From an uncultured Candidatus Saccharibacteria bacterium (lineage in GTDB: Bacteria; Patescibacteriota; Saccharimonadia; Saccharimonadales; JAGQNJ01): 64,000 nucleotides of DNA. The notes beneath the pieces are model-generated. The model had not been told where the DNA came from. It did no database searches and saw only the letters and a program-made list of their open reading frames with translations. The DNA is taken from assembly GCA_964510945.1 (NCBI GenBank), contig CAZEED010000001.1:164577-228576 (forward strand). Reading direction: 5' to 3'. Both the position numbers and the translations under genes were made by a program. Positions 1-64,000 of the stretch are shown here, piece after piece (the stretch's first letter is position 1; every line of letters begins with the position of its first letter).

Positions 1-98
1 AAGAATAAAAAAGACATAAAAAATCACGCCCCCGAAGCATATGTTTTTTAAATCAAATAAGCACAAACATTTAATATATTATGCGATAATAGACCAAT

Positions 99-1220
99 AT
101 GGATGAATCCAATAAACAAGCATCATCTCCACAAGCAGTCGATCACGAAAGATTGACCAGCCTAATCAACAGTATGGGTGACGGTGTCATCGCAATCGAT
201 CAAAACCAAAAAATAGTGTTATATAACGGTGCCGCATTAAATATTTTAGATAAAAACACCTCAATCCAGAACAGCTATCTATCGTCCGTTCTGAATATCA
301 TTAATAAAGAAAAGCAACCCATCGATATCGCTAGTATTATAAAGAATGCCAAAACTGCGTATTTTAATCGAGATTATTTGTTACTTTATCCTGATAAAAG
401 TACCATCAACCTATACTTAAGCATTGCACCGGTACGACTTGGCTATGGTCAAAAAGACCCAGGTGGTTATGTGGTCTTACTTCGTGACATAACCCGAGAA
501 AAATCATTAGAAGAAGAACGAGACGAATTTATAAGTGTTGTCAGTCACGAACTAAGGACACCGATTGCAATTACCGAAGGCAATGTTAGTAATGCCCAAA
601 TGATCGCTGAAAAAACAGGCGATATAGAAAAAATTAAAGAAGCGCTAAAGCTTGCTCACGACCAAATCCTATTCCTTGGTGACATGATTAACGATCTGTC
701 TACCTTATCCCGAGCAGAAAGAGGCAAACTTGATGTAGATATTGAAGCGATAAATGTTCACGATCTATTAATTGATCTGGTTGAAAACTACAAGGCCGAG
801 GCAGATGCAAAAGGTTTATCAATAAAGACACAATTAGATCCACAGCTTGAGCTACTAAATTCGAGCAAACTATATGTGCGCGAGATTCTCCAAAACTTCA
901 TAACAAATGCTATAAAGTACACTGAGAAAGGCTACGTTGAGATCCAAGCAAAGCCAAGTAACGTAGGAGTTATTTTCAGTATTACCGATACCGGAATAGG
1001 AATCGGAAAAGCCGACAAAGAAAAGATTTTTAACAAATTCTTTAGATCCGAAGATTATCGTACTCGTCAAACAAACGGCACTGGGCTAGGGCTATATGTA
1101 ACCAAAAAGTTAGCGACACTTATTCGTGCAGAAATTTCAATCGAAAGCGAGCTAGACAAAGGCTCCACATTTAAAATCTCAATCCCCGATCTTAAAAAGT
1201 CTATTGAAAGCCACAACTAA
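99..1220 (+). CDS. sensor histidine kinase (PAS-like N-terminus, HisKA, HATPase_c)
   Basis: 373-aa ORF with H-box VVSHELRTP, N-box QNFITNAIKYT, G1 DTGIGIG and G2 GTGLGLY. No response regulator lies inside the window. Confidence 0.85.
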   Translation: MDESNKQASSPQAVDHERLTSLINSMGDGVIAIDQNQKIVLYNGAALNILDKNTSIQNSYLSSVLNIINKEKQPIDIASIIKNAKTAYFNRDYLLLYPDKSTINLYLSIAPVRLGYGQKDPGGYVVLLRDITREKSLEEERDEFISVVSHELRTPIAITEGNVSNAQMIAEKTGDIEKIKEALKLAHDQILFLGDMINDLSTLSRAERGKLDVDIEAINVHDLLIDLVENYKAEADAKGLSIKTQLDPQLELLNSSKLYVREILQNFITNAIKYTEKGYVEIQAKPSNVGVIFSITDTGIGIGKADKEKIFNKFFRSEDYRTRQTNGTGLGLYVTKKLATLIRAEISIESELDKGSTFKISIPDLKKSIESHN

Positions 1221-1244
1221 CTGTGGTACTATTGACAGAGATCG

Positions 1245-1271
1245 CACATACTATAAATGTATGTGTTTTTT
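1245..1271 (+). terminator. intrinsic terminator after the kinase gene
   Basis: CACATAC, a 7-nt loop, GTATGTG, then a T6 run, about 25 nt after the stop codon. Confidence 0.6.
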
Positions 1272-1285
1272 AATAGGAGATCATT

Positions 1286-1681
1286 TTGAGCAAAGCAAAA
1301 CCTAGTACTAAAAAATCACAGTCTCTAAGACAAACTATAGATGACAGCGCTAATAAAGCCCCAAAAAAACGCCGACTAAAAAGTGGCGCTTCGTCAGTGT
1401 CAAAACCAATAAAAAAAGTCTTTCATCGTGGTAAAAAAGAGTATCATATACCTCTCCCGGACAATAAAGCCGGACGAATATTAGGCAAACGCGTAAGAAT
1501 TTTTCCTAGATATTTTCGTGATAGCTGGATAGAGCTCAAACAAGTCGTTTGGCCTGACCGTAAACAAACAATTAAATTAACCACAGCGGTAATAATCTTT
1601 GCGATTGTTTTCGGTTTAGCAGTTGCATTAGTAGATTTTGGACTTGATAAGTTATTTAGAATATTAATATTGGAGAAATAA
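1286..1681 (+). CDS. secE: preprotein translocase subunit SecE with a long basic N-terminal extension
   Basis: TTG start 5 nt after AGGAGA. Single C-terminal TM helix (TTAVIIFAIVFGLAVALVDFGL) preceded by ELKQVVWP. Sits directly upstream of nusG, as in the conserved secE-nusG-rplKA cluster. Confidence 0.75.
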   Translation: MSKAKPSTKKSQSLRQTIDDSANKAPKKRRLKSGASSVSKPIKKVFHRGKKEYHIPLPDNKAGRILGKRVRIFPRYFRDSWIELKQVVWPDRKQTIKLTTAVIIFAIVFGLAVALVDFGLDKLFRILILEK

Positions 1682-2223
1682 TGACAAAGAGATACGACAC
1701 AACAAAACAATGGTACGCAATCCACACCTATAGTGGGTACGAAGAGAAAGTGGCTGAAAGTATTCGACAGCGCGCTGACAGCCTAGATATGAAAGACAAG
1801 ATCTTTCAGATTCTGGTACCTAAAGAGAAGATGATCGAAGTAAAAAATGGCAAACGAAAAGTTGTAGAAAAACGTATATTTCAAGGCTACTGCCTAGTAG
1901 AGATGAAACTAACCGAAGATGCATGGTATATCGTACGCAACACCCCTAACGTAACCGGCTTTGTTGGTACAGGCACCGAGCCAACACCAGTATCTTACGA
2001 AGAAATTGAAAAAATCATGAAGCGTATGGGTCGAGAAGAGCCAAAACACAAAATTGACTTTAAAGTTGGTGAAGTAGTTAACATTATCGATGGTCCATTC
2101 AAAGGATTTGATGGAGCAATTAACGAGATTGATGTACAAAAAGGCAAACTAAAAGTACTAGTGAACATGTTTGGCCGTGAAACTCCAGTAGAATTAGACA
2201 GCCTCCAAGTAAAACGAGTGTAG
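1681..2223 (+). CDS. nusG: transcription termination/antitermination factor NusG
   Basis: N-terminal KQWYAIHTYSGYEEKV (NGN domain) and a KOW motif GEVVNIIDGPFKGFDGAINEID. ATG overlaps the secE stop. Confidence 0.95.
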   Translation: MTKRYDTTKQWYAIHTYSGYEEKVAESIRQRADSLDMKDKIFQILVPKEKMIEVKNGKRKVVEKRIFQGYCLVEMKLTEDAWYIVRNTPNVTGFVGTGTEPTPVSYEEIEKIMKRMGREEPKHKIDFKVGEVVNIIDGPFKGFDGAINEIDVQKGKLKVLVNMFGRETPVELDSLQVKRV

Positions 2224-2309
2224 ACAACAGGGGTAATCTGTAGTAGTATGTATCAGTTACGCACAATAACTGCATGCTTCAGCAGTTAAATGCAAATAAG
2301 GAGAAAATA

Positions 2310-2735
2310 GTGGCTAAAAAAGTTACAGCAAATTTAAAGATGAAAATACCTGCCGGCAAGGCTAGCGCTGGACCTCCAGTTGGTTCTACTCTTGGTCAGT
2401 ACGGTGTTAATATGATGGATTTTGTGACACCATTTAATGAACAGACACGTGAACTTAAGGGTACAGTTACTGCACATATTCAGATTTATGATGATCGAAG
2501 CATGGATTTTAGAGTTGTCGCAGAACCTACAGATGATCTAATTCGTCAAAAACTAGGTATCGACAAGGGTAGTGGGAAACCAAATACCGAAAAAGTATCA
2601 AAAAAACTATCTGATGCGCAACTTACTGAAATTGCTGAGATAAAAGCTAATGACATGAACACCGATGATATTGACGCAGTCAAAAAAATGGTAGCAGGCA
2701 CAGCCCGAAGCATGGGTGTGGAGATCGAAGTTTAA
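2310..2735 (+). CDS. rplK: 50S ribosomal protein L11
   Basis: GTG start 8 nt after AAGGAG gives the N-terminus AKKVTANLKMKIPAGKASAGPPVGSTLGQYGVN, typical of L11. The upstream ATG at 2274 would add a non-conserved extension. Confidence 0.93.
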   Translation: MAKKVTANLKMKIPAGKASAGPPVGSTLGQYGVNMMDFVTPFNEQTRELKGTVTAHIQIYDDRSMDFRVVAEPTDDLIRQKLGIDKGSGKPNTEKVSKKLSDAQLTEIAEIKANDMNTDDIDAVKKMVAGTARSMGVEIEV

Positions 2736-2736
2736 G

Positions 2737-3024
2737 ATGGCCGAAACACTCGTTGTCGCAAGCTCTGATGAAGTATTATCGGAAGCTGCAGCAATTTCTT
2801 ACGGAGATGCTGATATATGTGACTACAGCTGGTATTTTTCACTTGAGTTGAGGGATCGGGCTAGATGGTGGAATGACATGGAAAGTATTGGAATATTTCC
2901 TTACTCAGAATTTATTGAAATGACAACAGAGTGGTTCCATGATGATGATAACTCAGCTCGAGCCAAGATACTAATTGATGTGACTACCATGATGCTAGAC
3001 GCAGCACTTGAATCACAGGAATAA
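2737..3024 (+). CDS. hypothetical small acidic protein inserted between rplK and rplA
   Basis: ATG lies 1 nt after the rplK stop. 95 aa, rich in D/E/W, with 1 Lys and 4 Arg by my count. No recognisable motif. Confidence 0.55.
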   Translation: MAETLVVASSDEVLSEAAAISYGDADICDYSWYFSLELRDRARWWNDMESIGIFPYSEFIEMTTEWFHDDDNSARAKILIDVTTMMLDAALESQE

Positions 3025-3077
3025 TTAATTAATTGTGGGAGGCCGTCGAACAGCCGTTATCACCACTAGGAGAAAAC

Positions 3078-4052
3078 ATGGCAGAAGCCAAAAAAACAAC
3101 TAAAAAGACACCAGAACAAGAAGTAGAGATTCTTGAATCTATTAAGAAGGCCGAAAAAGCTGTCGTAGTCAAAGAAGCCAAAGAAATAGTTGAAGAAGAG
3201 AAGTCTGAAGCTATTACTAAAAAAGCCGGAAAACATAGCGCCAAGGGGCTCAAAGAAGAGCAAGAAAAGTTAGAAAAAATTGAACGCCAAAAGCATAAAG
3301 AAGAACAAGAAGCCGTTGAGCAGTCAAAGCCAAAAGTAGTTCAAAAACCTGCGCGTCCACATCATGAACGCAAAGGTAAAAAGTATCGAGAGAGCTACAA
3401 ACTAATCAACAAAGATACTGAATACAGCCTGAGCGACGCAATTGCTCTTGCAAAAAAGACAAGTAACGTAAAATTTGATGCGTCTGTAGAATTACACGTA
3501 AAGCTAAACGTTAACCCAAAGCACGCGGATCAGAATATTCGTGAAAGCATTGTATTACCTGCAGGAACCGGAAAGAAAGTAACAGTAGCTGTATTTGCAG
3601 AAGCAGAAGATGCAAAAAAGGCAAAAACTGCAGGTGCCGATATCGTTGGTGAAGACGACTTTTTGCAACGCCTAGATAATGGTCAATTTGATTTTGATGT
3701 ACTAGTCTCTACCCCAAAGTTAATGGCTAGACTTGGCAAATATGCCAAAGATCTAGGGCCACGAGGTTTAATGCCTAATCCAAAGAGTGGAACAGTCACA
3801 AACGACGTTGCCAAGGCAGTTACAGAGTCTAAGGGTGGTAAAGTTGAATATCGTGTAGACAGCACTGGTATTGTCCACTTAGCTACTGGTAAAGTTAGCT
3901 TTAGCGACAAAGATCTTGCCCGTAATATCGATACAGTTTTTGCCAGTATCAAAAACGCCAAGCCAACCTCTATAAAAGGGACTTATGTTGATTCTATCTA
4001 CATCAGCACCTCTATGGGGCCAAGTATCAAAGTTGCAAACAACGTAATCTAG
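3078..4052 (+). CDS. rplA: 50S ribosomal protein L1 with a roughly 90-aa Lys/Glu-rich N-terminal extension
   Basis: ATG after AGGAG. The core from [14 protein letters not shown]...[11 protein letters not shown] through [15 protein letters not shown] matches L1. The preceding K/E low-complexity segment is extra. Confidence 0.9.
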
Positions 4053-4183
4053 TTACAGCAACACACGATTAAGGCAACAAAATAAAGCTAGTTGTAAAAA
4101 TGATGTTGTAATAATCATCATTTGCTTGTTAGCTGTTTGCTTTACAAAGTACAATATAGACATCAACAAGAGAGGGGAATCAG

Positions 4184-4897
4184 TTGTCTGTATATAGCAA
4201 CACACAAATAAGACAAGCAATCAACTATGGCCATATTGTTTGCACGCCTTTTAATCCAAAACACGTTGCGCATGCTAGCCTCGACGTAACCTTAGGCTAC
4301 TACTACTATCGAACAGAAAGAGCCGGTGACCACACTATCTACAACCCTTTCGACGAAGCCGATGTTTCTAGATATTTTGAGGGCGCCCACAAAGCTGTAC
4401 CACATAAAAAATGGTGTGACGACAATGGAGTAAAACTTCTCAAAGGAGTGCCCGCTGATCATCCAGTAATCCCACTAAAACCGGGAGAGAGAATTCTAGC
4501 CCATACTCATGAATTTTTTGGCATAAAACCACCGGGAGCGTATGAGCTAAAATCACGATCAAGCTGGGGCCGTAATGGCATAGCTGTATGTTTTGATGCA
4601 GGCTGGGTTGACCCTGGTTACATTAATCGCTTAACTCTAGAGATTTTTAATCTCAACCACAAAGAAATCGTACTATTGCCTGTAGGCGAACGTATCGGGC
4701 AAGCAGTATTTCATGACACGGGGCAGGTTGAAGGAAACTATGGAGAGGGTCGAGAAAACGGCTTTAGTGGAAAGTACCAAAGTGGTACAGATCTAGATAC
4801 CCTAATAAAAACCTGGAAGCCAGAAATGATGCTACCAAAAGCGTATAAAGACAAACGATCGTTGCCAGTAAAGATTAAAGGATTAAAAAGTGACTGA
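4184..4897 (+). CDS. dcd: dCTP deaminase family protein (dUTPase fold)
   Basis: TTG start after GAGGGG. N-terminus IRQAINYGHIVCTPFNPKHVAHASLDVTLG resembles the dCTP deaminase N-terminus. 237 aa is longer than typical. Adjacent to tmk/thyX. Confidence 0.7.
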   Translation: MSVYSNTQIRQAINYGHIVCTPFNPKHVAHASLDVTLGYYYYRTERAGDHTIYNPFDEADVSRYFEGAHKAVPHKKWCDDNGVKLLKGVPADHPVIPLKPGERILAHTHEFFGIKPPGAYELKSRSSWGRNGIAVCFDAGWVDPGYINRLTLEIFNLNHKEIVLLPVGERIGQAVFHDTGQVEGNYGEGRENGFSGKYQSGTDLDTLIKTWKPEMMLPKAYKDKRSLPVKIKGLKSD

Positions 4898-7232
4898 CGA
4901 CCCACAAAAATTCGGTGGGAAAGAATCTACTAATTTAGCTAAAGGCATTTTTATCGTTATCGAGGGCACAGACGGCTCTGGGAAAGGGACTCAATTCAAG
5001 CTACTATCGGATCGATTACAGAAAATGGGCTACCAGATTGAAACTTTTGATTTTCCGCAATACGAAAACGATTCAAGCTATTTTGTAAAACAATACCTAA
5101 ACGGAAAATACGGAACATCCGATGAAGTGGGCCCATACACTGGATCAATGTTTTACGCACTAGACCGGTTTGAGGCTGGACCAAAAATTAAGCAGGCTTT
5201 GAACGAAGGAAAAATCGTTATAGCGAATAGGTTCACTGGCTCAAACATGGCTCATCAAGGAACAAAATTCACGAACTCTGAAGAACGAAAGGGGTATTTT
5301 TTATGGCTAGATAATCTTGAATTTATGACACTAAAAATACCTAGACCAGATATTAGTATAGTTCTAAGAATGCCGGCCGAAATCGCTCAAAATCTTGTAG
5401 ACAAAAAAGAAGCTAGGAGCTATACAGATAAGAAACGAGATATCCTCGAAGCAGACTTAAATCACCTTAAAAGATCTGTTGAAGTATATGATGATTTATG
5501 TGAAATATTCCCGAAAGATTTTACTCGTATTGACTGCGTTAGAAATGATCAACTACTAAGTATAGAAGAGGTACAAAAGTTGCTGTGGGAAAAAATAACT
5601 CCGAGATTACCAGTAATTAACGTTACAGAGCTGACCTCCGAAAACGAAAACTATGTCGTGAAAAACGAAAACGGCTCGTTCTCTATAACTAGCGCCGGAA
5701 AAGAATTTTTAAGCGGTGCAATTACAAATACAGATGATAATGTCTATGCATTCACTGGCGAAAATCTTACGCCAATAACCGCTGCTGCAGCAATGGCCAG
5801 ACTGAGCCGTCGTGGGGACGATATGCGCGTGACAATACTAGACGAGTTCGCAAAAAATCTTGGCAAGGATGAAGGCCTGCTAAAACGAGTTATTACTGCG
5901 TATGGTGATGATTCTGTCCAACAACTTGTCGGCCAACACTTGGTAGTAGAAGAAGCGTCCAATCTACTGACTAAAAAACTTGAGTGGGGAAGATTGGCTT
6001 CATATCTAGAACAATCAACACGTTACATTTATTTTGATCAAAAGGATAAAAACGGTCGATACAAGTATTTCACTCCGCCAGAGCTAGACGAGTTAACAAA
6101 ACAAGTTTATGAACAAAAAATGGACAAGCTATTTGATAACTATTCAAAACTTGCTAGCGAACTAACAGACTATGTACGAAATAAATCTACTGTTGCCGAG
6201 TCAGAACGCGATATCGCTTGGAAGGGCGCAACCCGTGCTCAAGCTTGCGATGCAATTAGAGCAGTCCTGCCAGTAGCAACAAAATCAACTGTCGGGATTT
6301 ATGCGTCCGGTCAAGCACTAGAGAGTTTAATTATGCACCTTCAAAGCGACGAATTAGCAGAAGCTAGAACTACTGGTGGCAAAATCCTAGCAGAGTCTAG
6401 AAAGGTTTTGCCAGCATTTTTAGAACGTGCCGACAAGCCCGAAAGAGGCGGAGCAAACATAGCCTACAAAGCCAACACAGCAAGAAAAGTGAAAGATTTA
6501 GCTCTAAACTATCTCCCTAACAATAACGTGGGTGCTAATGAAGACGTGGTTCTTACAGATTATTGGCCAAAAAACGAGTTCGATCTAGTTGCCGACATGC
6601 TATATGACCACAGTTCGTTATCGCTTGATGACATACGTAAGGAAGTCTCAAGCTGGCCATTTGAGCGTAAACAAGAGGTTTTTGATGCTTATGTGGGTGA
6701 AAGGCTAAATAGACGTCATAAACCCGGCAGAGCCCTAGAAAAGGCACATTACAGCTGGGATCTTGTGTGTGATTACGGAATCTTTCGCGATTTACAGCGT
6801 CATCGCATTGTCGATGACCTAGAATGGCAACTATTAACACCAAGATATGGTTATGAGATTCCAGAACTCGTAGAAAAGGCCGGGTTAAGTGATCTATTTG
6901 AACAGTGTTTTGATATGAGCCTAACGTTATATAGCGACATGCAACAGGCGGGATATGCACTCGAGGCTCAGTATGCAACGCTACTTGGCCATAAAATGCG
7001 CTGGAAAGTCACGTACAACGCTAGAGAAGCCTTTCATTTGCACGAACTCCGTACTGCTCCTCAGGGCCACCCAGGATATCGCAAACTTGTTAAACAAATG
7101 CACGATAGACTGTGCGAAGTGCATCCATCTATTGGCGCAGCCATGAAATTCGTCAACAAAGACGAAGATCCCGAGCTAACAAGACTTGCAGCTGAAAAAT
7201 ACACTCAGTTCAAACTAAAAGGTCTTCAGTAG
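4890..7232 (+). CDS. tmk-thyX: fusion protein: N-terminal thymidylate kinase plus a C-terminal large ThyX-like (FAD-dependent thymidylate synthase) region
   Basis: P-loop IEGTDGSGKGTQ and ANRFTGSNMAHQG (Tmk). C-terminal FRDLQRHRIVD...PRYG and FHLHELRTAPQGHPGYR resemble the ThyX RHR signature region. A single uninterrupted 780-aa ORF. Confidence 0.75.
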   Translation: MTDDPQKFGGKESTNLAKGIFIVIEGTDGSGKGTQFKLLSDRLQKMGYQIETFDFPQYENDSSYFVKQYLNGKYGTSDEVGPYTGSMFYALDRFEAGPKIKQALNEGKIVIANRFTGSNMAHQGTKFTNSEERKGYFLWLDNLEFMTLKIPRPDISIVLRMPAEIAQNLVDKKEARSYTDKKRDILEADLNHLKRSVEVYDDLCEIFPKDFTRIDCVRNDQLLSIEEVQKLLWEKITPRLPVINVTELTSENENYVVKNENGSFSITSAGKEFLSGAITNTDDNVYAFTGENLTPITAAAAMARLSRRGDDMRVTILDEFAKNLGKDEGLLKRVITAYGDDSVQQLVGQHLVVEEASNLLTKKLEWGRLASYLEQSTRYIYFDQKDKNGRYKYFTPPELDELTKQVYEQKMDKLFDNYSKLASELTDYVRNKSTVAESERDIAWKGATRAQACDAIRAVLPVATKSTVGIYASGQALESLIMHLQSDELAEARTTGGKILAESRKVLPAFLERADKPERGGANIAYKANTARKVKDLALNYLPNNNVGANEDVVLTDYWPKNEFDLVADMLYDHSSLSLDDIRKEVSSWPFERKQEVFDAYVGERLNRRHKPGRALEKAHYSWDLVCDYGIFRDLQRHRIVDDLEWQLLTPRYGYEIPELVEKAGLSDLFEQCFDMSLTLYSDMQQAGYALEAQYATLLGHKMRWKVTYNAREAFHLHELRTAPQGHPGYRKLVKQMHDRLCEVHPSIGAAMKFVNKDEDPELTRLAAEKYTQFKLKGLQ

Positions 7233-7542
7233 GCATTTTATAGGTAACTTCTAAAAGCATATGCTCATCATCAAAAACTCGCGAAACATCTAAGACAACC
7301 TCCCCAATCGCTAAAACACGATCCGGATTTTCTACGCAAGGCGTAATATCAGCCTCGTATTGAAACACTTCATGGGCGATAGCGTGTATCGGGTCGTGAC
7401 CAACAGCAAAATACCCCAGGATTGGCCTGCTCGGCTCATAGCCATCTGCTATCCGACCAAGATTGTCGACAACTTTTTTTCCCATTCTTGCTCCAAGAGT
7501 CTCAACTGAATCGCTCGGGCTAGGTAATCTAATTAGTGACAT
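7210..7542 (-). CDS. hypothetical acidic protein
   Basis: The start at MSLIRLPSP (ATG 7542) is preferred because GAGGA lies just upstream and a terminator hairpin occupies the longer N-terminal extension in the ORF track. The 3' end overlaps the thyX stop convergently by 23 nt. Confidence 0.5.
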   Translation of the reverse strand: MSLIRLPSPSDSVETLGARMGKKVVDNLGRIADGYEPSRPILGYFAVGHDPIHAIAHEVFQYEADITPCVENPDRVLAIGEVVLDVSRVFDDEHMLLEVTYKMPTEDLLV

Positions 7543-7554
7543 AATATCCTCATT

Positions 7555-7579
7555 AAAAAAGCCTCCGTTTCGCGGAGGC
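7555..7579 (-). terminator. hairpin plus T-tract immediately upstream of the 7542 start (attenuator-like)
   Basis: Minus strand reads GCCTCCG-CGAAA-CGGAGGC followed by TTTTTT. An upstream GGAGGCC (7613-7619) can pair with the 5' arm as an alternative structure. Confidence 0.5.
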
Positions 7580-7732
7580 CAGTCTTTCGTTCTTTGTTGC
7601 GTTATCGCAATCGGCCTCCACACATATCGCCACAAATGATCACTCGATTTGTGAGCATTGTTTTATGGCTATATTTGGCTCGTTGTATTAGTTTATTCAT
7701 ACCGCAATTAAAATTACTCCTATAAAAAGGGG

Positions 7733-7760
7733 TTGTCAAGAATATTTTTTATGCTAAATT
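7733..7760 (+). promoter_or_regulatory. putative sigma70-type promoter for the leuA-like leader
   Basis: TTGTCA (7733-7738), 16-nt spacer, TAAATT (7755-7760). The same hexamer region read on the minus strand is TTGACA, suggesting divergent promoters. Confidence 0.35.
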
Positions 7761-7769
7761 ATATATCTA

Positions 7770-7847
7770 ATGATAACTAAATCGTTGAAGCAACAAATTC
7801 TACTGCTAGGCCTACAAGGGTTGTGCTTCAACATGGTTGAAGCCTAA
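7770..7847 (+). CDS. candidate Leu-rich leader peptide (25 aa: MITKSLKQQILLLGLQGLCFNMVEA)
   Basis: ATG 7770, TAA 7845-7847. Codons CTA CTG CTA GGC CTA at 7800-7814. The stop abuts the antiterminator arm. No SD; the start lies about 10 nt after the putative -10 box. Confidence 0.45.
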   Translation: MITKSLKQQILLLGLQGLCFNMVEA

Positions 7848-7881
7848 GCGTATATTTCGCTTCTAGCACAACCGACATCAA

Positions 7882-7906
7882 ACGGCTTCAACGAAGCCGT
7901 TTTTTT
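7882..7906 (+). terminator. attenuator terminator upstream of the leuA-like gene
   Basis: ACGGCTTC-AAC-GAAGCCGT followed by a T-run, ending 6 nt before the AAGGAG RBS of the 7925 ORF. GTTGAAGCC (7836-7844) is complementary to GGCTTCAAC (7884-7892), which would act as an antiterminator. Confidence 0.6.
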
Positions 7907-7924
7907 AAATTTAAGGAGAAAATA

Positions 7925-9208
7925 ATGAGTATTGAACAAGTAGAAGTACATATTTTTGACACAACTTTACGTGATGGGGCCCAATCCTTGCCTGAAGACC
8001 ATCAATTTCCCGTAGGATCGAAGACGGAAATTGCCGATAAAATTGCAAGTTTAGGTGTAAACATAATCGAAGCAGGTTTTCCAGTTACGCCAGGCGATGC
8101 GGATGAAGTAGAAGAGGTAGCTAGAACAATTGGTAATAAAGCCTATTCTGTCTCAAGATGGGAACAAGCAGAGTTATCAGGTGAAGTTAAGCAACCACCT
8201 GTTATTGCCGGTCTATCTCGTACAACCCAAGGCGATATCGAAGCAACGTGGGCGGCAATCCAATACGCTTCTCGCCCACGAATACATACTTTTGTCTCGA
8301 CAGATCCTGAGCATATGGCCGCAAAGTTTCCAGGAAAGTCTCAGGCCCAAGTAGTAAATATGGGAAGGGATGCTATCCGTATGGCGCGAAATTTTGCAGA
8401 CGAGCATCCCGGAGCTTCAGTAGAATTTTCCGCGGAAGCTGCTAGTACAACAGATACCGTATATTTAGAAGAAGTAATTAGAACGGCAGTGTCAGAAGGT
8501 GCCGATATAATCAATCTTCCGGATACCGTAGGTCAAAGAAATCCATTTTGGATGAAAGATTTTTACTCTAAAGCTATAGAGTGGATTCACTCAGAAAATC
8601 CTGACGTAGTAATCTCCGCGCACAACCATAATGATTTAGGGATGGCTGCCGCGAATAGCTATGCTTTATTGTTAGCCGCCGGAGATGCTGCACAAAAATC
8701 ACAGTCCAGAGTCAATATCCAAATTGAAGGGACAATTTGTGGCTTAGGCGAACGTGCAGGCAATGCAGACATCTTCACTGTAATGGGAGAGTTCTATAAG
8801 TTTGTTGGTGATTTGGCAGTCCCAGTAACATGGAGCTTTAATCCAGAAAAATCCGTCCAAATAGCTAATGATGTTATGGATTACGCCAGATTCAGTGTTG
8901 ATCGACAGAATCCTATTGTTGGCCAAGATACAATGGTACATCGTTCTGGAATTCACAGTGACGGTGTAATTAAGGGTGGTCATCAGATATATACCCCACA
9001 TGACCCTACTTTCTGGGGCCATAGTGAACAAGCCGTCCACGAAGAAGGACGATATCAAGGCAAAGCAGGCCGTGCAGCCGTAAATGAATCAATTTCACAG
9101 ATTGGAGCTTCCGACTTAAGGGAAGTAATAGATGGGACTTTGAACCCAGACGAACACGATTACGACGGATTCGAAAATGAATTAAGAGCCGCTGGTGTCA
9201 CTATTTGA
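7925..9208 (+). CDS. leuA: 2-isopropylmalate synthase-like protein (HMGL-like catalytic domain, no C-terminal regulatory domain)
   Basis: FDTTLRDGAQS, IHTFVSTDPEHM, HNHNDLGMAAANS and GLGERAGNA. 427 aa, shorter than typical LeuA. Confidence 0.75.
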   Translation: MSIEQVEVHIFDTTLRDGAQSLPEDHQFPVGSKTEIADKIASLGVNIIEAGFPVTPGDADEVEEVARTIGNKAYSVSRWEQAELSGEVKQPPVIAGLSRTTQGDIEATWAAIQYASRPRIHTFVSTDPEHMAAKFPGKSQAQVVNMGRDAIRMARNFADEHPGASVEFSAEAASTTDTVYLEEVIRTAVSEGADIINLPDTVGQRNPFWMKDFYSKAIEWIHSENPDVVISAHNHNDLGMAAANSYALLLAAGDAAQKSQSRVNIQIEGTICGLGERAGNADIFTVMGEFYKFVGDLAVPVTWSFNPEKSVQIANDVMDYARFSVDRQNPIVGQDTMVHRSGIHSDGVIKGGHQIYTPHDPTFWGHSEQAVHEEGRYQGKAGRAAVNESISQIGASDLREVIDGTLNPDEHDYDGFENELRAAGVTI

Positions 9209-9313
9209 CATTAATCGACACAGAAATTATGATTGTTGATATGTATATTGCAATTATTCAAATTATTGGAGGAACCGTAAGCGCGGAGTAGTGTTAATAT
9301 CGTCAAAAAAACA

Positions 9314-9337
9314 AACCCCGCGCCAAGCGGGGTTTTT
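9314..9337 (+). terminator. intrinsic terminator (A-tract upstream, possibly bidirectional)
   Basis: AACCCCGC-GCCAA-GCGGGGTT followed by TTTTT. Confidence 0.7.
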
Positions 9338-9351
9338 AAGATAGGAAAAGT

Positions 9352-9951
9352 ATGTTAATATCTGCAGAATCATTAATAATTGGACCTCACGATCCCTGGG
9401 ACTCGCTCGATCCGACAACTAAACGCGGCTTAGCACTAGTAGATGCCGACCCACTAATTGCTGAATATACAGACAGATGGCCAACGTTAATGGCAAAAGT
9501 TGTGTCCTTGCGAGGCGTTGTTGAAGTACCTAATGAAGAATTGCCAATCGTATATGCTGCAAAATTAACTGTTTCACGCTCAATACTCTCTGCCGACAAC
9601 GACGAACGAACTGAGGAAGCACGATTTTGGCTGGAAAACTCTGGATTTTTAGTCCCGTTTGCTGATGACTTTTCTTTAATTGATGTTTATAGAATCGAGA
9701 GAGCAATCAAAGAAAGCCCCTTTATGGGGATTGCATATGAATATTTACCCCTCAGAGACAATCTGCCGAGAAAACAGCCAGAGAGTAACGATCAAATCGT
9801 CCAAATACGACAGTCCTTATATCAAGTTACAAATCCCGTGAAACCCAAAGAAGATTTCGCGCCAAAACCAAAAAACCGCTCTTCTAGCATGAATAGACGC
9901 TCTGTCCCTGCCTACACGACCGATGTAAGTCCAAACGTTAATTATCTATAA
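9352..9951 (+). CDS. hypothetical protein
   Basis: 199-aa ORF with a weak RBS (AGGAAAAG). Acidic N-terminal two thirds and a basic tail. No motif recognised. Confidence 0.5.
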   Translation: MLISAESLIIGPHDPWDSLDPTTKRGLALVDADPLIAEYTDRWPTLMAKVVSLRGVVEVPNEELPIVYAAKLTVSRSILSADNDERTEEARFWLENSGFLVPFADDFSLIDVYRIERAIKESPFMGIAYEYLPLRDNLPRKQPESNDQIVQIRQSLYQVTNPVKPKEDFAPKPKNRSSSMNRRSVPAYTTDVSPNVNYL

Positions 9952-9953
9952 CA

Positions 9954-9983
9954 TTTGACAGTAGCATCTCACTCTGTTAAGAT
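9954..9983 (+). promoter_or_regulatory. putative promoter of the rplJL operon
   Basis: TTGACA (9954-9959), 18-nt spacer, TAAGAT (9978-9983). Confidence 0.45.
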
Positions 9984-9995
9984 ACATTAGTTAAT

Positions 9996-10105
9996 TACCA
10001 AAGACAGCGATGGTCGTATGCGACTTAATAATATCGCCGAGGCAAAAACATCAACTTTTTGTATCGTACGTTTTTAAAAGTCTTTGGTAGCCCAAGGGCT
10101 TTTTT
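9996..10105 (+). promoter_or_regulatory. candidate L10-leader-like autoregulatory 5' UTR
   Basis: Long-range pairing of TACCAAAGAC (9996-10005) with GTCTTTGGTA (10080-10089) encloses an internal region. A short GC hairpin and T-run follow, directly upstream of rplJ. Confidence 0.4.
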
Positions 10106-10152
10106 AGTCCTCGCACATTTATAAGTAACAAAATAATAAAAGAAAGGAAGAT

Positions 10153-10683
10153 ATGGCTTTAACAAAAGATCAAAAGAAAGATGTTGTTGAAGAAGTATCT
10201 AACTTACTTGAAAATTCAAAACTAACTGTTATCGCACAGTACAAAGATACTAGCGTTAAACAAATGCAAGAATTACGAAAGTCTGCTCGAGAGAGCGAAA
10301 CTTTAGTAAAGGTGATAAAAAACCGTCTTGTAATCAAGGCTATAAAGGCTAACGACCGCTTTAGTACTGTAAATACCGAAAGTATTAACGGACAGTTACT
10401 TTACGCATTTAACGCGGTTGACGAAGTTGCGCCTGCACAAAGCCTGGCTACTTTTGCAAAAAAGAATCCAAGCATAAAATTTGTGGCTGGCCTAACTTCA
10501 GATGGTCAATTAATCAGCGCCGAGGATGTAGCTGCACTAGCCGCATTGCCAAGCAAAGATCAGTTACGCGCACAGTTAGTCGGTACGATTGCCGCACCAC
10601 TTAGTGGCTTTATGAACGTACTTTCAGGTAATGTTAGAGGCGTACTAAATGTTCTTCAAGCAAGAGCAGATTCGATAAATTAA
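10153..10683 (+). CDS. rplJ: 50S ribosomal protein L10
   Basis: 176-aa ORF after GAAAGGAAG, immediately upstream of rplL, with a typical L10 N-terminus (LTKDQKKDVVEEV). Confidence 0.93.
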   Translation: MALTKDQKKDVVEEVSNLLENSKLTVIAQYKDTSVKQMQELRKSARESETLVKVIKNRLVIKAIKANDRFSTVNTESINGQLLYAFNAVDEVAPAQSLATFAKKNPSIKFVAGLTSDGQLISAEDVAALAALPSKDQLRAQLVGTIAAPLSGFMNVLSGNVRGVLNVLQARADSIN

Positions 10684-10708
10684 GAAATAAATTACTAGGA
10701 GAAATTAA

Positions 10709-11131
10709 ATGAGCGAAGAAGTAAACAAGAGCGAAGACAAAAAAGTAGAGACTCCAAAAGAGTTCGAAAAACTAGTTGCAGAACTAGACAAAATGTCTGC
10801 ACTAGAAATTAGCAAGTTTGTTAAATTTCTAGAAGAGTATTGGGGAGTAAGCGCAGCTGCACCAGCAGTAGCAATGGCAGCCGCACCAGCAGGTGGCGAT
10901 GCACCAGCCGAAGAAGAAAAATCAGAATATGACGTCATTCTAAAAGATGCCGGCGCACAAAAAGTAGCAGTTATTAAAGCTGTTAAAGACATAACTGGAC
11001 TTGGCCTTGGCGAAGCAAAAGCCGTTGTAGATGGTGCCCCAAAACCAGTACTAGAAAAAGCTAAAAAAGAAGACGCTGATAACGCTAAAAAAGCACTAGA
11101 AGACGCTGGCGCAACAGTAGAACTAGCGTAA
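10709..11131 (+). CDS. rplL: 50S ribosomal protein L7/L12
   Basis: Ala/Pro-rich hinge followed by the C-terminal domain [40 protein letters not shown]. Confidence 0.95.
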
Positions 11132-11259
11132 AGATTAGCTCAAAGCACAGATTATTAGGCTTAGTTGTCCACAGGTTTTTTGACTATTACTGTCAATAAT
11201 GATATTTTATTGGTAATAGTACAAAGTAGATAAAAAGTACAATTAAAGAGACAAACAAA

Positions 11260-11769
11260 ATGGCGGATGTATCAGATAAACAAATAAAAAGGTTAAAAAT
11301 ACTGCTTCAAGAGTCAGAAACAAGTCTAGCTGCAGCTAAAGAGTTGCTAGTCAGTCTTATTGGTGACGATGATAGTGCGCCAGTTATACCTAGCGAGGAT
11401 ATTGCCGGGAAGATCATCGAAGGTGTTTTTGATGGCCAGAATATGGTTGGTAGTGATGGCAAAACCTATCCCGTGCCCGCCAACTACGCTTCTAAATCAA
11501 AACTTGTAGAAGGCGATATCTTAAAACTAACAATCGCTGATGATGGGGCATTTTTGTACAAGCAAATTGGACCAGTCGCCAGAACTCAAAAAGTTGGGAC
11601 GCTGGTCATGGAAGGCGGTCATTATTTTGTTAACGTTGAAAAGCAAAAATACCGCGTACTTCTCGCCAGCGTAACTTACTTTAAAGCAAAACCTGGGGAT
11701 CAAGTCAGCATTAACGTCCCAGAAAGCAACGACAACGCCGAATGGGCCGCCCTCGAAGCCGCGCTTTAG
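11260..11769 (+). CDS. hypothetical protein
   Basis: 169-aa ORF with no recognisable catalytic motif. Confidence 0.55.
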   Translation: MADVSDKQIKRLKILLQESETSLAAAKELLVSLIGDDDSAPVIPSEDIAGKIIEGVFDGQNMVGSDGKTYPVPANYASKSKLVEGDILKLTIADDGAFLYKQIGPVARTQKVGTLVMEGGHYFVNVEKQKYRVLLASVTYFKAKPGDQVSINVPESNDNAEWAALEAAL

Positions 11770-11836
11770 AGTTCATAACATAGTGTTATTTATACAATCA
11801 TATTCAAAGATCATTTGACGTATAATATATAACCCG

Positions 11837-13267
11837 ATGGGGGAAGCACTATACCGAAAACATCGGTCAAATTCTTTTGATGAGATTATTGGCCAAGAAC
11901 ATATTACTAAAACTCTTAGTAATGCTATTAAAGCCGGAAAAATTAGTCATGCCTATCTACTGACTGGGCCAAAAGGTGTCGGAAAAACTAGCGTAGCTAG
12001 GATTCTGGCTCACGTTGTTAATGATTTAGAATATGACGCTAACTCTAGTAATAGTTACATAGACATTATCGAGATTGATGCCGCTAGCAACCGCCGAATT
12101 GATGAAATTAGAGACCTCAGGGACAAAGTCCAGGTCGCCCCAACATCCGCCAAGTATAAGGTATACATAATCGATGAAGTGCACATGTTAACTAGAGAAG
12201 CCTTTAACGCGCTACTAAAAACTCTCGAAGAACCACCAGCTCACGTTATATTCATATTAGCTACTACTGAGCTCCACAAACTTCCTGAGACTATTATCAG
12301 CCGTACTCAGCACTTTAACTTTAAGCCGATATCTAACGATGATTTGATAAAACATCTAAAAGCAATAAGCAAAAAAGAAAAAATCGATATCGACGATAAG
12401 GCTCTAGAGGTTATCGCAAATTACGGACGTGGTAGTTTTAGAGATAGTATCAGCTTGCTCGACCAATTGAGTACATCTGAGTCAAAGATTACTGCCCAAG
12501 CTGTACAAGAAGCCGTAGGGATTGCCCCAACAGACATCATCGAAAATTTAGTAAATGCCGTGTCAAACAAAGACCACAGCGAATTATTAGAGATTATGGA
12601 AAGTATAGAAACGCAAAATCTAGACCCTAGCATTGTGGCAAGTAGCTTAGTTGATTATTTAAGACAATCAATCCGCAAAAAAGAAAACAAGCTACCAAAA
12701 AAGACCCTTCTGTGGTTAATCAACGAATTATTGAGTGTACAAAATTCTCCAAATCCGGATATTCGTCTAGAGATAATATTGCTCGAAGTCTCCTGGAGCG
12801 ATCAAAGTACGATTCCAACTAAAGAGATAAAGCCCGCATCTAGCCCAAAAGAAATACCAAAATCAGAAGCAAAAACTAGCCCAGAGCCTTCAGAAGCCCC
12901 TAAAACAACCTCAAAACCACCTACGATAAAAGATACGGATGACCTTTGGAAAAGTGTTATCGCCTCGCTTAAAGGCAAGCATAATACCCTGTATGGAGTC
13001 GCCAGAATGGCAAATGCAGAGATCTCCAATGACCGAATAAAATTAGTTTTTAAGCACGATTTTCATAAACGACGCTGTAGCGAACCAAGAAATAAAACAA
13101 TCCTGCAAGATACTCTATCGAGTCTTTCAGGAAAGACCTTTGAAATTGAATATATGACTGATAGTTCTGTCGCCGACCCTAAAGTAGAAGCAACCAAGCC
13201 AAAATCATCTGATACACTAGATACAATAACTAATATTTTTGGCGGTGGGGAAGTACTGGACGATTAA
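11837..13267 (+). CDS. dnaX: DNA polymerase III subunit gamma/tau
   Basis: Walker A GPKGVGKTS, DEVHML, SRTQ. Low-complexity Pro/Ser/Lys linker in the C-terminal half. Confidence 0.9.
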   Translation: MGEALYRKHRSNSFDEIIGQEHITKTLSNAIKAGKISHAYLLTGPKGVGKTSVARILAHVVNDLEYDANSSNSYIDIIEIDAASNRRIDEIRDLRDKVQVAPTSAKYKVYIIDEVHMLTREAFNALLKTLEEPPAHVIFILATTELHKLPETIISRTQHFNFKPISNDDLIKHLKAISKKEKIDIDDKALEVIANYGRGSFRDSISLLDQLSTSESKITAQAVQEAVGIAPTDIIENLVNAVSNKDHSELLEIMESIETQNLDPSIVASSLVDYLRQSIRKKENKLPKKTLLWLINELLSVQNSPNPDIRLEIILLEVSWSDQSTIPTKEIKPASSPKEIPKSEAKTSPEPSEAPKTTSKPPTIKDTDDLWKSVIASLKGKHNTLYGVARMANAEISNDRIKLVFKHDFHKRRCSEPRNKTILQDTLSSLSGKTFEIEYMTDSSVADPKVEATKPKSSDTLDTITNIFGGGEVLDD

Positions 13268-14629
13268 ATGAACCCATCTCAAAACAATCCAAGAATTCCA
13301 CCACAAAATACTGATGCCGAAGCAAGCCTACTCGGCGCCATTCTTATCGATAGCGATGCAATCGTAAAAATTGCCGATCAACTCAGTCCAGATGATTTTT
13401 ACGATGATAAACACAAAATCATCTTCGAAAACGTAAAGGTCTTGTACGACAAACATAGCCCTATTGATGTTTTAACACTAACTAACCAGCTAAAAGCTCA
13501 TAACGTACTCGATACTGTTGGCGGTTCCTCGTACTTGAGTGAGCTAACTAATTATGTACCAACAGCCGCCCACGTTGAACAATACGCCGAAATCGTTTCG
13601 CAAAAAGCCCTCAGAAGACGGTTAATCCAAAATAGCCAAAATATTGTTAATCTAGGCTATGACGAGACAAAAAACCTACAAGAACTAATCGAGCAATCTG
13701 AAAAAGAATTATTCGAGACAAGCCACCGTTACGTAGGCCAAAACGTCGTCAGTCTAGAAGAGATATTATCAGAATCATTTGATCGATTAGACGAATTACA
13801 CAAAGACAAAGGCAAAATTCGCGGTGTACCGACCGGATTTCGGGACCTAGACAAGATACTGGCCGGACTGCAACGCTCAGATTTGTTCATACTTGCCGCT
13901 CGCCCTTCGATGGGTAAGACCGCCTTGGCGTTGAATTTAGCCCACAACGTCGCAACGAAATCTGGCGAGCCAGTACTGCTCTTTAGCTTAGAAATGAGCA
14001 AAGAACAACTTGTCGACAGACTTCTGGCCATGGAGTCAGGCGTAGACGCCTGGGCACTTCGAACTGGTAATCTAACTGACTCTGATTTTGAAAAAATCGG
14101 TCAAGCCATGGGAACGCTCGGCGAGGCTCCAATCTTTATTGACGACAGCCCAGGTATCACTGTTAGCGATCTTCGAACTAAATCAAGAAGAGAAGCGCAT
14201 AAAAGACCAATAGGCTTAATCATCATCGACTACCTACAGCTAATGAGTGGTGGAGGACGCTATAACGAAGGCAATAGAGTCCAAGAAATTTCTGAAATAT
14301 CCCGTGGTATTAAGGGCATAGCTCGAGAACTTAACGTCCCAGTCATCGCTCTAAGTCAGTTAAGCCGATCAGTTGAAAGTAGAAGCCCGCAAATACCACA
14401 GCTAGCCGATCTCCGCGAATCTGGATCAATCGAACAAGATGCCGACGTTGTGGCCTTTATGTACCGCGAAGATTATTACAAACCTGATACTGAAAGACGA
14501 AATATCACCGATATCTTAATCAAAAAACATCGAAATGGACCAGTAGGCACAGTAGAATTGTACTTTGATAAAGAACATCAACGCTTTAGATCATTAGACA
14601 AAAAACACGATCAACCATTTTCAGATTAA
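13268..14629 (+). CDS. dnaB: replicative DNA helicase DnaB
   Basis: PPQNTDAEASLLGAIL N-terminus, Walker A ARPSMGKTALALN, IIDYLQLM, SQLSR. Confidence 0.95.
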   Translation: MNPSQNNPRIPPQNTDAEASLLGAILIDSDAIVKIADQLSPDDFYDDKHKIIFENVKVLYDKHSPIDVLTLTNQLKAHNVLDTVGGSSYLSELTNYVPTAAHVEQYAEIVSQKALRRRLIQNSQNIVNLGYDETKNLQELIEQSEKELFETSHRYVGQNVVSLEEILSESFDRLDELHKDKGKIRGVPTGFRDLDKILAGLQRSDLFILAARPSMGKTALALNLAHNVATKSGEPVLLFSLEMSKEQLVDRLLAMESGVDAWALRTGNLTDSDFEKIGQAMGTLGEAPIFIDDSPGITVSDLRTKSRREAHKRPIGLIIIDYLQLMSGGGRYNEGNRVQEISEISRGIKGIARELNVPVIALSQLSRSVESRSPQIPQLADLRESGSIEQDADVVAFMYREDYYKPDTERRNITDILIKKHRNGPVGTVELYFDKEHQRFRSLDKKHDQPFSD

Positions 14630-14665
14630 TCCGAGCAACCATGGTGGTATACTAATATAAAAATC

Positions 14666-15841
14666 ATGGGCAAATTTACGAGCTATTTAAAACAGAACTT
14701 TTTTACAATTGTCATTTTCGCAGTTATTATATTTGGTGCAGTATTTTTAGTATTTAATGGCTTAAATTCGATTCCGCCCGGTGTATCTGCTAACGAGAAA
14801 GTATTTATTGAATCATCGTCAAAGCTTAGCTTTATTATCAAGAATCCTCTAAATGCCCCTATAAAACTTCCATATCTTGCGTTAACTGAGCTAGGTATCA
14901 ATACAATTGTTGTCTACAGAGCTATCGCCGGTATATTCGGACTAATCTTTATCATATGTTTTTATCGCTACACCAGAGAATATCAGACCAGAAGAGTAAC
15001 TATTTTGGCGACAATTCTGTTATTTACCAGCAGTTGGTTCTTACAAAACACCCGACTAGGACTCGACTATATTCTTTTGCCGCTATCCATATTAATCCTA
15101 CTACTGGCAACGAGAAAACTAATTAAAGCCAATAATACTGCATTATTTAGCGTAATCTTAGGTGTGGTACTTGGCTGCACGCTATATGTACCGGCAGTTG
15201 CACCAATCTTTTTACTATTAGCTATTTTTGGCTTACGATCAAAAGCCGAAAAGGTTAAGTTTAGACACCTAGCGATAGTCGTGCCTTCAATGTTAATTGT
15301 ACTAATCCCGCTTATCTTGGCGACCGTCCAGAATCCTAACCTTATCAATAATATCTTTGGCATCCCAACATCACTGTTGCCTATTGAATGGGCAAAACGA
15401 ATCCTTGTTATTCCAATATTTTTATTCGCTAAAGGGCCATTTAGCCCAATAAACAACCTTGGTCGACTACCAATTCTTGACGTTTTTAGCAGTGTGCTTT
15501 TAATACTTGGTGTCTACGCCGCGTATTTTAAGTTAAAAGAAAACCATCTTAGGCACGTAATTATCGTACTGATAGCCAGCTTTGTACTGATCGCCTTAAA
15601 TGGGGAAGCAGTCTTTGCGTTGATTATGCCAATCGTCTATATCATCATTGCCTACGGCGTTGCTTTAATCTTGCAACAGTGGTTTACGGTATTTCCAAAA
15701 AATCCACTAGTGAAGAATATCGGAATCACCCTATTAGTCATATCCTTATCATTTGTATCTTTTTACCACTTAAAAAGATATTTTGTCGCTTGGCCAAATT
15801 CTCCGGCGACAAAGGCAGTATTTAGATCACATCTAGACTAA
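14666..15841 (+). CDS. polytopic membrane protein (possibly a GT-C-type glycosyltransferase)
   Basis: 391 aa with about 10 hydrophobic segments. Functional assignment is tentative. Confidence 0.55.
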   Translation: MGKFTSYLKQNFFTIVIFAVIIFGAVFLVFNGLNSIPPGVSANEKVFIESSSKLSFIIKNPLNAPIKLPYLALTELGINTIVVYRAIAGIFGLIFIICFYRYTREYQTRRVTILATILLFTSSWFLQNTRLGLDYILLPLSILILLLATRKLIKANNTALFSVILGVVLGCTLYVPAVAPIFLLLAIFGLRSKAEKVKFRHLAIVVPSMLIVLIPLILATVQNPNLINNIFGIPTSLLPIEWAKRILVIPIFLFAKGPFSPINNLGRLPILDVFSSVLLILGVYAAYFKLKENHLRHVIIVLIASFVLIALNGEAVFALIMPIVYIIIAYGVALILQQWFTVFPKNPLVKNIGITLLVISLSFVSFYHLKRYFVAWPNSPATKAVFRSHLD

Positions 15842-15884
15842 CTATTTGATACAATATATACACATAGATTAACAAGGAGACAAT

Positions 15885-16178
15885 GTGAGTAAATTCGATC
15901 AAGCAAAGATGCTACTGAAAGTAAAGAAACTTCAAAAAGAACTATCTAAACAAGTTATAACTGTCGACGCTGGAGATGGCGCTGTACGAGTTGAGATTAC
16001 CGGCGAACAAAAAATTAAAAAGATTCACATAGATCCAGAATATGTTGATCTTGACGATATTGGACAGTTAGAAAAATGGGTTGAAGAAGCCGTCAAAGAC
16101 GCCATTGCCCAGAGCCAAAAAATTGCGGCGGAAAAGATGCAACCAATGATGGGTGCCCTAGGCGATTTAGGACTATAA
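15885..16178 (+). CDS. ybaB: YbaB/EbfC family nucleoid-associated protein
   Basis: GTG start after AAGGAG. 97 aa with GAVRVEITGEQKIKKIHIDPE, directly upstream of recR. Confidence 0.85.
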   Translation: MSKFDQAKMLLKVKKLQKELSKQVITVDAGDGAVRVEITGEQKIKKIHIDPEYVDLDDIGQLEKWVEEAVKDAIAQSQKIAAEKMQPMMGALGDLGL

Positions 16179-16197
16179 AAGATTAGTTTTAATAAGT

Positions 16198-16803
16198 ATG
16201 CAAGTAATCCCGCCAGCGCTGACAGAATTGATCGAAGCACTACGGGCATTGCCTGGCGTTGGACCACGTTCGGCCGAAAGATATGCCTACTATTTACTGA
16301 GATCTGATCCTTCTAAAAGCTCTAAACTGGCCGGGAGCCTAGAAAAACTCCACACAAACATAAAATTATGTAAAAAAACCTTCGCGCTAATCGAGAGCAG
16401 TAAAGAGCTGTCGGATCTATATACCGACGATTCACGCGACAAGCAAATCGTAGCCGTTGTGGCAGAGCCGTTTGATGTTGTCGCACTAGAGAATACTAGC
16501 CACTACAAAGGTACTTATCACGTCCTAGGAGGGCTTGTATCGCCTATTGATGGCATCTCACCAGATAGCCTGCATATCAAAGAACTAATCGAAAGAATCG
16601 ACGAAGACAACGTTACCGAATTAATTCTGGCTACAAACTCTAGCGTCGAGGGACAATCTACTGCGCTATACATCCAACAACAAATCGGCGACCGCCCTGT
16701 AAAGATAACCCGCTTAGCCAGAGGCCTGCCAATAGGTGTAGACTTAGAGTACGCCGATCAAATAACCCTAACCAGCGCACTAGAAGGTAGACAAGCCCTA
16801 TGA
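16198..16803 (+). CDS. recR: recombination protein RecR (zinc-finger cysteines largely absent)
   Basis: ALRALPGVGPRSAERYAYYLL (HhH) and a Toprim region LILATNSSVEGQSTALYI. Only one Cys lies in the region where the C4 finger normally sits. Confidence 0.9.
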   Translation: MQVIPPALTELIEALRALPGVGPRSAERYAYYLLRSDPSKSSKLAGSLEKLHTNIKLCKKTFALIESSKELSDLYTDDSRDKQIVAVVAEPFDVVALENTSHYKGTYHVLGGLVSPIDGISPDSLHIKELIERIDEDNVTELILATNSSVEGQSTALYIQQQIGDRPVKITRLARGLPIGVDLEYADQITLTSALEGRQAL

Positions 16804-17813
16804 ACAAATCAGATGTAGAAAAAGTCAAACAGATCATCAGCACCGCCAAAAATATTCTAATTATTCAGGCTGATAATCCCGACGGTGACAGTTTAGCCAG
16901 CAGTTTAGCACTAGAGCAAATACTGCACAAATTAGATAAAGAACCGACCATGTATTGTAGTGTGTCCGTTCAAAGTTATCTTAAATACCTTGATGGTTGG
17001 GATAGAGTCAGCACCATTATTCCGAAAAAGATCGACGCTAGTATCATAGTCGATACTTCAACAATCTCGCTACTCGAAAAGCTCCAAAATAGTGGATCTG
17101 CCGGCTGGATAAGCTCAAAACCATGTATTGTGCTTGATCATCATGCCGAGACTAAAAGTGATATTGAGTTTGCGACGGTTGAGATAACCGATCCATCCGT
17201 ATCATCAACAGGGGAGCTAATTTACCAATTAGCCAAAGAGTTAGACTGGCCAATCGACAAGGTATCGGGGATTAATATCATGTCAGCCATCTTAAGCGAC
17301 ACCCAAGGCTTAACAAACGATCTAGCCACTTCAGGCACTTATCGTTTGTTAGCCGATCTAGTAGACCTAGGCGTTAATCGACCAACTCTAGAGGATAAAC
17401 GTCGTAATATGTCCAAGATGGAGCCGGTTATTTTTAAATACAAATCGCGACTTATCGATCGCACAGAACTACTGTTAGATAATCAGCTTGCCTACGTTGT
17501 GGTCCCAAATAATGAAATTATGGAATTTAGTCCACTATATAATCCTGCACCGTTAATTCAGGCAGATATGCTTCAAACTAATGGCGTTGGAATCGCCTTA
17601 GTTATAAAGCAATATGATGATGGCCATGTTACCGGCTCTATAAGATGCAACCAAGGTTACGCCATAGCATCAAAAGTAGCCGAAGAGCTTGGTGGAGGAG
17701 GACATGAATATGCTTCTGGCTTCAAAATACAGGCCTCAAAACCATTAGATCAACTAAAGACCAACATACTCAAGATTATAGAAAAGCATTTAAACGACAA
17801 AAACCATGAATAA
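16800..17813 (+). CDS. DHH/DHHA1 family phosphoesterase (NrnA-like)
   Basis: DGDSLAS, VLDHH and GGGHEYASG motifs. Confidence 0.8.
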   Translation: MNKSDVEKVKQIISTAKNILIIQADNPDGDSLASSLALEQILHKLDKEPTMYCSVSVQSYLKYLDGWDRVSTIIPKKIDASIIVDTSTISLLEKLQNSGSAGWISSKPCIVLDHHAETKSDIEFATVEITDPSVSSTGELIYQLAKELDWPIDKVSGINIMSAILSDTQGLTNDLATSGTYRLLADLVDLGVNRPTLEDKRRNMSKMEPVIFKYKSRLIDRTELLLDNQLAYVVVPNNEIMEFSPLYNPAPLIQADMLQTNGVGIALVIKQYDDGHVTGSIRCNQGYAIASKVAEELGGGGHEYASGFKIQASKPLDQLKTNILKIIEKHLNDKNHE

Positions 17814-19227
17814 ATTCAAATTATTCAACACCGCATCAAAATCAGTTCAAGATTTCACACCGATTAATGAAAATAACGTTGGTTTTTATAGTTGTGGTCC
17901 TACTGTATACGATTATCCGCATATTGGTAATTGGTACACTTTTATTCGCTACGACGAACTTAATAGGGCTTTAAAAATTGCTGGTTACAAGACCAATTGG
18001 GTTATGAATATCACTGATGTTGGACACCTAGTCAGTGACGAAGACGAAGGCGAAGACAAATTAGAAAAAGGAGCTAAAAGAGAAGGCTCTACGGCTTGGG
18101 ATGTGGCTAAAAAATACACCGAGTATTTTGAGCAAGGGCTTAAAAGGCTAAATATAACCACGCCCGATAACCTTCCAAAGGCCACTGATCACATTAATGA
18201 GCAAATCGAACTAATCAAACAACTAGAGCAAAATGGGCATACCTATATTATTGATGACGGCGTATATTTTGACACATCGACTTTTGCTGATTATGGCAAA
18301 ATGGCCGGACTCGATCTCACTAATCAGCGAGAAGGCGCCCGAGTAGCCATTAACAAACAAAAACGAAACCCAAGCGATTTTGCCTTATGGAAGTTTTCTT
18401 TAGCCGGAGAAAAACGTGACATGGAGTGGGACAGTCCTTGGGGCAAAGGCTTTCCGGGATGGCACATCGAATGTAGTGCCATGAGTATGAAGTATCTCGG
18501 CGAAACCCTAGATATTCACGGCGGAGGTATTGACCATATTCCTGTGCATCACACCAACGAAATCGCCCAATCCGAAGGTGCTACCGGCAAACCGTTTTCA
18601 AAATTTTGGTTTCACAGTCACTTCAACCTAGTGGATGGTAAAAAAATGTCAAAGTCCCTCAATAACTTCTTCACACTAGAAGATATCGAGAAAAAGGGTT
18701 TTGATATGCTGGCTTTTCGTCTGCTAGTTCTTCAGTCTCATTACCGAACAGAAGCCCACTTTAGTTGGGAAAACCTCCAATCTGCACAGAACAGATTAAA
18801 TGAACTTCGCGCTTGGGCAGACCTGCGGTACCAACCTAGCGTAGAGACTATGACTGACGAGCTAAACGAGATGTGGGGCAAAACACTCACGGACATGAAA
18901 GAATGCCTCATGAATGACCTGGATACTCCTGGCGCACTGGCAGCGCTAGCAAAACAAGTTAGTTATATGATGACAATCCCAATCCCTCGGCACAATGGTT
19001 CAAAAACCGGTACGGCTTTGGCGCAAATCGACGAAATGCTCGGCCTGTCTCTCAATAACCGCCCCGATATTTCCGAAGAGCAAAAAGCTCTCATAGAAAA
19101 ACGCCAAACAGCAAAAGACGATAAGGACTACAAAACTGCCGATCAAATCCGCGACGATCTATCATCACAAGGCTTAGCCATCCGCGATACCAATTACGGA
19201 CAAATCTGGTCAAGAATAAACAGCTAA
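17806..19227 (+). CDS. cysS: cysteine--tRNA ligase
   Basis: Class I motifs PHIGN (HIGH-like) and KMSKS, plus WHIECSAM. Confidence 0.95.
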   Translation: MNKFKLFNTASKSVQDFTPINENNVGFYSCGPTVYDYPHIGNWYTFIRYDELNRALKIAGYKTNWVMNITDVGHLVSDEDEGEDKLEKGAKREGSTAWDVAKKYTEYFEQGLKRLNITTPDNLPKATDHINEQIELIKQLEQNGHTYIIDDGVYFDTSTFADYGKMAGLDLTNQREGARVAINKQKRNPSDFALWKFSLAGEKRDMEWDSPWGKGFPGWHIECSAMSMKYLGETLDIHGGGIDHIPVHHTNEIAQSEGATGKPFSKFWFHSHFNLVDGKKMSKSLNNFFTLEDIEKKGFDMLAFRLLVLQSHYRTEAHFSWENLQSAQNRLNELRAWADLRYQPSVETMTDELNEMWGKTLTDMKECLMNDLDTPGALAALAKQVSYMMTIPIPRHNGSKTGTALAQIDEMLGLSLNNRPDISEEQKALIEKRQTAKDDKDYKTADQIRDDLSSQGLAIRDTNYGQIWSRINS

Positions 19228-19228
19228 T

Positions 19229-20314
19229 CTATTCTGATAAAGTCTTCGATATTGAATTGCGATTTTCAAAGTATTCAACTAAAACTAGTCTAATGCAGGC
19301 TACTATTGGTATCGCCACAAAGGCACCAATTATTCCAGCAACGCTCACTCCAATTAAGGCCGCGATAAAGACGGTCAAAGGAGTAATTTCGCTCTGCCAT
19401 GACTGAATTAATGGCTGAATAGTGATATTTTCTAATTGCTGATAAGTTAAAAAGAATATCGCCATGACTAGCGCTAACGGCAAAGAAGTAAAGGCACATA
19501 GGGTTACTACGATGAATGCGCCGATCGTGGCACCAAACATTGGGATCAAACTTGTCAAAGCAACAATAAGAGCTAAAACCACCGCATTAATATCGCCACC
19601 TAGTAACGCACTGGCTGCCAGTAACGCAAATAACGAAACGGTACCAGCAATTAAGGCGATTAATAACTGACCGTTCACGTAACCGGTCACCAGCTGATAC
19701 ATCTTGGCCAACAAACGTTTACGCTTGTGAAGATCTTTAGGGTTTTGCAACGTCCAAGAATACTTAATCCAGTCTGGTCCCTCAACCAACATCATAAATG
19801 TCAATGTTAAGACTATAATAGTCGACAATATAACTGTCCATACTTTGTTGGCAGTCGACAACACTGAGCTTCCGGCGTTTTCAAAATTATCTCTAATGCT
19901 AACCGTCGCCCGATCGATATCGTCCTGAAGATTATATTCGGCTATGTATCTCTGGACTGCGCTATCTTCACGTGTATATTGAGAAAAAGTCTCTGGCAAG
20001 TTTTTTACAAATGTGGATGTTTGTGATGCAACAGTCGGGACCACGACAATTAAGAAAGAGGATATTAACAGCAGGACCATCAGATATGCCGCACCAGTGG
20101 CTCTAACCCGACTTTTACTCTTTAGATGCTTCGATATCCAGCTAACCGCTGGGTTTAACGCCACGGCTAAGAAGGCCGAGATGAATATCAGGCCAAGAAT
20201 ATGGGCAATCCGCGACAAAAACATCACAACCAGTATCGACAGCACGCCGATAACCACTACCCTGATGATTGTTCGATAACTAAATGAAACAGTAATTTTC
20301 TTATCGCTTAACAT
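19229..20314 (-). CDS. AI-2E family transporter (UPF0118/PerM-like)
   Basis: 361 aa with about 8 TM segments and the layout typical of the family. Confidence 0.7.
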   Translation of the reverse strand: MLSDKKITVSFSYRTIIRVVVIGVLSILVVMFLSRIAHILGLIFISAFLAVALNPAVSWISKHLKSKSRVRATGAAYLMVLLLISSFLIVVVPTVASQTSTFVKNLPETFSQYTREDSAVQRYIAEYNLQDDIDRATVSIRDNFENAGSSVLSTANKVWTVILSTIIVLTLTFMMLVEGPDWIKYSWTLQNPKDLHKRKRLLAKMYQLVTGYVNGQLLIALIAGTVSLFALLAASALLGGDINAVVLALIVALTSLIPMFGATIGAFIVVTLCAFTSLPLALVMAIFFLTYQQLENITIQPLIQSWQSEITPLTVFIAALIGVSVAGIIGAFVAIPIVACIRLVLVEYFENRNSISKTLSE

Positions 20315-20317
20315 AGA

Positions 20318-21451
20318 TTACGTTCTATTATGGGTTGCAGACGTCTTTTTTGCAATTAGAGTCTTATATTCTGATAGAATTTTCGGGGCAACGAGGTCAA
20401 TATCGTACTTTTTCATTATTTCGTGTTGAAATTTATGATCCTGTGAAAGATCTTTATTCAAATACTCGGCCAGTTTGTCAGCGATATCTTTCGGTACTTT
20501 GGGGTTAAAGATATATTTATCACTGCTTAGTACTTCGCTATAGCCTGGATTATTACCACCTAACACTACACCCGCACCAGCTGCCATAGCTTCAATTAAT
20601 ACTATCCCAAAGCTTTCGCCACCTTTGGATGGAAAGATAGCGATCTTGGCGCTCGACAATAAATTTGCTTTGTCCTGCTCGCTAACTCGACCCAGTAACT
20701 TAACCTTGGCTGATAAAGTATGTTTTTTAATATAATCTTCGATCTTCTGACGATCTGGGCCATCGCCGGCGATTATCAAATTCGGTACGCTCGAACCATT
20801 TTGTTGCGATAGTAGGTGGTAGCCTTTGACTAATTCTAGACAACCTTTACGATTAACCAATCTGCCTAGGAACACAATGTCTTTTTGCGTGGTTTTTGGT
20901 TGTTTAAACCCATTAAATACAGAGTAGTCCACGACATTTGGCATAATTTTTGAATTGATTTTAAACGTTTTTTTAGCTGTTGATTGAGCAGCGCTAGATA
21001 CACTAAAAACTTCGTCAAATAACCGCAAGTTTGGTCTAAGCACATAACCAAGTACAGAGGTTGCGCTTTGGTGAAACTTTGAATACGGGGCAATGTGAAA
21101 AGTCCCAACCAGCACAGTAGATCGTGGCGAAAGCTGTATTATCCTAGATGCGAGCATCGGGCTATATGGCATCTGAACGTGCAAGACGTCAAATTTTTCT
21201 TTAACAAGTAGTTGACGAATTGCCCGCGAAGAGCTGGGGAGGGGAATAGTCAAACGATTTTTGTTAAACCTAACCGGAATCTTTTTAGCCAAAGAGTGAA
21301 CACCCTCGAGGTCAGATCTTTTGCTGTGGCCACAAAGATAATGCACGTCTATGCCTTTACGCTTCATCCAACTCCCTAGATTTAGCACATATTGCTGTAC
21401 GCCATCAGTCGAATCTAGGCTATCATCTATTACAAATCCAACTTTCATCAA
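20318..21451 (-). CDS. glycosyltransferase family 4
   Basis: C-terminal GESFGIVLIEAMAAG (E-x7-E region) and GT-B architecture. Confidence 0.8.
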   Translation of the reverse strand: MMKVGFVIDDSLDSTDGVQQYVLNLGSWMKRKGIDVHYLCGHSKRSDLEGVHSLAKKIPVRFNKNRLTIPLPSSSRAIRQLLVKEKFDVLHVQMPYSPMLASRIIQLSPRSTVLVGTFHIAPYSKFHQSATSVLGYVLRPNLRLFDEVFSVSSAAQSTAKKTFKINSKIMPNVVDYSVFNGFKQPKTTQKDIVFLGRLVNRKGCLELVKGYHLLSQQNGSSVPNLIIAGDGPDRQKIEDYIKKHTLSAKVKLLGRVSEQDKANLLSSAKIAIFPSKGGESFGIVLIEAMAAGAGVVLGGNNPGYSEVLSSDKYIFNPKVPKDIADKLAEYLNKDLSQDHKFQHEIMKKYDIDLVAPKILSEYKTLIAKKTSATHNRT

Positions 21452-22584
21452 GCTCTCGTTTTTTTATTGGCAATCGCCTGTTTGTAAGCACTCTCGTACT
21501 GATCGGTAATTTTTTCATAATCAAACTGTTTTATGTACTGTTTGGCCCAACTGAGCCAAAGTTTTCGAAGTTCTTGATCTGAAAGTAACAGCTCGAGTTT
21601 TCTGGCAAATGATTCGGTGTCTTTAGGGTTCACGATAGATAGATTGCCTTTGCCCTGCATTACCGCGCTATAACCTGGGTTATTGCCAGCTACCACAACC
21701 GCCCCTGATGCCATTGCTTCCAGTAGTACTATGCCAAAGCTTTCGCCAAATACGGCTGGTGAACAATAGATATCACAGTTATGAAGTAACTCGACTTTTT
21801 GCTGTTCGCTTACGTAACCTAAAAACTCAACGCCTTTAATTTTGTGCTCGCGGGTATAAGCCTCGAGTTTTCTGCGTTCTGGCCCATCGCCAGCGATTAT
21901 CAGCTTCAGGTTATCACTGTCTTGTGCTAACTGCGAGTAGGCCATTAACAAATATTTCACGCCTTTGCGCTTTTCTAGACGTCCAATAAACAATATCGTC
22001 TTATCATCACTAGTCCGTTTTTTATGATTAGAGTATTTAGCAACATCCACGCCATTAGGGATAATCATCGGTTGTTGTTTGCTAATTGCCGTATAGTACT
22101 CTGCTGCCGCACTCGACACCGCCGTACTTAGGTCTAGTGATTTTAAGATTGATTTTGTATAAGGGGTAATGACTTTTTCAACAGTCTTACTTAGTGCTGT
22201 TTCGGGTAATTTGGCATGAAAGGTCGCTACATTTGCGCATGTGGATTTGGCTAAAATCTGCATCGATAACATTGGCACCCACGGTTCATGAAAGTGGATC
22301 ACGTCGAATTTGTGTGTAGCCAGCATCTCATCAATAGCCTTTAGATCCACCGAGGCCGAGACTTGGGCTGTCGTGGCTTGAAATGGGGATTTGATATCAG
22401 CTGACGTACCGATCAAGATCATGCCCTCGCTACTGCGATTTAATTTGCTAAAGCCTCGAGGCCGAGGGGTGATTATCAATACGTCGTGTCCACGACTAAT
22501 AAGCGTAGACTGAAGAGCCCGCACGCATTCTTGTACGCCACCTCCTTTAAACATGTCATAAGGGCAAACTAACCCGATCTTCAT
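21448..22584 (-). CDS. glycosyltransferase family 4 (paralogue of the downstream gene)
   Basis: GESFGIVLLEAMASG. Its stop overlaps the start of the next GT4 gene. Confidence 0.8.
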   Translation of the reverse strand: MKIGLVCPYDMFKGGGVQECVRALQSTLISRGHDVLIITPRPRGFSKLNRSSEGMILIGTSADIKSPFQATTAQVSASVDLKAIDEMLATHKFDVIHFHEPWVPMLSMQILAKSTCANVATFHAKLPETALSKTVEKVITPYTKSILKSLDLSTAVSSAAAEYYTAISKQQPMIIPNGVDVAKYSNHKKRTSDDKTILFIGRLEKRKGVKYLLMAYSQLAQDSDNLKLIIAGDGPERRKLEAYTREHKIKGVEFLGYVSEQQKVELLHNCDIYCSPAVFGESFGIVLLEAMASGAVVVAGNNPGYSAVMQGKGNLSIVNPKDTESFARKLELLLSDQELRKLWLSWAKQYIKQFDYEKITDQYESAYKQAIANKKTRA

Positions 22585-22601
22585 AAATCGATTATAACAT
22601 T

Positions 22602-23519
22602 TTACTTTTTGTTTAGGGCTCTTCTAACACGCGGAGGGATAAAATCGATTGCCTCATCAGCCGAAGCTATCACTGTTGGGGCATGACTTTCAGACTTTAT
22701 TACACTTGTCTTAAAATCACTAAAGACAATCTTCATATGTTGATTGACGATATGGCGATCCAGGTATTGATCGTTATCTACGGCGATGCATTCTAGGTGG
22801 GTAGACACGCTTACAGAACAGATGTCGATGTTCAGGATCCGGTTAAGCGTATAAAAGTGCGTCCTAATGTCGTTGATTCGCCAAAGATTAGTCTCAAAGT
22901 CTATGCGCAACTGTTTTTGCTCGGGTGGTTCGCTTTTATTATGCCTATCGGCAAACAGTAGACTCCAGCGCACTAACGGCTTTATCTTTAGTCCTAGACG
23001 CATAATGCCCGAGATAATTCTGGTGGACAGAATCTTAGTCAAAGCCCGAAATACCTGCATCTTCCTATGCGGATATTTGATATCACTATGGTGCAAAAAG
23101 CCAACACCACTAACCAGTAGATCCACTCTATCAGCCAGATCAGGATATTTTTGCAGCATCCTTGTAGTAATCCCAAAACCAAGCGAAACGGCGACAATAG
23201 TTAATCGTTTATTCTTATATCTCAGCTTTATAAAGGCCGCTAGATAATCTGCCAGATTATCAATCGTCGGGGCCACGCCTATCTTAAAATAGCTATCCAT
23301 ACCACCAAAGCCCGGCAGATCAGGGATAGTTATTGCCCCATACCGGTTCAAGGCCCTAGCAAAGCCCTCCATGCGCTCTAGGCTAGCATGATGCCCATAG
23401 ACTATTAGGATTTCTTTAGTTTTATTTTTCGGCGCAGGCATACGTAGCATCCGGCCACGCAATCCGTTTATCAAAAATGGTTTTATATAATTTTCTATTT
23501 CTTGATCGTTCACGCTCAT
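22602..23519 (-). CDS. alpha/beta-hydrolase fold protein
   Basis: HG...PGFGG region and a nucleophile-elbow-like VSLGFG. Assignment is tentative. Confidence 0.55.
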   Translation of the reverse strand: MSVNDQEIENYIKPFLINGLRGRMLRMPAPKNKTKEILIVYGHHASLERMEGFARALNRYGAITIPDLPGFGGMDSYFKIGVAPTIDNLADYLAAFIKLRYKNKRLTIVAVSLGFGITTRMLQKYPDLADRVDLLVSGVGFLHHSDIKYPHRKMQVFRALTKILSTRIISGIMRLGLKIKPLVRWSLLFADRHNKSEPPEQKQLRIDFETNLWRINDIRTHFYTLNRILNIDICSVSVSTHLECIAVDNDQYLDRHIVNQHMKIVFSDFKTSVIKSESHAPTVIASADEAIDFIPPRVRRALNKK

Positions 23520-23597
23520 ACAACTAATAGCCTACTAAATTTGTTTGATTTAACCCAATTAAACAAGGTAATTTGCTATAATTCTACTACTGATTCT

Positions 23598-24335
23598 ATG
23601 AAAAATAAAAAACTCCTATATTTCGCTGCAATAACTCTTGTTTTCATAGTTTTCTTTGGACAGTTAAAAGCATTCTTAACAAAAGACGACCAAAGGGCAT
23701 ATAAGACTGGCGACACAACATCGAATATCGATAAGTCCAAGCATTCCACGACCGAACCGGGTAGTTTATGGGTAATTGTTAATAAACAAAATCCATTGCC
23801 GAAGGATTTTTCACCGGCTGACTTAATTGACGCAAAATCACTCGAGGTTACTAACCCAGACGAGTCCAAACTGCGACCAGATGCTAATAAGGCTTTAGCA
23901 GAGCTTGTTAAATCGGCAGGTAAAGACAAATTAACCTATGTAATGATTAGTGGATATCGATCATACAATCTTCAAGATATAGTCTACGGCGGTAATGTCA
24001 GCAAAGATGGGCAAAAAAAAGCCGATGCCACAAGTGCCCGACCAGGTTATAGCGAACATCAGACTGGACTAGGCCTAGATCTAGGCAGGGCAGATGGTAA
24101 ATGTCGGCTAGAGACGTGTTTTGGCGAAACGACGGAGGGCAAGTGGCTGGCCGATAATGCCTACAAGTTTGGCTTTATTGTGCGCTATCAACAGGGAGAG
24201 CAGGGTATTGTTGGTTATAGTTACGAGCCTTGGCATCTGCGTTATGTTGGCAAAGAGCTGGCGGATGAATTGTTTAAGAAAGATTTGACTATGGAAGAGT
24301 TTTTTGGGTATCCGGCGGCACCTAATTATAAATAA
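23598..24335 (+). CDS. D-alanyl-D-alanine carboxypeptidase, VanY/peptidase M15B family, membrane anchored
   Basis: The internal ATG at 23598 gives MKNKKLLYFAAITLVFIVFF (signal/anchor). SGYRSY, SEHQTGLGLDL and EPWHLRYVG motifs. Confidence 0.8.
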   Translation: MKNKKLLYFAAITLVFIVFFGQLKAFLTKDDQRAYKTGDTTSNIDKSKHSTTEPGSLWVIVNKQNPLPKDFSPADLIDAKSLEVTNPDESKLRPDANKALAELVKSAGKDKLTYVMISGYRSYNLQDIVYGGNVSKDGQKKADATSARPGYSEHQTGLGLDLGRADGKCRLETCFGETTEGKWLADNAYKFGFIVRYQQGEQGIVGYSYEPWHLRYVGKELADELFKKDLTMEEFFGYPAAPNYK

Positions 24336-24351
24336 ATGTCTAACTCAGATT

Positions 24352-24374
24352 GCAAGCTAGAAGCTTGCATCTTT
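24352..24374 (+). terminator. weak terminator-like hairpin after the VanY gene
   Basis: GCAAGCT-AGA-AGCTTGC followed by ATCTTT. Confidence 0.35.
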
Positions 24375-24455
24375 CACACTTTTAGCCGTAAAAGTGTGGC
24401 AAAACTCCTGCCTAGCACAAAAACACTATTGAACTGAATTGTTGTTTGTACAATG
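24375..24455. repeat. left outer repeat: hairpin (CACACTTTTA-GCCG-TAAAAGTGTG) plus a 58-nt arm inverted relative to 36063-36123
   Basis: The last 27 nt (TTGAACTGAATTGTTGTTTGTACAATG) match the reverse complement of 36063-36089 at 25 of 27 positions. CAAAACTCCTGCCT versus CAAAACTTCTGCCT lies further out. Confidence 0.7.
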
Positions 24456-24701
24456 TCTCAGCAAAATTTACTCTGTCTTACGACAGATGTGCAGTTTCGC
24501 GTTCTCCAAATATTGTACAAGCCAACAACAGATTCAATCGGTTTTAGTGCTTTTACGGCAGCCGGGAACCGCAAACGAAATTCGTTCGATTCTTAAGAAG
24601 GGGGTACACCACAAACACAGGGAAAGGCAAGGGCTAACTAAGACAACTGAGTGTTGTTGTTCGTCTAAAAATCGTTATCAACAAATGATACAATATAGTT
24701 T

Positions 24702-25007
24702 ATGAGTGATAGTGCGACAAAAGCTGATATTAAGCGAGTAGAGAAAAAGATTGACAGTGCTGTCGAGGATTTGTCGCAAATTATTTCCGATTTTGCATCT
24801 AGCGTAGACAGAAGATTCAATATTGTCGAGGCAAGGTTAGACGATTTAGATGCTAAATTCGATAGGCTACTTAATACTGTTGATGGATTCGTCGCACGAT
24901 TAGATAAATACGAGACGGAGCTTGCTGCGCGAGATCATAAAATTGACCGATTAGAGAAATGGATAGAGCAGTTAGCGAAAAAGACTAATACTAAATTAAC
25001 TGTTTAG
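24702..25007 (+). CDS. small coiled-coil protein (paralogue of 35840-36049)
   Basis: 101 aa with heptad-like pattern. C-terminal ARDHKIDRLEKW resembles LDDHEQRIRALES in the other copy. TACAAT lies 7 nt upstream of the ATG and there is no SD. Confidence 0.6.
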   Translation: MSDSATKADIKRVEKKIDSAVEDLSQIISDFASSVDRRFNIVEARLDDLDAKFDRLLNTVDGFVARLDKYETELAARDHKIDRLEKWIEQLAKKTNTKLTV

Positions 25008-25047
25008 CAGACATATCTACTTTGGCGACCTAATGCTTGCGTAGAAT

Positions 25048-25196
25048 CATACTTTTCTCTCCAGCAATAAAAGTATGCAAAAGTGCCGCCCCGGCTCAAA
25101 AAAATAGATGGTCACAAAAGTGTTATTGCCCGTGCCTGTGGAATGCAAGCACCCCAAATAGTTTAATTAGAGTAATTATTTGGGGTAGTCCTCGGC
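25048..25196. repeat. left inner inverted-repeat arm (two hairpin modules)
   Basis: CATACTTTTCTC...AAAAGTATG (25048-25077) and CCTGTGGAATGCAAGCACCCC-hairpin-GGGGTAGTCCTCGGC (25135-25196) both recur inverted at 35514-35667. Confidence 0.75.
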
Positions 25197-25467
25197 ATCC
25201 ATTCAGCCAATAACGCTTCCGCTCCCTCTGTTTTTGAGAAGGTGAGAACTGCCTGTGGCAGTTTGCAAGGCCGGAAGCACGGTGCAAATTATTGCCCGAG
25301 GTGAGGCGTGGCGACAACCGATTGCCAGCGAGCTGGCAGTAGGATTGTGGCAGAAAATGCAATCAGTGCAACACCAGGACAAGCCGGACGCCCAAACAAA
25401 CACAAACTCGGGGGGATAAAACCGTAGCCCTAGCAAACCCTCTCCCATCCGCGTAAAATTACACTAA
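25197..25467. ncRNA. candidate structured non-coding region upstream of radC (identity unknown)
   Basis: Visibly more GC-rich than its surroundings. Nested complementary segments: CCTCGGC/GCCCGAGG, GCTTCCG/CGGAAGC, AACTGCC/GGCAGTT, GCCAGC/GCTGGC. No credible ORF. Confidence 0.3.
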
Positions 25468-26130
25468 ATGGCGGGAATTAGAAAAATTAAGGATATCGCT
25501 AAAATTGATAGGCCTAGGGAAAAGCTGAAATCTAAAGGACCAGGGGCGCTTTCGGATCTAGAGCTCCTTATGGCGCTTATAGGCAGTGGGAACAAACAAG
25601 CGGATGTAAACACGATTGCGAGGAGAGCACTTAAAATCTTACAAAAATGTGGTGCTGATATTACTTACGAACAACTGAAAGAAGTAACTGGCCTAGGCTC
25701 GGCTAAAATCACCGAGATTTTAGCGGCCTTGGAGCTATCAAAACGTTACTTGTTTGATTCAGAACAGCCAATAATCGATTCGCCCGAGAAGGCCGTCGAG
25801 CAACTTTCCGATATTAGAGACAAAAAACAAGAATACTTTGTGTGCTTAACTCTCGATGGCGCAAATCGGCTGATTGCTAAGCGTATTATTACGATAGGAA
25901 CATTAACAAGTTCACTAGTCCACCCAAGGGAGGTCTTCGCCGACGCAATCACCGACCGAGCCGCCAGCATAATAGTCGCCCACAACCACCCGAGCGGCAG
26001 CACGACACCCAGCAAAGCAGACCTTGAAATAACCAATAGGCTAGTGGGTGCGGGAGAAATACTCGGTATCAAACTACTAGATCACATAATTGTTACGGAA
26101 AATGCTCATAAAAGCCTAGCGATCCGTTGA
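25468..26130 (+). CDS. radC: RadC-like JAMM-domain protein
   Basis: HhH-like N-terminus (SDLELLMALIGSG) and the JAMM motif VAHNHPSGSTTPSKADLEIT. Confidence 0.9.
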   Translation: MAGIRKIKDIAKIDRPREKLKSKGPGALSDLELLMALIGSGNKQADVNTIARRALKILQKCGADITYEQLKEVTGLGSAKITEILAALELSKRYLFDSEQPIIDSPEKAVEQLSDIRDKKQEYFVCLTLDGANRLIAKRIITIGTLTSSLVHPREVFADAITDRAASIIVAHNHPSGSTTPSKADLEITNRLVGAGEILGIKLLDHIIVTENAHKSLAIR

Positions 26131-26140
26131 CAGATCAGAA

Positions 26141-26176
26141 TTGCAATTATTGTAGTGTAAGAATACAATAATTGCA
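26141..26176 (+). promoter_or_regulatory. promoter with an embedded perfect 13-bp inverted repeat (candidate operator)
   Basis: TTGCAA (26141-26146), 17 nt, TACAAT (26164-26169), then 6 nt to the ATG at 26176. TGCAATTATTGTA (26142-26154) is the exact reverse complement of TACAATAATTGCA (26164-26176). Confidence 0.5.
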
Positions 26177-26922
26177 TGGACAAAAATCCAGGACCAAAAC
26201 AGCGTGTTAACCTTTTTGGCTATTTAGATGAAACCGGACTACTGCATACCCCTGCAACAGATAAGGTCTTTGGACTTGGGCTCACTGTTTGCCAGAACCC
26301 AAAAGAATTACACCGCAGCATTATTAACTTCCGAAATAGCCGAAAGTTTTATAAAGAGTTTAAGTTTACTGAGATTAGACAGACTAATCTACGAATATAC
26401 AAAGAACTTGTTGACATATTCTTTAACACAAAAAACACTACCTTTTCGTGTGTTGTTTACGATAAAAAAGATCTGGATCTAAAAAAGTATTTCAAGGGCG
26501 ACTATGAGCGTGCTTATGGTGTTTTTGTGGCCCGACTCATATCTAACACCCTAGAAGCCCATGCCAGCAAAGGCAGTAACTATATTGTTGTGTTGGCCGA
26601 TGATGTTTCTACAAGCAAGGATGATCGTTTTGAAAAGGTTGTCAAAGAGAAGGTAAAGATGCGTCTTCGACGTAACGCCGTCTTTGGTGTTGCACGGCTA
26701 GAATCACACGCTATTACAGAAATACAAATGACCGACGTATTGCTTGGCATAATTGCGTATAGCTTCAAAGTGAAGTTTGGCTTGGTAAAAGGGAACGGTG
26801 CTAAACTAGAGATGGTGAAATACCTTCAGAAAAAACTGGGTGTAAAAAAGCTTTCGGAGACTCACAGTAAAAAACTAAAAGGTGGAATGTACATGCAAAT
26901 CGAGGAATACAATGCCAAGTAA
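26176..26922 (+). CDS. DUF3800-like protein
   Basis: N-terminal NLFGYLDETG resembles the conserved DESG start of DUF3800 proteins. 248 aa. This call relies on recall of the family, not a search. Confidence 0.6.
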   Translation: MDKNPGPKQRVNLFGYLDETGLLHTPATDKVFGLGLTVCQNPKELHRSIINFRNSRKFYKEFKFTEIRQTNLRIYKELVDIFFNTKNTTFSCVVYDKKDLDLKKYFKGDYERAYGVFVARLISNTLEAHASKGSNYIVVLADDVSTSKDDRFEKVVKEKVKMRLRRNAVFGVARLESHAITEIQMTDVLLGIIAYSFKVKFGLVKGNGAKLEMVKYLQKKLGVKKLSETHSKKLKGGMYMQIEEYNAK

Positions 26923-27061
26923 CCAAGAGATTTTAAGCCAAATAAAAATAGATGGCGCTTTGGGTGCAATGATCATCGAAGATCAACCCACGCATTCCAT
27001 CTACCCTGTAATCTTAACAAAACATAACCCCGAAGTCAACAAAGTCAAGGTAAAGACATGA
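26912..27061 (+). CDS. possible 49-aa coupling ORF (MPSNQEILSQIKIDGALGAMIIEDQPTHSIYPVILTKHNPEVNKVKVKT)
   Basis: Fills the DUF3800-hsdM gap exactly. It overlaps the DUF3800 stop by 11 nt, and its TGA overlaps the hsdM ATG (ATGA). It is below the ORF-track length cutoff. Confidence 0.3.
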   Translation: MPSNQEILSQIKIDGALGAMIIEDQPTHSIYPVILTKHNPEVNKVKVKT

Positions 27062-28806
27062 GTAGTTCGCCAAAGAATCAAGCAGCATTAATTTGGAATA
27101 TCGCGGATATCTTGCGGGGTGGGTGGAAGCAGTACGAGTATCAGAACGTTATTTTGCCACTAGTTGTGCTAAAGCGTATTGATAGCGTACTCGCAAAGAA
27201 CAAACAAAAAGTGATCGAGACCAGTAACCAAATGGCTGATCGCGTATCAGACAGTGGTTTGGACAAGTTTTTACAAAAAGCCGCGCACACGCAGTTTTAT
27301 AACACCAGCCCATATGATTTCCAGAAGCTTTTAGAAGATAGCGAAAACGTTTACACCAATTTTATTGCCTACCTAGATGGTTTTAGTCCCAACATTCGTG
27401 ACATCGTGCAGAAGTTTGGTTTTGATGAGCAGATTAAGAAACTCAAGAGCAACAAAATTCTTTACCTGGTACTAAAAGAGCTGGATAAAGTTGACCTCAA
27501 CCCCGAGCACGTTACCAATCATGATATGGGTTACATTTTTGAAGAGCTTATTCGCAAGTTCAACGAGCAGTCTAACGAAACGGCCGGGGAACACTACACA
27601 CCACGCGAAGTTATTCGACTCATGACCCGCATCTTGCTCGAGCCAGATGCTGATAAAATTAAAGGTGAAAGTAAAATTATAGAAATTTACGATCCGTGCT
27701 GCGGTACTGGCGGTATGCTCACTATTAGCAAAGAGCACATTCTGCAAGATATTAACCCCAAAGCGATGGTCTATCTCTACGGCCAGGAGCTCAACAGCCA
27801 AACTTACGCCATTGCTAAATCTGACATTCTAATAAAAGGCGAAGATGCCGACCTAATAAAAGGGGGTAGTGGTGAACATAGCGAGGATAGCACACTCAGT
27901 AACGATCAATTCTACGACAAAACGTTTGACTACGTTATAGCCAATCCGCCTTACGGTGTTGATTGGAAAAAAGATAAAGAAGCAGTTGAGGCCGAAGCTG
28001 CCCGCGGTGAGGCCGGAAGGTTCCCCGCCGGTACGCCAGCAGTTAGTGATGCGCAATTATTATTCTTGCAGCATATGGTAAGCAAAATGCGACCTATTAG
28101 CGAAGGCGGCGGGCGAGTAGCGGTAGTACATAATGGCTCACCACTATTTACAGGTGCAGCTGGAAGTGGGCCAAGTAATATTCGTAAATACTTGTTAGAA
28201 AACGATTTGCTTGAGGCAATTATTGCCTTGCCAACTAACATGTTCTACAACACTGGCATTGCTACCTACATTTGGGTACTAACAAATCGTAAAGAAGACG
28301 TACGTAAAGACAAAGTACAGCTGATAGATGCCAGCCAGATATTCCATAAACTCCGCAAAAATCTGGGTGACAAGAATAAAGAACTCACGACAGAAGACAT
28401 AGAAAAGATTTTTGAGCTGTATACAGATTTTGCAGAGAGTAAAAAGAGCAAGATATTTGATACTACCGAGTTTGGCTACACCCAGGTAACAGTTGAGCGC
28501 CCAGAGTTTGATGAAAAAGGAAACGTTATAACCGATAGCAAAGGCAAGCCAAAACCAGATACTAGCAATCGCGACACCGAAAACATTCCACTGAGTGACG
28601 ATATTAATGAATATTTTGAAAGAGAAGTGAAGCCGCACGTCCGAGACGCCTGGATGGACCGAAAAAAAGACAAAGTTGGCTACGAGATACCGTTCAACCG
28701 CTATTTTTACGAATACGTACCACCACGTGATCTAGAAGAAATTGATAATGATTTGCAGAAAGCAACGAAAGAAATCCTCGATCTCCTAAATAAGGTAACT
28801 GAATAA
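27058..28806 (+). CDS. hsdM: type I restriction-modification system, methyltransferase subunit
   Basis: Motif I DPCCGTGGML and motif IV ANPPYG. 582 aa. Confidence 0.95.
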   Translation: MSSSPKNQAALIWNIADILRGGWKQYEYQNVILPLVVLKRIDSVLAKNKQKVIETSNQMADRVSDSGLDKFLQKAAHTQFYNTSPYDFQKLLEDSENVYTNFIAYLDGFSPNIRDIVQKFGFDEQIKKLKSNKILYLVLKELDKVDLNPEHVTNHDMGYIFEELIRKFNEQSNETAGEHYTPREVIRLMTRILLEPDADKIKGESKIIEIYDPCCGTGGMLTISKEHILQDINPKAMVYLYGQELNSQTYAIAKSDILIKGEDADLIKGGSGEHSEDSTLSNDQFYDKTFDYVIANPPYGVDWKKDKEAVEAEAARGEAGRFPAGTPAVSDAQLLFLQHMVSKMRPISEGGGRVAVVHNGSPLFTGAAGSGPSNIRKYLLENDLLEAIIALPTNMFYNTGIATYIWVLTNRKEDVRKDKVQLIDASQIFHKLRKNLGDKNKELTTEDIEKIFELYTDFAESKKSKIFDTTEFGYTQVTVERPEFDEKGNVITDSKGKPKPDTSNRDTENIPLSDDINEYFEREVKPHVRDAWMDRKKDKVGYEIPFNRYFYEYVPPRDLEEIDNDLQKATKEILDLLNKVTE

Positions 28807-28807
28807 A

Positions 28808-30061
28808 ATGGCACTCGCGACTTATCAAAGCACCAAAGATTCTGGCACTGCATGGCTTGGAACTATTCCCAAGTCTTGGGATTTGCGAAGAATCGGCAAT
28901 ACGTTTACTCAACGTAATGAGAGAGTCAGCGACAAAGATTTTCAGCCACTGTCAGTCACGAAAAAAGGCGTAGTGCTGCAATTAGATACAGCTGCAAAAA
29001 CCAATGATGGCGATAATCGTAAGAAAGTGATAGCTGGTGACTTTGTTATTAATAGCCGCTCTGATCGCAAAGGATCGAGCGGATTATCAGAGTTAGATGG
29101 CTCTGTGTCACTCATAAGCACCGTAATAAGATCAAGCGAACTTGAGCCACGATATACACACCATTTGCTTCGAAGTTATCCTTTCCAAGAAGAATTTTAT
29201 CGTTGGGGCCAAGGAATTGTGGCCGATTTATGGTCTACAAACTATCAGCGCATGAAAAATATTGCTATCCCAGTACCAAGCGCTGCTGAACAGAAAAAAG
29301 TTGCGGATTTTTTGGATGTTGAGACGGCAAAAATTGATAATTTGATTGCCAAGCAAGAAAAGCTGCTAAAATTGCTGGAAGAAAAACGCCGCGCAACCAT
29401 AACCCACGCCGTCACCCGCGGCCTAGACCCAGAAGTAAAACTTAAAGAAACCAACATTCCCTGGCTCGGCAAAATACCCACACATTGGGATATAGCCAGA
29501 ACTGCAAGATTATTTGCAGTAAATAAGGAAAGTAATACAAAATTAGATTCATTGAAACCCATGAAGTATGGTTTTGGAGAAATAGTTCCAAAACAAGTAG
29601 ATATTAATGAAAACACACAAGAAGAACTCAGAAGATATTTGTTAATACAGCCACAAGATATTATGATCAATGGCTTAAACCTAAACTATGACTTTATTAC
29701 ACAGCGAGTAGCCATCGTAAAGACAGGTGGCTGCATGACTCCTGCATACATATCCCTTAGAAAACGTAATGAGGGAGTAGTACCTGAGTACTATAAGTAC
29801 TTACTGAAGGCGCTTGACAGTCAGAAAGTGCTGAATGGCTGGGGTAATGGTATTAGGTTAACCCTCAATTATTCCGAGCTTAAAAAGAAGGAATTAGCAA
29901 AGCCACCCACCGATGAACAATTAAAAATTGTCGAATATCTGGATAAATATATAGAGAAAAGCGATGATTTAAAGCAAAAAATCCAAGAGCAAATCAAGCT
30001 CCTCAAAGAGCGCCGCACAAGTCTTATCAGCCACGCCGTAACCGGAAAAATAAAAGTATGA
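28808..30061 (+). CDS. hsdS: type I R-M specificity subunit
   Basis: Two target-recognition regions separated by conserved helical spacers (AEQKKVADFLD...IDNLI and EQLKIVEYLD...LKERRTSLISHAVTGKI). Confidence 0.9.
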   Translation: MALATYQSTKDSGTAWLGTIPKSWDLRRIGNTFTQRNERVSDKDFQPLSVTKKGVVLQLDTAAKTNDGDNRKKVIAGDFVINSRSDRKGSSGLSELDGSVSLISTVIRSSELEPRYTHHLLRSYPFQEEFYRWGQGIVADLWSTNYQRMKNIAIPVPSAAEQKKVADFLDVETAKIDNLIAKQEKLLKLLEEKRRATITHAVTRGLDPEVKLKETNIPWLGKIPTHWDIARTARLFAVNKESNTKLDSLKPMKYGFGEIVPKQVDINENTQEELRRYLLIQPQDIMINGLNLNYDFITQRVAIVKTGGCMTPAYISLRKRNEGVVPEYYKYLLKALDSQKVLNGWGNGIRLTLNYSELKKKELAKPPTDEQLKIVEYLDKYIEKSDDLKQKIQEQIKLLKERRTSLISHAVTGKIKV

Positions 30062-30693
30062 CAATTATATTAGACCCGCTGAATACATCAGACTTAATAG
30101 CCATACTCGGCATAATCATTGGCATAATGGTTTCGTATTTTATCTACAAGCTCACTACAAGAATTACTTTTTTCGAATCGATGAAACATAGATCTGAAAT
30201 ACAAACCGTACTCGCGAAGAAGATATCAGAAATAGCAAAAGGTCAAAACGCTAAAGTTGAATTCTATAATGTGAGGCTATTCAAAAATGATCATTTTAAA
30301 AACAACAATCGTCATTGGCTTTGGGGATACAGATACCGTGCTGCAGAGCTAGAGTCGTTTGGTGTTGATGGGGTAGAAGTAATTCGTATAGGTACAGAAA
30401 TACAACACCGAGGCAAGAAGATTAGCGCGCTAAAAGTCGGGCTCGTACCCTATAAGTACATTCAATATATAGATGCGGATGGCGACGATACTACAAATCG
30501 AATGATTATTTACGCAAAATGCCCAGCGTACAAATTCCCATTTAAGAAGACATATTATTATAAGATCAATAAAGACAAGACAATAGAGAAGTACTTCAGG
30601 CTAAATCTAACAATGGATGACAAACTGTACCTGCTAAGCGAATGGTTTAAGCGAAAGTATGGCTACTATAAGAACAGGAGAAAGCATGCTTGA
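30058..30693 (+). CDS. hypothetical membrane-anchored protein embedded in the R-M operon
   Basis: ATGA overlap with the hsdS stop. One N-terminal TM helix (LIAILGIIIGIMVSYFIY) and a Lys/Tyr-rich soluble domain. No motif recognised. Confidence 0.6.
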   Translation: MTIILDPLNTSDLIAILGIIIGIMVSYFIYKLTTRITFFESMKHRSEIQTVLAKKISEIAKGQNAKVEFYNVRLFKNDHFKNNNRHWLWGYRYRAAELESFGVDGVEVIRIGTEIQHRGKKISALKVGLVPYKYIQYIDADGDDTTNRMIIYAKCPAYKFPFKKTYYYKINKDKTIEKYFRLNLTMDDKLYLLSEWFKRKYGYYKNRRKHA

Positions 30694-31411
30694 CCAGTAT
30701 GAAGTAGCTGAGCGTGTTGTTAATGCCGGATTTGGAAGCGGAGCCATTGGGGTTTATAAGTCCGAAATAGTAAGGATTATCCAGGAACGGGTCGGGGGAT
30801 TATGTGCTGACCATCGAACGTTTGTCTATGTGCGTGCAAAGAATTTGCACAAGGATCAAGGGCTGGGTGGCGGCAATATAACTTCGGCTCTTGCAGCCTT
30901 TAGCGCACTAAGCCTTCTAACAAAGATCTGCTACTTTATCGACAAGCCCCAAAGGTTCACACCTGATGACGCTTTGTACTTTACTGTAAATGAGACGGAC
31001 GCTTTCAGTTATTTTATAAAACTACTCTCCCGTAACGGCATAGAGCTGGGAGTAGGAAAAGACGATACAGAGGGGCAAAGATTGATATGGAATGGATTTA
31101 GAGATTACCTTGCCCATTTAGGAACAGCGGAGCACGGTAAGCAAATCGTGACATTTGAGTTTAAGCAGCCCCGACGTGATCAACCTGCACCCACATTGGA
31201 TGCTAGGTTCAAGAAAATGTCCGAGTGGCAAGTATTTGAGCATGACGGTGGCGGCCGCAACTGGCGTGTATACATTGATGTGCTATTTGCAAAGATAGAG
31301 AGCATCATTCTGCCATTTGTGGTTTCTAAAGTTATCGAATATACCGTAGATAAAGACATAGCAGCAAGAAATCTTTATAAGTTAGTGTCGGGGGAGAAAG
31401 ACTTACCATGA
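30686..31411 (+). CDS. hypothetical cytoplasmic protein embedded in the R-M operon
   Basis: The ATG at 30686 lies 5 nt after AGGAG and overlaps the upstream stop by 8 nt. Its TGA overlaps the hsdR ATG. 241 aa with no motif recognised. Confidence 0.6.
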   Translation: MLDQYEVAERVVNAGFGSGAIGVYKSEIVRIIQERVGGLCADHRTFVYVRAKNLHKDQGLGGGNITSALAAFSALSLLTKICYFIDKPQRFTPDDALYFTVNETDAFSYFIKLLSRNGIELGVGKDDTEGQRLIWNGFRDYLAHLGTAEHGKQIVTFEFKQPRRDQPAPTLDARFKKMSEWQVFEHDGGGRNWRVYIDVLFAKIESIILPFVVSKVIEYTVDKDIAARNLYKLVSGEKDLP

Positions 31412-34383
31412 TAAATCTAAAAGAAATCAACTTCGAAAAATACATTACTGATTATTTAGTTGATGCTAATGAATATGTGCTCAGAGGTGCAGATAAGAAT
31501 AGCGTTGCGGTAAAAGATAAAGATTATGACCGGGCGTTAGCAATCGATGTTGGCGCAATGCAGCAGTTTATAGAAACTACACAGCCAGATGAGTGGGCTC
31601 GGCTAGTAGACCAATATGGCGCAGAAGATGCGGCGTTGCAGTTTGCTCGCCGAGTCGACCAAGATCTAACTGGTGTGAGTGTACTACAGATACTACGTGA
31701 TGGAGTAAGCGATAGGGGCGTGCATGTAGACTTTATGTACAATAAGCCTAATTCGGCTATAAATACCGAGCACTATAATCTCTATAACCAAAATATTTTT
31801 AGCGTACAGCGACAAGTTTACTTTAGCCCACGCGATGAGCGGTCTGTAGATATGGTGCTGTTCCTCAACGGTTTACCAATAGTTACTATGGAGCTCAAAA
31901 ACCAGCTAACAGGGCAGAATTATAACCACGCAATCTACCAATACCGAACAGAGCGTAAACCTAACGATAAACTCTTTAGTTTTAAGCGCTGTCTTGTGCA
32001 TTTTGCAGTAGATAACAACGAAGTACATATGACTACTGAAGTAAAAGGCCTTTCCACAAAATTCTTACCGTTCAACAAAGGTAATAAAAACGGTGCAGGC
32101 AACCCACCGGTAGATGGTAAATTCGCCTCACATTACTTATGGGAAGATGTACTAACAAAAGACAGTATTCTAGAGCTGGTGTCTAACTTTATGCATGTTC
32201 AGGTAGAAAAGAGCAAAGACAAAAAGACTGGACGGGTAACAAAAAAAGAAACGCAGCTATTCCCACGCTATCACCAACGCGATGTTGTGTTGCGTCTACT
32301 TGCTGACGCTAAAGAATTTGGCGCTGGTAAAAACTACCTCGTACAACATAGTGCCGGCTCTGGTAAGTCTAACTCTATTGCTTGGACGGCGCATAATCTG
32401 GCCAACCTATATGACGATAATGACGAAAAGGTCTTTGATAAAATAATTGTAATTGTAGATAGGCGCATCCTCGACAAGCAGTTGCGGCAAACCGTAACGC
32501 AATTTGAAAAACAGCGAGATGAAGTAAAAGGCGCAAAAACATCAGCCGAGCTAAAAGCTGCATTGCAAGATAAAACCAAAATTATAGTATCAACATTGCA
32601 AAAGTTCCCCGTTATTGTCGACACTATGGAAAATTTGCAAGGCAAAAAATTTGCTGTGATTGCTGATGAAGCTCACAGTAGCCAGAGCGGTGAAAGCACC
32701 AAAGCCTTAAAGCAAACCCTAAGTAATCTAGAAACTGCAGAAGTCGAAGATGAGGCGAATAGCGAAGCCGAAGACCCCGAAACTCAAATGGCACTGCAGG
32801 CGCAAGCGGCGCGAGGTAAACTGAGCCACGTGAGTTTCTTTGCTTTTACGGCTACGCCAAAGCAAAAAACGCTAGAATTATTTGGCCAACGTGGCTCTGA
32901 CGGGCAATTTTATCCATTTAGTTTGTACAGCATGAAGCAAGCAATAGAAGAAGGATTCATCCTTGATGTTCTAAAAAACTACACTACGCACAAAGTATAT
33001 TTTGAACTAGTAAAAAAAGTAAAAGAACATGACCCAGAGTTTGAAAAGAGTAAGGCTTACCGGCTAGCCATCAGCTTTGCCGACCTTCATGCATCTGGTA
33101 TAGAGAAAAAGGCCGAATTAATTGTTGAACACTTCCGTTCGCAAATAGAAAAACTAATTCGTGGTCAATCTAAAGCTATGATAGTTACTAAATCGCGATT
33201 GCATGCGGTGCGCTACTTCCAAACGGTGCGCGATTACCTAGCCAAGCAAGGGTACCCAATTAAAGCGATGGTGGCGTTCTCGGGTGAAATAAATGGTGAA
33301 ACTGAGTCTAGTTTAAATGGATTCCCAGAGAGTCAGACTGCTGATACATTTGATGAGCAAGATGAATACAAATTTTTAGTAGTGGCTAATAAGTACCAAA
33401 CAGGCTTTGACCAACCAAAGCTAGATGCCATGTATGTGGATAAGAAGCTCGGAGGTGTTGGAGCAGTGCAAACTCTAAGCCGCTTAAACCGCACAATGGA
33501 GTATAAGGAGGACGTATTTATACTTGACTTCGTAAACGGAACTGACGATATTCAAGCAGCGTTTGAGCCATATTACACCAGCACAATTTTATCTGAAGCA
33601 ACTGACCCGAATATTTTGTACGACGTAAAAAGAGACCTGCTAGCAGCCGGCGTATTTACAATTGAAGACGTGCTGCAACATTACGGCTTGCTAATTACCA
33701 ATAACGAAAAGAATCAAGCAGTTGTGGCTGGGCTACTGGATAAGGCCGTAGAAGTATTTCGGGATCAACTAGATGACGATGAGCAGGCGGATTTCCGTGA
33801 TAAGGTAGATGACTTTGTGCGGAAGTATAGCTTTATTGCACAGCTATTTACGTTTGGCGATGCTAGCCTAGAGCAGTTTTATGAATATGCTCGTAACCTA
33901 CGTAAGAAAATTCCTAAACAAAAAGAGGAGTTACCAACAGGGTTATTAGATGAAATCGATTTGAGCAGCATGGCCATATCAAAAGGCGTAAAGCATAAAA
34001 TTGGTCTAACTGAGGGCGAAGGCGCGCTCGAACCAATGACGAGCAACGGTCGCAGCACAAAACCACCTACTGAAATGGAGCGATTATCTCTAATAATTAA
34101 AAGTATTAATGAGCAGTATGGGCTGCCAGAAGATATGGAAGTTGATGGCTTGGCATTGATTACACGAGTCAAAGAACGTGAAGACGTTATTAAGGCAATA
34201 GCCAACAACCCGCGTGGGGCAGCAAAGACTAGATTTTCTCAGGTATTCGAAGAGGAACTTATGAAGATGTTTAGTGAACGAGCTGACTTTTTCCATGCCC
34301 TAGATAGCGACACGTCGCTAAAAGAAAACATCTCAGAGAAAGTATTTAATGAGTTATATAATTCGAAAGTGAGTAAAATATGA
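31408..34383 (+). CDS. hsdR: type I restriction enzyme, R (helicase-nuclease) subunit
   Basis: Walker A QHSAGSGKS, DEAH box VIADEAHSSQSG, QTLSRLNR. 991 aa. Confidence 0.95.
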   Translation: MINLKEINFEKYITDYLVDANEYVLRGADKNSVAVKDKDYDRALAIDVGAMQQFIETTQPDEWARLVDQYGAEDAALQFARRVDQDLTGVSVLQILRDGVSDRGVHVDFMYNKPNSAINTEHYNLYNQNIFSVQRQVYFSPRDERSVDMVLFLNGLPIVTMELKNQLTGQNYNHAIYQYRTERKPNDKLFSFKRCLVHFAVDNNEVHMTTEVKGLSTKFLPFNKGNKNGAGNPPVDGKFASHYLWEDVLTKDSILELVSNFMHVQVEKSKDKKTGRVTKKETQLFPRYHQRDVVLRLLADAKEFGAGKNYLVQHSAGSGKSNSIAWTAHNLANLYDDNDEKVFDKIIVIVDRRILDKQLRQTVTQFEKQRDEVKGAKTSAELKAALQDKTKIIVSTLQKFPVIVDTMENLQGKKFAVIADEAHSSQSGESTKALKQTLSNLETAEVEDEANSEAEDPETQMALQAQAARGKLSHVSFFAFTATPKQKTLELFGQRGSDGQFYPFSLYSMKQAIEEGFILDVLKNYTTHKVYFELVKKVKEHDPEFEKSKAYRLAISFADLHASGIEKKAELIVEHFRSQIEKLIRGQSKAMIVTKSRLHAVRYFQTVRDYLAKQGYPIKAMVAFSGEINGETESSLNGFPESQTADTFDEQDEYKFLVVANKYQTGFDQPKLDAMYVDKKLGGVGAVQTLSRLNRTMEYKEDVFILDFVNGTDDIQAAFEPYYTSTILSEATDPNILYDVKRDLLAAGVFTIEDVLQHYGLLITNNEKNQAVVAGLLDKAVEVFRDQLDDDEQADFRDKVDDFVRKYSFIAQLFTFGDASLEQFYEYARNLRKKIPKQKEELPTGLLDEIDLSSMAISKGVKHKIGLTEGEGALEPMTSNGRSTKPPTEMERLSLIIKSINEQYGLPEDMEVDGLALITRVKEREDVIKAIANNPRGAAKTRFSQVFEEELMKMFSERADFFHALDSDTSLKENISEKVFNELYNSKVSKI

Positions 34384-35303
34384 ACTTAGGGAAGTTTAAG
34401 AAAGTTGCGCTTAGGGAGATTTGGAAGCATGAGGCTTTAGATTTTACTAATTGGCTGGCACTAGATGAAAATCTGGAGCTTTTGAGCGATGTTTTAGAAA
34501 CCGGTATTGTAAATGCCCAAACAGAGGTGGGGGTTGGTAAATTTTCCGTAGATATCTTGGCTGAAGACGAGAATGGTCACAAAGTAATTATCGAGAACCA
34601 GCTAGAAACTACCAATCATGATCATTTGGGTAAAATTATTACCTATGCATCGGGTTTACAGGCAGAAACGATTGTTTGGGTTGTGAAAAATGCAAGGGAA
34701 GAGCACGAACAAGCTGTTAATTGGCTTAATGAAAATACAAACGAAAAAGTAAACTTTTTTCTGATAGAAATTGAAGCATGGAAAATTAATGATTCACCAC
34801 CCGCGCCTCGGTTCAACATTATTGCAAAACCAAACGACTGGGCAAAAACCATCAAAAAAAGCGCCAGCGGTAATAAGGTGTCTGACCTACAGCTGAAACA
34901 GCAGGAATTTTGGAGTCGTTTATCGGACTATGGGAAGGAGCACTCCAAATATGTAAAGACCTGGCAAAAAGGATTACCTCAAGCTTGGATGAACATAACA
35001 ATTGGGACTTCACAAGCCAACCTTGCAGCAGTTATGAACAAAGAAAGAAAACAAAATGTTGGTATCGAACTTTATATCCATGAAGATAAAAACATTTTCT
35101 ATAAACTTTTTTCTAAAAAGGATGAAATCGAGAAGGCCCTTGGGTATGAAGTCGACTGGCAAGAACTACCTGACAAAAAAGCATCTAGGGTTCTTGTCCT
35201 TCGTGATGGTGACTTTAGAGACGAAAGTATAGATACAGAATTGATAGTCTGGTTGCATCAAAAAGCAGAAGAATTTACTAAAGTTTTCAAAAAATATTTA
35301 TAA
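34380..35303 (+). CDS. DUF4268-like protein with an N-terminal PD-(D/E)xK-like nuclease core
   Basis: ATGA overlap with hsdR. FSVDILAEDENGHKVIIENQLETTNHDHLGKIITY is the pattern I associate with NucS-like/DUF4268 proteins that accompany R-M systems. Confidence 0.6.
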   Translation: MNLGKFKKVALREIWKHEALDFTNWLALDENLELLSDVLETGIVNAQTEVGVGKFSVDILAEDENGHKVIIENQLETTNHDHLGKIITYASGLQAETIVWVVKNAREEHEQAVNWLNENTNEKVNFFLIEIEAWKINDSPPAPRFNIIAKPNDWAKTIKKSASGNKVSDLQLKQQEFWSRLSDYGKEHSKYVKTWQKGLPQAWMNITIGTSQANLAAVMNKERKQNVGIELYIHEDKNIFYKLFSKKDEIEKALGYEVDWQELPDKKASRVLVLRDGDFRDESIDTELIVWLHQKAEEFTKVFKKYL

Positions 35304-35513
35304 ATGCTGTATTAGTTTCTTGGCATATGAATGTTAGGAAATATTTTTTGCATTGATAGGGATTTGTTTGTGGGGTAAAAGTACTCAAACCGATTGGGGT
35401 GTTGTTGACATACACAATATCTGCGTACAGCTGTTTGGCCTTTGGTTTTTCCTCGACTGGTGTTGTTTGCCTCTGTTTTTCCTGAATAACTTTGTCAATA
35501 CTACAACTAGTTA

Positions 35514-35667
35514 GCCGAGGACTACCCCGAATTCATACTCTAAAAACAATAATTCGGGGTGCTTGCATTCCACAGGCTGTTGTAGCTATTGACTGGAAGT
35601 TATATCAAGAACACACAGTCGGCATGGCACTTTTTGCCATACTTTTCTTGCTACTGAGAAAAGTATG
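35514..35667. repeat. right inner inverted-repeat arm
   Basis: The reverse complement of 35514-35576 equals 25135-25196 in the first 21 and last 15 nt, with two compensatory base-pair changes in the 9-bp stem. The hairpin at 35638-35667 is the inverted copy of 25048-25077. Confidence 0.75.
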
Positions 35668-35766
35668 AATTAAGTTTGTCGATACAAAGTAATGAGGTGC
35701 GAGTTTCAGCTCGAAATCATGCGTTTTGAACCCAGTCGGCACTTTGCTATTCCACTGGACAGCGGA

Positions 35767-35792
35767 TTCTTTCTACTGAGAAAAGTATGAAG
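35767..35792 (+). repeat. partial direct duplicate of the 3' half of the 35638-35667 hairpin
   Basis: TCTTTCTACTGAGAAAAGTATGAAG versus TCTTGCTACTGAGAAAAGTATGAAT. Confidence 0.6.
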
Positions 35793-35839
35793 TTTGAAAT
35801 CGCGTGTTTGCAGTAATTGTTCATGTTATATTAGTACTT

Positions 35840-36049
35840 ATGGATGATGCAGCAATCGAAGATTTAAAACAGTTTATTGCAACAACGGTGCGAAATGAAG
35901 TCGTAGCTGAAGGTGACAAAATTCGCGAAGATATGAAAGATGGTTTTGCCGGAGTAGGCGAAGCAATGTCAGATATGGGAGAGAGCGTAGATAAAACACT
36001 TGATGACCACGAACAGAGGATAAGGGCTTTAGAATCCAAGACAATATAA
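35840..36049 (+). CDS. small coiled-coil protein (paralogue of 24702-25007)
   Basis: The ATG at 35840 lies 7 nt after TATATT with no SD. 69 aa, MDDAAIEDLKQFIATTVRNEV...LDDHEQRIRALESKTI. Confidence 0.55.
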   Translation: MDDAAIEDLKQFIATTVRNEVVAEGDKIREDMKDGFAGVGEAMSDMGESVDKTLDDHEQRIRALESKTI

Positions 36050-36062
36050 ATTTTGTCCAAAG

Positions 36063-36123
36063 CATTGTACGAACAACAATTCAGTTTAAAAATGTTTTTT
36101 CCGACTAAGGCAGAAGTTTTGAA
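36063..36123. repeat. right outer inverted-repeat arm
   Basis: Inverted copy of 24398-24455 (see that entry). Confidence 0.7.
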
Positions 36124-36262
36124 TTTCCGCCAGCGGCGGATTGTCGGCACAAAGTAATAAAACGCGAGCATCAGCTCGCAAGCTTATAATATGAGTCAAA
36201 TTGTCGCTTTGTAGTCTTTGGTAGCTGACTAAAAATGTAAGGAGTTAGATATTAAAGCTCTA

Positions 36263-36637
36263 TCAATTATTTTGAAACGATTTTTCAAACTCTGTACTGT
36301 CTATAAAAACATTGCCACCCGGAGTCGTGCATTTATATTGAGCTGGATTACTTCCCAAAACAATAACACCTTCTGGATATTTTTCTGCGCATTCTGCGTA
36401 TGAAAAAATACTTTCCGTAAAAACGTTGCCGCCTGGGGTTGTGCATTCGTATTGGGCTGGGTCACTACCTTTAACTAAAACTCCTTCTGGAAAGTTTTTT
36501 GCACATTCTGCGTATGAGTTAACATAAACAACTAAACCTATTTTTTGCAGATAAAATATCCCAAATGCAATTAATAATATTGCCAAAACACATACTGATA
36601 TAAAGGTTGTTTTTTTATTTTTATTCTTTTTTACCAT
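36263..36637 (-). CDS. small membrane-anchored protein with an internal tandem Cys-containing repeat
   Basis: The start at MVKKNKNKK is preferred. One TM helix, then two copies of YAECA-x-(N/K)(F/Y)PEGV-x-V-x-GS(D/N)PAQY-x-CTTPGGNVF. Confidence 0.6.
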   Translation of the reverse strand: MVKKNKNKKTTFISVCVLAILLIAFGIFYLQKIGLVVYVNSYAECAKNFPEGVLVKGSDPAQYECTTPGGNVFTESIFSYAECAEKYPEGVIVLGSNPAQYKCTTPGGNVFIDSTEFEKSFQNN

Positions 36638-36827
36638 TATATGTAGCATACAGATAAATATAAGCACAAACAACATCAATCTATGCTAGAGAATCGTCTG
36701 ATTAACGGAGTCGCTCAGAGAAAAACAGCTTGCCACCCTAAACAGACGAGAAATATGTGAGGTAGGGGTTGCATGACTAGTGTCACTGACCAGTTAACGG
36801 GGATTTTTGATCTTTGTTGATACTTTT

Positions 36828-37493
36828 TTAGGCTACTTTTTGGCGTTGGGCATCTGCGGGACGCACAATTATATCGATATCATGTGTCGCTCGGTGCAGG
36901 GTAGCAAAAACTTGATCGCCGGTAACCAGTTCTGCGATAGCAATAGGCTGATCATTAAGTGGCAGATTATTTACGAAATCGAGACTTATATCTTGTTCAG
37001 TCCCTAGTGTCGTTCCAAGAGCTCCTAATAATCTCATCGTATCCTCATTACGCTTTATAGAAGATTCGCCAAATCTTTTGGCTTTCTTAAATGTGCCCTT
37101 GGGCTCATGGGTTGTATGGAATATCCCGATTTGAATACCAGTGTCTCTAACTCGAACATTATTGTAACGTGTACCGCCAGGAAGAGTAAGTGTTGATCGG
37201 GAGTGTTCACCTTTAAATGTCCCAGCGACAACATACTCAACTATTGTTTTTGCCACTTCATATGCTCTATATGGGTCGTTGTATTTGTCACGTGCGATTG
37301 CGCCTAACATAGTTGGAATAAATTGCTCTAGCCCGTTAGCGGCTGGTTCCGGTTGATTGGGTATTTGTTCTAAGTAATGCCCAGATTCGCGTTCTAACAA
37401 ATAACCGAGTTCAGCCTCTGCCCACTGGCAAGCTGTCTCACGTCTATTTAAATTGGCATCATATTGTGCTTCTAAATCGAAATTCTTTGGCAT
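36828..37493 (-). CDS. hypothetical protein
   Basis: 221-aa ORF with no motif recognised. Confidence 0.5.
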   Translation of the reverse strand: MPKNFDLEAQYDANLNRRETACQWAEAELGYLLERESGHYLEQIPNQPEPAANGLEQFIPTMLGAIARDKYNDPYRAYEVAKTIVEYVVAGTFKGEHSRSTLTLPGGTRYNNVRVRDTGIQIGIFHTTHEPKGTFKKAKRFGESSIKRNEDTMRLLGALGTTLGTEQDISLDFVNNLPLNDQPIAIAELVTGDQVFATLHRATHDIDIIVRPADAQRQKVA

Positions 37494-37601
37494 TTTACTC
37501 CGTTTTTTGTAAACAATATATTATAACGCTTATAGCTAACTATTGCAATACCTTATAAGATAAGCATTTAAGGTAATGCTGCTCTAATGTTCCCTTATAT
37601 G

Positions 37602-38504
37602 CTAGTTTGCCGTCCATAGCCACTGCATTGCATCTACTGAAATGGTTGTCGGGTATATCGTCGGATTACCAGTAGGCAAATTCTCACTGTCAATCGCAAG
37701 TACAAATCGTCCGCCAGAATTGGCTACTGGACTGGTAAATCTAAGTTCAATAACAGGTGCCGGGATATTATCAAGGATTACGGCTACCAGTTGATTATCT
37801 AGCCCCTGATAGGCGCCAGTGACGCTACCGAGCGCATTGTCCTCGGTGTTACGGTCTAGCAAACTAAACACCGCTAGGCTATTATCCATTGTGCCATTAG
37901 AGACGGCGTTTTTTATGCGAATACCAACCAGTTTTGCCTTAGATGTTGGTGGCGTTGGCGAAAGCCAGAACTCGCCGTAGAGTCCAATATCATTAGTAGA
38001 CCCCGGCAGCGTAAATGTGTATTGTCCGCTGTTTCTTGTTGTACTGGCAAACCCAGACACAGGGTCGTGAACGCTATGCGGTGGATCTGTCATAATCGGA
38101 AAAGGGAAGTCCTCGAGTGGTTGGCCTGAGCGTTTTTCTGTCGTATATGCTGGAACCGTCGCTGTACTAGAAGTAGAAGTAGAGCCAGAACTATCCTCGG
38201 CTGAAGAGTTAGTACTAGTTGAACCAGTTGTCCCTGACGAGGAATCGGTATTATTACTTTTTGATTGACTTTTTGAATTCTTTTTAGTTGTTTTTTTGTT
38301 GGTTTTAGTATTCTGTTTTGGCTGTTCGCTACTATCGATAATAGACGTCGAATTGGGGATATTTGGCGGTGAGTTACTATTAAGGCCATAGGCTACTACG
38401 CACAAGATAATAACTATACAGGCCAACAATCCACCTACGAGCAAACAAGGATGTTTATTATAAAGTTTTAAGAGATTATTTCTTATGGTGTTTGTTTTTT
38501 TCAT
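37602..38504 (-). CDS. membrane-anchored or secreted protein with a Ser/Thr/Lys-rich linker
   Basis: The start at MKKTNTIRNN is preferred. N-terminal TM helix, low-complexity S/T/K/N region, and a C-terminal globular domain. Confidence 0.6.
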   Translation of the reverse strand: MKKTNTIRNNLLKLYNKHPCLLVGGLLACIVIILCVVAYGLNSNSPPNIPNSTSIIDSSEQPKQNTKTNKKTTKKNSKSQSKSNNTDSSSGTTGSTSTNSSAEDSSGSTSTSSTATVPAYTTEKRSGQPLEDFPFPIMTDPPHSVHDPVSGFASTTRNSGQYTFTLPGSTNDIGLYGEFWLSPTPPTSKAKLVGIRIKNAVSNGTMDNSLAVFSLLDRNTEDNALGSVTGAYQGLDNQLVAVILDNIPAPVIELRFTSPVANSGGRFVLAIDSENLPTGNPTIYPTTISVDAMQWLWTAN

Positions 38505-38665
38505 ATAACTACAAATCATTCTAAAGTATAACAGCCAGGTATATTAATAGAATCGTAAAATTGCCAGCGGTAACAATTGATTTTTTGTCGAAACTATTAG
38601 AGGCTTCACTATTTAACAGATTCACATATTTACATATGGTTCAGTTTATGTTACTATCATTGAAT

Positions 38666-39514
38666 ATGACGGAATTTGATCAAGATCAATTTAATTTTGA
38701 TGTCCCACAAGAATTAGGTGGAGGCATTATCGCTGAAGAAGAGTATCGGCCAACACCCGGCACCGAAGCTTTGCTTGGTGCACTTCTACTTGACGAACCT
38801 CAGTTCGTGAGTGAAGTGGGGACCCTTGTCGGTCAATTGCTGAATCCTTCTGGCGAACAATACATAGATAATGTTTTTGAAGATGGTAGCGAAGTCTTAA
38901 GATATTTTCATAGCACTGAAAGTCTAAATATCGATAGATATGACATCGCCGAAGCTATACGTCTAACAAAACCAGTTGGTAACCTTATTGATGCTCAATC
39001 ATCTCTAGGCGTCGAACCCACATCAGAACAAGTAAAATTTTTAGCCCGAACCACAGATCTAGGTCTTTTACTGGAAGTTATTGATGAGGAACTAACTAAA
39101 CCTTATCGTTTGAGTGAAGAATCTGAAGCAGAATCTTCACCACACATAGTTGGATCTTACGTCATAGAAAACGATGTTGTAGATGCAGTTTACTTAAGCC
39201 AGGTGACATCGAGTTCTCCTTACTTAAGAGCCAAACAGGACAGTGGCGAAGCCTCGCTTACTGACGACGAACAGCAAGTTAGAGATTTTTACGAGGGACG
39301 AGTTGGAAAAATCGGTTTTAGCGTCTTGTCAGCAGTTCACACATTGATGATTGCTGAAGCTATAGATGAGATCAGACGAAAATCTGCGTCAGGAAAAGTC
39401 AGCGTACATAGTGCCGGTCCTATGCATCGTAAATTAGTGTGGTTTGGCAAACAAGTTGAGCTAGATCAAGACTGGGTTAGTATCGTAGCCGGCGGAAACG
39501 CATCCCAAAACTAA
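38666..39514 (+). CDS. hypothetical acidic protein (start uncertain; the ORF is open from 38561)
   Basis: TTTACA, 17 nt, TACTAT, then 8 nt to the ATG at 38666. No motif recognised. Confidence 0.5.
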   Translation: MTEFDQDQFNFDVPQELGGGIIAEEEYRPTPGTEALLGALLLDEPQFVSEVGTLVGQLLNPSGEQYIDNVFEDGSEVLRYFHSTESLNIDRYDIAEAIRLTKPVGNLIDAQSSLGVEPTSEQVKFLARTTDLGLLLEVIDEELTKPYRLSEESEAESSPHIVGSYVIENDVVDAVYLSQVTSSSPYLRAKQDSGEASLTDDEQQVRDFYEGRVGKIGFSVLSAVHTLMIAEAIDEIRRKSASGKVSVHSAGPMHRKLVWFGKQVELDQDWVSIVAGGNASQN

Positions 39515-39523
39515 CCAATAAAT

Positions 39524-40417
39524 CTAATTAATCAAAGTTTGTAACCCAACCCACACATATTCCCATGGCTCTGGCTCTGGGCCCTGGGTATCTGCACCTT
39601 CGGGATAACTTGGTAGAAGCCCAACAGATTTTGCGACTTTATAATTATCCTTTTTTAACCAATCAAAACAAACCGTATATTTAAAGGATTTTTGCCCATT
39701 ACCACATACAAAATCCATGGTATAGCCATTATGATGCCTAGAGTAGCCTGGAGGGGCAGTAGACAATAGCACACTAGCAATTTTGTCATCAACCGAACCG
39801 CTAGAGATCTTTGCAACATCAACACCGGCTGATGATAATCTAGACAGGAATAGACTCTTTTGAAGCTCTATCGATCGATAGCCAGAATTCAGCTTTAACG
39901 GCACACCGGCGCGCTCAGCTTTATTCTTTAGAGCCTTCCAAGACAAAAAGGCTTTCGGTTGGAGCAAATCATCTTCGCCAAGTCCTGGCTCGTTGGTCTT
40001 TACAATCGGTAATTTAGGGACAGATCTTAGCTGGTAGCCACGGCTTTCTGCGATGGTACGGATTCGATTATCAGCACTCGTATTGCCTGTGATATCGGGT
40101 GGCGCAGTTAATTCTGCGGTATTAGGATAGACTATATCTTCGTATAGCTTCTGAATCTCATCACCAGTTAGATAATTAAAGTTGGTATCGCTAACCCCGG
40201 CAACCTTTGACGAGTCAACTTCAATACTGGTAGCCAGAGTCGCATTAACATCTTGGTGATTAAGCGCTGTTTTTTTATAAGAGTTAGCCAGGGACAAAAA
40301 TAACAAACTAATAATTATAAACCCAGAGATTATAACCAGCGGGCGGGTGTGACTGCGTTTTTTAATTGCCACTTTTTTACGAGATTGATGCCTAGTTTTT
40401 GGTTCGATTATTCTCAT
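39524..40417 (-). CDS. D-alanyl-D-alanine carboxypeptidase, VanY/M15 family, membrane anchored
   Basis: N-terminal TM helix, with SGYRSIELQ, GYSRHHNGYTMDF and EPWEYVWVG. Confidence 0.75.
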   Translation of the reverse strand: MRIIEPKTRHQSRKKVAIKKRSHTRPLVIISGFIIISLLFLSLANSYKKTALNHQDVNATLATSIEVDSSKVAGVSDTNFNYLTGDEIQKLYEDIVYPNTAELTAPPDITGNTSADNRIRTIAESRGYQLRSVPKLPIVKTNEPGLGEDDLLQPKAFLSWKALKNKAERAGVPLKLNSGYRSIELQKSLFLSRLSSAGVDVAKISSGSVDDKIASVLLSTAPPGYSRHHNGYTMDFVCGNGQKSFKYTVCFDWLKKDNYKVAKSVGLLPSYPEGADTQGPEPEPWEYVWVGLQTLIN

Positions 40418-40493
40418 AGCTTTTATATCTTGCTTTAGTTTATCATCCTAATTGTATAACAACAGATAATAAGCTACAATTTAACCGTTATAT

Positions 40494-40531
40494 TTCGGGA
40501 TCGTCTTTCGCCAGCCGGCGAAGTTAGGACA
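40494..40531 (+). pseudogene. partial duplicate of the tRNA-Gln 5' portion (acceptor and D-arm) with a hairpin in place of the D-loop
   Basis: TTCGGGATCGTCT (13 nt identical to tRNA positions 1-13), then TTCGCC-AGCC-GGCGAA, then AGGACA (identical to the tRNA D-stem 3' side). Confidence 0.5.
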
Positions 40532-40541
40532 TCAAATATAG

Positions 40542-40615
40542 TTCGGGATCGTCTAATGGTAGGACACTGGTTTTTGGTACCAGCAATCTAGGTTCAAATC
40601 CTAGTCCCGAAGCCA
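40542..40615 (+). tRNA. tRNA-Gln (anticodon TTG)
   Basis: Acceptor TTCGGGA/TCCCGAA, D-arm GTCT-AATGGTA-GGAC, anticodon stem CTGGT/ACCAG with loop TTTTGGT, T-arm CTAGG-TTCAAAT-CCTAG, and an encoded GCCA end. Confidence 0.9.
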
Positions 40616-40721
40616 TCCTTCGTCGCAAACCCCTTGAGGGGTTAGCTATGAAGGATTGTTGCGTTATATGGATTTGAACCTCGGTCGTAAATAGCCTGAT
40701 GGCTATTTACGTTTTATTTAC

Positions 40722-41231
40722 TTGTCTGTATGCGCGCTGGCTTTGCCAGCTGCAGCAGCGACACAAACGTGTAGTGTAGAGGACGTAACACTAGGTGTTG
40801 CCGGTTGTCTACAAAGTAGCACAGAGGTAACAGAAGACAGTCCAACAAACGGTAGCGGGAACCAAGCTACTCAAGGTGGAACTGTAGTTGACGGTAACTG
40901 TAATGTTCTATCTAACCAAGCTGGTAACGGCGGAGACGGTGGAGACGGTGTTGGAGCTGTTATAGGAGCAGGTCAAGGTGGAAACGGCGGTAATGGCGGA
41001 AACGCAACAGCCAATCCTGACTGCAGCACTACAAACGTAACAAACGTTACAAAGACTGTTGCAGAAAAACAAGAAGTTGTTGCACAAGTATCTAGCGCAC
41101 CAAAAGGTGGAGTACACGCTGGATTCGGTAGCACAGCAACAAAAAGTTCAAGCACAGTAGCACTTGTTGGCCTAACAGGTTCACTAAGTGTTGTTGGTCT
41201 TGGCTTACGATTCCTAAAAGGGGAACTATAA
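40722..41231 (+). CDS. Gly/Asn-rich putative surface protein with a C-terminal hydrophobic anchor
   Basis: TTG start with a short signal-like N-terminus (ALALPAAAA). GNGGDGGDG...GQGGNGGNGGN repeats. C-terminal VALVGLTGSLSVVGLGL followed by RFLK. Sits upstream of the sortase. The start is uncertain. Confidence 0.5.
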   Translation: MSVCALALPAAAATQTCSVEDVTLGVAGCLQSSTEVTEDSPTNGSGNQATQGGTVVDGNCNVLSNQAGNGGDGGDGVGAVIGAGQGGNGGNGGNATANPDCSTTNVTNVTKTVAEKQEVVAQVSSAPKGGVHAGFGSTATKSSSTVALVGLTGSLSVVGLGLRFLKGEL

Positions 41232-41258
41232 GTTACTGATCTATAAAGGAGTAGTTTG

Positions 41259-42191
41259 TTGAGTAGGACAACGAAATTCAAACAATTTAAACGGCGGCTA
41301 GGGAGAAACTGGCTGCCGTTTAATTTACTCTATATATCTAGGCTACCCGCTAAAGACTTCAAACGGGTATCGATCAAACAAGTACCATTAAGTAGACATT
41401 CTCATTTATTAATACATCTTCGTGCCTACAGAACGAATAAAAATAACCGTAAAAAGTTTTTTTTAACTATTCCCATAATCCGGATTTATGGATCGATTCT
41501 AAAAGAGATTAATTTATCGCTTAAAAAAGTTTCAAAATCACGAAAACGCAAGACAAAAAATAGAAAACTCCAACTTAATAAGTACAGCTATGCAAAAATA
41601 TTAATAGTTATCGGCGTAATCGGAATTGGGGCTACTCTATTTTCACTAAAAAAAGAATCTGTCCCAGCAAATTTTAGCACTACGACTTCTGTTATCCCAG
41701 TACAGACAGCACAGCCAATCCAGAGTCAAAAATCATATCTCAAAAAATCAAAACCAATAAGCCTGAAGATTCCCTCAATCGGAGTGTCGAGTGATATTAT
41801 CAGCGTTGGCAAGTTACCAGACAATTCCATGCAGACGCCTAATAACGGCACCCAAGTAGGTTGGTACAAATATAGCCCATCACCAGGTCAAATCGGGCCA
41901 TCCGTTATCGTGGGGCACGTGGATTGGATTAATGGACCGGCAGTTTTCTGGAGCCTTCGCGACCTAAAATCTGGTGACGTTATCAAAGTTAAACGTGAAG
42001 ACAAAAAAGTCGTGGAGTATAAAGTTGAAAAGATTCAGCAATTCAGCCAAGACAATTTCCCGACAAAGGCCGTCTATGGGAACACTGATACGGCAGCACT
42101 ACGTCTAATCACTTGTAGTGGTACATTTGATAGTTCTACATATCAGTATGACAAAAACATTGTAGTGTTTGCCAAAGCCACCAACATTTGA
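41259..42191 (+). CDS. sortase family transpeptidase
   Basis: Catalytic VIVGHVD and LRLITCSG (TLxTC-type) motifs, and a TM helix ILIVIGVIGIGATLF. The only canonical starts are the TTG codons at 41256/41259 after AAGGAG, and the first roughly 90 aa are very basic and low in complexity. Confidence 0.75.
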   Translation: MSRTTKFKQFKRRLGRNWLPFNLLYISRLPAKDFKRVSIKQVPLSRHSHLLIHLRAYRTNKNNRKKFFLTIPIIRIYGSILKEINLSLKKVSKSRKRKTKNRKLQLNKYSYAKILIVIGVIGIGATLFSLKKESVPANFSTTTSVIPVQTAQPIQSQKSYLKKSKPISLKIPSIGVSSDIISVGKLPDNSMQTPNNGTQVGWYKYSPSPGQIGPSVIVGHVDWINGPAVFWSLRDLKSGDVIKVKREDKKVVEYKVEKIQQFSQDNFPTKAVYGNTDTAALRLITCSGTFDSSTYQYDKNIVVFAKATNI

Positions 42192-42830
42192 TTAAGCGGG
42201 TGGGGGAGTGGTATCGATTTTTCTGACAGTTTTTTTGAGTTTTTTGCCATTCTCATCTATTTCATAAATTAGAATCTCGCCAAAAATCATTTCAACCTTA
42301 CTTATATTCTCATCCGAAATGGACTCAATGTATTTAACTAACGAACGTATTGAGTTACCGGATGCTGCAAGCAGGATATTCTTGCCATCTAGTAACTGAG
42401 GCAAAACAGTTTTTTTATAAAAGGGGACTACTCTTTCGTAAACCATTTTTAAAGTCTCGCCATTTGGCACCGGATGATTCCAACCTCTGCGAATTAGCTC
42501 AAATTCTTTAACGCCAACTTCTTTTTGGACTTGCCATTTATTTTTACCTGTATAGTCGCCATAATCGCGCTCGTTGATTGCGGAGGTCTGCTCATATGGC
42601 ACATCATACTGTTTGGAGGCATCTAATATAGCTTCTAGTGTCTCTAAAGCCCTAATTTGCTTAGAACTATAGGATTTGTTTATTATAATGTCTTTTAATT
42701 CATAGCCCATTAGAGTAGCCTCATGGAAGCCCTTGGCAGTCAAATGAACATCCGTTTTACCCGTCCATTTACCGACGGCGTTGTACTCGGATTCACCATG
42801 TCTAACTATAATTAATTTGCCTCTAGCCAT
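42192..42830 (-). CDS. gpmA: 2,3-bisphosphoglycerate-dependent phosphoglycerate mutase family protein (second catalytic His replaced by Ser)
   Basis: RHGESEYN at the N-terminus. LLAASGNSIRSLVKY aligns to the canonical AAHGNSLRALVKY. The Ser codon TCC is at 42360-42362. Confidence 0.8.
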   Translation of the reverse strand: MARGKLIIVRHGESEYNAVGKWTGKTDVHLTAKGFHEATLMGYELKDIIINKSYSSKQIRALETLEAILDASKQYDVPYEQTSAINERDYGDYTGKNKWQVQKEVGVKEFELIRRGWNHPVPNGETLKMVYERVVPFYKKTVLPQLLDGKNILLAASGNSIRSLVKYIESISDENISKVEMIFGEILIYEIDENGKKLKKTVRKIDTTPPPA

Positions 42831-43833
42831 TACTAACTATATTAACAGGTCTACCAGATAAATATTCTTTAATATTATATACGGTCGTATGATTTATTCG
42901 TTCGATCGCTTCAACAGTATTGTAGGCATTATGACTAGTTATCACCACATTAGGCATTGTCTTTAAGATATTAATCTCTAAGGCGTGCTCTAAAGATATG
43001 TTAGTCGGTCGCCCTTTGGTTATTAGTGTTTCTTCCTCTTCTAGATCAAGGAGTTTTTCGTCCTCGAGTACGTCAAGGCCCACTCCAGCAAGCTTTTTCT
43101 CTTCTAAGGCTCGGACTAGTTGTTTGGTATCAATTAATTCTCCTCGGGCAGTATTGATTAAAATCGCCGAGGGCTTCATCAAGTCAAACTGGGCTTTACC
43201 GATAATATGTTTGGTAGCCGGAGTCAAAGGAGTGTGGAGTGTAACAACGTCACTTTCGCGGAGAAGCTCGTTGAGCGAACATTTATCACAGCCCATTTTT
43301 TCGATTACTGATCCGTCAACATACGGGTCATGGATGACAACTTTCATACCAAAAGCCTTAGCAACCCTAGCTACATGTCGGCCTATTCGGCCAGCACCTA
43401 TAACACCGAGAGTTTTACCATGTAGATCATTGCCGTGTATCAAGTCGCTATTAATTACTTCTGTCTGGACTTGGTTAATAGCATCACGAAGTCTTCTGGT
43501 GAGCATCAAAATTAACGCAAAAGTATATTCGGTTACGGTATATTCGCCATAAGTCGGTACATTCGAGACAGTAATACCTCTTTTATGCGCTGACTTAACA
43601 TCAATATTATTAAAACCTGTTGAGCGGGCAGCGATCAAACGAATCCGCGCGAACCGTCCAATCTCTTGTGCGGTTATTTTACTTGATACAAAGATCGAAA
43701 CTATATCAGCGCCAGTCACCAGATTATTAAGTGTTAGTGGACCGTTTTCATAAACAACTTGGTTATCTTTTTCCAGAGCGGAGAATGCTTTGCGCTCGTT
43801 ATCGGTCGAATCATACACCACTATTTTTGCCAT
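42823..43833 (-). CDS. D-isomer-specific 2-hydroxyacid dehydrogenase (LdhA/SerA-like)
   Basis: NAD-binding GVIGAGRIGRHVA, with NTARG and ITSHNAY. Confidence 0.8.
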   Translation of the reverse strand: MAKIVVYDSTDNERKAFSALEKDNQVVYENGPLTLNNLVTGADIVSIFVSSKITAQEIGRFARIRLIAARSTGFNNIDVKSAHKRGITVSNVPTYGEYTVTEYTFALILMLTRRLRDAINQVQTEVINSDLIHGNDLHGKTLGVIGAGRIGRHVARVAKAFGMKVVIHDPYVDGSVIEKMGCDKCSLNELLRESDVVTLHTPLTPATKHIIGKAQFDLMKPSAILINTARGELIDTKQLVRALEEKKLAGVGLDVLEDEKLLDLEEEETLITKGRPTNISLEHALEINILKTMPNVVITSHNAYNTVEAIERINHTTVYNIKEYLSGRPVNIVSNG

Positions 43834-43852
43834 AACCAGTATTATGCCACAG

Positions 43853-43881
43853 TTGTCGTCTCAACTCCACTAAGGCATAAT
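43853..43881 (+). promoter_or_regulatory. eno promoter, probably giving a leaderless transcript
   Basis: TTGTCG (43853-43858), 17 nt, CATAAT (43876-43881), then 7 nt (AGTACTT) to the ATG at 43889. No SD. Confidence 0.45.
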
Positions 43882-43888
43882 AGTACTT

Positions 43889-45148
43889 ATGTCTAAACCA
43901 ACAATAAGTAAAATCATCGCTAGAATGATCCTCGACTCTCGAGGTAACCCAACTGTTGAAGCCGAAGTAATCTTAAATACTGGGCACAAAGGGCGTGCTG
44001 CGGTGCCGTCTGGGGCTTCCACAGGGTCTCATGAAGCAATTGAGCTTCGAGATGGCGGATCAAAATATGGGGGTTTGGGTGTAGAACATGCGGTTAACAA
44101 TATTACAGAGAAGATCGCCCCTAGCCTAATAGGCAAGAACCCAAATGATCAACAGGTGATCGATAAAGGATTAATTGATCTGGATGGGACCAATAATAAG
44201 TCGAATCTGGGGGCTAATGCTATTCTTGCTATATCTTTGTCGGTCGCTAAAGCCTCTGCGGATCACCAAGGCCAAGCATTTTATCAATATGTTGCGAACC
44301 TCGCCGATAATAAAGAGCCTGCAAAAGTTCCGACGCCAATGGTTAATGTAATCAACGGCGGTAAACACGCCAGCGGAGCATCGGACTTTCAAGAATATAT
44401 GATCGTACCTAAAGGCATCAGTAGCTACACTGATCAAATCAGAGCCTGTAGCGAAATATTTCATGCCCTAAAACAAGAGATTGCAAATCTTGGCCTCCAA
44501 ACAACAGTAGGCGATGAAGGAGGCTTTGCGCCAATCCTGAGCGGTGGTAATAAACAAGTCTTTGATCTACTGATTAGTGCTATTGATCGATCAAAATATA
44601 GGCCTAATAGTGATGTCTTTTTAGCGCTTGACATTGCCTCCAGCGAATTTTATGTCGACGGCAAGTATAAGCTATCGTCCGAAGATCGTATTCTAACTGC
44701 AGACGAGCTTTCTAGTTATTACAAACAACTTTTAGTTGAATACCCGATTTTTTCAATCGAAGATCCATTCTCTGAGAATGACTTTGATGCCTGGGAAAAA
44801 TTTACTGCAAACTTCGGTGATAAATTACAGATTGTTGGTGATGATCTACTAGTCACAAACCCTGGATTTATAAGTGATGCGGTTAGCGCCAATCGTGCAA
44901 ACTCGCTACTCGTTAAACCAAATCAAATCGGTACACTTACCGAAACTATCGAGGCTGTAAACCTAGCTAAAAAAACTGGATGGACGACTATCATGTCACA
45001 CCGATCTGGCGAGACCGAAGATACCTCAATTGCGCATATCGCCGTTGGACTAGGCACGGATTATATAAAATCAGGCTCGATGAGTAGGAGCGAAAGATTA
45101 GTCAAATATAACGAATTACTACGGATCAATGAAACTCTGGCAAAATAA
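43889..45148 (+). CDS. eno: enolase
   Basis: ILDSRGNPTVEAEV, SHRSGETED and KPNQIGT. Confidence 0.97.
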   Translation: MSKPTISKIIARMILDSRGNPTVEAEVILNTGHKGRAAVPSGASTGSHEAIELRDGGSKYGGLGVEHAVNNITEKIAPSLIGKNPNDQQVIDKGLIDLDGTNNKSNLGANAILAISLSVAKASADHQGQAFYQYVANLADNKEPAKVPTPMVNVINGGKHASGASDFQEYMIVPKGISSYTDQIRACSEIFHALKQEIANLGLQTTVGDEGGFAPILSGGNKQVFDLLISAIDRSKYRPNSDVFLALDIASSEFYVDGKYKLSSEDRILTADELSSYYKQLLVEYPIFSIEDPFSENDFDAWEKFTANFGDKLQIVGDDLLVTNPGFISDAVSANRANSLLVKPNQIGTLTETIEAVNLAKKTGWTTIMSHRSGETEDTSIAHIAVGLGTDYIKSGSMSRSERLVKYNELLRINETLAK

Positions 45149-45800
45149 TCAAAGATCAAAACTAGTCAGAGCCTCGAATATTCAATCTAGAGGATTCACC
45201 ATAATCGAACTTCTGATCGTAATTGTAATTATCGGGATTCTTGCGACTTTAACTTTTGTCGTCTATAAGAATATCACCGGTAAAGCTCAGGCCACTGTGA
45301 CTAAAAATATCGTCCAACAATACACTAGAGCCCTTGCCGGCTATAAAGCCGAGCACGACGCTTATCCAAATTTTGATAATTTTATGCAGACAGAATCAAA
45401 AGCTGGGGTTTGTCTTGGCACCGGTTATGAAGGAAATGGTTGCGGATCGAACTTTGCCTTCGGTGGAGAAAGTGCTGACTTTAATGAAGAGATGAGATCC
45501 TATATCGGGAATGTACCTGATATTCGACCCCACACTTCGTCGTACCACTTTAGCGAATTAAACATAACCCTAACAGGTATACTCCTACAACATTTAGGTG
45601 ATGACAGTCAAACATTGAACGGACAGCCGGTCGATGCCTACGCTATTACTTACGCCCTAGACGAACCCGATGCACAGTGCATTGGTGGTGAGGTTATGCA
45701 GGTAGGCTCTATCCCAGGGACAAACTACATCACGGGAAATTTTAAGAACACCTTGACGGACGGCAAAAACACAGGATGTTTTGTACTGCTACCGGAATAG
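45129..45800 (+). CDS. type IV pilin-like (prepilin-type N-terminal cleavage/methylation) protein
   Basis: SRGFTIIELLIVIVIIGILA class III signal motif. The C-terminus is variable. Confidence 0.8.
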   Translation: MKLWQNNQRSKLVRASNIQSRGFTIIELLIVIVIIGILATLTFVVYKNITGKAQATVTKNIVQQYTRALAGYKAEHDAYPNFDNFMQTESKAGVCLGTGYEGNGCGSNFAFGGESADFNEEMRSYIGNVPDIRPHTSSYHFSELNITLTGILLQHLGDDSQTLNGQPVDAYAITYALDEPDAQCIGGEVMQVGSIPGTNYITGNFKNTLTDGKNTGCFVLLPE

Positions 45801-45841
45801 ATGTAAAGCTTTGGTATAACAGTTTGCTATAATCTAAATTG

Positions 45842-46447
45842 ATGAAAAAAATATTAAAAATGACCTTAAAACAAGTGCTACCTTATATGTTGATTATTTT
45901 TGGCACAATCGGGCTTATTGCCGCTTTTGTTCTGACCATGGAAAAAATGAGTTTACTAGCTAACCCTAATTACCAACCTAGCTGTAACCTAAACCCAGTT
46001 CTAAGTTGTGGGTCGATTATCCGTACAAAACAAGCATCAGCTTTTGGCTTCCCCAACCCCTTTATTGGGCTGGCAGGCTACGCTGTCGTAATTACCATCG
46101 GTATGGGAATACTTGCTGGTGCAACCTATAAAAAATGGTTTTGGAAAGGGCTAAATCTAGGAGCACTATTTGGCTTTTTATTCATCCATTGGTTATTTTA
46201 TGAAAGCCTCTATGATATCGGTGCGCTGTGTATTTACTGCATAATTGTCTGGAGTATTACAGCACCTCTATTTTGGTACACAACACTATACAATCTGAGG
46301 GAAGGCAACTTAGCAACCCCAAAAAAGCTAAAATCGGCTGTCCAATTCGCGAACAAACACCATCTAGATATTTTGATAACGTGGTACTTGCTAATATTCT
46401 TAGCGATTGTTACTAGATTTTGGTATTACTGGAAAACTATAATTTAG
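45842..46447 (+). CDS. vitamin K epoxide reductase (VKOR) family membrane protein
   Basis: Loop cysteines SCNLNPVLSCGS and the CIYC redox motif in a TM helix. Confidence 0.8.
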   Translation: MKKILKMTLKQVLPYMLIIFGTIGLIAAFVLTMEKMSLLANPNYQPSCNLNPVLSCGSIIRTKQASAFGFPNPFIGLAGYAVVITIGMGILAGATYKKWFWKGLNLGALFGFLFIHWLFYESLYDIGALCIYCIIVWSITAPLFWYTTLYNLREGNLATPKKLKSAVQFANKHHLDILITWYLLIFLAIVTRFWYYWKTII

Positions 46448-46451
46448 TATT

Positions 46452-46943
46452 TTATTTTTTAGCAGCAACTTTTTTAGAGCCTTTAAAGTATTCTCGAACC
46501 TGAAAGATAAAGTATAGACTTACTATTGTTCCGATTAGATTCCAGAATAGATTAAATATTGCACCAGCGCCGATGTATGAGAGTGCATAAAGCACACTGT
46601 AGGCAAACCAAGCTAGCTCACTATAAAAAATCAAATCCCAACCACCGGCTTGTTTATTCTTTAGTTTTGGAACTGCCATACCGAGTACAACTAAATAAGC
46701 TATTAGTGCAAAAAGCGAAATCCAAGCAAAAAATACATATTGTGTCGCACCAACGGCTACGCTAACCGACGATACTAATCCAAGTACCGCGAGTAGTCCC
46801 AATGCGCCAAAGACACCCAAGACTAGACCAACTAGCGCAAATATCCAAGCGTACTCTGCAATCCACTTTCGAACACCCTCGGGTAACTGAAAAGGTGCGT
46901 TTTTTACTAACATCTCGTTTAATTTAGTTTCTAGATTCTGCAT
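46452..46943 (-). CDS. hypothetical membrane protein
   Basis: 163 aa with about 4 TM segments. Confidence 0.6.
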   Translation of the reverse strand: MQNLETKLNEMLVKNAPFQLPEGVRKWIAEYAWIFALVGLVLGVFGALGLLAVLGLVSSVSVAVGATQYVFFAWISLFALIAYLVVLGMAVPKLKNKQAGGWDLIFYSELAWFAYSVLYALSYIGAGAIFNLFWNLIGTIVSLYFIFQVREYFKGSKKVAAKK

Positions 46944-47044
46944 TTTATCCTCCGATTTTTTATATTACTTAGCTACATTTATACTCGGATTGATAAGATA
47001 TTACAACATACTCAAACTGTTATCGGGGTACAATATAACGAGAC

Positions 47045-50000
47045 ATGGATGAGTATCAAGAGCAGTTAAAATCCCTAAACCCCGAGCAACTATCAGCCGT
47101 CAAACAGACAGAAGGACCGGTACTAGTTATCGCCGGTCCGGGAACAGGCAAGACACAGCTACTCAGTACCAGAGCAGCGTATATTTTGCAAAATACTGAC
47201 GCAGAGCCCCACAACATTTTGTGTTTGACCTATACCGAATCAGGCGAGTTTGCCATGCGACAACGACTGGTAAATATTATCGGGCAGAAAGCCTACAACA
47301 TCACCATCAGCACTTACCATGGTTTTGGTAGAGAATTAATCAGTCGCTTCCCAGAACATTTTTCTGATTCTAACGATTTAGTGGCGGTTGATGATCTAGG
47401 GATTAATGCAATAATTTCGCAAATAATTGCCGAACTACCTTACGATGACCCGCTAAAAAAGAGTGGTTTTTATATTAAAGATGTCATCAGTGCGATTGGT
47501 GATTTTAAAAAAGCCTTATTAAAACCTGATGATGTTTTAAACATTGCAAAGTCAAACGCCGATTTTATCAATAAAGCCTCAGACGTCACCAAAGAAGTCT
47601 TAGCATCAGTTAAACGAATAGACAAAAAGTCACTCTCTGCATTCAAAGCCCTATATGAACAGTCAAAAGATTTAAACAAAGCTAATAAACTGTCAGGAAG
47701 TACTGATTTAGCAAGTTTATACAAAGCAGAACTTCAGGACGCAATACAAAACGCTGAAGAACTAAATAAAACAGCACCCCTAACAAAGTGGAAGAATAAT
47801 TGGCTAGAACGTGACGAAGATGGCTTGTTTGTGATAGCTGGGTACAATTCGGCGGACAAACTCTCGTCACTGGCTGAAATTTACCGTAACTATTTAGGTG
47901 AGCTTGAAAAACAAGGGTTATTTGACTATGACGACATGATCTTGCGGGCTATCGAGGGGCTAAAGACTAATAAAGCTCTACGTTTCTCGCTACAAGAACA
48001 ATACCTATATGTAATGTTGGACGAGTTTCAAGATACGAACGGGGCTCAGCTAGAGCTAATAAAGCTACTCACCGATAGTCCAATCTATGAAGGCACACCA
48101 AATGTTTTGGCCGTCGGTGATGACGACCAAGCTATCTACAGCTTTCAGGGAGCAGATTATTCACATATGGCCACCTTCAAACAACTCTATAAAAACACTC
48201 GAGTTATTTGTCTAACGAAGAATTATCGCTCGCATGCTGACGTACTAGAGACAGCGCACAACATCAGCTCTCAAATCGAAACTAGGCTCCATAATGACAT
48301 GAAAGACGTCAACAAGTTACTAACAGCAGAAAGCAAGAACTTGCCGAAGGATGCAGAGATACAAAGGCACGAGTTTAAAAGTGACATTGCACAATTTGCT
48401 TGGGTGACAAAGCAAATCCAAAGTTTAATAAAATCCGGAGTTAACCCAAAAGAGATTGCCGTATTAGCGCCAAAGCACAAATTTCTAGAGCCAATATTGC
48501 CATACCTAGCTAAAGCCAAAATTCCTGTCCGCTATGAAAAACGTGAAGACATTTTGTGCGACCCAAAAATCGTACAAATTATTCGAATGAGCCAACTTGT
48601 CCTAGCTATCCGTGATAACAATACGGATGTTGCCAGCAGTCTCTGGCCAGAGATCCTAAGCTATGATTTTTGGCAAATAGACCCCGAAGATATCTGGAAG
48701 CTCTCATGGCAGTCAAGTGACACTCACCAGTCTTGGACGCCATTAATAATGAAGTTGCCAGAGTTTAAAACTATCGGTCTATTCTTTGTACGGCTAGCAA
48801 ACATTTGCGCCATCGAAACGCTCGAGTCAGTTCTAGACTACCTAACTGGTACGGCGAAAATATCATTGAATGCCGAAGACAAGAATGAATACGTTAGCCC
48901 TTATTTTGAATATAATTTTGGAGAGCAAGCAAAAACTGATAATCGTCAAGATTTTTGGGATTTGTTGTCGAATCTGACCGTTCTACGGCAACATCTTCGC
49001 GATCACCGCGGAGTTAACAAAAATCAACTATATTTGACCGATTTGATTGACTTTGTCAACAAACACATCACTGCTGAAATAAAGATACTTAACACCAGTC
49101 CTTATCACGAACAATCAGATTCTGTCCAGATTATGAGTGCCTACAAATCAAAGGGATTGGAATTCGAAGCAGTATTTATGCTGGCTTGTATTGATGAAGT
49201 GTGGGGTAGTAAAGCCAGATCGCAATCATCAAAGATTCCGCTACCGAAAAACCTTGCTCATATTAGGTACACCGGGGCAACGGATGACGAAAAACTACGC
49301 CTATTATTTGTTGCCATGACCAGAGCCAAACATCAACTGTATCTAACTAGCTACGCCAATAATTACTCTAACCGACCCTCGTCGAGGATTAAATACTTCA
49401 ACGAAATCGAGACCGACAGCGAAGTTATCAGTAAGATATTACCAACAGCTCATCAAAACATCAGGCGAACTAATGCAGAAGAGCCGACTATCGAAGATCT
49501 TTCGTCTTATTGGGCTGATACTCATCAAAAACTAGCCCATGATTTACGTTTTAAAGATTTGTTAACACCGAGGCTAGAGAGATTCCAACTATCACCAACA
49601 AATCTAAATGCCTTTACTGACGTTGAATACGCCGGGCCTAACTACTTCTTTACAAATACTCTGTTGAAATTTCCATCCGCGCCAACACCTGCAGGCGAAT
49701 TTGGTAATGTAATCCATGAAGTTATCGAATGGATGCATATCCAGCAGGTTAACTCAAAAAAAGTTCCATCAATAGATAAAATACTAGATAGATTCAAAAC
49801 ATCCTTATCACAAAAAAACATTAGTAAAACTGACTACGATTTACTAACGACTCGCGGAGTAAAATGCCTAACCCAATACTTATCGCAAAAAATAGGCGAA
49901 TTCAAGCCAGAAGATATCCATGAGTTCAACTTTAAAAAAGAAGGGGTTTTGCTTGGGCCCGCGCATCTAACTGGCAAAATCGATAAAATGATTGTCGACA

Positions 50001-50374
50001 AAGATAACCACACTATTAGCATTGTTGATTTTAAAACCGGCAAGTCATTTAACGATTGGAAGTCTAATGAAGTTAAGTTGCACAAATACAAACAACAATT
50101 GTACCTATACAAACTACTAGTCGAAGGTTCTTACACGTTCTCGGAATACTCTGTAACTGATGCATATTTACAATTCGTGGAGCCAAATGCCAAAGGCAAA
50201 ATCGTTGACCTGCATGTTGACTTTGATTCTGTAGAGTTAAAGCGAACAAGAGACCTAGCAATAGCCGTCTGGAATCATGTACAGGCCCTCAGCCTGCCAA
50301 ATATTGATAATTACGATAAGAGTCTAAAAGGCGTCATAGAATTCGAAAACGACCTAATAAAAAACTCCCCCTAG
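47045..50374 (+). CDS. UvrD/PcrA-family helicase fused to a C-terminal PD-(D/E)xK nuclease (AddA/RecB-like)
   Basis: Walker A AGPGTGKTQ and DEFQDTN. C-terminal GKIDKM...IVDFKTGKS and QLYLYKLL nuclease motifs. Confidence 0.85.
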   Translation: MDEYQEQLKSLNPEQLSAVKQTEGPVLVIAGPGTGKTQLLSTRAAYILQNTDAEPHNILCLTYTESGEFAMRQRLVNIIGQKAYNITISTYHGFGRELISRFPEHFSDSNDLVAVDDLGINAIISQIIAELPYDDPLKKSGFYIKDVISAIGDFKKALLKPDDVLNIAKSNADFINKASDVTKEVLASVKRIDKKSLSAFKALYEQSKDLNKANKLSGSTDLASLYKAELQDAIQNAEELNKTAPLTKWKNNWLERDEDGLFVIAGYNSADKLSSLAEIYRNYLGELEKQGLFDYDDMILRAIEGLKTNKALRFSLQEQYLYVMLDEFQDTNGAQLELIKLLTDSPIYEGTPNVLAVGDDDQAIYSFQGADYSHMATFKQLYKNTRVICLTKNYRSHADVLETAHNISSQIETRLHNDMKDVNKLLTAESKNLPKDAEIQRHEFKSDIAQFAWVTKQIQSLIKSGVNPKEIAVLAPKHKFLEPILPYLAKAKIPVRYEKREDILCDPKIVQIIRMSQLVLAIRDNNTDVASSLWPEILSYDFWQIDPEDIWKLSWQSSDTHQSWTPLIMKLPEFKTIGLFFVRLANICAIETLESVLDYLTGTAKISLNAEDKNEYVSPYFEYNFGEQAKTDNRQDFWDLLSNLTVLRQHLRDHRGVNKNQLYLTDLIDFVNKHITAEIKILNTSPYHEQSDSVQIMSAYKSKGLEFEAVFMLACIDEVWGSKARSQSSKIPLPKNLAHIRYTGATDDEKLRLLFVAMTRAKHQLYLTSYANNYSNRPSSRIKYFNEIETDSEVISKILPTAHQNIRRTNAEEPTIEDLSSYWADTHQKLAHDLRFKDLLTPRLERFQLSPTNLNAFTDVEYAGPNYFFTNTLLKFPSAPTPAGEFGNVIHEVIEWMHIQQVNSKKVPSIDKILDRFKTSLSQKNISKTDYDLLTTRGVKCLTQYLSQKIGEFKPEDIHEFNFKKEGVLLGPAHLTGKIDKMIVDKDNHTISIVDFKTGKSFNDWKSNEVKLHKYKQQLYLYKLLVEGSYTFSEYSVTDAYLQFVEPNAKGKIVDLHVDFDSVELKRTRDLAIAVWNHVQALSLPNIDNYDKSLKGVIEFENDLIKNSP

Positions 50375-50406
50375 AGCGGAGGAGTAATTTTTAGACTAAA
50401 GTTAAT

Positions 50407-51111
50407 CTATTTCTTTTTCTTAGATTTTGCTTTTGATTTACTACTAGTGGTAGCTGATTTCTTTTTAGGTGAAACAAGCGCTTTAATACTGCCTTCTGGC
50501 GCAAACAATAGCACATAAAGGTTCATTCCAAGGATTGCTCCAATGATTGGCCCGATTACGTAAGCCTTATCCCATGACTGAACACCAAGAGCTGCAGCAG
50601 GGTTCAGGATTCCGTTAGAAGCAACACCTGATAGTAAGATTCCTAGGAATAATGATCCACCAATTGTAGCTGCTAACTTTCCGCCTTCATATTTGTGAAA
50701 CACTGCTGATGCAATACCGAAGGTAAATACAAATGTACCCAAGATTTCTGCGACTAATACCTTCCAATCAAACTGCGCAGGTGCGATACTTTGTACGCCT
50801 TGAGTCACTAGATATTCGTACAGTTTAAACGTGGCGACTGCACCAATAAACTGTGCTGCAATGTAGAGAACTGCGTCAAGTGACTTGATTTTTCGAACAG
50901 TCCAAAGACCAATTGTGACGGCTGGGTTAACATGTGCGCCTGAGATCTGACCAATAGTCATAACAAGCACTGCAAGTGTTGCGCCAACCCCAATGGCTAC
51001 AAAGTAGGGAACACCTACTGCAGATCGTGACACTGCTAAAATACTAAATGTTAAAATTGCTGTTCCGAAAAATTCGGCAACATAAGCTGTAATTTGCTTC
51101 TTTGATAGCAT
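50407..51111 (-). CDS. aquaporin/MIP family channel
   Basis: Two NPA motifs (HVNPAVT, ILNPAAA), six TM segments and a Lys/Ser-rich tail. Confidence 0.9.
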   Translation of the reverse strand: MLSKKQITAYVAEFFGTAILTFSILAVSRSAVGVPYFVAIGVGATLAVLVMTIGQISGAHVNPAVTIGLWTVRKIKSLDAVLYIAAQFIGAVATFKLYEYLVTQGVQSIAPAQFDWKVLVAEILGTFVFTFGIASAVFHKYEGGKLAATIGGSLFLGILLSGVASNGILNPAAALGVQSWDKAYVIGPIIGAILGMNLYVLLFAPEGSIKALVSPKKKSATTSSKSKAKSKKKK

Positions 51112-51195
51112 AGAACTTTTACTCCCTCTTTTAATTTACGTTAAAACAATCATACCACTTTGGTGATAGTCCATCAAATAATCTCTTTCAATATC

Positions 51196-52197
51196 CTAGG
51201 CTGGCATGCGAAGAACAAATCGTTGAGTGCCGTCTGTAAGAGACATCAATGTTGCAACCGTACTCATAACACGTGCCATAATAAAGCGTTTTCTATCGGC
51301 CCCTTGATCGGGTCTAGGCAAAATCTTGTCGGCCATCTCTACGGACCGCCAAAGATCATACCCAAATGCTTGGATTCCTTCGTATTCTTCTGCAAACCTA
51401 TTCGATGAAAAAGTACTATTAGGTACCATATTAACAACTACTAAACACTCTTGGTGATCACCCTTAAGGGTAGAAATACTTTTTTTTGATTTCTTTTCTA
51501 AGATGTCTATTATTTTTTCTCGATCCCTAAAGTAATCTTCTGAATTACCCCGAAGAACAAGAGCAGCGCCCATCACACGCAAGTACGTGTCGCGATCAAA
51601 CAGCGGCCCCAGTATTTGTTTTACTATTCTCTTGTGGTCATCTACTAGGTCAAAGTCCGTCATTGTGGCCAAGATCACATCCATACCGTCTATGGCCCCA
51701 CAGCCAGCTTTAGTCGCGCCTAAACTATGTTCATCACGATGTCCTCCAGGGGCGAACCCAATTCTTTCAAAATTATCTATCATCGCCTGAGCATCAACGA
51801 GAAAAGTACCGCGAGTTAGGTCATCTTTATCGACACCCAATCTATATGCTAACGCAGCGCCTGGCGCACCTCCTGGCACTTGAGGTCCTAAATGATTTTC
51901 ATCCAGTTCAGGATCATGACGACCGTCAATACAACGGGTTTTTGCCTTATTATTTACTTTTACATAAAAACTATTTAAGTGTTTTACTGCATCGTCTATC
52001 TTTGAAAGATCGATAACTTTCTTATCAGAAAGTCGTTTAACCGAGACAAGTCCATCCCACTTCAAATTCGTTATAGTGCCACAATCAACTATGTTGGCAT
52101 TATTCTGTTCTTCATAGTTACGGTCTATCAAAACCGTTTGATTAGTTTGCTGTCTGGATGCATCTCTTAAGTTCTTGGATTTAGGAATTTTAGCCAT
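51196..52197 (-). CDS. hypothetical protein with CIDGRH ... GGHRDEH ... GCGAIDG motifs
   Basis: 333-aa ORF 28 nt downstream of the 52226-53029 ORF. The Cys/His/Asp-rich motifs suggest a metal site. Family not recognised. Confidence 0.55.
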   Translation of the reverse strand: MAKIPKSKNLRDASRQQTNQTVLIDRNYEEQNNANIVDCGTITNLKWDGLVSVKRLSDKKVIDLSKIDDAVKHLNSFYVKVNNKAKTRCIDGRHDPELDENHLGPQVPGGAPGAALAYRLGVDKDDLTRGTFLVDAQAMIDNFERIGFAPGGHRDEHSLGATKAGCGAIDGMDVILATMTDFDLVDDHKRIVKQILGPLFDRDTYLRVMGAALVLRGNSEDYFRDREKIIDILEKKSKKSISTLKGDHQECLVVVNMVPNSTFSSNRFAEEYEGIQAFGYDLWRSVEMADKILPRPDQGADRKRFIMARVMSTVATLMSLTDGTQRFVLRMPA

Positions 52198-52225
52198 AAT
52201 TTTAGATCAACCGATTAATACTATC

Positions 52226-53029
52226 TTACTCTGTTACTTGAGTATTTAAGTGACTGTGTATCCAATCTTCGACGTTGTTAACTAATTCTCGAGGAGTAAA
52301 TCGTTGATCTACTGTCGCAAGATCAACAGCTTTAGGTGTGACGTAAGCTGCTGCGGTTCCGTCAGACCCAACTGGAAAAATTAGTTTTGGCCCACCAAAA
52401 CTTCCCAAAGCTCTTGAAGATTCTTCATCCAATTCTTTTCCCTTTCGCTTAAAATACTCTTGCCTAACAATCGCTGCCGTATCTGCAGCAATTCTTGTTG
52501 CACTTGCAGTTGCTCGATCTCTTCCCGCAACCTGCCTCTCGCCAGTAAGTGCCCCAACAATCGCCAAACCACCACAATTCCGATGCAAACCAGCAACTAA
52601 GGTCTCGTTAAAAATCCTTGGTACAATCCATTCTTGCATCGTACCAGTTAAATCGAACCAACTTAATCCACCTGGTAGTTTAATCTCAGAATCAGGTGAA
52701 AAATTTAATTCCTCAAGTTGTCTGTCTGTGTATTTGTCGACGCATCTAATTAATCCCATAGCCGTAGGGTCCGCCAGCAGTTCAGGTGTAACATTTTCAA
52801 ACGATTCTTCAAAGGCGGCTTGAATTCCGTCGAAATACGCCCTAGCTTCAGGTGGTTCTCGACGATCTCGGACCATCCGAACCTTCATTCGATAGTAATT
52901 AGCTCTATCCTCTGTACCTGCAATCGTTAAATCGGTTGCGCAAAACTCCCCGATAGTCATTGGCATATAAACACCTGCAGGTGGCGTCGCTCCTAACGGC
53001 GCTAAAGTATCATCATGAATTTCTGACAT
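52226..53029 (-). CDS. hypothetical acidic protein
   Basis: 267-aa ORF with a GGAG RBS and its own promoter-like sequence at 53066-53094. Confidence 0.55.
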   Translation of the reverse strand: MSEIHDDTLAPLGATPPAGVYMPMTIGEFCATDLTIAGTEDRANYYRMKVRMVRDRREPPEARAYFDGIQAAFEESFENVTPELLADPTAMGLIRCVDKYTDRQLEELNFSPDSEIKLPGGLSWFDLTGTMQEWIVPRIFNETLVAGLHRNCGGLAIVGALTGERQVAGRDRATASATRIAADTAAIVRQEYFKRKGKELDEESSRALGSFGGPKLIFPVGSDGTAAAYVTPKAVDLATVDQRFTPRELVNNVEDWIHSHLNTQVTE

Positions 53030-53065
53030 AGTTTCTCCATATATAGATTAATTTTACAAATGCAT

Positions 53066-53094
53066 AATATATCACATATACGATGTGAAATCAA
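53066..53094 (-). promoter_or_regulatory. putative promoter for the 53029 ORF
   Basis: Minus strand reads TTGATT (53094-53089), 17 nt, TATATT (53071-53066). Confidence 0.4.
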
Positions 53095-53110
53095 TCACTT
53101 TTTCAGAGGT

Positions 53111-53542
53111 CTATCGCCGAGTTTTTCGGCGACGTTTTAATTCGGCGACGCGTAGGCGTACTTGGCTACGATCTATTAGATTCTGGGCGGTGTCTAGTGA
53201 TAACTGATCTTTAGCCTCCGCACGAAGTTTTCGGGCGTGTTCTATAGCTTTCTCGGCCTCGGCAGTGTTGATCTCGTCAGCATGGTCAGCCTCATCCGCT
53301 AACACTCTTACTTCGTTATTTAACACCTCAATAACTCCACCATTTGTAGCATAGTGTTCCATCATATCGTCAGGCTCGTTAGATTTGCGCCTAACACTAA
53401 TAACCCCTGGGCTAGCGATGCTAACCAGCGGCATATGGTCTTTAAAGACCGCGATTATGCCGTCCGGGGTAGGCAAGAGTACTTCGTAGGCCTCGTCAGC
53501 ATACTTAATGCCATCAAGCGTAACTAGCTGAAATGTTATCAT
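53111..53542 (-). CDS. atpC: F1 ATP synthase subunit epsilon
   Basis: 143 aa at the last position of the atp operon. N-terminal beta-sandwich-like sequence and a C-terminal helical region. Confidence 0.85.
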   Translation of the reverse strand: MITFQLVTLDGIKYADEAYEVLLPTPDGIIAVFKDHMPLVSIASPGVISVRRKSNEPDDMMEHYATNGGVIEVLNNEVRVLADEADHADEINTAEAEKAIEHARKLRAEAKDQLSLDTAQNLIDRSQVRLRVAELKRRRKTRR

Positions 53543-53588
53543 TCTTCTCCTCGAATGTGTGGCTCATGGCCGTTTAGTCCAACACCCA

Positions 53589-55007
<1,419 letters not shown>

Positions 55008-55028
55008 CTATTCTCCTTGCTTATGGTT

Positions 55029-55397
55029 CTAATAATCTATATCTCTTACGCGCTCTGGTAATCCTCTCTCTCTGTCATCTACCGTCTCTATTTTGGCAGC
55101 ATCGGACTCAAGTGATCTAGAATCCCACAGCGCCTCTAATGTCTCGCGGACACCGGATTCCTCCTCAATTTGTCTCAGGGCAGTATTAAACCCAACAGGG
55201 TCGATGGTACCCAATATACCCATTTGTCGCAATGCAAGAATGGTAAATGTTGCTCCGATTTCTCCGGCACGTTCTCCAAGCGTATACGCTTCAGTGAAAA
55301 GGACACCCTCTGCCTCTAATACGTGGGCTGTTTTAAAGCCAGCCTCTTGAGCAATGCCTTCATCATGCGGTAACCGTTCTGGGAAATCTATGCTCAT
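55029..55397 (-). CDS. hypothetical acidic protein between atpG and atpD
   Basis: Its ATG overlaps the atpG TGA (ATGA). 122 aa with 2 Lys and 10 Arg by my count. A 21-nt spacer with AAGGAG follows, before atpD. Confidence 0.65.
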   Translation of the reverse strand: MSIDFPERLPHDEGIAQEAGFKTAHVLEAEGVLFTEAYTLGERAGEIGATFTILALRQMGILGTIDPVGFNTALRQIEEESGVRETLEALWDSRSLESDAAKIETVDDRERGLPERVRDIDY

Positions 55398-56263
55398 TTT
55401 ATGGCCTCCGCTCCACCGGTTATTTCTGCTAATTCTTGGGTGATTCCGGCTTGGCGTGCAGTGTTAAATGCCAGAGTCAGATCATCTACTAAGTCGTTGG
55501 CATTATCTGTAGCATTTTTCATGGCCATCATACGCATAGAGTGTTCACTAGCTTGGGATTCTAAGAATGCCTGGCTCAGTTGCGCCTCCACGAGTCGTAC
55601 CGTGATGTTATCAAGCACGGCCTTTGGCGACGGCTCAAACTCTGCTAAATCCATATCGCTACTAATCGGCGTATCGGAGTAGGCAACAGGTAATAAACGA
55701 TCGTATTTTACTTCTTGAACAATACTAGATTTAAAGTCAGTGTAGAGGATATCGGCAAGATCAATGTTTTTATTTATATACTTTTCGGTAATCATGTTAA
55801 GAATCGGTCGAATGTCGTTAGCGGTTGGGCTCTCGGGGAAGTCACGGTATACAGCGCTAACCTCGACATCACTAAATCTAGAGATAAATCTGGCAGCTTG
55901 TTTACCGATAACAATAACTTCGCTTTTTACTTTTTGTTCTTTATCTACTTGTAGCTCTTTAGCAAGTTGTCGTAGCACATTGCTATTGTATGCGCCAGCT
56001 AGGCCTCGATCGCTAGTAATGGCAATATGAAGACGAGTCTTTACAATGCGACGAATTTTGTAAAGCGGATGATTATCTACATCTGTTAATTGACGCAAAC
56101 GACCGAGAATCTCGTTAGCAAGGTTTCTAAAATCACGGGATTTTGCGGCGGTATCCTGAGCTTTACGCATTTTGCTGGCCGCCACTAACTCCATAGCCTT
56201 GGTAATTTGCTTGGTGTTAGATACACTAGTAATCCGTCGTTTTAACTGCTGTGTACTAGCCAT
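55394..56263 (-). CDS. atpG: F1 ATP synthase subunit gamma
   Basis: 289 aa with N-terminal QQLKRRITSVSNTKQITKAMELVAASKMRKAQ and C-terminal ITQELAEITGGAEA. Confidence 0.95.
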   Translation of the reverse strand: MASTQQLKRRITSVSNTKQITKAMELVAASKMRKAQDTAAKSRDFRNLANEILGRLRQLTDVDNHPLYKIRRIVKTRLHIAITSDRGLAGAYNSNVLRQLAKELQVDKEQKVKSEVIVIGKQAARFISRFSDVEVSAVYRDFPESPTANDIRPILNMITEKYINKNIDLADILYTDFKSSIVQEVKYDRLLPVAYSDTPISSDMDLAEFEPSPKAVLDNITVRLVEAQLSQAFLESQASEHSMRMMAMKNATDNANDLVDDLTLAFNTARQAGITQELAEITGGAEAIK

Positions 56264-56638
56264 TTATAGCTCCTCGCGCCACTCTGGGCGGCCAACGTCA
56301 TCTAATCCAACACTAGTTGATAAGCCATCTAAAGGCTGAGAATCGCTAAAGACCATAGAAAACTCGCGCATAGCACTTCTAACTCTATCTAAAGTTCCGT
56401 CGGGTAAATCTTGGCCTTTATTAGCAATACTAACTGCAGTTTCGAGCGATAGATCTTCACCACTTGGACGTGTAATACTAAAACCAAGAGAGAAATGAAA
56501 TTGTATTTCGACTCGTGGATCGGCCCCAAGTAAACTAATTACTTTACCGTGGTCAGTAGCACCGTATCGTTGAAGATGATCGTTCAAACACAGATCTCTG
56601 TCGTAAATAAGTTCTCCCTCAGGTCCAAGAATCGTCAT
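56264..56638 (-). CDS. hypothetical acidic protein (third of three between atpA and atpG)
   Basis: Its stop TAA directly abuts the atpG ATG. 124 aa with 2 Lys and 9 Arg. Confidence 0.65.
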   Translation of the reverse strand: MTILGPEGELIYDRDLCLNDHLQRYGATDHGKVISLLGADPRVEIQFHFSLGFSITRPSGEDLSLETAVSIANKGQDLPDGTLDRVRSAMREFSMVFSDSQPLDGLSTSVGLDDVGRPEWREEL

Positions 56639-56640
56639 TT

Positions 56641-57006
56641 CTACCCCTGTACTCCGGCTGTTTTCATATTGTACATAACCGAGCTTCGCCTGTCAGCCTC
56701 TTGCGGTGTAGATACATGCATATGATCAAACACAAATCTTACCCCAGCCTCAAAACCATATCGTTCTTGGAAAGAAATATAAGTTGTTAGCCTATCGACT
56801 TCTACAGAATCCTCAATACCCATGCGACCTAACATTACCCCCACACCTTCTCTAAGCTTATCGAAAGTATCTTCAATATCCGGTTTCCGGGACTCTACCA
56901 ACTGACTAGCACCTATAGGAACGTCATCGACTGGGCCACCTTCGCCAAAAAACTTTTTATAGTATTCTTCGTACAGCCCTGTAGGTATACTTTCTGATAC
57001 TGGCAT
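56641..57006 (-). CDS. hypothetical acidic protein (second of three between atpA and atpG)
   Basis: The next ATG follows 2 nt after its stop. 121 aa with 5 Lys and 8 Arg. Confidence 0.65.
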   Translation of the reverse strand: MPVSESIPTGLYEEYYKKFFGEGGPVDDVPIGASQLVESRKPDIEDTFDKLREGVGVMLGRMGIEDSVEVDRLTTYISFQERYGFEAGVRFVFDHMHVSTPQEADRRSSVMYNMKTAGVQG

Positions 57007-57008
57007 AA

Positions 57009-57341
57009 TTACTTCGTCTCCCTTACATAGCTACTTAACCGTGACATGCTTGGATCTGGAGCTTCATTAACTACTTCAGCAAATAATCTTGTAATGTCTA
57101 CGCCAGAGTCTGCTGCTGCACAAGATAAGGACCTTATGGCCGCCAAAACTCCAGCATCAAAAGCTCTATCTAGTGTACGACTAACAACATCGCTTCGAAT
57201 ACATGCCTGTCCCGGAAATTCAGCAGAAAGTATCGGGTCAACAAGTGGAGGCATAGTGTCAACGATTTGCGTTAAAGTATCGTCTCTTTGCGACAGATCA
57301 GGCCCTTCTAGTAATTGTGGAAATTCTGGTTTTTCTGGCAT
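57009..57341 (-). CDS. hypothetical acidic protein (first of three between atpA and atpG)
   Basis: Starts 33 nt after the atpA stop with a GGGAG-type RBS. 110 aa with 2 Lys and 8 Arg. Confidence 0.65.
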   Translation of the reverse strand: MPEKPEFPQLLEGPDLSQRDDTLTQIVDTMPPLVDPILSAEFPGQACIRSDVVSRTLDRAFDAGVLAAIRSLSCAAADSGVDITRLFAEVVNEAPDPSMSRLSSYVRETK

Positions 57342-57374
57342 AACTATCTCTTTTCTCCCACACCTTTACTTACC

Positions 57375-58904
57375 TTAAGATTCATTATACTCCTTGGCAA
57401 TTTCGTTAGCTGTATCTACGATTATCTTCTGGATTTTTTCATCTGGTTTGTCACCTTTATCAAGAGCTGTCATTTCTTTTTTGTACTGCGAGTGCAGGGC
57501 AGAGAGTAGGGCATCTTTGGCTTTTTTGATGTTATCAATCGACACACTATCAAAGGCGCCTTCGTTAGCCGACATTAGTAGGGCAGTCTGTTGCCAAACG
57601 GACAAAGGAGAATACTGAGGTTGTTTTAGCAGTTCTGTTAGACGTTGCCCACGTTCAATACGCTGTTTTGTCTCTTCGTCTAGATCTGTAGAGAATTGGC
57701 TAAAGGCCGCAAGCTCACGAAATTGCGCTAGGGACAGTCGCAAGTTACCTGCGACGCTTTTAACTGCTTTAGTCTGCGCAGAACCACCCACACGCGATAC
57801 CGACAAACCAACCGAGATGGCTGGTCTGATACCTTGATAGAACAAATTTGTCTCCATGAATATTTGTCCATCGGTAATCGAAATAACGTTAGTAGGGATA
57901 TAGGCACTAATATCGCCAGCCTGAGTCTCGATAATTGGAAGGGCAGTTAGCGAACCTCCACCTAATTTATCACTAAGTTTCGCGGAGCGTTCTAGTAGAC
58001 GAGAGTGAAGATAAAACACATCTCCTGGGTAAGCCTCTCGTCCCGGTGGACGACGGAGTAATAGCGACATTTGACGATAAGCCACCGCATGCTTGGACAG
58101 ATCATCGTAGATAATCAAGGCGTGTTGAGCGTTATCGCGGAAGTATTCTCCCATTGCTGTGCCAGAATATGGTGCCAGATATTGCATACTAGCTGGGTCG
58201 GAGGCAGAAGTCGCAATAATTATTGATTGATCCATGACACCTTCACGCTTCAAGCGTTCAGCAAGTCGGGCAACTTTGCTAAGCTTTTGACCGACGGCTA
58301 CATAAATATTGATAACACCTGTGCCTTGTTTATGCTGGTTGATCATTGTATCAATTGCGATGGCTGTTTTTCCCGTCTGTCTATCGCCGATGATGAGTTC
58401 TCGCTGACCGCGTCCGATAGGGACCATGGCATCAACTGACATCAGACCTGTCATAAGTGGCTCGTGGACACTTTTTCGATCCAAAACTCCCGGTGCAGAG
58501 CGCTCAACCGGACTAGTATTCTTCGTTTTTATCGGGCCTTTATTATCTAACGGCCTACCAAGAGGGTCGACAATACGTCCGATTAATTCTGGGCCTACGG
58601 GTACTTCTAGAACTTTCCCCGACAGTCTTACTTTTGCCCCAGCTTTAACTTCAACGTCCTCGCCAAGTAGTACTAGACCAATCTCATCCTCCATAAGGTT
58701 CAAGGCAAAAGCAGGGATAGCACCATTTAATCCATCAATCTCAACCATTTCCGCAAATCCACACTTGTACAGGCCATAGACCCAAGCAATGCCATCACCA
58801 ACCCTCGTTACTACCCCCACATTTTCGACTTCGGGCGTATTTTTTAACGCCTCAATTGCTTCTCTAATATCAGAAGATAGTTCTTTAACAGATAAATCTT
58901 TCAC
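57375..58904 (-). CDS. atpA: F1 ATP synthase subunit alpha
   Basis: Walker [12 protein letters not shown], with YDDLSKHA and [13 protein letters not shown]. Confidence 0.98.
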
Positions 58905-59287
58905 TATACATTTACTCCTTCTCGTAACTTATTTAGTCGGTTGCGTACGGTTAGATCCAGCAATTTTGCGCTAGTCTCCACCCGAACACCACCGACGACT
59001 GATTCGTCTACAATATTGTTAGTAACATACGAATCCGTGTCTATTAATTTCATAATTTTATCGACTGTTGATTGGTCAAGTTTTTGCGCACTAGTTAAGT
59101 TAACTTCAACAACGCCAGTTTTATCTTCTCTTATTGCGCCAATTTCTCTAACAATCGCATCAAGCTCGTTAGAGCGGTGATTTTCGATTAAATAGGCCGC
59201 GAGTAAAGTTGCCGACTGCTTAGTTGAGTGTTTTTTCGTGAGCTCTAATGTTGCCTGAGCAATTTGCTTTTTTGTCGGTTTACTCAT
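58904..59287 (-). CDS. atpH: F1 ATP synthase subunit delta (OSCP), short form
   Basis: C-terminal [25 protein letters not shown] matches the delta C-terminal domain. It is only 127 aa, against about 175-180 aa in typical bacterial delta. Confidence 0.8.
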
Positions 59288-59289
59288 TT

Positions 59290-59655
59290 TTACTCAAACC
59301 CCAATCGATTATCAATTAGTCGGCTATGTACTAAGGAGCCTAACCACCCGGCAGTAGCGTCTCTTAAAGCATCATTAGGAGTAGCATCTGTAGACTCAAT
59401 GAGACCATCTAGCCATTCAATATAACCACGTCGCACTCGTCCCCTTAGAGTGTTGAGACCATCATATGGAAAATCATATGCTGCACCCCTAACTCCTAGA
59501 TTATCTTCGTGGAGGAATCCATAGCTCCCAGTTTCCGCTCCTTGGTTAGCAGATGGGGCATAGTTCTCCCCAGCCATTAGCTCTAGTGCAAGATAAAACC
59601 CCTCGCTAGAAACTAACGAAAGTATCGGCTCTACAGGCCTGCGATACAACGTCAT
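59290..59655 (-). CDS. hypothetical protein between atpF and atpH
   Basis: Its ATG overlaps the atpF TGA (ATGA), and the atpH ATG follows 2 nt after its stop. 121 aa with 0 Lys and 10 Arg. Confidence 0.65.
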   Translation of the reverse strand: MTLYRRPVEPILSLVSSEGFYLALELMAGENYAPSANQGAETGSYGFLHEDNLGVRGAAYDFPYDGLNTLRGRVRRGYIEWLDGLIESTDATPNDALRDATAGWLGSLVHSRLIDNRLGFE

Positions 59656-60194
59656 GATAATTCTTTCATAGTTTTACCTAGGAGTTCAGCATCTGCCTTG
59701 GAATCTAGTTTTGTCTTAATTATCGCTTCGGTTGCTTCGGCAACAAGACCACGCATTTCTTTCTCTAAACCTAGCCTAGCCTTATCAATATCTTCTTCGA
59801 TTTTTACATGCGCATCAGCTAGCATTATGTCCGTTTTACGATTTGCGGCATCTTCAGCTGCCTTAATTACCGATCCTGCCTCTTCGTGTGAATCTGCAAT
59901 AATTTTATCTGACTCAAGTCGGGCTTGTTTCAATGTATTCTGGACTTTTTCGTCCAAACGTTCTTTCTCGGCTTCCATCTCTCGTCCCAAGCGAATACCA
60001 TCTTCGATTGTTTTTCGTCTAGATTCTAGAGTGGCGACAATTTTAGTTAATGCAAATTTCTTAATAATAAAGAACAAAAGGAGGAAAGTGGCCGCCTGAG
60101 CCAAAATAGCTAAAGGATCTATTCCCAGTGCACCAATACCCGACACTTCTTCGGTGTTTGCGAATATTGTTGTAACTGAACTAATATCTACCAC
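59652..60194 (-). CDS. atpF: Fo ATP synthase subunit b
   Basis: One N-terminal TM helix (LAQAATFLLLFFIIKKF) and a long charged helix. Confidence 0.9.
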   Translation of the reverse strand: MVDISSVTTIFANTEEVSGIGALGIDPLAILAQAATFLLLFFIIKKFALTKIVATLESRRKTIEDGIRLGREMEAEKERLDEKVQNTLKQARLESDKIIADSHEEAGSVIKAAEDAANRKTDIMLADAHVKIEEDIDKARLGLEKEMRGLVAEATEAIIKTKLDSKADAELLGKTMKELS

Positions 60195-60220
60195 TTTTTC
60201 TCCTATATTCTCTATATAAA

Positions 60221-60469
60221 TTATGCAAGTAAGAATGCACCAAGCAAGAATGCAAGTAGCGCAGTAACTTCGATCATCGCCGCAATAATGACGATTTGAC
60301 CAGCAGCCTTACCAGCTTCTGGATTGCGTCCAAGCGCCTTCATGTAGTTTGCACCAAGCCAACCTAGTGAAAAGGCTGCCGCACCTAGGGCGATGCCAAG
60401 CATCAGGCCTTTAGCCATAATGTCATTGCTGGCTGCTTCGGCTGCAAATGTTGTTAATTGTGGAACCAT
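60221..60469 (-). CDS. atpE: Fo ATP synthase subunit c
   Basis: 82-aa hairpin with the loop GRNPEA and the carboxylate in AAMIEVTAL. Confidence 0.93.
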   Translation of the reverse strand: MVPQLTTFAAEAASNDIMAKGLMLGIALGAAAFSLGWLGANYMKALGRNPEAGKAAGQIVIIAAMIEVTALLAFLLGAFLLA

Positions 60470-60513
60470 ATATCTTTCCCCTTAATTATTATTTGGTTTA
60501 CCATTTTTCATGA

Positions 60514-61365
60514 CTAATGCGCTCCTTCGACCTGTTTAGAGGCATCAATTTTATCATGATCTGATTCAGTGCCGTGTTCATCGGCGTGGGATATCGCAAG
60601 TCCCAGATACGTTGCTGATAATACTGTAAATACGTAGGCCTGTATACCCGCAACTAACACTTCGAATAAAATTATTGGTAGTGCTGCCAGCGGTGTACGT
60701 CCTTTTGATAAAACAAGCGAAGTAAACACAGCAATCAAAATCTCACCAACAGCAGTGTTTAAAAACAACCTAAGGCTCAAGCTCAATATCCTCGTAAGCT
60801 CACCAAAAACTTCAAGTATTCCAATAAAAAAATTGATAGGATTCCAGGGCTTATTTGTAAAGTAATGCTGTAGATGTTTTTTACCGCCTTGTTCTTTTAT
60901 CGACAGCACTTGAACTAGCAAAATTGCTGATACGGCCATGGCGATTGTAGCGTTTAGATCAGCCGTAAATGGTCGTAGAAGAGGCGTCGCAACACCTTGA
61001 TAACTGACTTCAACAGATGGTCCAACAACCGGTAATAACCCCAAGGTATTATTCACGATAATAAAAATAAAAAAGCTCCCAAATATAGGAGCAAATTTTA
61101 TGGCGCGTTCTCTATTACCAAAAACGCCTTCCAGCATAGAAATAATAAAGTCCATAATCATTTCGACAAATTGCGATAAGCCTTTTTTAGGCTCAATTTT
61201 TATCTTTTTTGCCGCCCAGACTAAAAGCGTAATGATAAATATTGAGGATAGCAATCCGTAAAGCATTGAGTTAGTAACAGTTAAAGGGCCGAGTTTAGCT
61301 ATTGGTTCGGCCTTTAAACTTACATGTATGTCACTAGACGCAAAACGAACTAACGAACCTAACAT
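60514..61365 (-). CDS. atpB: Fo ATP synthase subunit a
   Basis: Polytopic, with the conserved Arg in LSLSLRLFLN. Confidence 0.93.
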   Translation of the reverse strand: MLGSLVRFASSDIHVSLKAEPIAKLGPLTVTNSMLYGLLSSIFIITLLVWAAKKIKIEPKKGLSQFVEMIMDFIISMLEGVFGNRERAIKFAPIFGSFFIFIIVNNTLGLLPVVGPSVEVSYQGVATPLLRPFTADLNATIAMAVSAILLVQVLSIKEQGGKKHLQHYFTNKPWNPINFFIGILEVFGELTRILSLSLRLFLNTAVGEILIAVFTSLVLSKGRTPLAALPIILFEVLVAGIQAYVFTVLSATYLGLAISHADEHGTESDHDKIDASKQVEGAH

Positions 61366-61436
61366 AGTTGGTTCTCCTCACTATTCCGATTTGTCGTCGG
61401 CAAACTGTCGGCGGCTCTTTTCATCTACGTATGTTT

Positions 61437-61465
61437 ACTATATACAAACTGGCCTCTGTCCGCAA
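61437..61465 (-). promoter_or_regulatory. putative atp operon promoter
   Basis: Minus strand reads TTGCGG (61465-61460), 17 nt, TATAGT (61442-61437). A leader of about 65 nt carries GAGGAG before the atpB ATG. Confidence 0.4.
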
Positions 61466-61489
61466 GGGGTATTAAATGAAGCGTTATTT

Positions 61490-61987
61490 TTATAATTCTT
61501 CGGGCTGCATTGCGTTGCAAAATTCTTCTACTGATTGCTCAACTGCTGCTAAGTAGCCTAGGGCCAGTCTTTCATCGAGGCCATTGTGAACTAAGTCAGG
61601 AGAGTAGGACTCCGTAATAGGACCTAACTCTGGCTTAACGCCAGGTAAATGACCAAATCCGGCAGGGAAGTCACCAAAGGTCCAAGTAGCCCTCAAATAT
61701 GGCCCGACAGGGTGGCTAGTTATCTGCAAATATGCGGCAGGTGCACTCTCATCTGCAGGGCTTACTTCGATAGTTTCTGTTGAACTTTCTTGATTTACAT
61801 TGCGGTGTGAACCCTTATTGTCGGGGTTGTAAGGTTCTTTTAAGTACGGCTTAATTCTATCATTTAAGGCCTCCCAGCGCTCTTGGGGTGTTAACTGGCT
61901 CTCAGTTTCGGCCAAGTCTACAGGATTACGCAGACTTATAGCTTCGGCTTCTAAATCTCTGATTTTTTTAATTCTTTCAAGTTCCAT
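61490..61987 (-). CDS. hypothetical acidic protein upstream of atpB
   Basis: The start at MELERIKK is preferred (AGGA upstream). Soluble, with no TM segment, so unlike AtpI. Confidence 0.5.
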   Translation of the reverse strand: MELERIKKIRDLEAEAISLRNPVDLAETESQLTPQERWEALNDRIKPYLKEPYNPDNKGSHRNVNQESSTETIEVSPADESAPAAYLQITSHPVGPYLRATWTFGDFPAGFGHLPGVKPELGPITESYSPDLVHNGLDERLALGYLAAVEQSVEEFCNAMQPEEL

Positions 61988-62113
61988 GAAAAGCATCCTA
62001 TACAAATACATATTTCAGTGCAAGCATAACCACTATCATATAATGCGACTTTACAATGTATAGTCACTTTGATATTATGTTTTTGCTTAACTAATTAGAA
62101 AGAGAGGCCGATA

Positions 62114-62341
62114 ATGATAACTGTTTATTCGACACCAACATGTGGATTTTGTCACGCTCTAAAGGCATATCTAAAAGATAAGAAGATCGATTTCAAAGAA
62201 AAAGACCTAACTACAGATGAATCTGCCGCGAAATGGGTATATGACCATACTGGGCAACTAGCCGTTCCCGTAACTGATATCGATGGTAAAATTATCGTTG
62301 GGTTTGATCGTCTTAGTATTGACGCCGCCCTAGCTGGCTAA
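62114..62341 (+). CDS. glutaredoxin-like protein (NrdH/Grx family)
   Basis: 75 aa with a CGFC redox motif near the N-terminus and a VP...G thioredoxin-fold signature. Confidence 0.8.
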   Translation: MITVYSTPTCGFCHALKAYLKDKKIDFKEKDLTTDESAAKWVYDHTGQLAVPVTDIDGKIIVGFDRLSIDAALAG

Positions 62342-62391
62342 TGTGAGAAATATCACAGTAAATTTTCACGCTTTTCTCTAAAATGTTAATT

Positions 62392-62937
62392 ATGACTGAG
62401 GCGTATTCAAACCAAATGCCGATCTCACCGCCCGATAATAATCGGAGGCTGCCGGATCACGGCAATACATCAGACAATGACGGCCTCCAGGGGCCGTTTT
62501 TTAATGTCGATACAATAGAGCCGGAAACTGAAGAATATATTATCGAAACTGCAAAAGATCATGGAGAAGGGATAGAGATTGTTAGATTTGCGCTAAAAAC
62601 TCTGGGAATAATTCATCCAAAACTGCCTAAGGAACCTAAAACGCCTGATGAAAAACTTGCAGCAGAGCATAACAACGCAATTAACGACAGAATAACCCAT
62701 GCAGGATCCGTCTACGCCAGTTTTTTTGAAGACTACCAACTCAGACATAGTCTTAATACCGATAGATTAGTAGCCCTATATGATCAGTCAGAACATCTAG
62801 AACATCTTCCGCTGCTTTCATTATTTGTCGATCTACAGTCCGCATATCCTAATTACGATAATGTCGCAGATTCTTCAAGAATTGTAAGAATTTTAGTTCT
62901 AGAGGATAACGGTGAAACGCTGTCCAGCCAAGCATGA
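62392..62937 (+). CDS. hypothetical acidic protein (start 62383 or 62392)
   Basis: ORF of about 181 aa with no motif recognised. Confidence 0.5.
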   Translation: MTEAYSNQMPISPPDNNRRLPDHGNTSDNDGLQGPFFNVDTIEPETEEYIIETAKDHGEGIEIVRFALKTLGIIHPKLPKEPKTPDEKLAAEHNNAINDRITHAGSVYASFFEDYQLRHSLNTDRLVALYDQSEHLEHLPLLSLFVDLQSAYPNYDNVADSSRIVRILVLEDNGETLSSQA

Positions 62938-62951
62938 TGTAATATATATTA

Positions 62952-63521
62952 ATGGCGTTCGAAGATTTTAAACAAAAAGACTCGGTGGTTATTGTCTATA
63001 CCGGAGAAGGCAAGGGTAAAACTAGCGCCAGCATGGGGTTGATGGCGCGGGCGCTTGGCACTGGTTGGTCGGTGGCTTTTATTCAGTTTATTAAGCATTG
63101 GGAGGTTGGCGAGCATAAATTTATCGCAAATATTCAACCGCTATACAAATCAAAACTACTTTTTTACAAAGGTGGCAAGGGTTTTTATAACGCTGGCAAG
63201 CTTAGCGCAAAAGGAATTTCGAAGGCCGAACACAAACAGGCAGCCAAAGAAACATACGATCAAGCGATGAAAGCCGTAACTAGTGGTAAATACCAAGTAG
63301 TCATTTGCGATGAGATTAATAATGCTCTAAATGACGGGCTATTGACTAAAGCCCAAGTCAAAAAACTTATTAAATCCAAACATCCTAATACTAGCTTGTG
63401 TCTAACTGGTCGAAATTTCCCGAACGACTTATTGCCACTCGTGGATATTGCAACCAACATGACTAAACTAAAGCATCACTTCGATGATAAGTACCTAGCC
63501 AACAAGGGCATCGACTACTAG
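62952..63521 (+). CDS. cob(I)yrinic acid a,c-diamide adenosyltransferase-like P-loop protein (CobA/CobO/BtuR family)
   Basis: YTGEGKGKTSASMG P-loop and VICDEINNAL. Confidence 0.65.
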   Translation: MAFEDFKQKDSVVIVYTGEGKGKTSASMGLMARALGTGWSVAFIQFIKHWEVGEHKFIANIQPLYKSKLLFYKGGKGFYNAGKLSAKGISKAEHKQAAKETYDQAMKAVTSGKYQVVICDEINNALNDGLLTKAQVKKLIKSKHPNTSLCLTGRNFPNDLLPLVDIATNMTKLKHHFDDKYLANKGIDY

Positions 63522-63522
63522 A

Positions 63523-63549
63523 TTGGCACTCTTGACACGAGAGTGCCAG
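63523..63549 (+). promoter_or_regulatory. CIRCE-like inverted repeat (candidate HrcA operator)
   Basis: TTGGCACTC-N9-GAGTGCCAG against the CIRCE consensus TTAGCACTC-N9-GAGTGCTAA. It overlaps the -35 box of the hsp20 promoter. Confidence 0.55.
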
Positions 63550-63560
63550 TTTTTTATAAT
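63532..63560 (+). promoter_or_regulatory. consensus sigma70-type promoter of hsp20
   Basis: TTGACA (63532-63537), 17 nt, TATAAT (63555-63560). Confidence 0.6.
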
Positions 63561-63610
63561 TAAGTTGGTAGAGATACCACGACATCAATCTAAAAATTGG
63601 GGGTAATAAA

Positions 63611-64000
63611 ATGGCATTAATTCAATTTGACCCGTTTGATGATATGCGGGCACTTCAAAAACAGTTTTTTGGTGATGATTTTTGGTCACCATCCACAACA
63701 ACAGCACAACTACCTACTACAGACATCTATTCTGAAGATGACAAATCAATGATTGTTGAGGCTCATTTGCCACACTTCGATCAAAAAGATGTCGACGTTA
63801 GCGTCGACCGTGGTGTATTGACAATTAGCGCTGAAAAACACGAAAAGGAAGAAGACAAAAAGAAAAAGTACGTTATCCGCGAAAGCTCATCTAGCTTTTA
63901 TCGCCGTGTAGCACTTCCAAAACACGCTGACGCTGATCACGTATCTGCACACTTCGACAAAGGCGTTCTAAAGGTCACGGTTCCATTCAAAGAGTTGCCA
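63611..64000 (+). CDS. Hsp20/alpha-crystallin family small heat-shock protein (3' end cut by the window edge)
   Basis: ATG after GGGGGT. My own translation gives MALIQFDPFDDMRALQ...DIYSEDDKSMIVEAHLPHFDQKDVDVSVDRGVLTISAEK...FYRRVALP...GVLKVTVPF. It is absent from the ORF track because no stop lies inside the window. Confidence 0.85.
   Translation, partial: MALIQFDPFDDMRALQKQFFGDDFWSPSTTTAQLPTTDIYSEDDKSMIVEAHLPHFDQKDVDVSVDRGVLTISAEKHEKEEDKKKKYVIRESSSSFYRRVALPKHADADHVSAHFDKGVLKVTVPFKELP

Follow-up and report, generated by a model that had tools for sequence, protein, structure and literature searches.

A putative leucine-codon transcription attenuator upstream of a LeuA-like gene represents a large leader family in Saccharibacteria

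The window, a 64,000-nt stretch of a Candidatus Saccharibacteria genome, harbours at 7733-7924 a leucine-codon leader in the gene order rplA - dcd - tmk/thyX - (minus-strand ORF) - leader - LeuA-like - 199-aa ORF - L10 leader - rplJ - rplL. The 427-aa product of the gene behind the leader carries an HMGL-like catalytic domain (PF00682; 164.6 bits), falls into the LeuA / citramalate / homocitrate synthase family and has isopropylmalate synthases as its nearest solved structures. Its best curated-family match is 2-isopropylmalate synthase (NF002086), at 251 bits versus a cutoff of 532 and with an alignment spanning model positions 4-349 of 516, and the protein lacks the C-terminal LeuA regulatory (leucine-binding) domain, with no LeuA_dimer match in Pfam. 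The enzyme is best described as LeuA-like, scoring far below the curated LeuA cutoffs, and its substrate is presumed from homology. No leuBCD or ilvCDE was found among the window genes examined, nor within 10 kb of the locus in three relatives. The features of the locus are as follows.

7733..7760, + strand: promoter-like site, with −35 TTGTCA (7733-7738), a 16-nt spacer and an extended −10 TG-TAAATT (7755-7760), seen in the sequence
7770..7847, + strand: leader ORF of 25 codons, MITKSLKQQILLLGLQGLCFNMVEA plus stop; the homologous frame is open across the family
7784..7796, + strand: segment 1, GTTGAAGCAACAA, complement of segment 2 and arm of a candidate 1:2 (pause or protector) hairpin, present in the minimum free energy (MFE) fold
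7797..7814, + strand: putative regulatory codon run ATT CTA CTG CTA GGC CTA (I L L L G L), from the family codon pattern
7819..7826, + strand: stem B, GGTTGTGC, 5′ arm that pairs with D and closes a three-way junction (anti-antiterminator), from covariation
7825..7832, + strand: core of segment 2, GCTTCAAC, with segment 1 or segment 3 as its partner, from folding
7836..7844, + strand: segment 3, GTTGAAGCC, antiterminator 5′ arm that ends at the leader stop, from family pairing
7846..7862, + strand: small hairpin H, AAGCG-TATATTT-CGCTT (7846-7850 with 7858-7862), from the fold
7866..7873, + strand: stem D, GCACAACC, 3′ arm of the closing stem, pairing with 7819-7826
7880..7906, + strand: predicted intrinsic terminator, AAACGGCTTC-AAC-GAAGCCGTTT plus T-run, from folding and a terminator scan
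7913..7918, + strand: Shine-Dalgarno AAGGAG of the structural gene, seen in the sequence
7925..9208, + strand: putatively regulated gene, encoding the 427-aa LeuA-family (HMGL-like) enzyme, from profile and structure matches

The leader ORF, which is presumably translated, encodes six leucines (codons 6, 11, 12, 13, 15 and 18), four of them inside five consecutive codons (CTA CTG CTA GGC CTA; 7800-7814). The encoded peptide is hydrophobic, with the hydrophobic run and GLCFxMVEA as its conserved parts, and its stop codon (TAA; 7845-7847) abuts the 3′ end of the antiterminator 5′ arm (7836-7844). The ATG is located 9 nt downstream of the −10 and lacks a Shine-Dalgarno. Within the leader family described below, the −10 is 6-10 nt from the start in 37 of the 39 leaders with a recognised promoter, and an SD-like motif precedes the start in only 3 of 82. 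As the −10 is close to the ATG and no Shine-Dalgarno is present, the putative transcript start probably coincides with the leader ATG or is only a few bases away from it, leaving the ORF leaderless or nearly so.

Several segments of the leader can pair in mutually exclusive ways. Segment 1 (GTTGAAGCAACAA; 7784-7796) is complementary to TTGTGCTTCAAC (7821-7832) and behaves like one arm of a 1:2 hairpin, while the core of segment 2 can form a 2:3 hairpin (GCTTCAAC, 7825-7832, with GTTGAAGC, 7836-7843). The antiterminator pairs segment 3 (GTTGAAGCC; 7836-7844) with segment 4 (GGCTTCAAC; 7884-7892), the latter consisting of the terminator 5′ arm plus loop. The terminator hairpin is of 10 bp (7880-7902), and its seven-T run (7900-7906) ends 6 nt 5′ of the AAGGAG at 7913-7918. 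Predicted energies are −11.9 kcal mol−1 for 1:2, −9.4 for 2:3, −4.4 for hairpin H, −20.2 for the whole junction, −12.3 for the antiterminator and −11.8 for the terminator. The leader region is more stable than its shuffles (MFE z = −2.76), of which only 2 in 200 matched it. A covariance model built from relatives matches 7774-7906 (111.8 bits; E = 2.7e-31); a search of the 64-kb window with this model found no significant second copy. A further candidate leader, which this model does not match, is located at 9229-9340.

The leader ORF with its six leucines and the CTA CTG CTA GGC CTA stretch, the stop codon directly behind the antiterminator 5′ arm, the pairing of 7784-7796 with 7821-7832, the antiterminator, and a terminator with T-run 6 nt before the ribosome-binding site had all been claimed in a preliminary description of the sequence; each was recovered base for base. 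The closing stem (7819-7826 with 7866-7873), the 2:3 hairpin, hairpin H (7846-7862) and the promoter-like site had been overlooked.

Relatives were collected through the protein, which gave a set of 12 loci (five from the genome collection and seven from a protein search) that is not RNA-biased. In all 12, the leader is located 17-30 nt upstream of the short LeuA-like gene (55-93% identity) and the small ORF with its leucine run is kept; a lack of such conservation had been named in the preliminary description as grounds for refuting its reading. The five Saccharibacteria loci of the genome collection, whose proteins are 57-93% identical to that of the window, all show the conserved core and a terminator together with a small ORF in which the run reads LLLxL; the nearest genome record is a Saccharibacteria metagenome-assembled genome (MAG) with a downstream protein of 93% identity. 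The protein search returned at least 120 clusters of the short LeuA-like enzyme at 55-65% identity, and seven loci taken blind from it were then scanned with the covariance model. Each of the seven matched (82.6-107.8 bits), with the match ending 17-30 nt before the gene. Leucine-rich runs (QLLLLGL, QLLLLSL, RVLLSL, QQLLLGL, SLLLLSL and GLLLSL) were found in six of the seven, the run being degenerate in the remaining one (L208). In four of the blind loci, the gene lies in quite different neighbourhoods outside the rplA-rplJ gap, and the leader is still attached to it.

Comparison of the window with L007 (93% protein identity) found leader substitutions only in wobble positions of the run, in non-run codons and in loops, and none in the paired leader segments; all three consecutive Leu codons are altered synonymously in L007. 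A more distant LeuA-family gene of Saccharibacteria (L020; 34% identity) has a Leu leader of its own (…NLGLLLGL…) plus a terminator, with no covariance-model match at that locus. Scanning 74 LeuA loci from other, non-Saccharibacteria phyla with the model gave no match, which rules out a general LeuA leader.

A metagenome scan with a degenerate DNA pattern of the core matched at least 120 loci, among which at least about 100 are true homologues and at least 81 are distinct leaders. Divergent copies beyond the reach of the pattern were added by the covariance model, and a single contig often carries them in tandem (L008, L097, L104, L009 and L113). Judged from these sequences, the leader does not stand alone but belongs to a large, uncatalogued family in Saccharibacteria. 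The pattern by which most family sequences were gathered prescribes some bases of segments 2, 3 and D, and the family counts given here ignore phylogeny.

The putative off-state (closing stem, 2:3 hairpin, hairpin H and terminator) is 88.7% paired across the family, versus 29-47% in slid controls, and pairing is similar on a model-based alignment. It contains 139 double-change cells, as compared with 65.7 in shuffles, and none of 500 shuffles reached 139. The closing stem (B:D) is paired in 98.6% of cells and covaries: at one column pair, whose 5′ side was left free by the search pattern, 65 sequences have C-G, 14 have U-A and one is mismatched. The 2:3 helix is 91% paired, with no compensatory double changes in the family alignment. 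The terminator helix is 91.6% paired and has five covarying pairs. Hairpin H forms at least 4 bp in all 82 members folded singly and is free in sequence (mean −6.1 kcal mol−1, versus −1.7 when shuffled). Its pairing is only 50-55% in the MAFFT and model-based alignments; as the per-sequence folds give 82 of 82, the low value is taken as an alignment artefact of its variable length. Segment 1 complements segment 2 in about three quarters of the members, and the mean 1:2 duplex is of −10.4 kcal mol−1, versus −6.0 in shuffles and −6.5 in a promoter-region control.

The antiterminator (3:4) is paired in 97.8% of cells over 80 distinct sequences (96.5% on the model-based alignment), versus 14-54% when slid. 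Compensation within it includes A-U to G-C in five sequences and C-G to U-A in two, plus G-C to A-U in two members of the blind set (L208 and L210). In addition, segments 3, 4 and 5 covary as a triple (GGAG / CTCC / GGAG) in L090, L098, L171, L190 and L192. The terminator loop AAC(C), which the terminator itself does not need, is conserved, and this is explained by the pairing of AACC with segment 3. The terminator and antiterminator pairings of the window are thus maintained in the family with compensatory changes.

The downstream genes were clustered and then identified by profile matches. The kinds identified are LeuA-like enzymes, acetolactate synthase, threonine dehydratase and RidA, and they include a biosynthetic acetolactate synthase (AHAS) large subunit (704 bits; cutoff 538) together with the small subunit, and a biosynthetic threonine dehydratase (IlvA; 667 bits; cutoff 411) together with short relatives. 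In leaders that precede LeuA-like genes, no more than one of the seven run codons is for Ile or Val (18 of 18; Leu-type), whereas those that precede AHAS, IlvA or RidA have two to five Ile/Val in the run (10 of 10; Fisher P value = 7.6e-8, phylogeny ignored). Both types of leader are found on single contigs (L008, L097, L104 and L009). Contig L104 also carries an Ile-type leader (…SIIPRI…) directly 5′ of a full-length LeuA-family gene, which may encode a citramalate synthase. On this comparison, the putative regulatory codons match the end product of the branched-chain pathway gene that follows.

We therefore regard 7733-7924 as very probably a ribosome-mediated leader-peptide transcription attenuator, which would tie the LeuA-like gene to the supply of charged tRNA-Leu. 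The transcript would begin at or beside the ATG of the 25-codon ORF. With Leu-tRNA plentiful, the ribosome would reach the stop at 7845 and cover segment 3 (7836-7844), and after its release the RNA would fold into the three-way junction (7819-7826 with 7866-7873, 7825-7832 with 7836-7843, and 7846-7862); either way, segment 4 (7884-7892) would be free to pair with 7893-7902, forming the terminator and stopping transcription at about 7903-7906. A stall on the last Leu codons (CTA at 7806 or 7812, or TTG at 7821) would instead open the closing stem along with the base of the 2:3 hairpin, so that segment 3 could capture segment 4 once made, the terminator would be blocked and RNA polymerase would enter the gene. 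Stalling is thereby predicted to turn the gene on.

This model was examined by masked folding of 82 leaders, using transcripts that end at segment 4 with all bases up to the leading edge of the ribosome masked. The antiterminator was the MFE structure in 20% of the leaders with the edge 3 nt before the closing stem, in 56% at the first base of this stem, in 94% at +3 and in 99% from +7. The leader of the window flips to the antiterminator once masked through 7826, and from footprint geometry a ribosome with codon 7812 in its A site reaches approximately 7824-7827; at TTG 7821, the ribosome covers all of segment 2. Only stalls at 7806/7812 or at 7821 reach far enough in the window, as early-run stalls do not flip it, and the 8-bp 2:3 hairpin (−9.4 kcal mol−1) could hold segment 3 during a stall on the first Leu codons. 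In full-length RNA of the window, the terminator is the MFE structure whatever is masked, and across the family the antiterminator wins with the best mask in only 30 of 82 leaders. Since the full-length MFE favours the terminator, the choice must be kinetic, that is, antitermination would have to arise by kinetic competition; classical attenuators also choose kinetically. The preliminary description had proposed that a ribosome at the stop permits termination and one stalled at the Leu codons prevents it. The folding supports this logic for stalls late in the run, and adds to it an element that it requires and that was absent there, namely the three-way-junction anti-antiterminator, which would hold the antiterminator arm unless the ribosome stalls that late.

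The same architecture could act with the opposite sign, with a stall masking segment 1 so that 2 holds 3 and 4:5 terminates, and with efficient or no translation leading to read-through along a simple chain of 1:2, 2:3, 3:4 and 4:5. A ribosome that stalls early in the run would indeed cover segment 1, 65% of members are predicted to form 1:2 plus 3:4 as free RNA (so that untranslated RNA would favour read-through, unlike in trp), and the 20% that form the antiterminator with the edge before the closing stem are few. However, a ribosome at the conserved last codon of the run masks the closing stem, whereupon 94-99% of the leaders favour 3:4. Moreover, the leader stop is 0-12 nt downstream of segment 3 in 83 of the 85 listed copies, so that a terminating ribosome would cover the antiterminator arm. 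Shutting biosynthetic genes under starvation for their own product would make no regulatory sense, and the match between run and gene fits induction by starvation. We thus judge the reversed polarity to be very improbable.

It is likewise very unlikely that the junction is the sensor of a switch that binds a ligand, a tRNA or a protein (a riboswitch, or a device resembling a T-box or TRAP) and to which the ORF is incidental, even though the three-way junction is compact, its sequence is strongly conserved and a terminator lies behind it. A match to a known riboswitch or T-box, which the preliminary description had listed as evidence against attenuation, was not obtained: Rfam at gathering thresholds over the whole window gave no family in the leader region, and at E up to 10 over 7500-8000 it gave chance matches only (freshwater-2, 20.8 bits; MicF, 20.4 bits), with no T-box model among them, by which known leader, T-box and riboswitch families were rejected. 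In addition, the sequence of the junction linkers and of hairpin H varies freely, and a binding switch would leave unexplained why otherwise identical scaffolds carry Leu or Ile/Val runs according to gene. The leader frame, finally, is open in 84 of 85 listed copies (from 15 codons before to 8 after the GGG), versus 10 of 85 and 5 of 85 for the other two frames, which argues against an incidental ORF.

The constraint on this frame is not uniform. In the run codons of the family, the second base is almost always T and the third varies freely (entropy 1.1-1.9 bits); the run codons are CTN for 96% of Leu and ATT for 89% of Ile, as compared with 68% and 42% in neighbouring genes. From the GGG codon on, third positions are invariant in the family alignment. 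Peptide changes in this second part keep the RNA pairing, so in the 5′ half of the leader it appears to be the codons that are under constraint, and in the 3′ half the structure. For example, the GLRF variant of L097 and the GSCF variant of L104 coincide with compensatory base changes that keep the closing stem (GGGCTGCGC:GCGTAGCCC and GGGTCGTGC:GCACGACCC, respectively), and L009, which stops directly after the run, and L111 and L211, which shift frame, lose the peptide and keep the RNA. Such a pattern bears on the reading of the ORF as a functional small hydrophobic (membrane or signalling) peptide with the hairpin merely its terminator, for which the conserved hydrophobic peptide (run plus GLCFxMVEA) might speak. 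With the C-terminal half fixed as nucleotides, third positions included, with a terminator loop conserved for pairing with segment 3, and with a leader that ends 17-30 nt before the gene in seven of seven blind loci although this gene has its own Shine-Dalgarno, a peptide function hardly seems credible. That the leader is a relic, kept by descent and regulating nothing useful in a reduced genome, as no visible leuBCD and the many members preceding only small ORFs of no assigned function might suggest, is extremely improbable, given that the substitutions between the window and L007 spare every paired segment and that the leader stays with its gene in four different genomic contexts.

The attenuator reading places the leader beside well-known systems. 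In the enterobacterial leu leader (leuL; Rfam Leu_leader) and in the trp, his and ilv attenuators, an ORF with cognate codons, a terminator and a mutually exclusive antiterminator are combined, and which of the two forms depends on where the ribosome stands; the his leader also has a chain of alternately complementary segments. The Saccharibacteria leader has the same parts (a short cognate-codon ORF, a terminator and an exclusive antiterminator) and would follow the same logic, so that the likeness to the enterobacterial leu leader drawn in the preliminary description extends to the logic, though the RNA is unrelated: it has no match to any Rfam leader. It also differs from the enterobacterial leaders in that its start is probably leaderless whereas theirs are SD-led, that its predicted anti-antiterminator is a three-way junction whose closing stem the stalled ribosome would unwind, and that the same scaffold recurs with runs of Leu, of Ile or of Ile/Val codons; in contrast to enterobacterial leu, a single LeuA-like gene and not leuABCD would be controlled.

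In actinobacteria, a Leu-run uORF precedes leuA, and Ile/Val/Leu-run uORFs plus terminators precede ilvB (Seliverstov et al. 2005, PMC1262725). Both groups thus have a uORF with a Leu run in front of a leuA-type gene. The actinobacterial LEU element, however, is described as a pseudoknot, in the base stem of which the Leu codons pair with the Shine-Dalgarno of leuA (PMC1262725), whereas the Saccharibacteria leader has a clear intrinsic terminator. Pairing of the LEU-element kind was rejected for the window, where AAGGAG finds no complementary stretch in the run CUACUGCUAGGCCUA. As far as the available portions of the reports go, the ilv-leu operon of Staphylococcus aureus has a leucine-rich attenuator peptide (PMC5794164) and Corynebacterium ilvB-II has a uORF rich in branched-chain codons (PMC10272879); in these too, a uORF of branched-chain codons controls branched-chain biosynthesis, yet the RNAs, so far as described there, are unrelated and the hosts are free-living prototrophs. 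Leader-peptide control of leuA and ilvB is in this sense established elsewhere (PMC1262725; and, from the portions available, PMC5794164 and PMC10272879). A literature search found no account of attenuators, or of LeuA-like, AHAS or IlvA enzymes, in Saccharibacteria, which is absence of evidence only. The mechanism is not new; the host phylum, the swappable sensing codons and the unexplained cargo are what is notable.

To our knowledge, Saccharibacteria and other bacteria of the candidate phyla radiation (CPR) are usually described as being without amino-acid biosynthesis and with few regulatory systems. The leaders suggest that a textbook mechanism is used widely in this phylum on one RNA scaffold, with the sensing codons exchanged to suit the gene, and they provide indirect evidence for coupled transcription-translation and for leaderless initiation in Saccharibacteria. 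The covariance model could serve to annotate this uncatalogued cis-regulatory RNA family in CPR genomes, and the family constitutes a natural codon-swap series for studies of attenuator specificity. It also points to orphan first-step enzymes and small proteins as genes whose expression these symbionts may tie to the supply of Leu, Ile and Val.

More speculatively, the leader family might be a general branched-chain starvation sensor of episymbiotic Saccharibacteria with control over a hypervariable cargo slot, which in most cases lies between rplA and rplJ; we hold this broader idea to be possible but rather doubtful. The slot would hold orphan first-step enzymes (LeuA-like, AHAS, IlvA and RidA), the remainder of whose pathway is not visible, or fast-evolving small proteins, and, if so, stalling would link a shortage of amino acids to functions directed at the host or to metabolite exchange and not to de novo synthesis. 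Well over half of the listed family members precede only small ORFs of no assigned function. Their origin as LeuA remnants was rejected, as the NLPA motif is absent from the C-termini of LeuA-like proteins. Among the small downstream proteins, a family ending PYSGTE...NLPA follows Leu-type leaders, and a MYDMYPDY family follows leaders of the Ile/Leu/Val-type.

Window positions 9205-9345, between the LeuA-like gene and a 199-aa ORF, are a candidate second leader-peptide attenuator with the following features:

9205-9233, promoter-like site TTGACA-17-TATGAT
9229-9291, 20-codon ORF MIVDMYIAIIQIIGGTVSAE followed by a stop codon, with six Ile codons, all of them ATT
about 9312-9339, hairpin AAACCCCGC-GCCAA-GCGGGGTTT followed by a T-run

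The 5′ arm of the hairpin contains CCGCGC, which is complementary to GCGCGG in the final codons of the ORF, and the MFE z of the region is −3.08. The candidate leader is kept in the closest related locus (L007), where all six Ile residues are retained (6/6) whereas four other residues are altered. The covariance model of the main leader family returned no match to 9205-9345.

Tandem leaders that differ in codon type were also observed on single contigs of the related loci L008, L097, L104, L009 and L113 (as well as L124, L176 and L199). For example, in L008 the leader ahead of a LeuA-like gene is of the Leu type, and the one ahead of a small ORF with AHAS-IlvN-RidA after it is of the Ile type; in L104, which harbours both types, a full-length LeuA-family gene follows the Ile-type leader.

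Codon choice in the runs of the main leader (window 7797-7814) and its family is strongly biased: CTC, CTA and CTT are preferred over TTA, TTG and CTG, and 89% of the Ile codons are ATT. Such a bias suggests that the codon runs depend on particular tRNA isoacceptors.

Immediately downstream of Leu-type leaders, approximately 15 small proteins (60-160 aa) were found to have a C-terminal motif in common, which consists of ..PY[SDAC]G[TSND]E.., about 20 aa and then ..NLPA at the extreme C-terminus. They are encoded by the first ORF after the leader in L091, L096, L120, L143, L166, L167, L179, L133, L104 and other loci. A Pfam scan of two of them (from L120 and L143) yielded no match, and the proteins of this group are not fragments of LeuA. 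Mixed runs of the form (L/F)(V/I)LIIL(G/A) are present in the leaders of L116, L180, L182 and L206, which are followed by a separate small-protein family with the N-terminus MYDMYPD(Y/S)....

An unrelated Leu-rich leader precedes a distantly related LeuA-family gene from Saccharibacteria (L020; 34% identity), where the leader peptide MLRSFINKTALVNLGLLLGLDFTWRQ, ending at a stop codon, is followed by the terminator AAGCCGCCT-ACAC-AGGCGGTTTTT (L020 positions 2786-2930).

Upstream of rplJ, window positions 9980-10115 match the Rfam L10_leader (63.9 bits). It follows that the insertion comprising the BCAA-type leader with its cargo lies in the interval from rplA to this L10 leader, an arrangement that recurs in most of the related loci. 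Between the convergent upstream genes and the leader promoter stands a hairpin of bidirectional-terminator form (7560-7590; GCCTCCG-CGAAA-CGGAGGC, with A- and T-runs on its flanks). Further upstream, a single 780-aa ORF (4890-7232) carries a dTMP kinase domain (residues ~18-218) and a ThyX thymidylate synthase domain (~297-512), a fusion that is also called in the related loci. The rplA ORF as listed (3033-4052; 339 aa) has its L1 domain beginning only at residue 113; it either bears an N-terminal extension or has its true start further downstream; in the related locus L207, a 341-aa product is called for rplA.

Follow-up and report, generated by a model that had tools for sequence, protein, structure and literature searches.

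A family of folded intergenic elements concentrated at a conserved defence-cassette slot of Candidatus Saccharibacteria

What are the inverted repeats that bracket a block of restriction-modification (R-M) genes in the chromosome of Candidatus Saccharibacteria? An earlier note on this DNA had described two nested pairs of them and offered three readings, namely the ends of a non-autonomous mobile island, recombination sites that might invert the whole island, or palindromic intergenic elements forming a local family. Here, we analysed the whole 64-kb stretch that holds the locus (the window); on both sides of the locus, the flanks were syntenic in relatives.

A repeat search and a sensitive blastn comparison of 24200-25600 with 35200-36400 recovered both pairs, which are real and far above chance. 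The inner pair (25047-25196 against 35668-35514) was 70% identical over 156 nt (E = 9e-17), with a core, 25134-25159 against 35552-35577, that was 96% complementary. The outer pair (24400-24479 against 36121-36038) was 77% identical over 84 nt (E = 2e-12), and within it 24419-24455 was 89% complementary to 36063-36099. A third inverted pair, missed earlier, linked 24507-24556 with 35423-35375 (78% over 50 nt). The arms in the window were 70-84% alike with a longest exact run of about 22 nt, and no further copy of any arm was detected in the rest of the 64 kb. The looser similarity said to carry the inner pair out to 25440 and 35440 did not hold, as nothing on the right corresponds to 25240-25380 of the left arm; the weaker similarity described for the outer pair out to 24352 and 36185 turned out to be a hairpin of like shape with compensatory changes (GCAAGCT/AGCTTGC versus GCGAGC/GCTCGC).

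The arms lie between two conserved core blocks. The left block consists of a VanY-type D-Ala-D-Ala carboxypeptidase gene (23502-24335, plus strand; Pfam VanY, 4e-40) and a small coiled-coil gene of 101 aa (small gene 1, 24702-25007, plus strand), and the right block of a 221-aa gene of no known family (36828-37493, minus strand) and a second VanY gene. Upstream of the left VanY gene, YbaB, RecR, DHH, CysS and glycosyltransferase genes kept synteny with it in all relatives, as seen in L166 and L168, whose core identity to the window was 77% and 93.5%, respectively. Small gene 1 adjoined VanY in all relatives, with homologues of 81% and 63% identity placed alike in L166 and L168; it has a leaderless-type promoter (TACAAT 7 nt ahead of the ATG), Pfam gave weak coiled-coil matches only, and its protein was identical on L005 although the DNA diverges by 5%. 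Small gene 2 (35840-36049, plus strand, 69 aa) lies in the gap that separates the two right arms and runs against them; it had no family match, and its protein was identical on contigs with 91-100% DNA identity. Both small plus-strand genes stand between outer and inner arms as first described; their mutual similarity was marginal (E = 0.003), and both proteins were unchanged across contigs 5-9% apart in DNA. The 221-aa protein had no Pfam, NCBIfam or PADLOC match and its AlphaFold2 model was unusable (pLDDT 44), while its homologues adjoined R-M cargo in distant Saccharibacteria. The GC content was flat at about 41% over the whole island.

Domain and PADLOC scans bore out the list of enclosed genes. 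The variable cargo (25468-35303, plus strand; Pfam and PADLOC) encodes RadC, a DUF3800 protein (PADLOC PDC-M04A), a type I R-M system (HsdM, HsdS, two unknown genes and HsdR) and a DUF4268 protein (PADLOC PDC-S11). Ahead of radC lies a promoter-like cassette leader of putative function (25375-25467, plus strand; blastn and sequence reading), with the motif ..CCCAAAC..CAAACTC..CCC..GTAAAAT, 7 nt, then ATG. The same motif preceded unrelated cassettes in L005 and L168, and positions 1093-1182 and 1508-1542 of L005 matched 25375-25484 by blastn. Between the inner arms the cargo was replaced in close strains, with ferredoxin and N4/N6 methyltransferase genes in L005 and a different HsdR in L139, where the 3' end of the right inner arm formed the junction (35353) to the different cargo. 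It was also replaced in the 93%-identical L168 (zeta toxin, TspO and a type IIG enzyme) and in the 77%-identical species L166/L170 (TspO, DpnII-type R-M, SNF2/PLD and AAA_15), and the slot of L172/L174 held type III R-M and HEPN genes. These results show that the cargo turns over while the arms are retained. The segment is not fixed in relatives and its repeat units are not scattered through the window; within 64 kb, the island is therefore not a fixed stretch ending in generic scattered repeats.

All arms belong to one previously undescribed family of folded intergenic elements, 150-360 nt long, and the nested inverted repeats are four members of this family plus one fragment. Outer and inner arms are placed in one family because they have hairpin B and its linker in common. 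The family plan comprises a terminator-like hairpin A, a conserved hairpin B (CAYACTTTT-loop-AAAAGTRTG) followed by GCAAAA, and an imperfect rod in which loops are conserved and stems covary. Apex motifs of type 1 or type 2 (TGYGGAAC, hairpin, AGTCCTCGSC) were present in the window, L005, L139, L166, L168, L170 and L014, and an Rfam search of the elements with E allowed up to 10 gave no family match. Selection acts on the structure of the family: 46 pairs were 94.2% paired, versus 75% in shuffles and 39-47% when slid, and 29 pairs showed double changes, a number reached by none of 500 shuffles. Element folds had z-scores of -4.8 to -7.6, and the truncated right outer arm scored -1.8. Both strands folded equally well, and G-U pairs numbered 75 on one strand and 73 on the other over 14 copies; a U-G pair in one helix was conserved across 6 of 10 copies. 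The 5' and 3' termini of the unit were not inverted copies of each other.

The left outer arm (OL, 24351-24561, plus strand) is a full element by repeat comparison and fold, with hairpin A (24351-24369), hairpin B (24375-24398) and GCAAAAC directly after it, and a rod (24408-24561) closed by CTGCC...GGCAG; it folded at -80.6 kcal/mol (z = -7.6), and its stems showed compensatory changes against those of L005b. The left inner arm (IL, 25047-25408, plus strand) is a type-1 element that matched covariance model (CM) R1 with 87 bits. It carries hairpin B (25048-25077) and a rod whose apex domain (25121-25216) is made of TGTGGAATGCAAGCA, a hairpin and TAGTCCTCGGC, followed by a non-coding, highly conserved second domain (25240-25380) with no conserved ORF; identity to element E6 of L170 was 76.6% over 368 nt and 91% in this second domain. 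The right inner arm (IR, 35365-35713, minus strand; CM R1, 99 bits) is likewise of type 1, in which hairpin A spans 35699-35713, hairpin B 35638-35667 and the apex domain 35496-35589, with a 3' module (35375-35423) that forms one half of the third inverted pair. Beside it lies the fragment of a further element (35724-35791, minus strand), the 3' half of a B hairpin with its linker, recognised by similarity to parts of IR and IL: 35767-35791 was 96% identical to 35645-35669, and 35724-35745 was complementary to 25080-25101. The right outer arm (OR, 36038-36185, minus strand; repeat comparison and terminator scan) is a truncated OL-type element with a weak fold, in which a terminator-like hairpin A (36163-36180, flagged by the scan as 36180-36163) is kept, a TCCGCC..GGCGGA hairpin replaces hairpin B, and the rod retains its 5' half only.

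In the window the two left copies point right and the two right copies point left, so the elements face the variable cargo. In L166/L170, four right-pointing copies preceded the cargo and two left-pointing copies, which enclose a gene, followed it; the inward-facing frame recurs with unrelated cargo in a species of 77% core identity. Elements at 9703, 10373, 11784 and 12486 of the L166 array lay between cassettes, and IR matched the last of these (E4, 12486-12687) with 90.7% identity where the core reached 77%. Relative to VanY, E4 and IR are oppositely oriented, and their homology began at the first base of hairpin B. Between L166 and L168 the TspO cassette kept 90% identity and the core 77.6%, and the cassette occupied different array positions in the two. 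Between species, elements and cassettes are better conserved than core genes (about 90% versus 77%), a pattern that speaks for horizontal flow, as does the HsdR of L173 compared with its flank gene (below). Single elements were also found in housekeeping contexts of other Saccharibacteria MAGs (L040, L049 and L014), and the family is therefore not island-specific; it is nevertheless concentrated in the hotspot, a defence-cassette slot conserved across Saccharibacteria. In L172-L174, the slot held variable R-M cargo and no element. Of the three original readings, the local family of palindromic elements came closest, but it understates both the structural selection and the concentration in the hotspot.

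We somewhat favour reading the locus as a hotspot resembling the minimal mobile elements (MMEs) of Neisseria (Saunders and Snyder 2002, cited in PMC1797815), with exchanged cassettes framed by folded elements. By analogy, cassettes would be exchanged via homologous recombination after natural transformation; Saccharibacteria are described as naturally competent (PMC10187176), and Neisseria carries strain-specific R-M genes in MMEs beside mosaic intergenic repeats (PMC1797815). The slowly evolving elements and the short common cassette leaders may supply portable homology or work in cis as folded sites, and terminal copies would stay inverted because inverted copies, unlike direct ones, cannot delete the island when they recombine. 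The folded element may act as RNA, single-stranded DNA or a cruciform. Both systems have a fixed slot between conserved genes, alternative cassettes by strain that are mostly R-M, no mobility genes and a naturally transformable host. Neisseria NIME/dRS3 arrays and Correia elements are likewise modular, hairpin-forming and intergenic at variable loci. Unlike those repeats, the present elements occur in another phylum, are much longer, are few, with none elsewhere in the 64 kb, and show clear covariation and conserved loops. BOX, ERIC/IRU and REP/BIME repeats are also intergenic and modular, with stable hairpins, conservation across species beyond neutral expectation and uncertain function, but the Saccharibacteria elements showed no high genome-wide copy number, cluster at one variable locus and differ from one another through compensatory changes instead of being nearly the same.

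Some observations run against the MME-like reading. At the amino-acid level, HsdR was 93.5% identical to its counterpart in the same slot of L173, where the flank gene was only 58% identical and elements were absent; simple flank homology accounts poorly for this shared cargo. Some cassette boundaries carry no element, as between the 112-aa gene, TspO and the type IIG gene of L168, and solitary elements stand in housekeeping contexts. Arms so divergent, with so short an exact run, are poor substrates for mutual recombination, and the sharp homology edge at hairpin B suits a site-specific event equally well. An integron-like system, in which the elements are attC-analogous sites that a recombinase encoded elsewhere recognises as hairpins, so that cassettes are captured, shuffled and lost by site-specific recombination, is worth weighing, though we consider it unlikely. 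As in integron attC arrays and CALINs (attC clusters without integrase), imperfectly palindromic sites lie between cassettes that are shuffled between genomes, fold is kept over sequence, and an integrase need not be nearby; the elements also vary in their stems and conserve unpaired bases, and equal folding of the strands is expected of a DNA site. The differently placed TspO cassette, the L173 cargo, the edge between IR and E4 and the many metagenome contigs that terminate at or within IR (35353 to 35759) fit as well. Against it, no integrase was found in the 64 kb or in the 10-kb flanks of L166, L168 and L170, no attC-type R''/R' core was recognised on reading the sequences, sites face either way in a single array, cassettes bring promoters of their own, and the elements are two to three times the length of attC; the bare borders, the solitary copies and the element-free slots of L172-L174 also speak against it.

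Rather improbable, too, is that the elements are cis-acting parts of transcripts (3' UTRs, terminator-insulators or non-coding RNAs) unrelated to mobility, their inverted layout reflecting transcription that comes into the slot from either core flank. Hairpin A does directly follow the stop codons of VanY, small gene 1 and a minus-strand 138-aa gene, OR passes the terminator scan, most copies in other genomes begin at most a few tens of bases from where a gene running the same way ends, and conserved loops with covarying stems, like the conserved U-G pair, are typical of functional RNA. However, neither stability nor G-U pairing is strand-asymmetric, the gene 5' to IR, to L166 E5 and to L170 E6 and E7 does not run in the direction of the element, Rfam is silent, and the excess conservation of copies over core is left unexplained. 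The arms are not transposon ends. A non-autonomous transposon or a composite derived from a MITE, mobilised in trans with the arms as long terminal inverted repeats and defence genes as passengers, is very improbable: its inward-facing, nested ends, a 243-nt A-B...B-A unit in L040 (about 140 nt between its arms) that resembles an empty frame or MITE, and an IS1595 transposase adjoining the slot in L173 are outweighed by cargo that changes while arms remain with the flanks, arms that are not near-identical, non-inverted unit termini, direct-orientation copies inside arrays, the lack of target-site duplication at IR and L166 E4, and the failure to find a relative with joined flanks lacking arms. 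We give scarcely any credence to a 10-12 kb phase-variation switch flipped between the arms, for which inverted geometry is the sole support. Every junction-spanning contig (L002/L125 across the whole island; L001, L003, L004 and L126 across one junction each) had the same orientation, and whole-island inversion finds no support; the type I R-M operon carries a promoter region of its own within the segment, and homologous inversion would be inefficient between arms so divergent. As first noted, mobility genes are lacking: the ORFs scanned with Pfam, which include most of the large ones in the window, yielded no recombinase domain, be it of an integrase, transposase or invertase, and neither did the precomputed Pfam matches over 14.7-35 kb.

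Defence-island hotspots in E. coli, Acinetobacter and Pseudomonas pangenomes (e.g. PMC10121019) likewise gather varied defence systems at one core-flanked position. Those are usually filled by integrase-carrying integrative elements, whereas no mobility gene was found at the Saccharibacteria slot and a dedicated repeat family punctuates its cassettes. On the MME-like reading, the elements would punctuate a hotspot where defence cassettes arrive and displace one another, and the slot between the two conserved core blocks is best read as the place where Saccharibacteria strains swap R-M and other defence genes.

A repeat search of 23000-37500, combined with sensitive blastn of the left against the right side, bore out both inverted pairs that the earlier note had claimed to frame the island. 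The inner pair aligned 25047-25196 with 35668-35514 (156 nt at 70% identity, E 9e-17) and contained a 26-nt core at 96%, and the outer pair aligned 24400-24479 with 36121-36038 (84 nt at 77%, E 2e-12). A third inverted pair, beyond those in that note, joined 24507-24556 to 35423-35375 (50 nt at 78%). No further copy of any arm was found in the rest of the 64-kb window, all of whose element copies were located at this slot, and the GC content was level throughout the island. The gene content was likewise as previously described. VanY (23502-24335) lay on the left flank, and a coiled-coil gene of 101 aa at 24702-25007; the cargo ran in the order RadC, DUF3800 (PADLOC PDC-M04A), HsdM, HsdS, two unknown genes, HsdR (31408-34383) and DUF4268 (PADLOC PDC-S11). 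On the right, a 69-aa gene (small gene 2, 35840-36049) was followed by minus-strand genes of unknown function, and a 221-aa gene lay on the minus strand at 36828-37493. The claim that the window has no recombinase held for the Pfam-scanned ORFs, that is, most of its large ORFs, none of which carried a recombinase domain.

At 36295-36517 (minus strand), two tandem 109-nt copies, 78% identical and with a spacing of 114 nt, fell within a 138-aa minus-strand ORF adjoining the right outer arm, which therefore encodes a protein with an internal repeat. A TAnnnT hexamer stood exactly 7 nt before the ATG, without a Shine-Dalgarno sequence, at several cassette and small genes (window 24680-24704, 25440-25470 and 35805-35842; 1570-1597 in the close strain L005), which suggests that their mRNAs may be leaderless. 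A similar C-rich leader (..CCCAAAC..CCC..GTAAAAT) was common to unrelated cassettes. Nearby, a second variable spot was observed at 38540-39440, where the window has a 292-aa gene and contig L127, 94-97% identical to the window on either side, has two genes of 154 and 182 aa; no element copies were present there.

Comparison of the arms shows that a single modular element underlies the left outer (OL, 24351-24561, plus strand), left inner (IL, 25047-25408, plus), right inner (IR, 35365-35713, minus) and right outer (OR, 36038-36185, minus) copies. Read in its own direction, the element had a G+C-rich hairpin A directly after the upstream gene's stop codon, and the hairpin A of OR was the only one to pass a terminator scan. 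Further modules were hairpin B (CAYACTTTT-loop-AAAAGTRTG, then GCAAAA) and an imperfect rod, whose stems varied among copies through compensatory changes and whose internal loops (CTTGAT...ATCAGGAAAA) and apex (TGYGGAAC, hairpin, AGTCCTCGSC) were conserved. The 3' end of IR was the 3' module that makes the third inverted pair, OR was truncated, and IL had an extra domain of 140 nt (25240-25380). This domain carried two hairpins (ACTGCC..GGCAGT and TTGCCAG..CTGGCAG), matched no Rfam family and was 91% identical to L170 11376-11498, a locus of GCA_035329585.1, between species with 77% core identity; a coding role was rejected because it held no conserved ORF.

The elements folded far more stably than shuffled sequence (z = -7.6 for OL and -4.8 for IR), and did so equally on both strands, with 75 versus 73 G-U pairs in 14 copies. 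Folding and G-U pairs therefore favoured neither strand, and no particular molecule, as the active form. As intergenic, hairpin-forming, modular units the elements resemble dispersed repeats such as REP/BIME, ERIC, BOX, NIME and Correia. A sigma-54 promoter in TGGCAAAACTCCTGC was dismissed since the GG-to-GC spacing varied between copies, and an operator for a dimeric regulator since the half-site spacer ranged from 4 to 20 nt.

Covariation was assessed on an alignment of eight copies of type-1, the subtype of IL and IR, from the window and its relatives. RNAalifold predicted 46 pairs, 29 of them with compensatory double changes. Paired cells on this structure amounted to 94.2%, versus 75% in shuffles and 39-47% with slid partners, and the observed covariation was reached by none of 500 shuffles. 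The apex hairpin occurred with four unrelated stem sequences (CCCCGAATT, ATCTGATTC, CTCCCGAAC and CCCCAAATA), the complement being present for each, and its 17-nt loop was conserved. Rfam 15, which includes the radC and DUF3800 motifs, gave nothing at gathering score in the window, no credible match at E up to 10 in 24200-25600 or 35250-36300, and no match for the elements of 11 related loci. No DUF3800 RNA motif was found beside the window's DUF3800 gene. A DUF3800-IX RNA (Rfam RF02968, 53 bits) was detected at L097 2162-2232 (minus strand), on a contig that also has a hairpin-B element 3.3 kb away.

The locus was present in identical or near-identical copies on metagenome contigs of several samples, and the 101-aa protein had an 81% homologue in the Candidatus Saccharibacteria MAG GCA_035329585.1. 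Both flanks were syntenic in relatives, with YbaB, RecR, DHH, CysS, glycosyltransferases, VanY and small gene 1 on the left, and the 221-aa gene, a second VanY and sortase on the right; core identity to the window was 93.5% for L168 and 77% for L166. Across strains, this one conserved pair of flank genes enclosed alternative cassettes. The slot held ferredoxin and an N4/N6 methyltransferase in L005, a different HsdR and a small membrane protein in L139, zeta toxin, TspO, a type IIG enzyme and an NYN gene in L168, and TspO, DpnII-type R-M, SNF2/PLD and AAA_15 in L166/L170, both from GCA_035329585.1. In the relatives L172/L174, it held type III R-M and HEPN. A small gene common to cassettes of different genomes (49 aa, 211 aa) was ruled out by lack of similarity. 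In L139, whose right flank was 98.5% identical, homology to the window stopped at 35353, the 3' end of IR, and many metagenome contigs terminated at or within IR (35353-35759), as expected where co-occurring strains differ. The earlier note had suggested testing relatives for presence or absence of the segment; the cargo was indeed variable, but the whole unit with its ends showed no such polymorphism, since L139, L005, L168 and L166 kept the arms and differed in cargo alone.

The nested geometry is real and also recurs in GCA_035329585.1. Read in the direction of VanY, four right-pointing elements there follow VanY, the small gene, a 208-aa gene and TspO, respectively; then come unrelated cargo and two left-pointing elements with a transglutaminase-core gene between them, a placement that parallels small gene 2 between the window's right arms. 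An additional copy lies past the 221-aa homologue. The total for L166/L170 is thus seven copies within about 14 kb; the 9-10 kb of core sequence covered on each side contained none. Some cassette borders, as in L168, had no element.

IR and copy E4 of L166 were 90.7% identical, with E4 opposite in orientation and behind a different gene; their homology extended from the first base of hairpin B to the foot of the rod. IL matched copy E6 of L170 over 368 nt, the extra domain at 91%, and the TspO cassettes of L166 and L168 were 90% identical (core 77.6%). The window HsdR (31408-34383) had 93.5% aa identity to that of the distant L173 (10188-13160), which occupies the same slot without elements, whereas the adjoining 221-aa homologue was only 58% identical to the window's. 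This disparity indicates that the type I R-M system was recently transferred horizontally into the same slot. From these observations (IR/E4, IL/E6, TspO and the L173 HsdR in its element-free slot) it follows that cassettes and elements move between lineages, and that the slot exceeds the element family in age and breadth. Beside its slot, L173 carried an IS1595 transposase and a Replic_Relax gene. Homologues of the 221-aa gene (L170 10001-10618, L172 7248-7916, L173 6416-7084) adjoined R-M cargo in distant Saccharibacteria, and the other side of this gene varied (WhiB, IS1595 transposase or VanY). The 221-aa protein as a hidden recombinase was set aside, as it matched no family and its AlphaFold2 model (7 homologues; pLDDT 44) was too poor for a fold search.

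The element family is not restricted to islands, since single copies occurred in housekeeping contexts in other Saccharibacteria MAGs; in the window's lineage it is concentrated at the hotspot. In L040, a Saccharimonas MAG, a 243-nt unit (3779-4021) had hairpins A-B facing B-A with only about 140 nt between them. This unit, whose neighbours are genes for a beta-lactamase-fold protein and an M50 peptidase, could represent either an empty frame or a derivative of the family that resembles a MITE. Hairpin B together with its flanking sequence (TTCACACTTTT-NNNNNN-AAAAGTGTGGCAAAACTCC; window 24375-24405) also occurred, among the matches listed, in other CPR MAGs labelled Daviesbacteria, Levybacteria and Patescibacteria and in some labelled 'Gammaproteobacteria', and was almost identical across those labels (loci L018, L067, L069, L080, L097, L124, L159, L160 and L165). 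The rod that comes after hairpin B in these MAGs is a different one, also conserved and about 150 nt long (CGGGGGCTCACCCCC..GGAAATT, hairpin, CAGTTTCC), with visible covariation and no Rfam family match. RNase P and 6S RNA were set aside as candidates for this Microgenomates-type rod, as L040 has a normal RNase P and the elements were without Rfam match. The non-coding hairpin B is conserved across phyla.

In genome contigs, a loose hairpin-B pattern gave mostly chance matches and about ten real loci among the matches listed; a pattern scan of metagenome contigs gave 7 loci, none a close relative. Phage and plasmid collections held no match to the arms, and viral sequences held nothing for the 3' module pattern; the apex pattern gave 7 chance matches in viral sequences, all rejected by a covariance model built for the apex domain only. 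Hairpin-B matches in giant-virus MAG bins were discounted as AT-rich repeat arrays. These hairpin arrays (L145-L156; IMG/VR bins 3300009161-51 and 3300009183-74), of the form CACACTTTTnnnAAAAGTGTGGCAAAA, were tandem and inverted on many contigs of the two bins, came to light only because the motif served as search pattern, and are probably unrelated to the CPR elements.

Several mechanisms could underlie such a locus. That the arms are terminal inverted repeats of a transposon or MITE, one option of the earlier note, is very improbable. The arms persist under changing cargo, are 70-84% alike rather than near-identical, hence too divergent for functional terminal repeats, and have further copies within the arrays; the 5' and 3' ends of an element unit are not inverted copies of each other, and no duplicated bases are shared by the flanks of IR or of L166 E4. 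These observations argue against the arms as termini of a mobile unit. An invertible DNA switch or shufflon, also entertained there as whole-island inversion, is scarcely credible: one whole-island contig and four single-junction contigs all had the window's orientation, and no invertase was found. A recent inverted VanY duplication as the frame was discarded, the two VanY proteins being just 27% identical.

Integrons combine an IntI tyrosine recombinase and attI beside an array in which each cassette ends in attC, in one orientation and with R''/R' cores. An integron-like mechanism with its recombinase encoded elsewhere would fit the sharp homology edge at hairpin B, the entry of one and the same cargo into a slot whose flanks are very divergent, the equally good folding on either strand and the conservation, as in attC, of site fold rather than sequence. 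We nevertheless judge it unlikely, because recombinase domains were found neither among the Pfam-scanned ORFs of the window nor in the flanking sequence of L166, L168 and L170, the elements occur in both orientations, some borders lack an element, and inspection of the sequences revealed no GTTRRRY/RYYYAAC cores. It is rather doubtful that the elements are recombination sites of a cassette-capture system in Saccharibacteria and other CPR that is integron-like in working yet unrelated; such sites of 200-350 nt would be recognised through the cross-phylum hairpin B (CAYACTTTT-loop-AAAAGTRTG-GCAAAA) by an enzyme encoded elsewhere, and defence cassettes would be assembled and exchanged at a fixed chromosomal slot. 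A purely transcript-level role of the elements, which is not exclusive of the other readings, also seems to us a doubtful proposition.

The slot is most like the minimal mobile elements of Neisseria, as far as outlined in PMC1797815: both have core flanks, alternative cassettes that are mostly R-M, no mobility genes and accompanying mosaic hairpin repeats. No mobility genes were found in or next to the cassettes, except for the IS1595 transposase beside the slot of L173. Natural competence of Saccharibacteria is among the matters reported in PMC10187176. Given this behaviour of the locus and the competence of the group, we lean, by analogy, towards cassette exchange via recombination after transformation. 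In such exchange, the elements, which are well conserved, and the leaders that cassettes share would provide portable homology or serve as folded sites acting in cis, and terminal copies in inverted orientation would persist because they are unable to loop out the island. The L173 case, with cargo at 93.5% versus flank at 58%, indicates that flank homology is not the whole story. The elements were rejected as a DNA uptake sequence, as the hairpin B 9-mers were not over-represented in the window.

The genomes of Saccharibacteria and other CPR bacteria are tiny and contain few recognisable mobile elements, and the locus bears on how these bacteria acquire and turn over phage-defence genes. It is a fixed, recombinase-free slot at which R-M and candidate defence genes are swapped among strains, even between lineages with very divergent flanks, and the long folded elements that mark it form a new, strongly covarying family that is in no RNA database. 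In CPR metagenomes, defence hotspots could be located by these conserved flanks and elements, which also provide natural landing pads for genetics in transformable Saccharibacteria strains. Should the elements prove to be recombination substrates, cassettes would be exchanged by a new route; should they prove to be RNAs, they would constitute a new class of structured RNA associated with defence cassettes.

Follow-up and report, generated by a model that had tools for sequence, protein, structure and literature searches.

The stretch of DNA analyzed here, hereafter the window, comprises 64,000 nucleotides and originates from a member of Candidatus Saccharibacteria (TM7, Patescibacteria), as placed by its ATP synthase gamma subunit, with the best genome matches being 91–92% identical. 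It carries an atp operon on the minus strand, in which atpB (60514–61365), atpE (60221–60469), atpF (59652–60194), atpH (58904–59287), atpD (53589–55007), and atpC (53111–53542) were assigned from the list of open reading frames (ORFs) and from identical products. On the same strand, the gene of the F1 alpha subunit, atpA (57375–58904, 509 aa; PF00006 and PF00306 on an identical product), and that of the F1 gamma subunit, atpG (55394–56263, 289 aa; ORF list), form the upstream and the downstream anchor of a site which harbors additional genes. The interval between both amounts to 1,111 nt and is occupied by X2 (57009–57341, 110 aa, pI 4.3), X3 (56641–57006, 121 aa, pI 4.7), and X4 (56264–56638, 124 aa, pI 4.5), all of them orphan ORFs of the minus strand taken from the ORF list. 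They represent the cassette families F1, F3, and F0, respectively; these labels are always preceded by the word family in order to distinguish them from the F1 part of the ATP synthase. A spacer of 33 nt (57342–57374, minus strand) separates atpA from X2 and features a Shine-Dalgarno (SD) motif of the GGGAG type, as seen in the sequence and in a comparison of the junctions of six architectures.

An earlier sequence-only reading of this locus had already described three ORFs of 110, 121, and 124 aa between atpA and atpG, and the ORF list agrees with it and places them on the minus strand. The junctions which it reported are likewise present in the sequence: the TAA of X2 is followed by tt and the ATG of X3, the TAG of X3 by aa and the ATG of X4, and the TAA of X4 directly abuts the ATG of atpG. 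Furthermore, X2, X3, and X4 do lie in three different frames, each with its own ATG. X4 and atpG are in the same frame.

That reading had missed two more ORFs of this type, which likewise belong to the atp operon of the window. X1 (59290–59655, minus strand; ORF list) is an acidic, Lys-free orphan ORF of 121 aa at the atpF/atpH junction. X5 (55029–55397, minus strand; ORF list) is an acidic orphan ORF of 122 aa at the atpG/atpD junction and overlaps the stop of atpG by 4 nt. In addition, an acidic orphan ORF of 95 aa is located at the rplK/rplA junction of the window (2737–3024, plus strand), where it features a junction of TAA, 1 nt, and ATG; this ORF is present on 23 contigs.

Coding Capacity and Selection

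X2, X3, and X4 are genuine, separate, and mutually unrelated protein-coding genes. At least 23 contigs, derived from diverse samples and several assemblers, encode the exact X3 protein, and all of them also carry X2, X4, and atp genes. A codon model trained on the conserved genes of the window identified the called frame as the best of six frames for every X ORF. Diverged copies from relatives, evaluated according to Nei-Gojobori, revealed dN/dS values of 0.16–0.25 for the X2 family, 0.10 for X3, 0.17–0.38 for the X4 family, and 0.27 for X1, the latter compared with an 83% identical copy in L011. Across all five cassette families and many pairs, dN/dS ranged from 0.10 to 0.38, which likewise holds true for X1 and family F5, whereas the flanking genes atpA and atpG showed values of 0.01–0.05. 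The X proteins are thus under purifying selection, yet evolve about 5–10 times faster than the flanking atp genes. X3 was even found to be invariant across about 100 residues at a dS of 0.6. It is the combination of the repeated recovery from independent contigs, the low dN/dS values, and a host-like codon usage in the called frame which identifies X2–X4 as genuine genes. Paralogy among the cassettes was detected neither by blastp nor by jackhmmer or hhalign, with all hhalign probabilities being below 6%.

Protein Composition and Homology

X1–X5 are soluble, acidic proteins with pI values of 4.3–4.7, and no hydrophobic segment sufficient for a membrane span or a signal peptide was found in any of them. 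X2–X4 feature masses of 12–14 kDa and are cytoplasmic and Lys-poor. The Lys/Arg counts given in the sequence-only reading proved to be exact (2/8 in X2, 5/8 in X3, and 2/9 in X4), and the acidic character it had noted corresponds to net charges of −8, −8, and −11, respectively. Pooled, X1–X5 contain 11 Lys and 45 Arg residues compared to a K/(K+R) of 0.655 in the host (p = 2e-12). The GC3 of the cassettes (0.325) is at or below that of the host (0.375), and their GC excess is confined to the codon positions 1 and 2. Consequently, the preference for Arg over Lys opposes the mutational bias. The Lys-poor composition looks like the outcome of selection acting on the proteins. A recent origin from a high-GC (actinobacterial) source was considered and rejected on account of the same GC3 values and the restriction of the GC excess to the first two codon positions.

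Searches with X1–X5 in Pfam, NCBIfam, PADLOC, and PHROGs yielded nothing above noise, and X2, X3, and X4 had no sequence match in the PDB. The only relatives of X2 are proteins of 62–89% identity at the same alpha/gamma site, with one other representative of a 50%-identity cluster (82% identical) emerging among the 1.84 billion searched. For X3, just one other cluster with 87% identity emerged among 5.8 billion proteins, and a profile search with X4 revealed only four clusters with identities of 64–73%. No relative of X2, X3, or X4 was found on the viral contigs of IMG/VR. In JGI metagenomes, a scan with the X4 profile gave no match, and the relatives retrieved with atpG were all distant, with identities of at most 75%. 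Moreover, a six-frame search of about 170 other Saccharibacteria loci detected no remnants of X2–X5, and the full-text literature provided no description of the X ORFs or of variable cassettes inside atp operons of Saccharibacteria. As far as sequence comparison can tell, X2–X4 are new protein families.

Junctions and Expression Signals

The cassettes are closely packed. In all six architectures, every junction consists of a stop codon, 0–2 nt, and an ATG, and the spacer sequence with the GGGAG-type SD motif is retained upstream of whichever cassette stands first. Each upstream ORF also contains an SD-like motif in its 3′ end. In the wider survey of the clade described below, 108 of 124 gap ORFs terminated between −8 and +20 nt from the start of the downstream atp gene, the median distance being −4. 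Promoter-like motifs across the cassette region were as frequent as in shuffled sequence (27 vs. 26.9), terminator-like motifs were slightly above the shuffled level (16 vs. 10.7 ± 3.3), and Rfam revealed no RNA elements in the region. Owing to the spacing of 0–2 nt, the SD-like motifs, and promoter and terminator motifs close to the shuffled level, X2–X4 are very likely co-expressed with the F1 genes.

Variability of the Cassette Site Within the Genus

Comparison of relatives revealed that, in this genus, the alpha/gamma site is occupied by subsets drawn from five unrelated families, which form six architectures. Their order is constant, namely family F1 (X2), family F3 (X3), family F4 (106/107 aa, N106), family F0 (X4), and family F2 (132/133 aa, N132). 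The window features families F1, F3, and F0; L091 possesses families F3, F4, F0, and F2, and L092 families F3, F4, and F0. Families F1, F0, and F2 are found in L093–L098, families F1, F4, and F0 in L099, and families F1 and F2 in L100. Strains with alpha and gamma subunits of 94–98% identity thereby differ in their cassette subsets. In L011 and L012, the gamma subunits of which are 91–92% identical to that of the window, a single unrelated ORF of 107 aa is located at the alpha/gamma site, and different ORFs are also present at the gamma/beta and beta/epsilon junctions. In L091, an unrelated ORF stands in place of X5, which is missing in L092.

Among the relatives' loci compared, the exact trio of X2, X3, and X4 was found nowhere outside the species of the window. 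The sequence-only reading had considered that the cassette might occur in this assembly alone and lack conservation, which applies only in part: the species carries the trio as a fixed set, while its members are confined to the genus. Of the cassette families, only family F4 has homologs at the same junction in the distant lineage L131/L132, with about 35–36% identity, and as they are still recognizable there, some of the cassette families must be old.

Distribution of Inserts in Saccharibacteria

For a clade-wide survey, the atp operon was annotated in about 170 Saccharibacteria loci and gaps of at least 150 nt were counted, with denominators varying by junction. Such gaps were present at the alpha/gamma junction in 52 of 151 loci, at gamma/beta in 71 of 126, and at beta/epsilon in 52 of 114, and occurred at b/delta in 3 of 63 and at delta/alpha in 1 of 95 loci. 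Hence, the alpha/gamma, gamma/beta, and beta/epsilon junctions are insertion hot spots. The alpha/gamma insert of the window is the largest one of the survey, followed by one of 711 nt; the four-cassette insert of L091, found via protein look-up and therefore outside the survey, is longer with about 1.5 kb. Inserts are commoner near the lineage of the window and rarer in the most distant lineages, and the tight operon is therefore likely the ancestral state.

The ORFs within the gaps are encoded on the same strand, and 236 of them group into 152 jackhmmer families, including 109 singletons. Matches in Pfam were obtained for 4 of 130 scanned gap ORFs, three of them to PF05635 and one to a Crp regulator. 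As a class, the gap ORFs feature a median net charge of −6.7 per 100 residues and a K/(K+R) of 0.33, compared to about 0.5 in atp genes. Since a like acidic orphan resides at the rplK/rplA junction, the phenomenon is not specific to the ATP synthase.

Members of PF05635 (23S rRNA intervening-sequence protein) occupy the same atp junctions in other Saccharibacteria, i.e., beta/epsilon in L016 and L049 and alpha/gamma in L122 and L061, which illustrates that small ORFs of widespread families can land at atp junctions. However, in contrast to the acidic X2–X4, the proteins of PF05635 form basic four-helix bundles. Affiliation with this family was rejected for X1–X5, none of which matched it.

Traces of Recombination

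The locus shows a mosaic of divergence levels, as dS between L091 and L092 amounts to 0.013 for family F3, 0.13 for family F4, 0.42 for family F0, and 1.03 for atpG. X1 is missing from the contigs L001, L007, and L010 despite identical X2–X4, and the haplotypes with and without X1 each feature a distinct 3′ end of atpF, one haplotype recurring in one sister species and the other in another. At the cassette boundaries, neither attC-like nor terminal inverted or direct repeats were detected, nor were target-site duplications, and Pfam revealed no recombinase or integrase among the called genes of the 10 kb on either side. Microhomologies at the junctions reach only 7–8 nt, e.g., TTATGCCA, and short motifs such as TTATGCC(A/T) are common to the junctions. 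Saccharibacteria are naturally competent and recombined incoming DNA with arms of about 1 kb (PMC10633639), which makes a route via homologous recombination plausible. The most economical mechanism for the exchange of cassettes would be an allelic replacement via the conserved atp genes.

Interpretation of the Cassettes

The explanation toward which we lean is that X2–X4 are accessory orphan cassettes, translationally coupled and variable between strains, which ride along in the operon and are swapped by recombination, rather than being subunits of the enzyme. Having no promoter of their own, they would probably be transcribed along with the atp operon. Their translation might proceed by coupling to the neighbors, enabled by the stop/start spacing of 0–2 nt and an SD motif embedded in the end of the upstream gene; the arrangement of the sequence argues for both co-transcription and coupling. 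Homologous recombination with the conserved atp genes as arms may add, remove, or swap whole cassettes between strains, possibly supplemented by an occasional microhomology-mediated deletion or insertion. Selection would then retain only those variants with clean, coupled, and non-polar junctions. The cassettes would accordingly be hitch-hikers of the operon with a strain-specific role, most plausibly in the interaction with hosts, competitors, or mobile elements, and their function is presumably unrelated to the ATP synthase. The concentration of inserts at the F1 junctions, with b/delta and delta/alpha being nearly empty, would be expected from a link to F1, but not from a pure hitch-hiker model.

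A more far-reaching and somewhat unlikely version would regard the cassettes as part of an undescribed hypervariable accessory proteome, in which promoterless coupled cassettes reside in highly expressed housekeeping operons (the F1 genes and rplK-rplA) and are swapped by natural transformation. Selection for acidic, Lys-poor proteins would hint at products acting outside the producer. Such products could be effectors in or on the actinobacterial host which avoid lysine-directed tagging, or neutralizers of basic toxins. If this holds true, the operon itself would provide the promoter and the recombination arms for a cassette system that dispenses with integrase and attC.

Alternatively, the cassettes might encode lineage-specific factors which regulate or inhibit F1 or aid its assembly and which evolve fast, e.g., by an arms race, and the placement at F1 junctions would ensure their synthesis together with alpha, gamma, and beta. 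The concentration of inserts at three F1 junctions and their near absence elsewhere in the operon, the tight coupled junctions, and the small, soluble, acidic nature of the proteins are in accordance with this. Known regulators of the ATP synthase (the C-terminal domain of epsilon, zeta, IF1, and AtpTheta) as well as AtpI and AtpZ are likewise small, partly encoded within atp operons or beside them, and synthesized along with the enzyme. Nevertheless, these are conserved across the lineages having them, whereas X2–X4 vary between near-identical strains and lack a Pfam match. The repertoires differ among strains with gamma and alpha subunits of 94–98% identity, unrelated families hold the same site in sister species, and the 236 ORFs disperse into 152 families. 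In addition, no match was obtained in Pfam, including its families of ATP synthase subunits and regulators, and a like ORF is inserted in the rplK-rplA operon. A regulatory role at F1 is therefore unlikely. Membership in the known subunits or regulators was rejected, given the lack of Pfam and NCBIfam matches and a presence which is not conserved with the enzyme, as evident from the six subsets and from insert-free species.

These findings also bear on the proposal of the sequence-only reading that the placement between the alpha and gamma genes would favor stoichiometric co-production with F1. Its first part is sustained, as the junctions of 0–2 nt and the SD-like motifs make co-expression very likely. 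The stoichiometric partnership is not: cassette subsets differ among strains with gamma subunits of 94–98% identity, species with a gamma identity of 91–92% carry an unrelated ORF at the alpha/gamma site, deep-branching Saccharibacteria mostly possess a tight, insert-free operon, and the same window holds a like acidic orphan ORF at rplK/rplA. Because of the varying subsets, the replacement in sister species, and the rplK/rplA equivalent, a structural stoichiometric role in F1 is unlikely.

A further idea sees the cassettes as orphan neutralizers of the immunity, antitoxin, or DNA-mimic type, or as delivered effectors, with small acidic proteins that would bind basic toxins or nucleases originating from hosts, rivals, or phages. 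Acidic, strain-variable, and fast-evolving traits are common in immunity and anti-restriction proteins. Arrays of immunity genes of polymorphic toxins and anti-restriction DNA mimics are likewise small, acidic, unrelated, fast-evolving, and strain-variable. The cassettes match this with a pI of 4.3–4.7, a scarcity of Lys which opposes the mutational bias, strain-variable arrays of unrelated families, and a fast yet constrained evolution. In composition and variability, the cassettes would be compatible with a role as immunity-like or DNA-mimic-like proteins or as effectors. Still, neither Pfam, including its immunity families, nor PADLOC or PHROGs provided a match. The called flanking genes, which are atp and housekeeping genes, comprise no recognizable toxin or secretion gene, signal peptides and transmembrane segments were not found, and a housekeeping operon is an unusual location for such arrays. 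We thus consider this specific role improbable. An assignment to polymorphic-toxin immunity or to a known defense protein was dismissed on the basis of the missing Pfam and PADLOC matches and of the atp and housekeeping neighbors.

It is highly unlikely that the cassettes are functionless filler, in which selection would act on an open, coupled frame that avoids polarity on the atp genes and not on the protein itself. Such a view would account for the near-universal coupling of the junctions, the missing homologs and domains, the high turnover, and the low confidence of AlphaFold2 models, which reached a pLDDT of 43.8 for the X4 family (5 sequences) and of 39.9 for X3 (2 sequences). However, the dN/dS of 0.10–0.38 in five families as well as X1 and family F5 is far from the value of about 1 expected in this case. 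The invariance of X3 over about 100 residues at a dS of 0.6, an amino acid bias opposing the mutational pressure, and the recognizability of family F4 at about 35–36% identity at the same site of a distant lineage contradict it as well. Finally, although three adjoining unannotated ORFs in different frames could suggest a single broken-up gene (a pseudogene) or an artifact of assembly, this is hardly conceivable and was refuted, as every ORF occurs independently of the other two in relatives, possesses its own ATG and SD motif, and is under purifying selection with a dN/dS below 0.4, the same arrangement is found in at least 23 contigs from varied samples and assemblers, and the concatenated X2, X3, and X4 matched no family models, including those of ATP synthase subunits and regulators, and restored no known domain, so that the sequence-only reading was right in arguing against a single frameshifted gene.

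Comparison With Known Systems

With the accessory cassette explanation, the arrangement resembles flexible genomic islets, phage morons, and integron arrays; distinguishing features are the lack of own promoters and recombination sites, the location in a housekeeping operon, and the presumably coupled translation. Phage morons and flexible islets likewise consist of extra, unrelated, strain-variable genes between conserved syntenic genes. They are also dispensable for the flanking machinery and exchanged via recombination in the flanks, as is proposed here. Unlike the cassettes, morons typically possess their own promoter and terminator, whereas the cassettes feature neither, are coupled at 0–2 nt, and are located inside a housekeeping operon. 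A phage or plasmid gene, i.e., a moron in the strict sense, was rejected, since there was no PHROG match, no IMG/VR relative, and no surplus of promoter-like sites over the shuffled level, with terminator-like sites only slightly above it.

In integrons, attC is an imperfect inverted repeat of about 60–140 nt after each cassette, and IntI and attI adjoin the array. Integron arrays are similar to the present site in being tandem, small, promoterless, unrelated ORFs with many orphans, an upstream promoter, and strain-variable content. They differ in that the cassettes described here lack attC, are 0–2 nt apart, have no flanking repeats, and keep a fixed order of families. An integron or transposon was dismissed, as neither attC, terminal inverted repeats, nor target-site duplications were found, the junctions leave no room for them, and there is no integrase within 10 kb.

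Relevance of the Locus

The main interest of the site is a tractable view of orphan-gene turnover in Patescibacteria. It represents a defined locus with orphan genes under selection and with quick turnover, at which a comparison from strain to strain is possible, and it bears on the retention and expression of new genes in ultra-small, promoter-poor genomes. If the cassettes are functional strain-specific factors, they would open a compact route into the large "dark" part of the proteomes of Patescibacteria. Besides, the locus calls for caution when deriving functions from operon context, as a position in the atp operon alone does not make a protein an ATP synthase subunit.

The operons tolerate inserts of 0.3–1.6 kb at alpha/gamma, of about 1.2 kb at gamma/beta, and, in L024, a multi-gene insert of 3.8 kb at beta/epsilon. 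This natural tolerance in conjunction with coupled translation suggests expression sites for the engineering of transformable Saccharibacteria (PMC10633639). A relaxed constraint on the exact dosage of subunits could be the reason why the operon tolerates passengers. Tn-seq showed that a cultured relative can do without its ATP synthase (PMC10633639). For this reason, it is not a safe argument that the cassettes are protected by an essential operon. The atp genes in the lineage of the window are nonetheless under strong purifying selection.

Turnover of ORFs within and around the atp operon

The junction between atpF and atpH is occupied by X1 (59290-59655, minus strand), an acidic ORF of 121 aa without a single lysine. 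X1 is missing in some contigs (L001, L007 and L010) whose X2, X3 and X4, the three small acidic orphan ORFs between atpA and atpG, are identical to those of the window. The presence and the absence allele each feature a distinct 3' end of atpF, and each is common to a different sister species (L011 versus L012). Likewise variable is X5 (55029-55397, minus strand), a 122-aa orphan ORF between atpG and atpD, which is very acidic (net charge -14) and overlaps the atpG stop by 4 nt. At this junction, an unrelated ORF takes its place in locus L091, and X5 is missing in L092.

Downstream of atpC, the segment 51196-53029 (minus strand) encodes D267, an acidic orphan of 267 aa, as well as a protein of 333 aa that matches the cadmium-carbonic-anhydrase repeat (PF18484) weakly, slightly below threshold. 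The near-identical strains L002 and L004 have other genes in place of these two; in L011, the 333-aa protein is conserved. Upstream of atpB, a 173-aa acidic ORF without a family match (61490-62011, minus strand) has counterparts of 62-65% identity in both L011 and L012, likewise upstream of atpB, and is thus stabler than the cassettes, i.e., the small orphan ORFs at junctions inside the operon.

Cassettes in other Saccharibacteria

Homologues of F4, one of the cassette families at the atpA/atpG junction in the genus, occur at the same junction in a distant lineage (L131, 5681-6001; L132, 2302-2622) with 36% identity; the gamma subunit of this lineage is just 53% identical. Accordingly, at least one cassette family is either old or was transferred between distant Saccharibacteria. 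A further family, delineated by jackhmmer and including matches to PF05635 (23S rRNA intervening-sequence protein), uses different atp junctions in different genomes, namely atpD/atpC in L016 (3963-4337) and L049 (3617-4009) and atpA/atpG in L122 (491-886) and L061 (1315-1524).

In one genome, an insertion of 3.8 kb with several ORFs separates atpD from atpC (L024, 9335-13095), which may be the site of the only Crp-type regulator among the 130 ORFs from gaps between atp genes that were scanned against Pfam. This set left out L078, a complete-chromosome MAG in which atpA is apparently split into fragments (5444-6820), probably by a frameshift or an assembly error.

Acidic ORFs among ribosomal protein genes

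The phenomenon is not specific to ATP synthase, since an acidic orphan ORF of 95 aa (2737-3024, plus strand; pI 4.05) lies between rplK and rplA with a junction of TAA, 1 nt and ATG. The identical protein, for which no Pfam match was obtained, is present on 23 contigs. The interval of approximately 6 kb from rplA to the L10 leader and rplJ (4184-9951) comprises a dCTP-deaminase-like gene and a 780-aa fusion of thymidylate kinase and ThyX, together with an acidic ORF on the minus strand (7210-7635) and two acidic, lysine-poor ORFs, the first of 427 aa with a net charge of -30 (7925-9208) and the second at 9352-9951. The L10 leader itself was placed by Rfam at 9980-10115.
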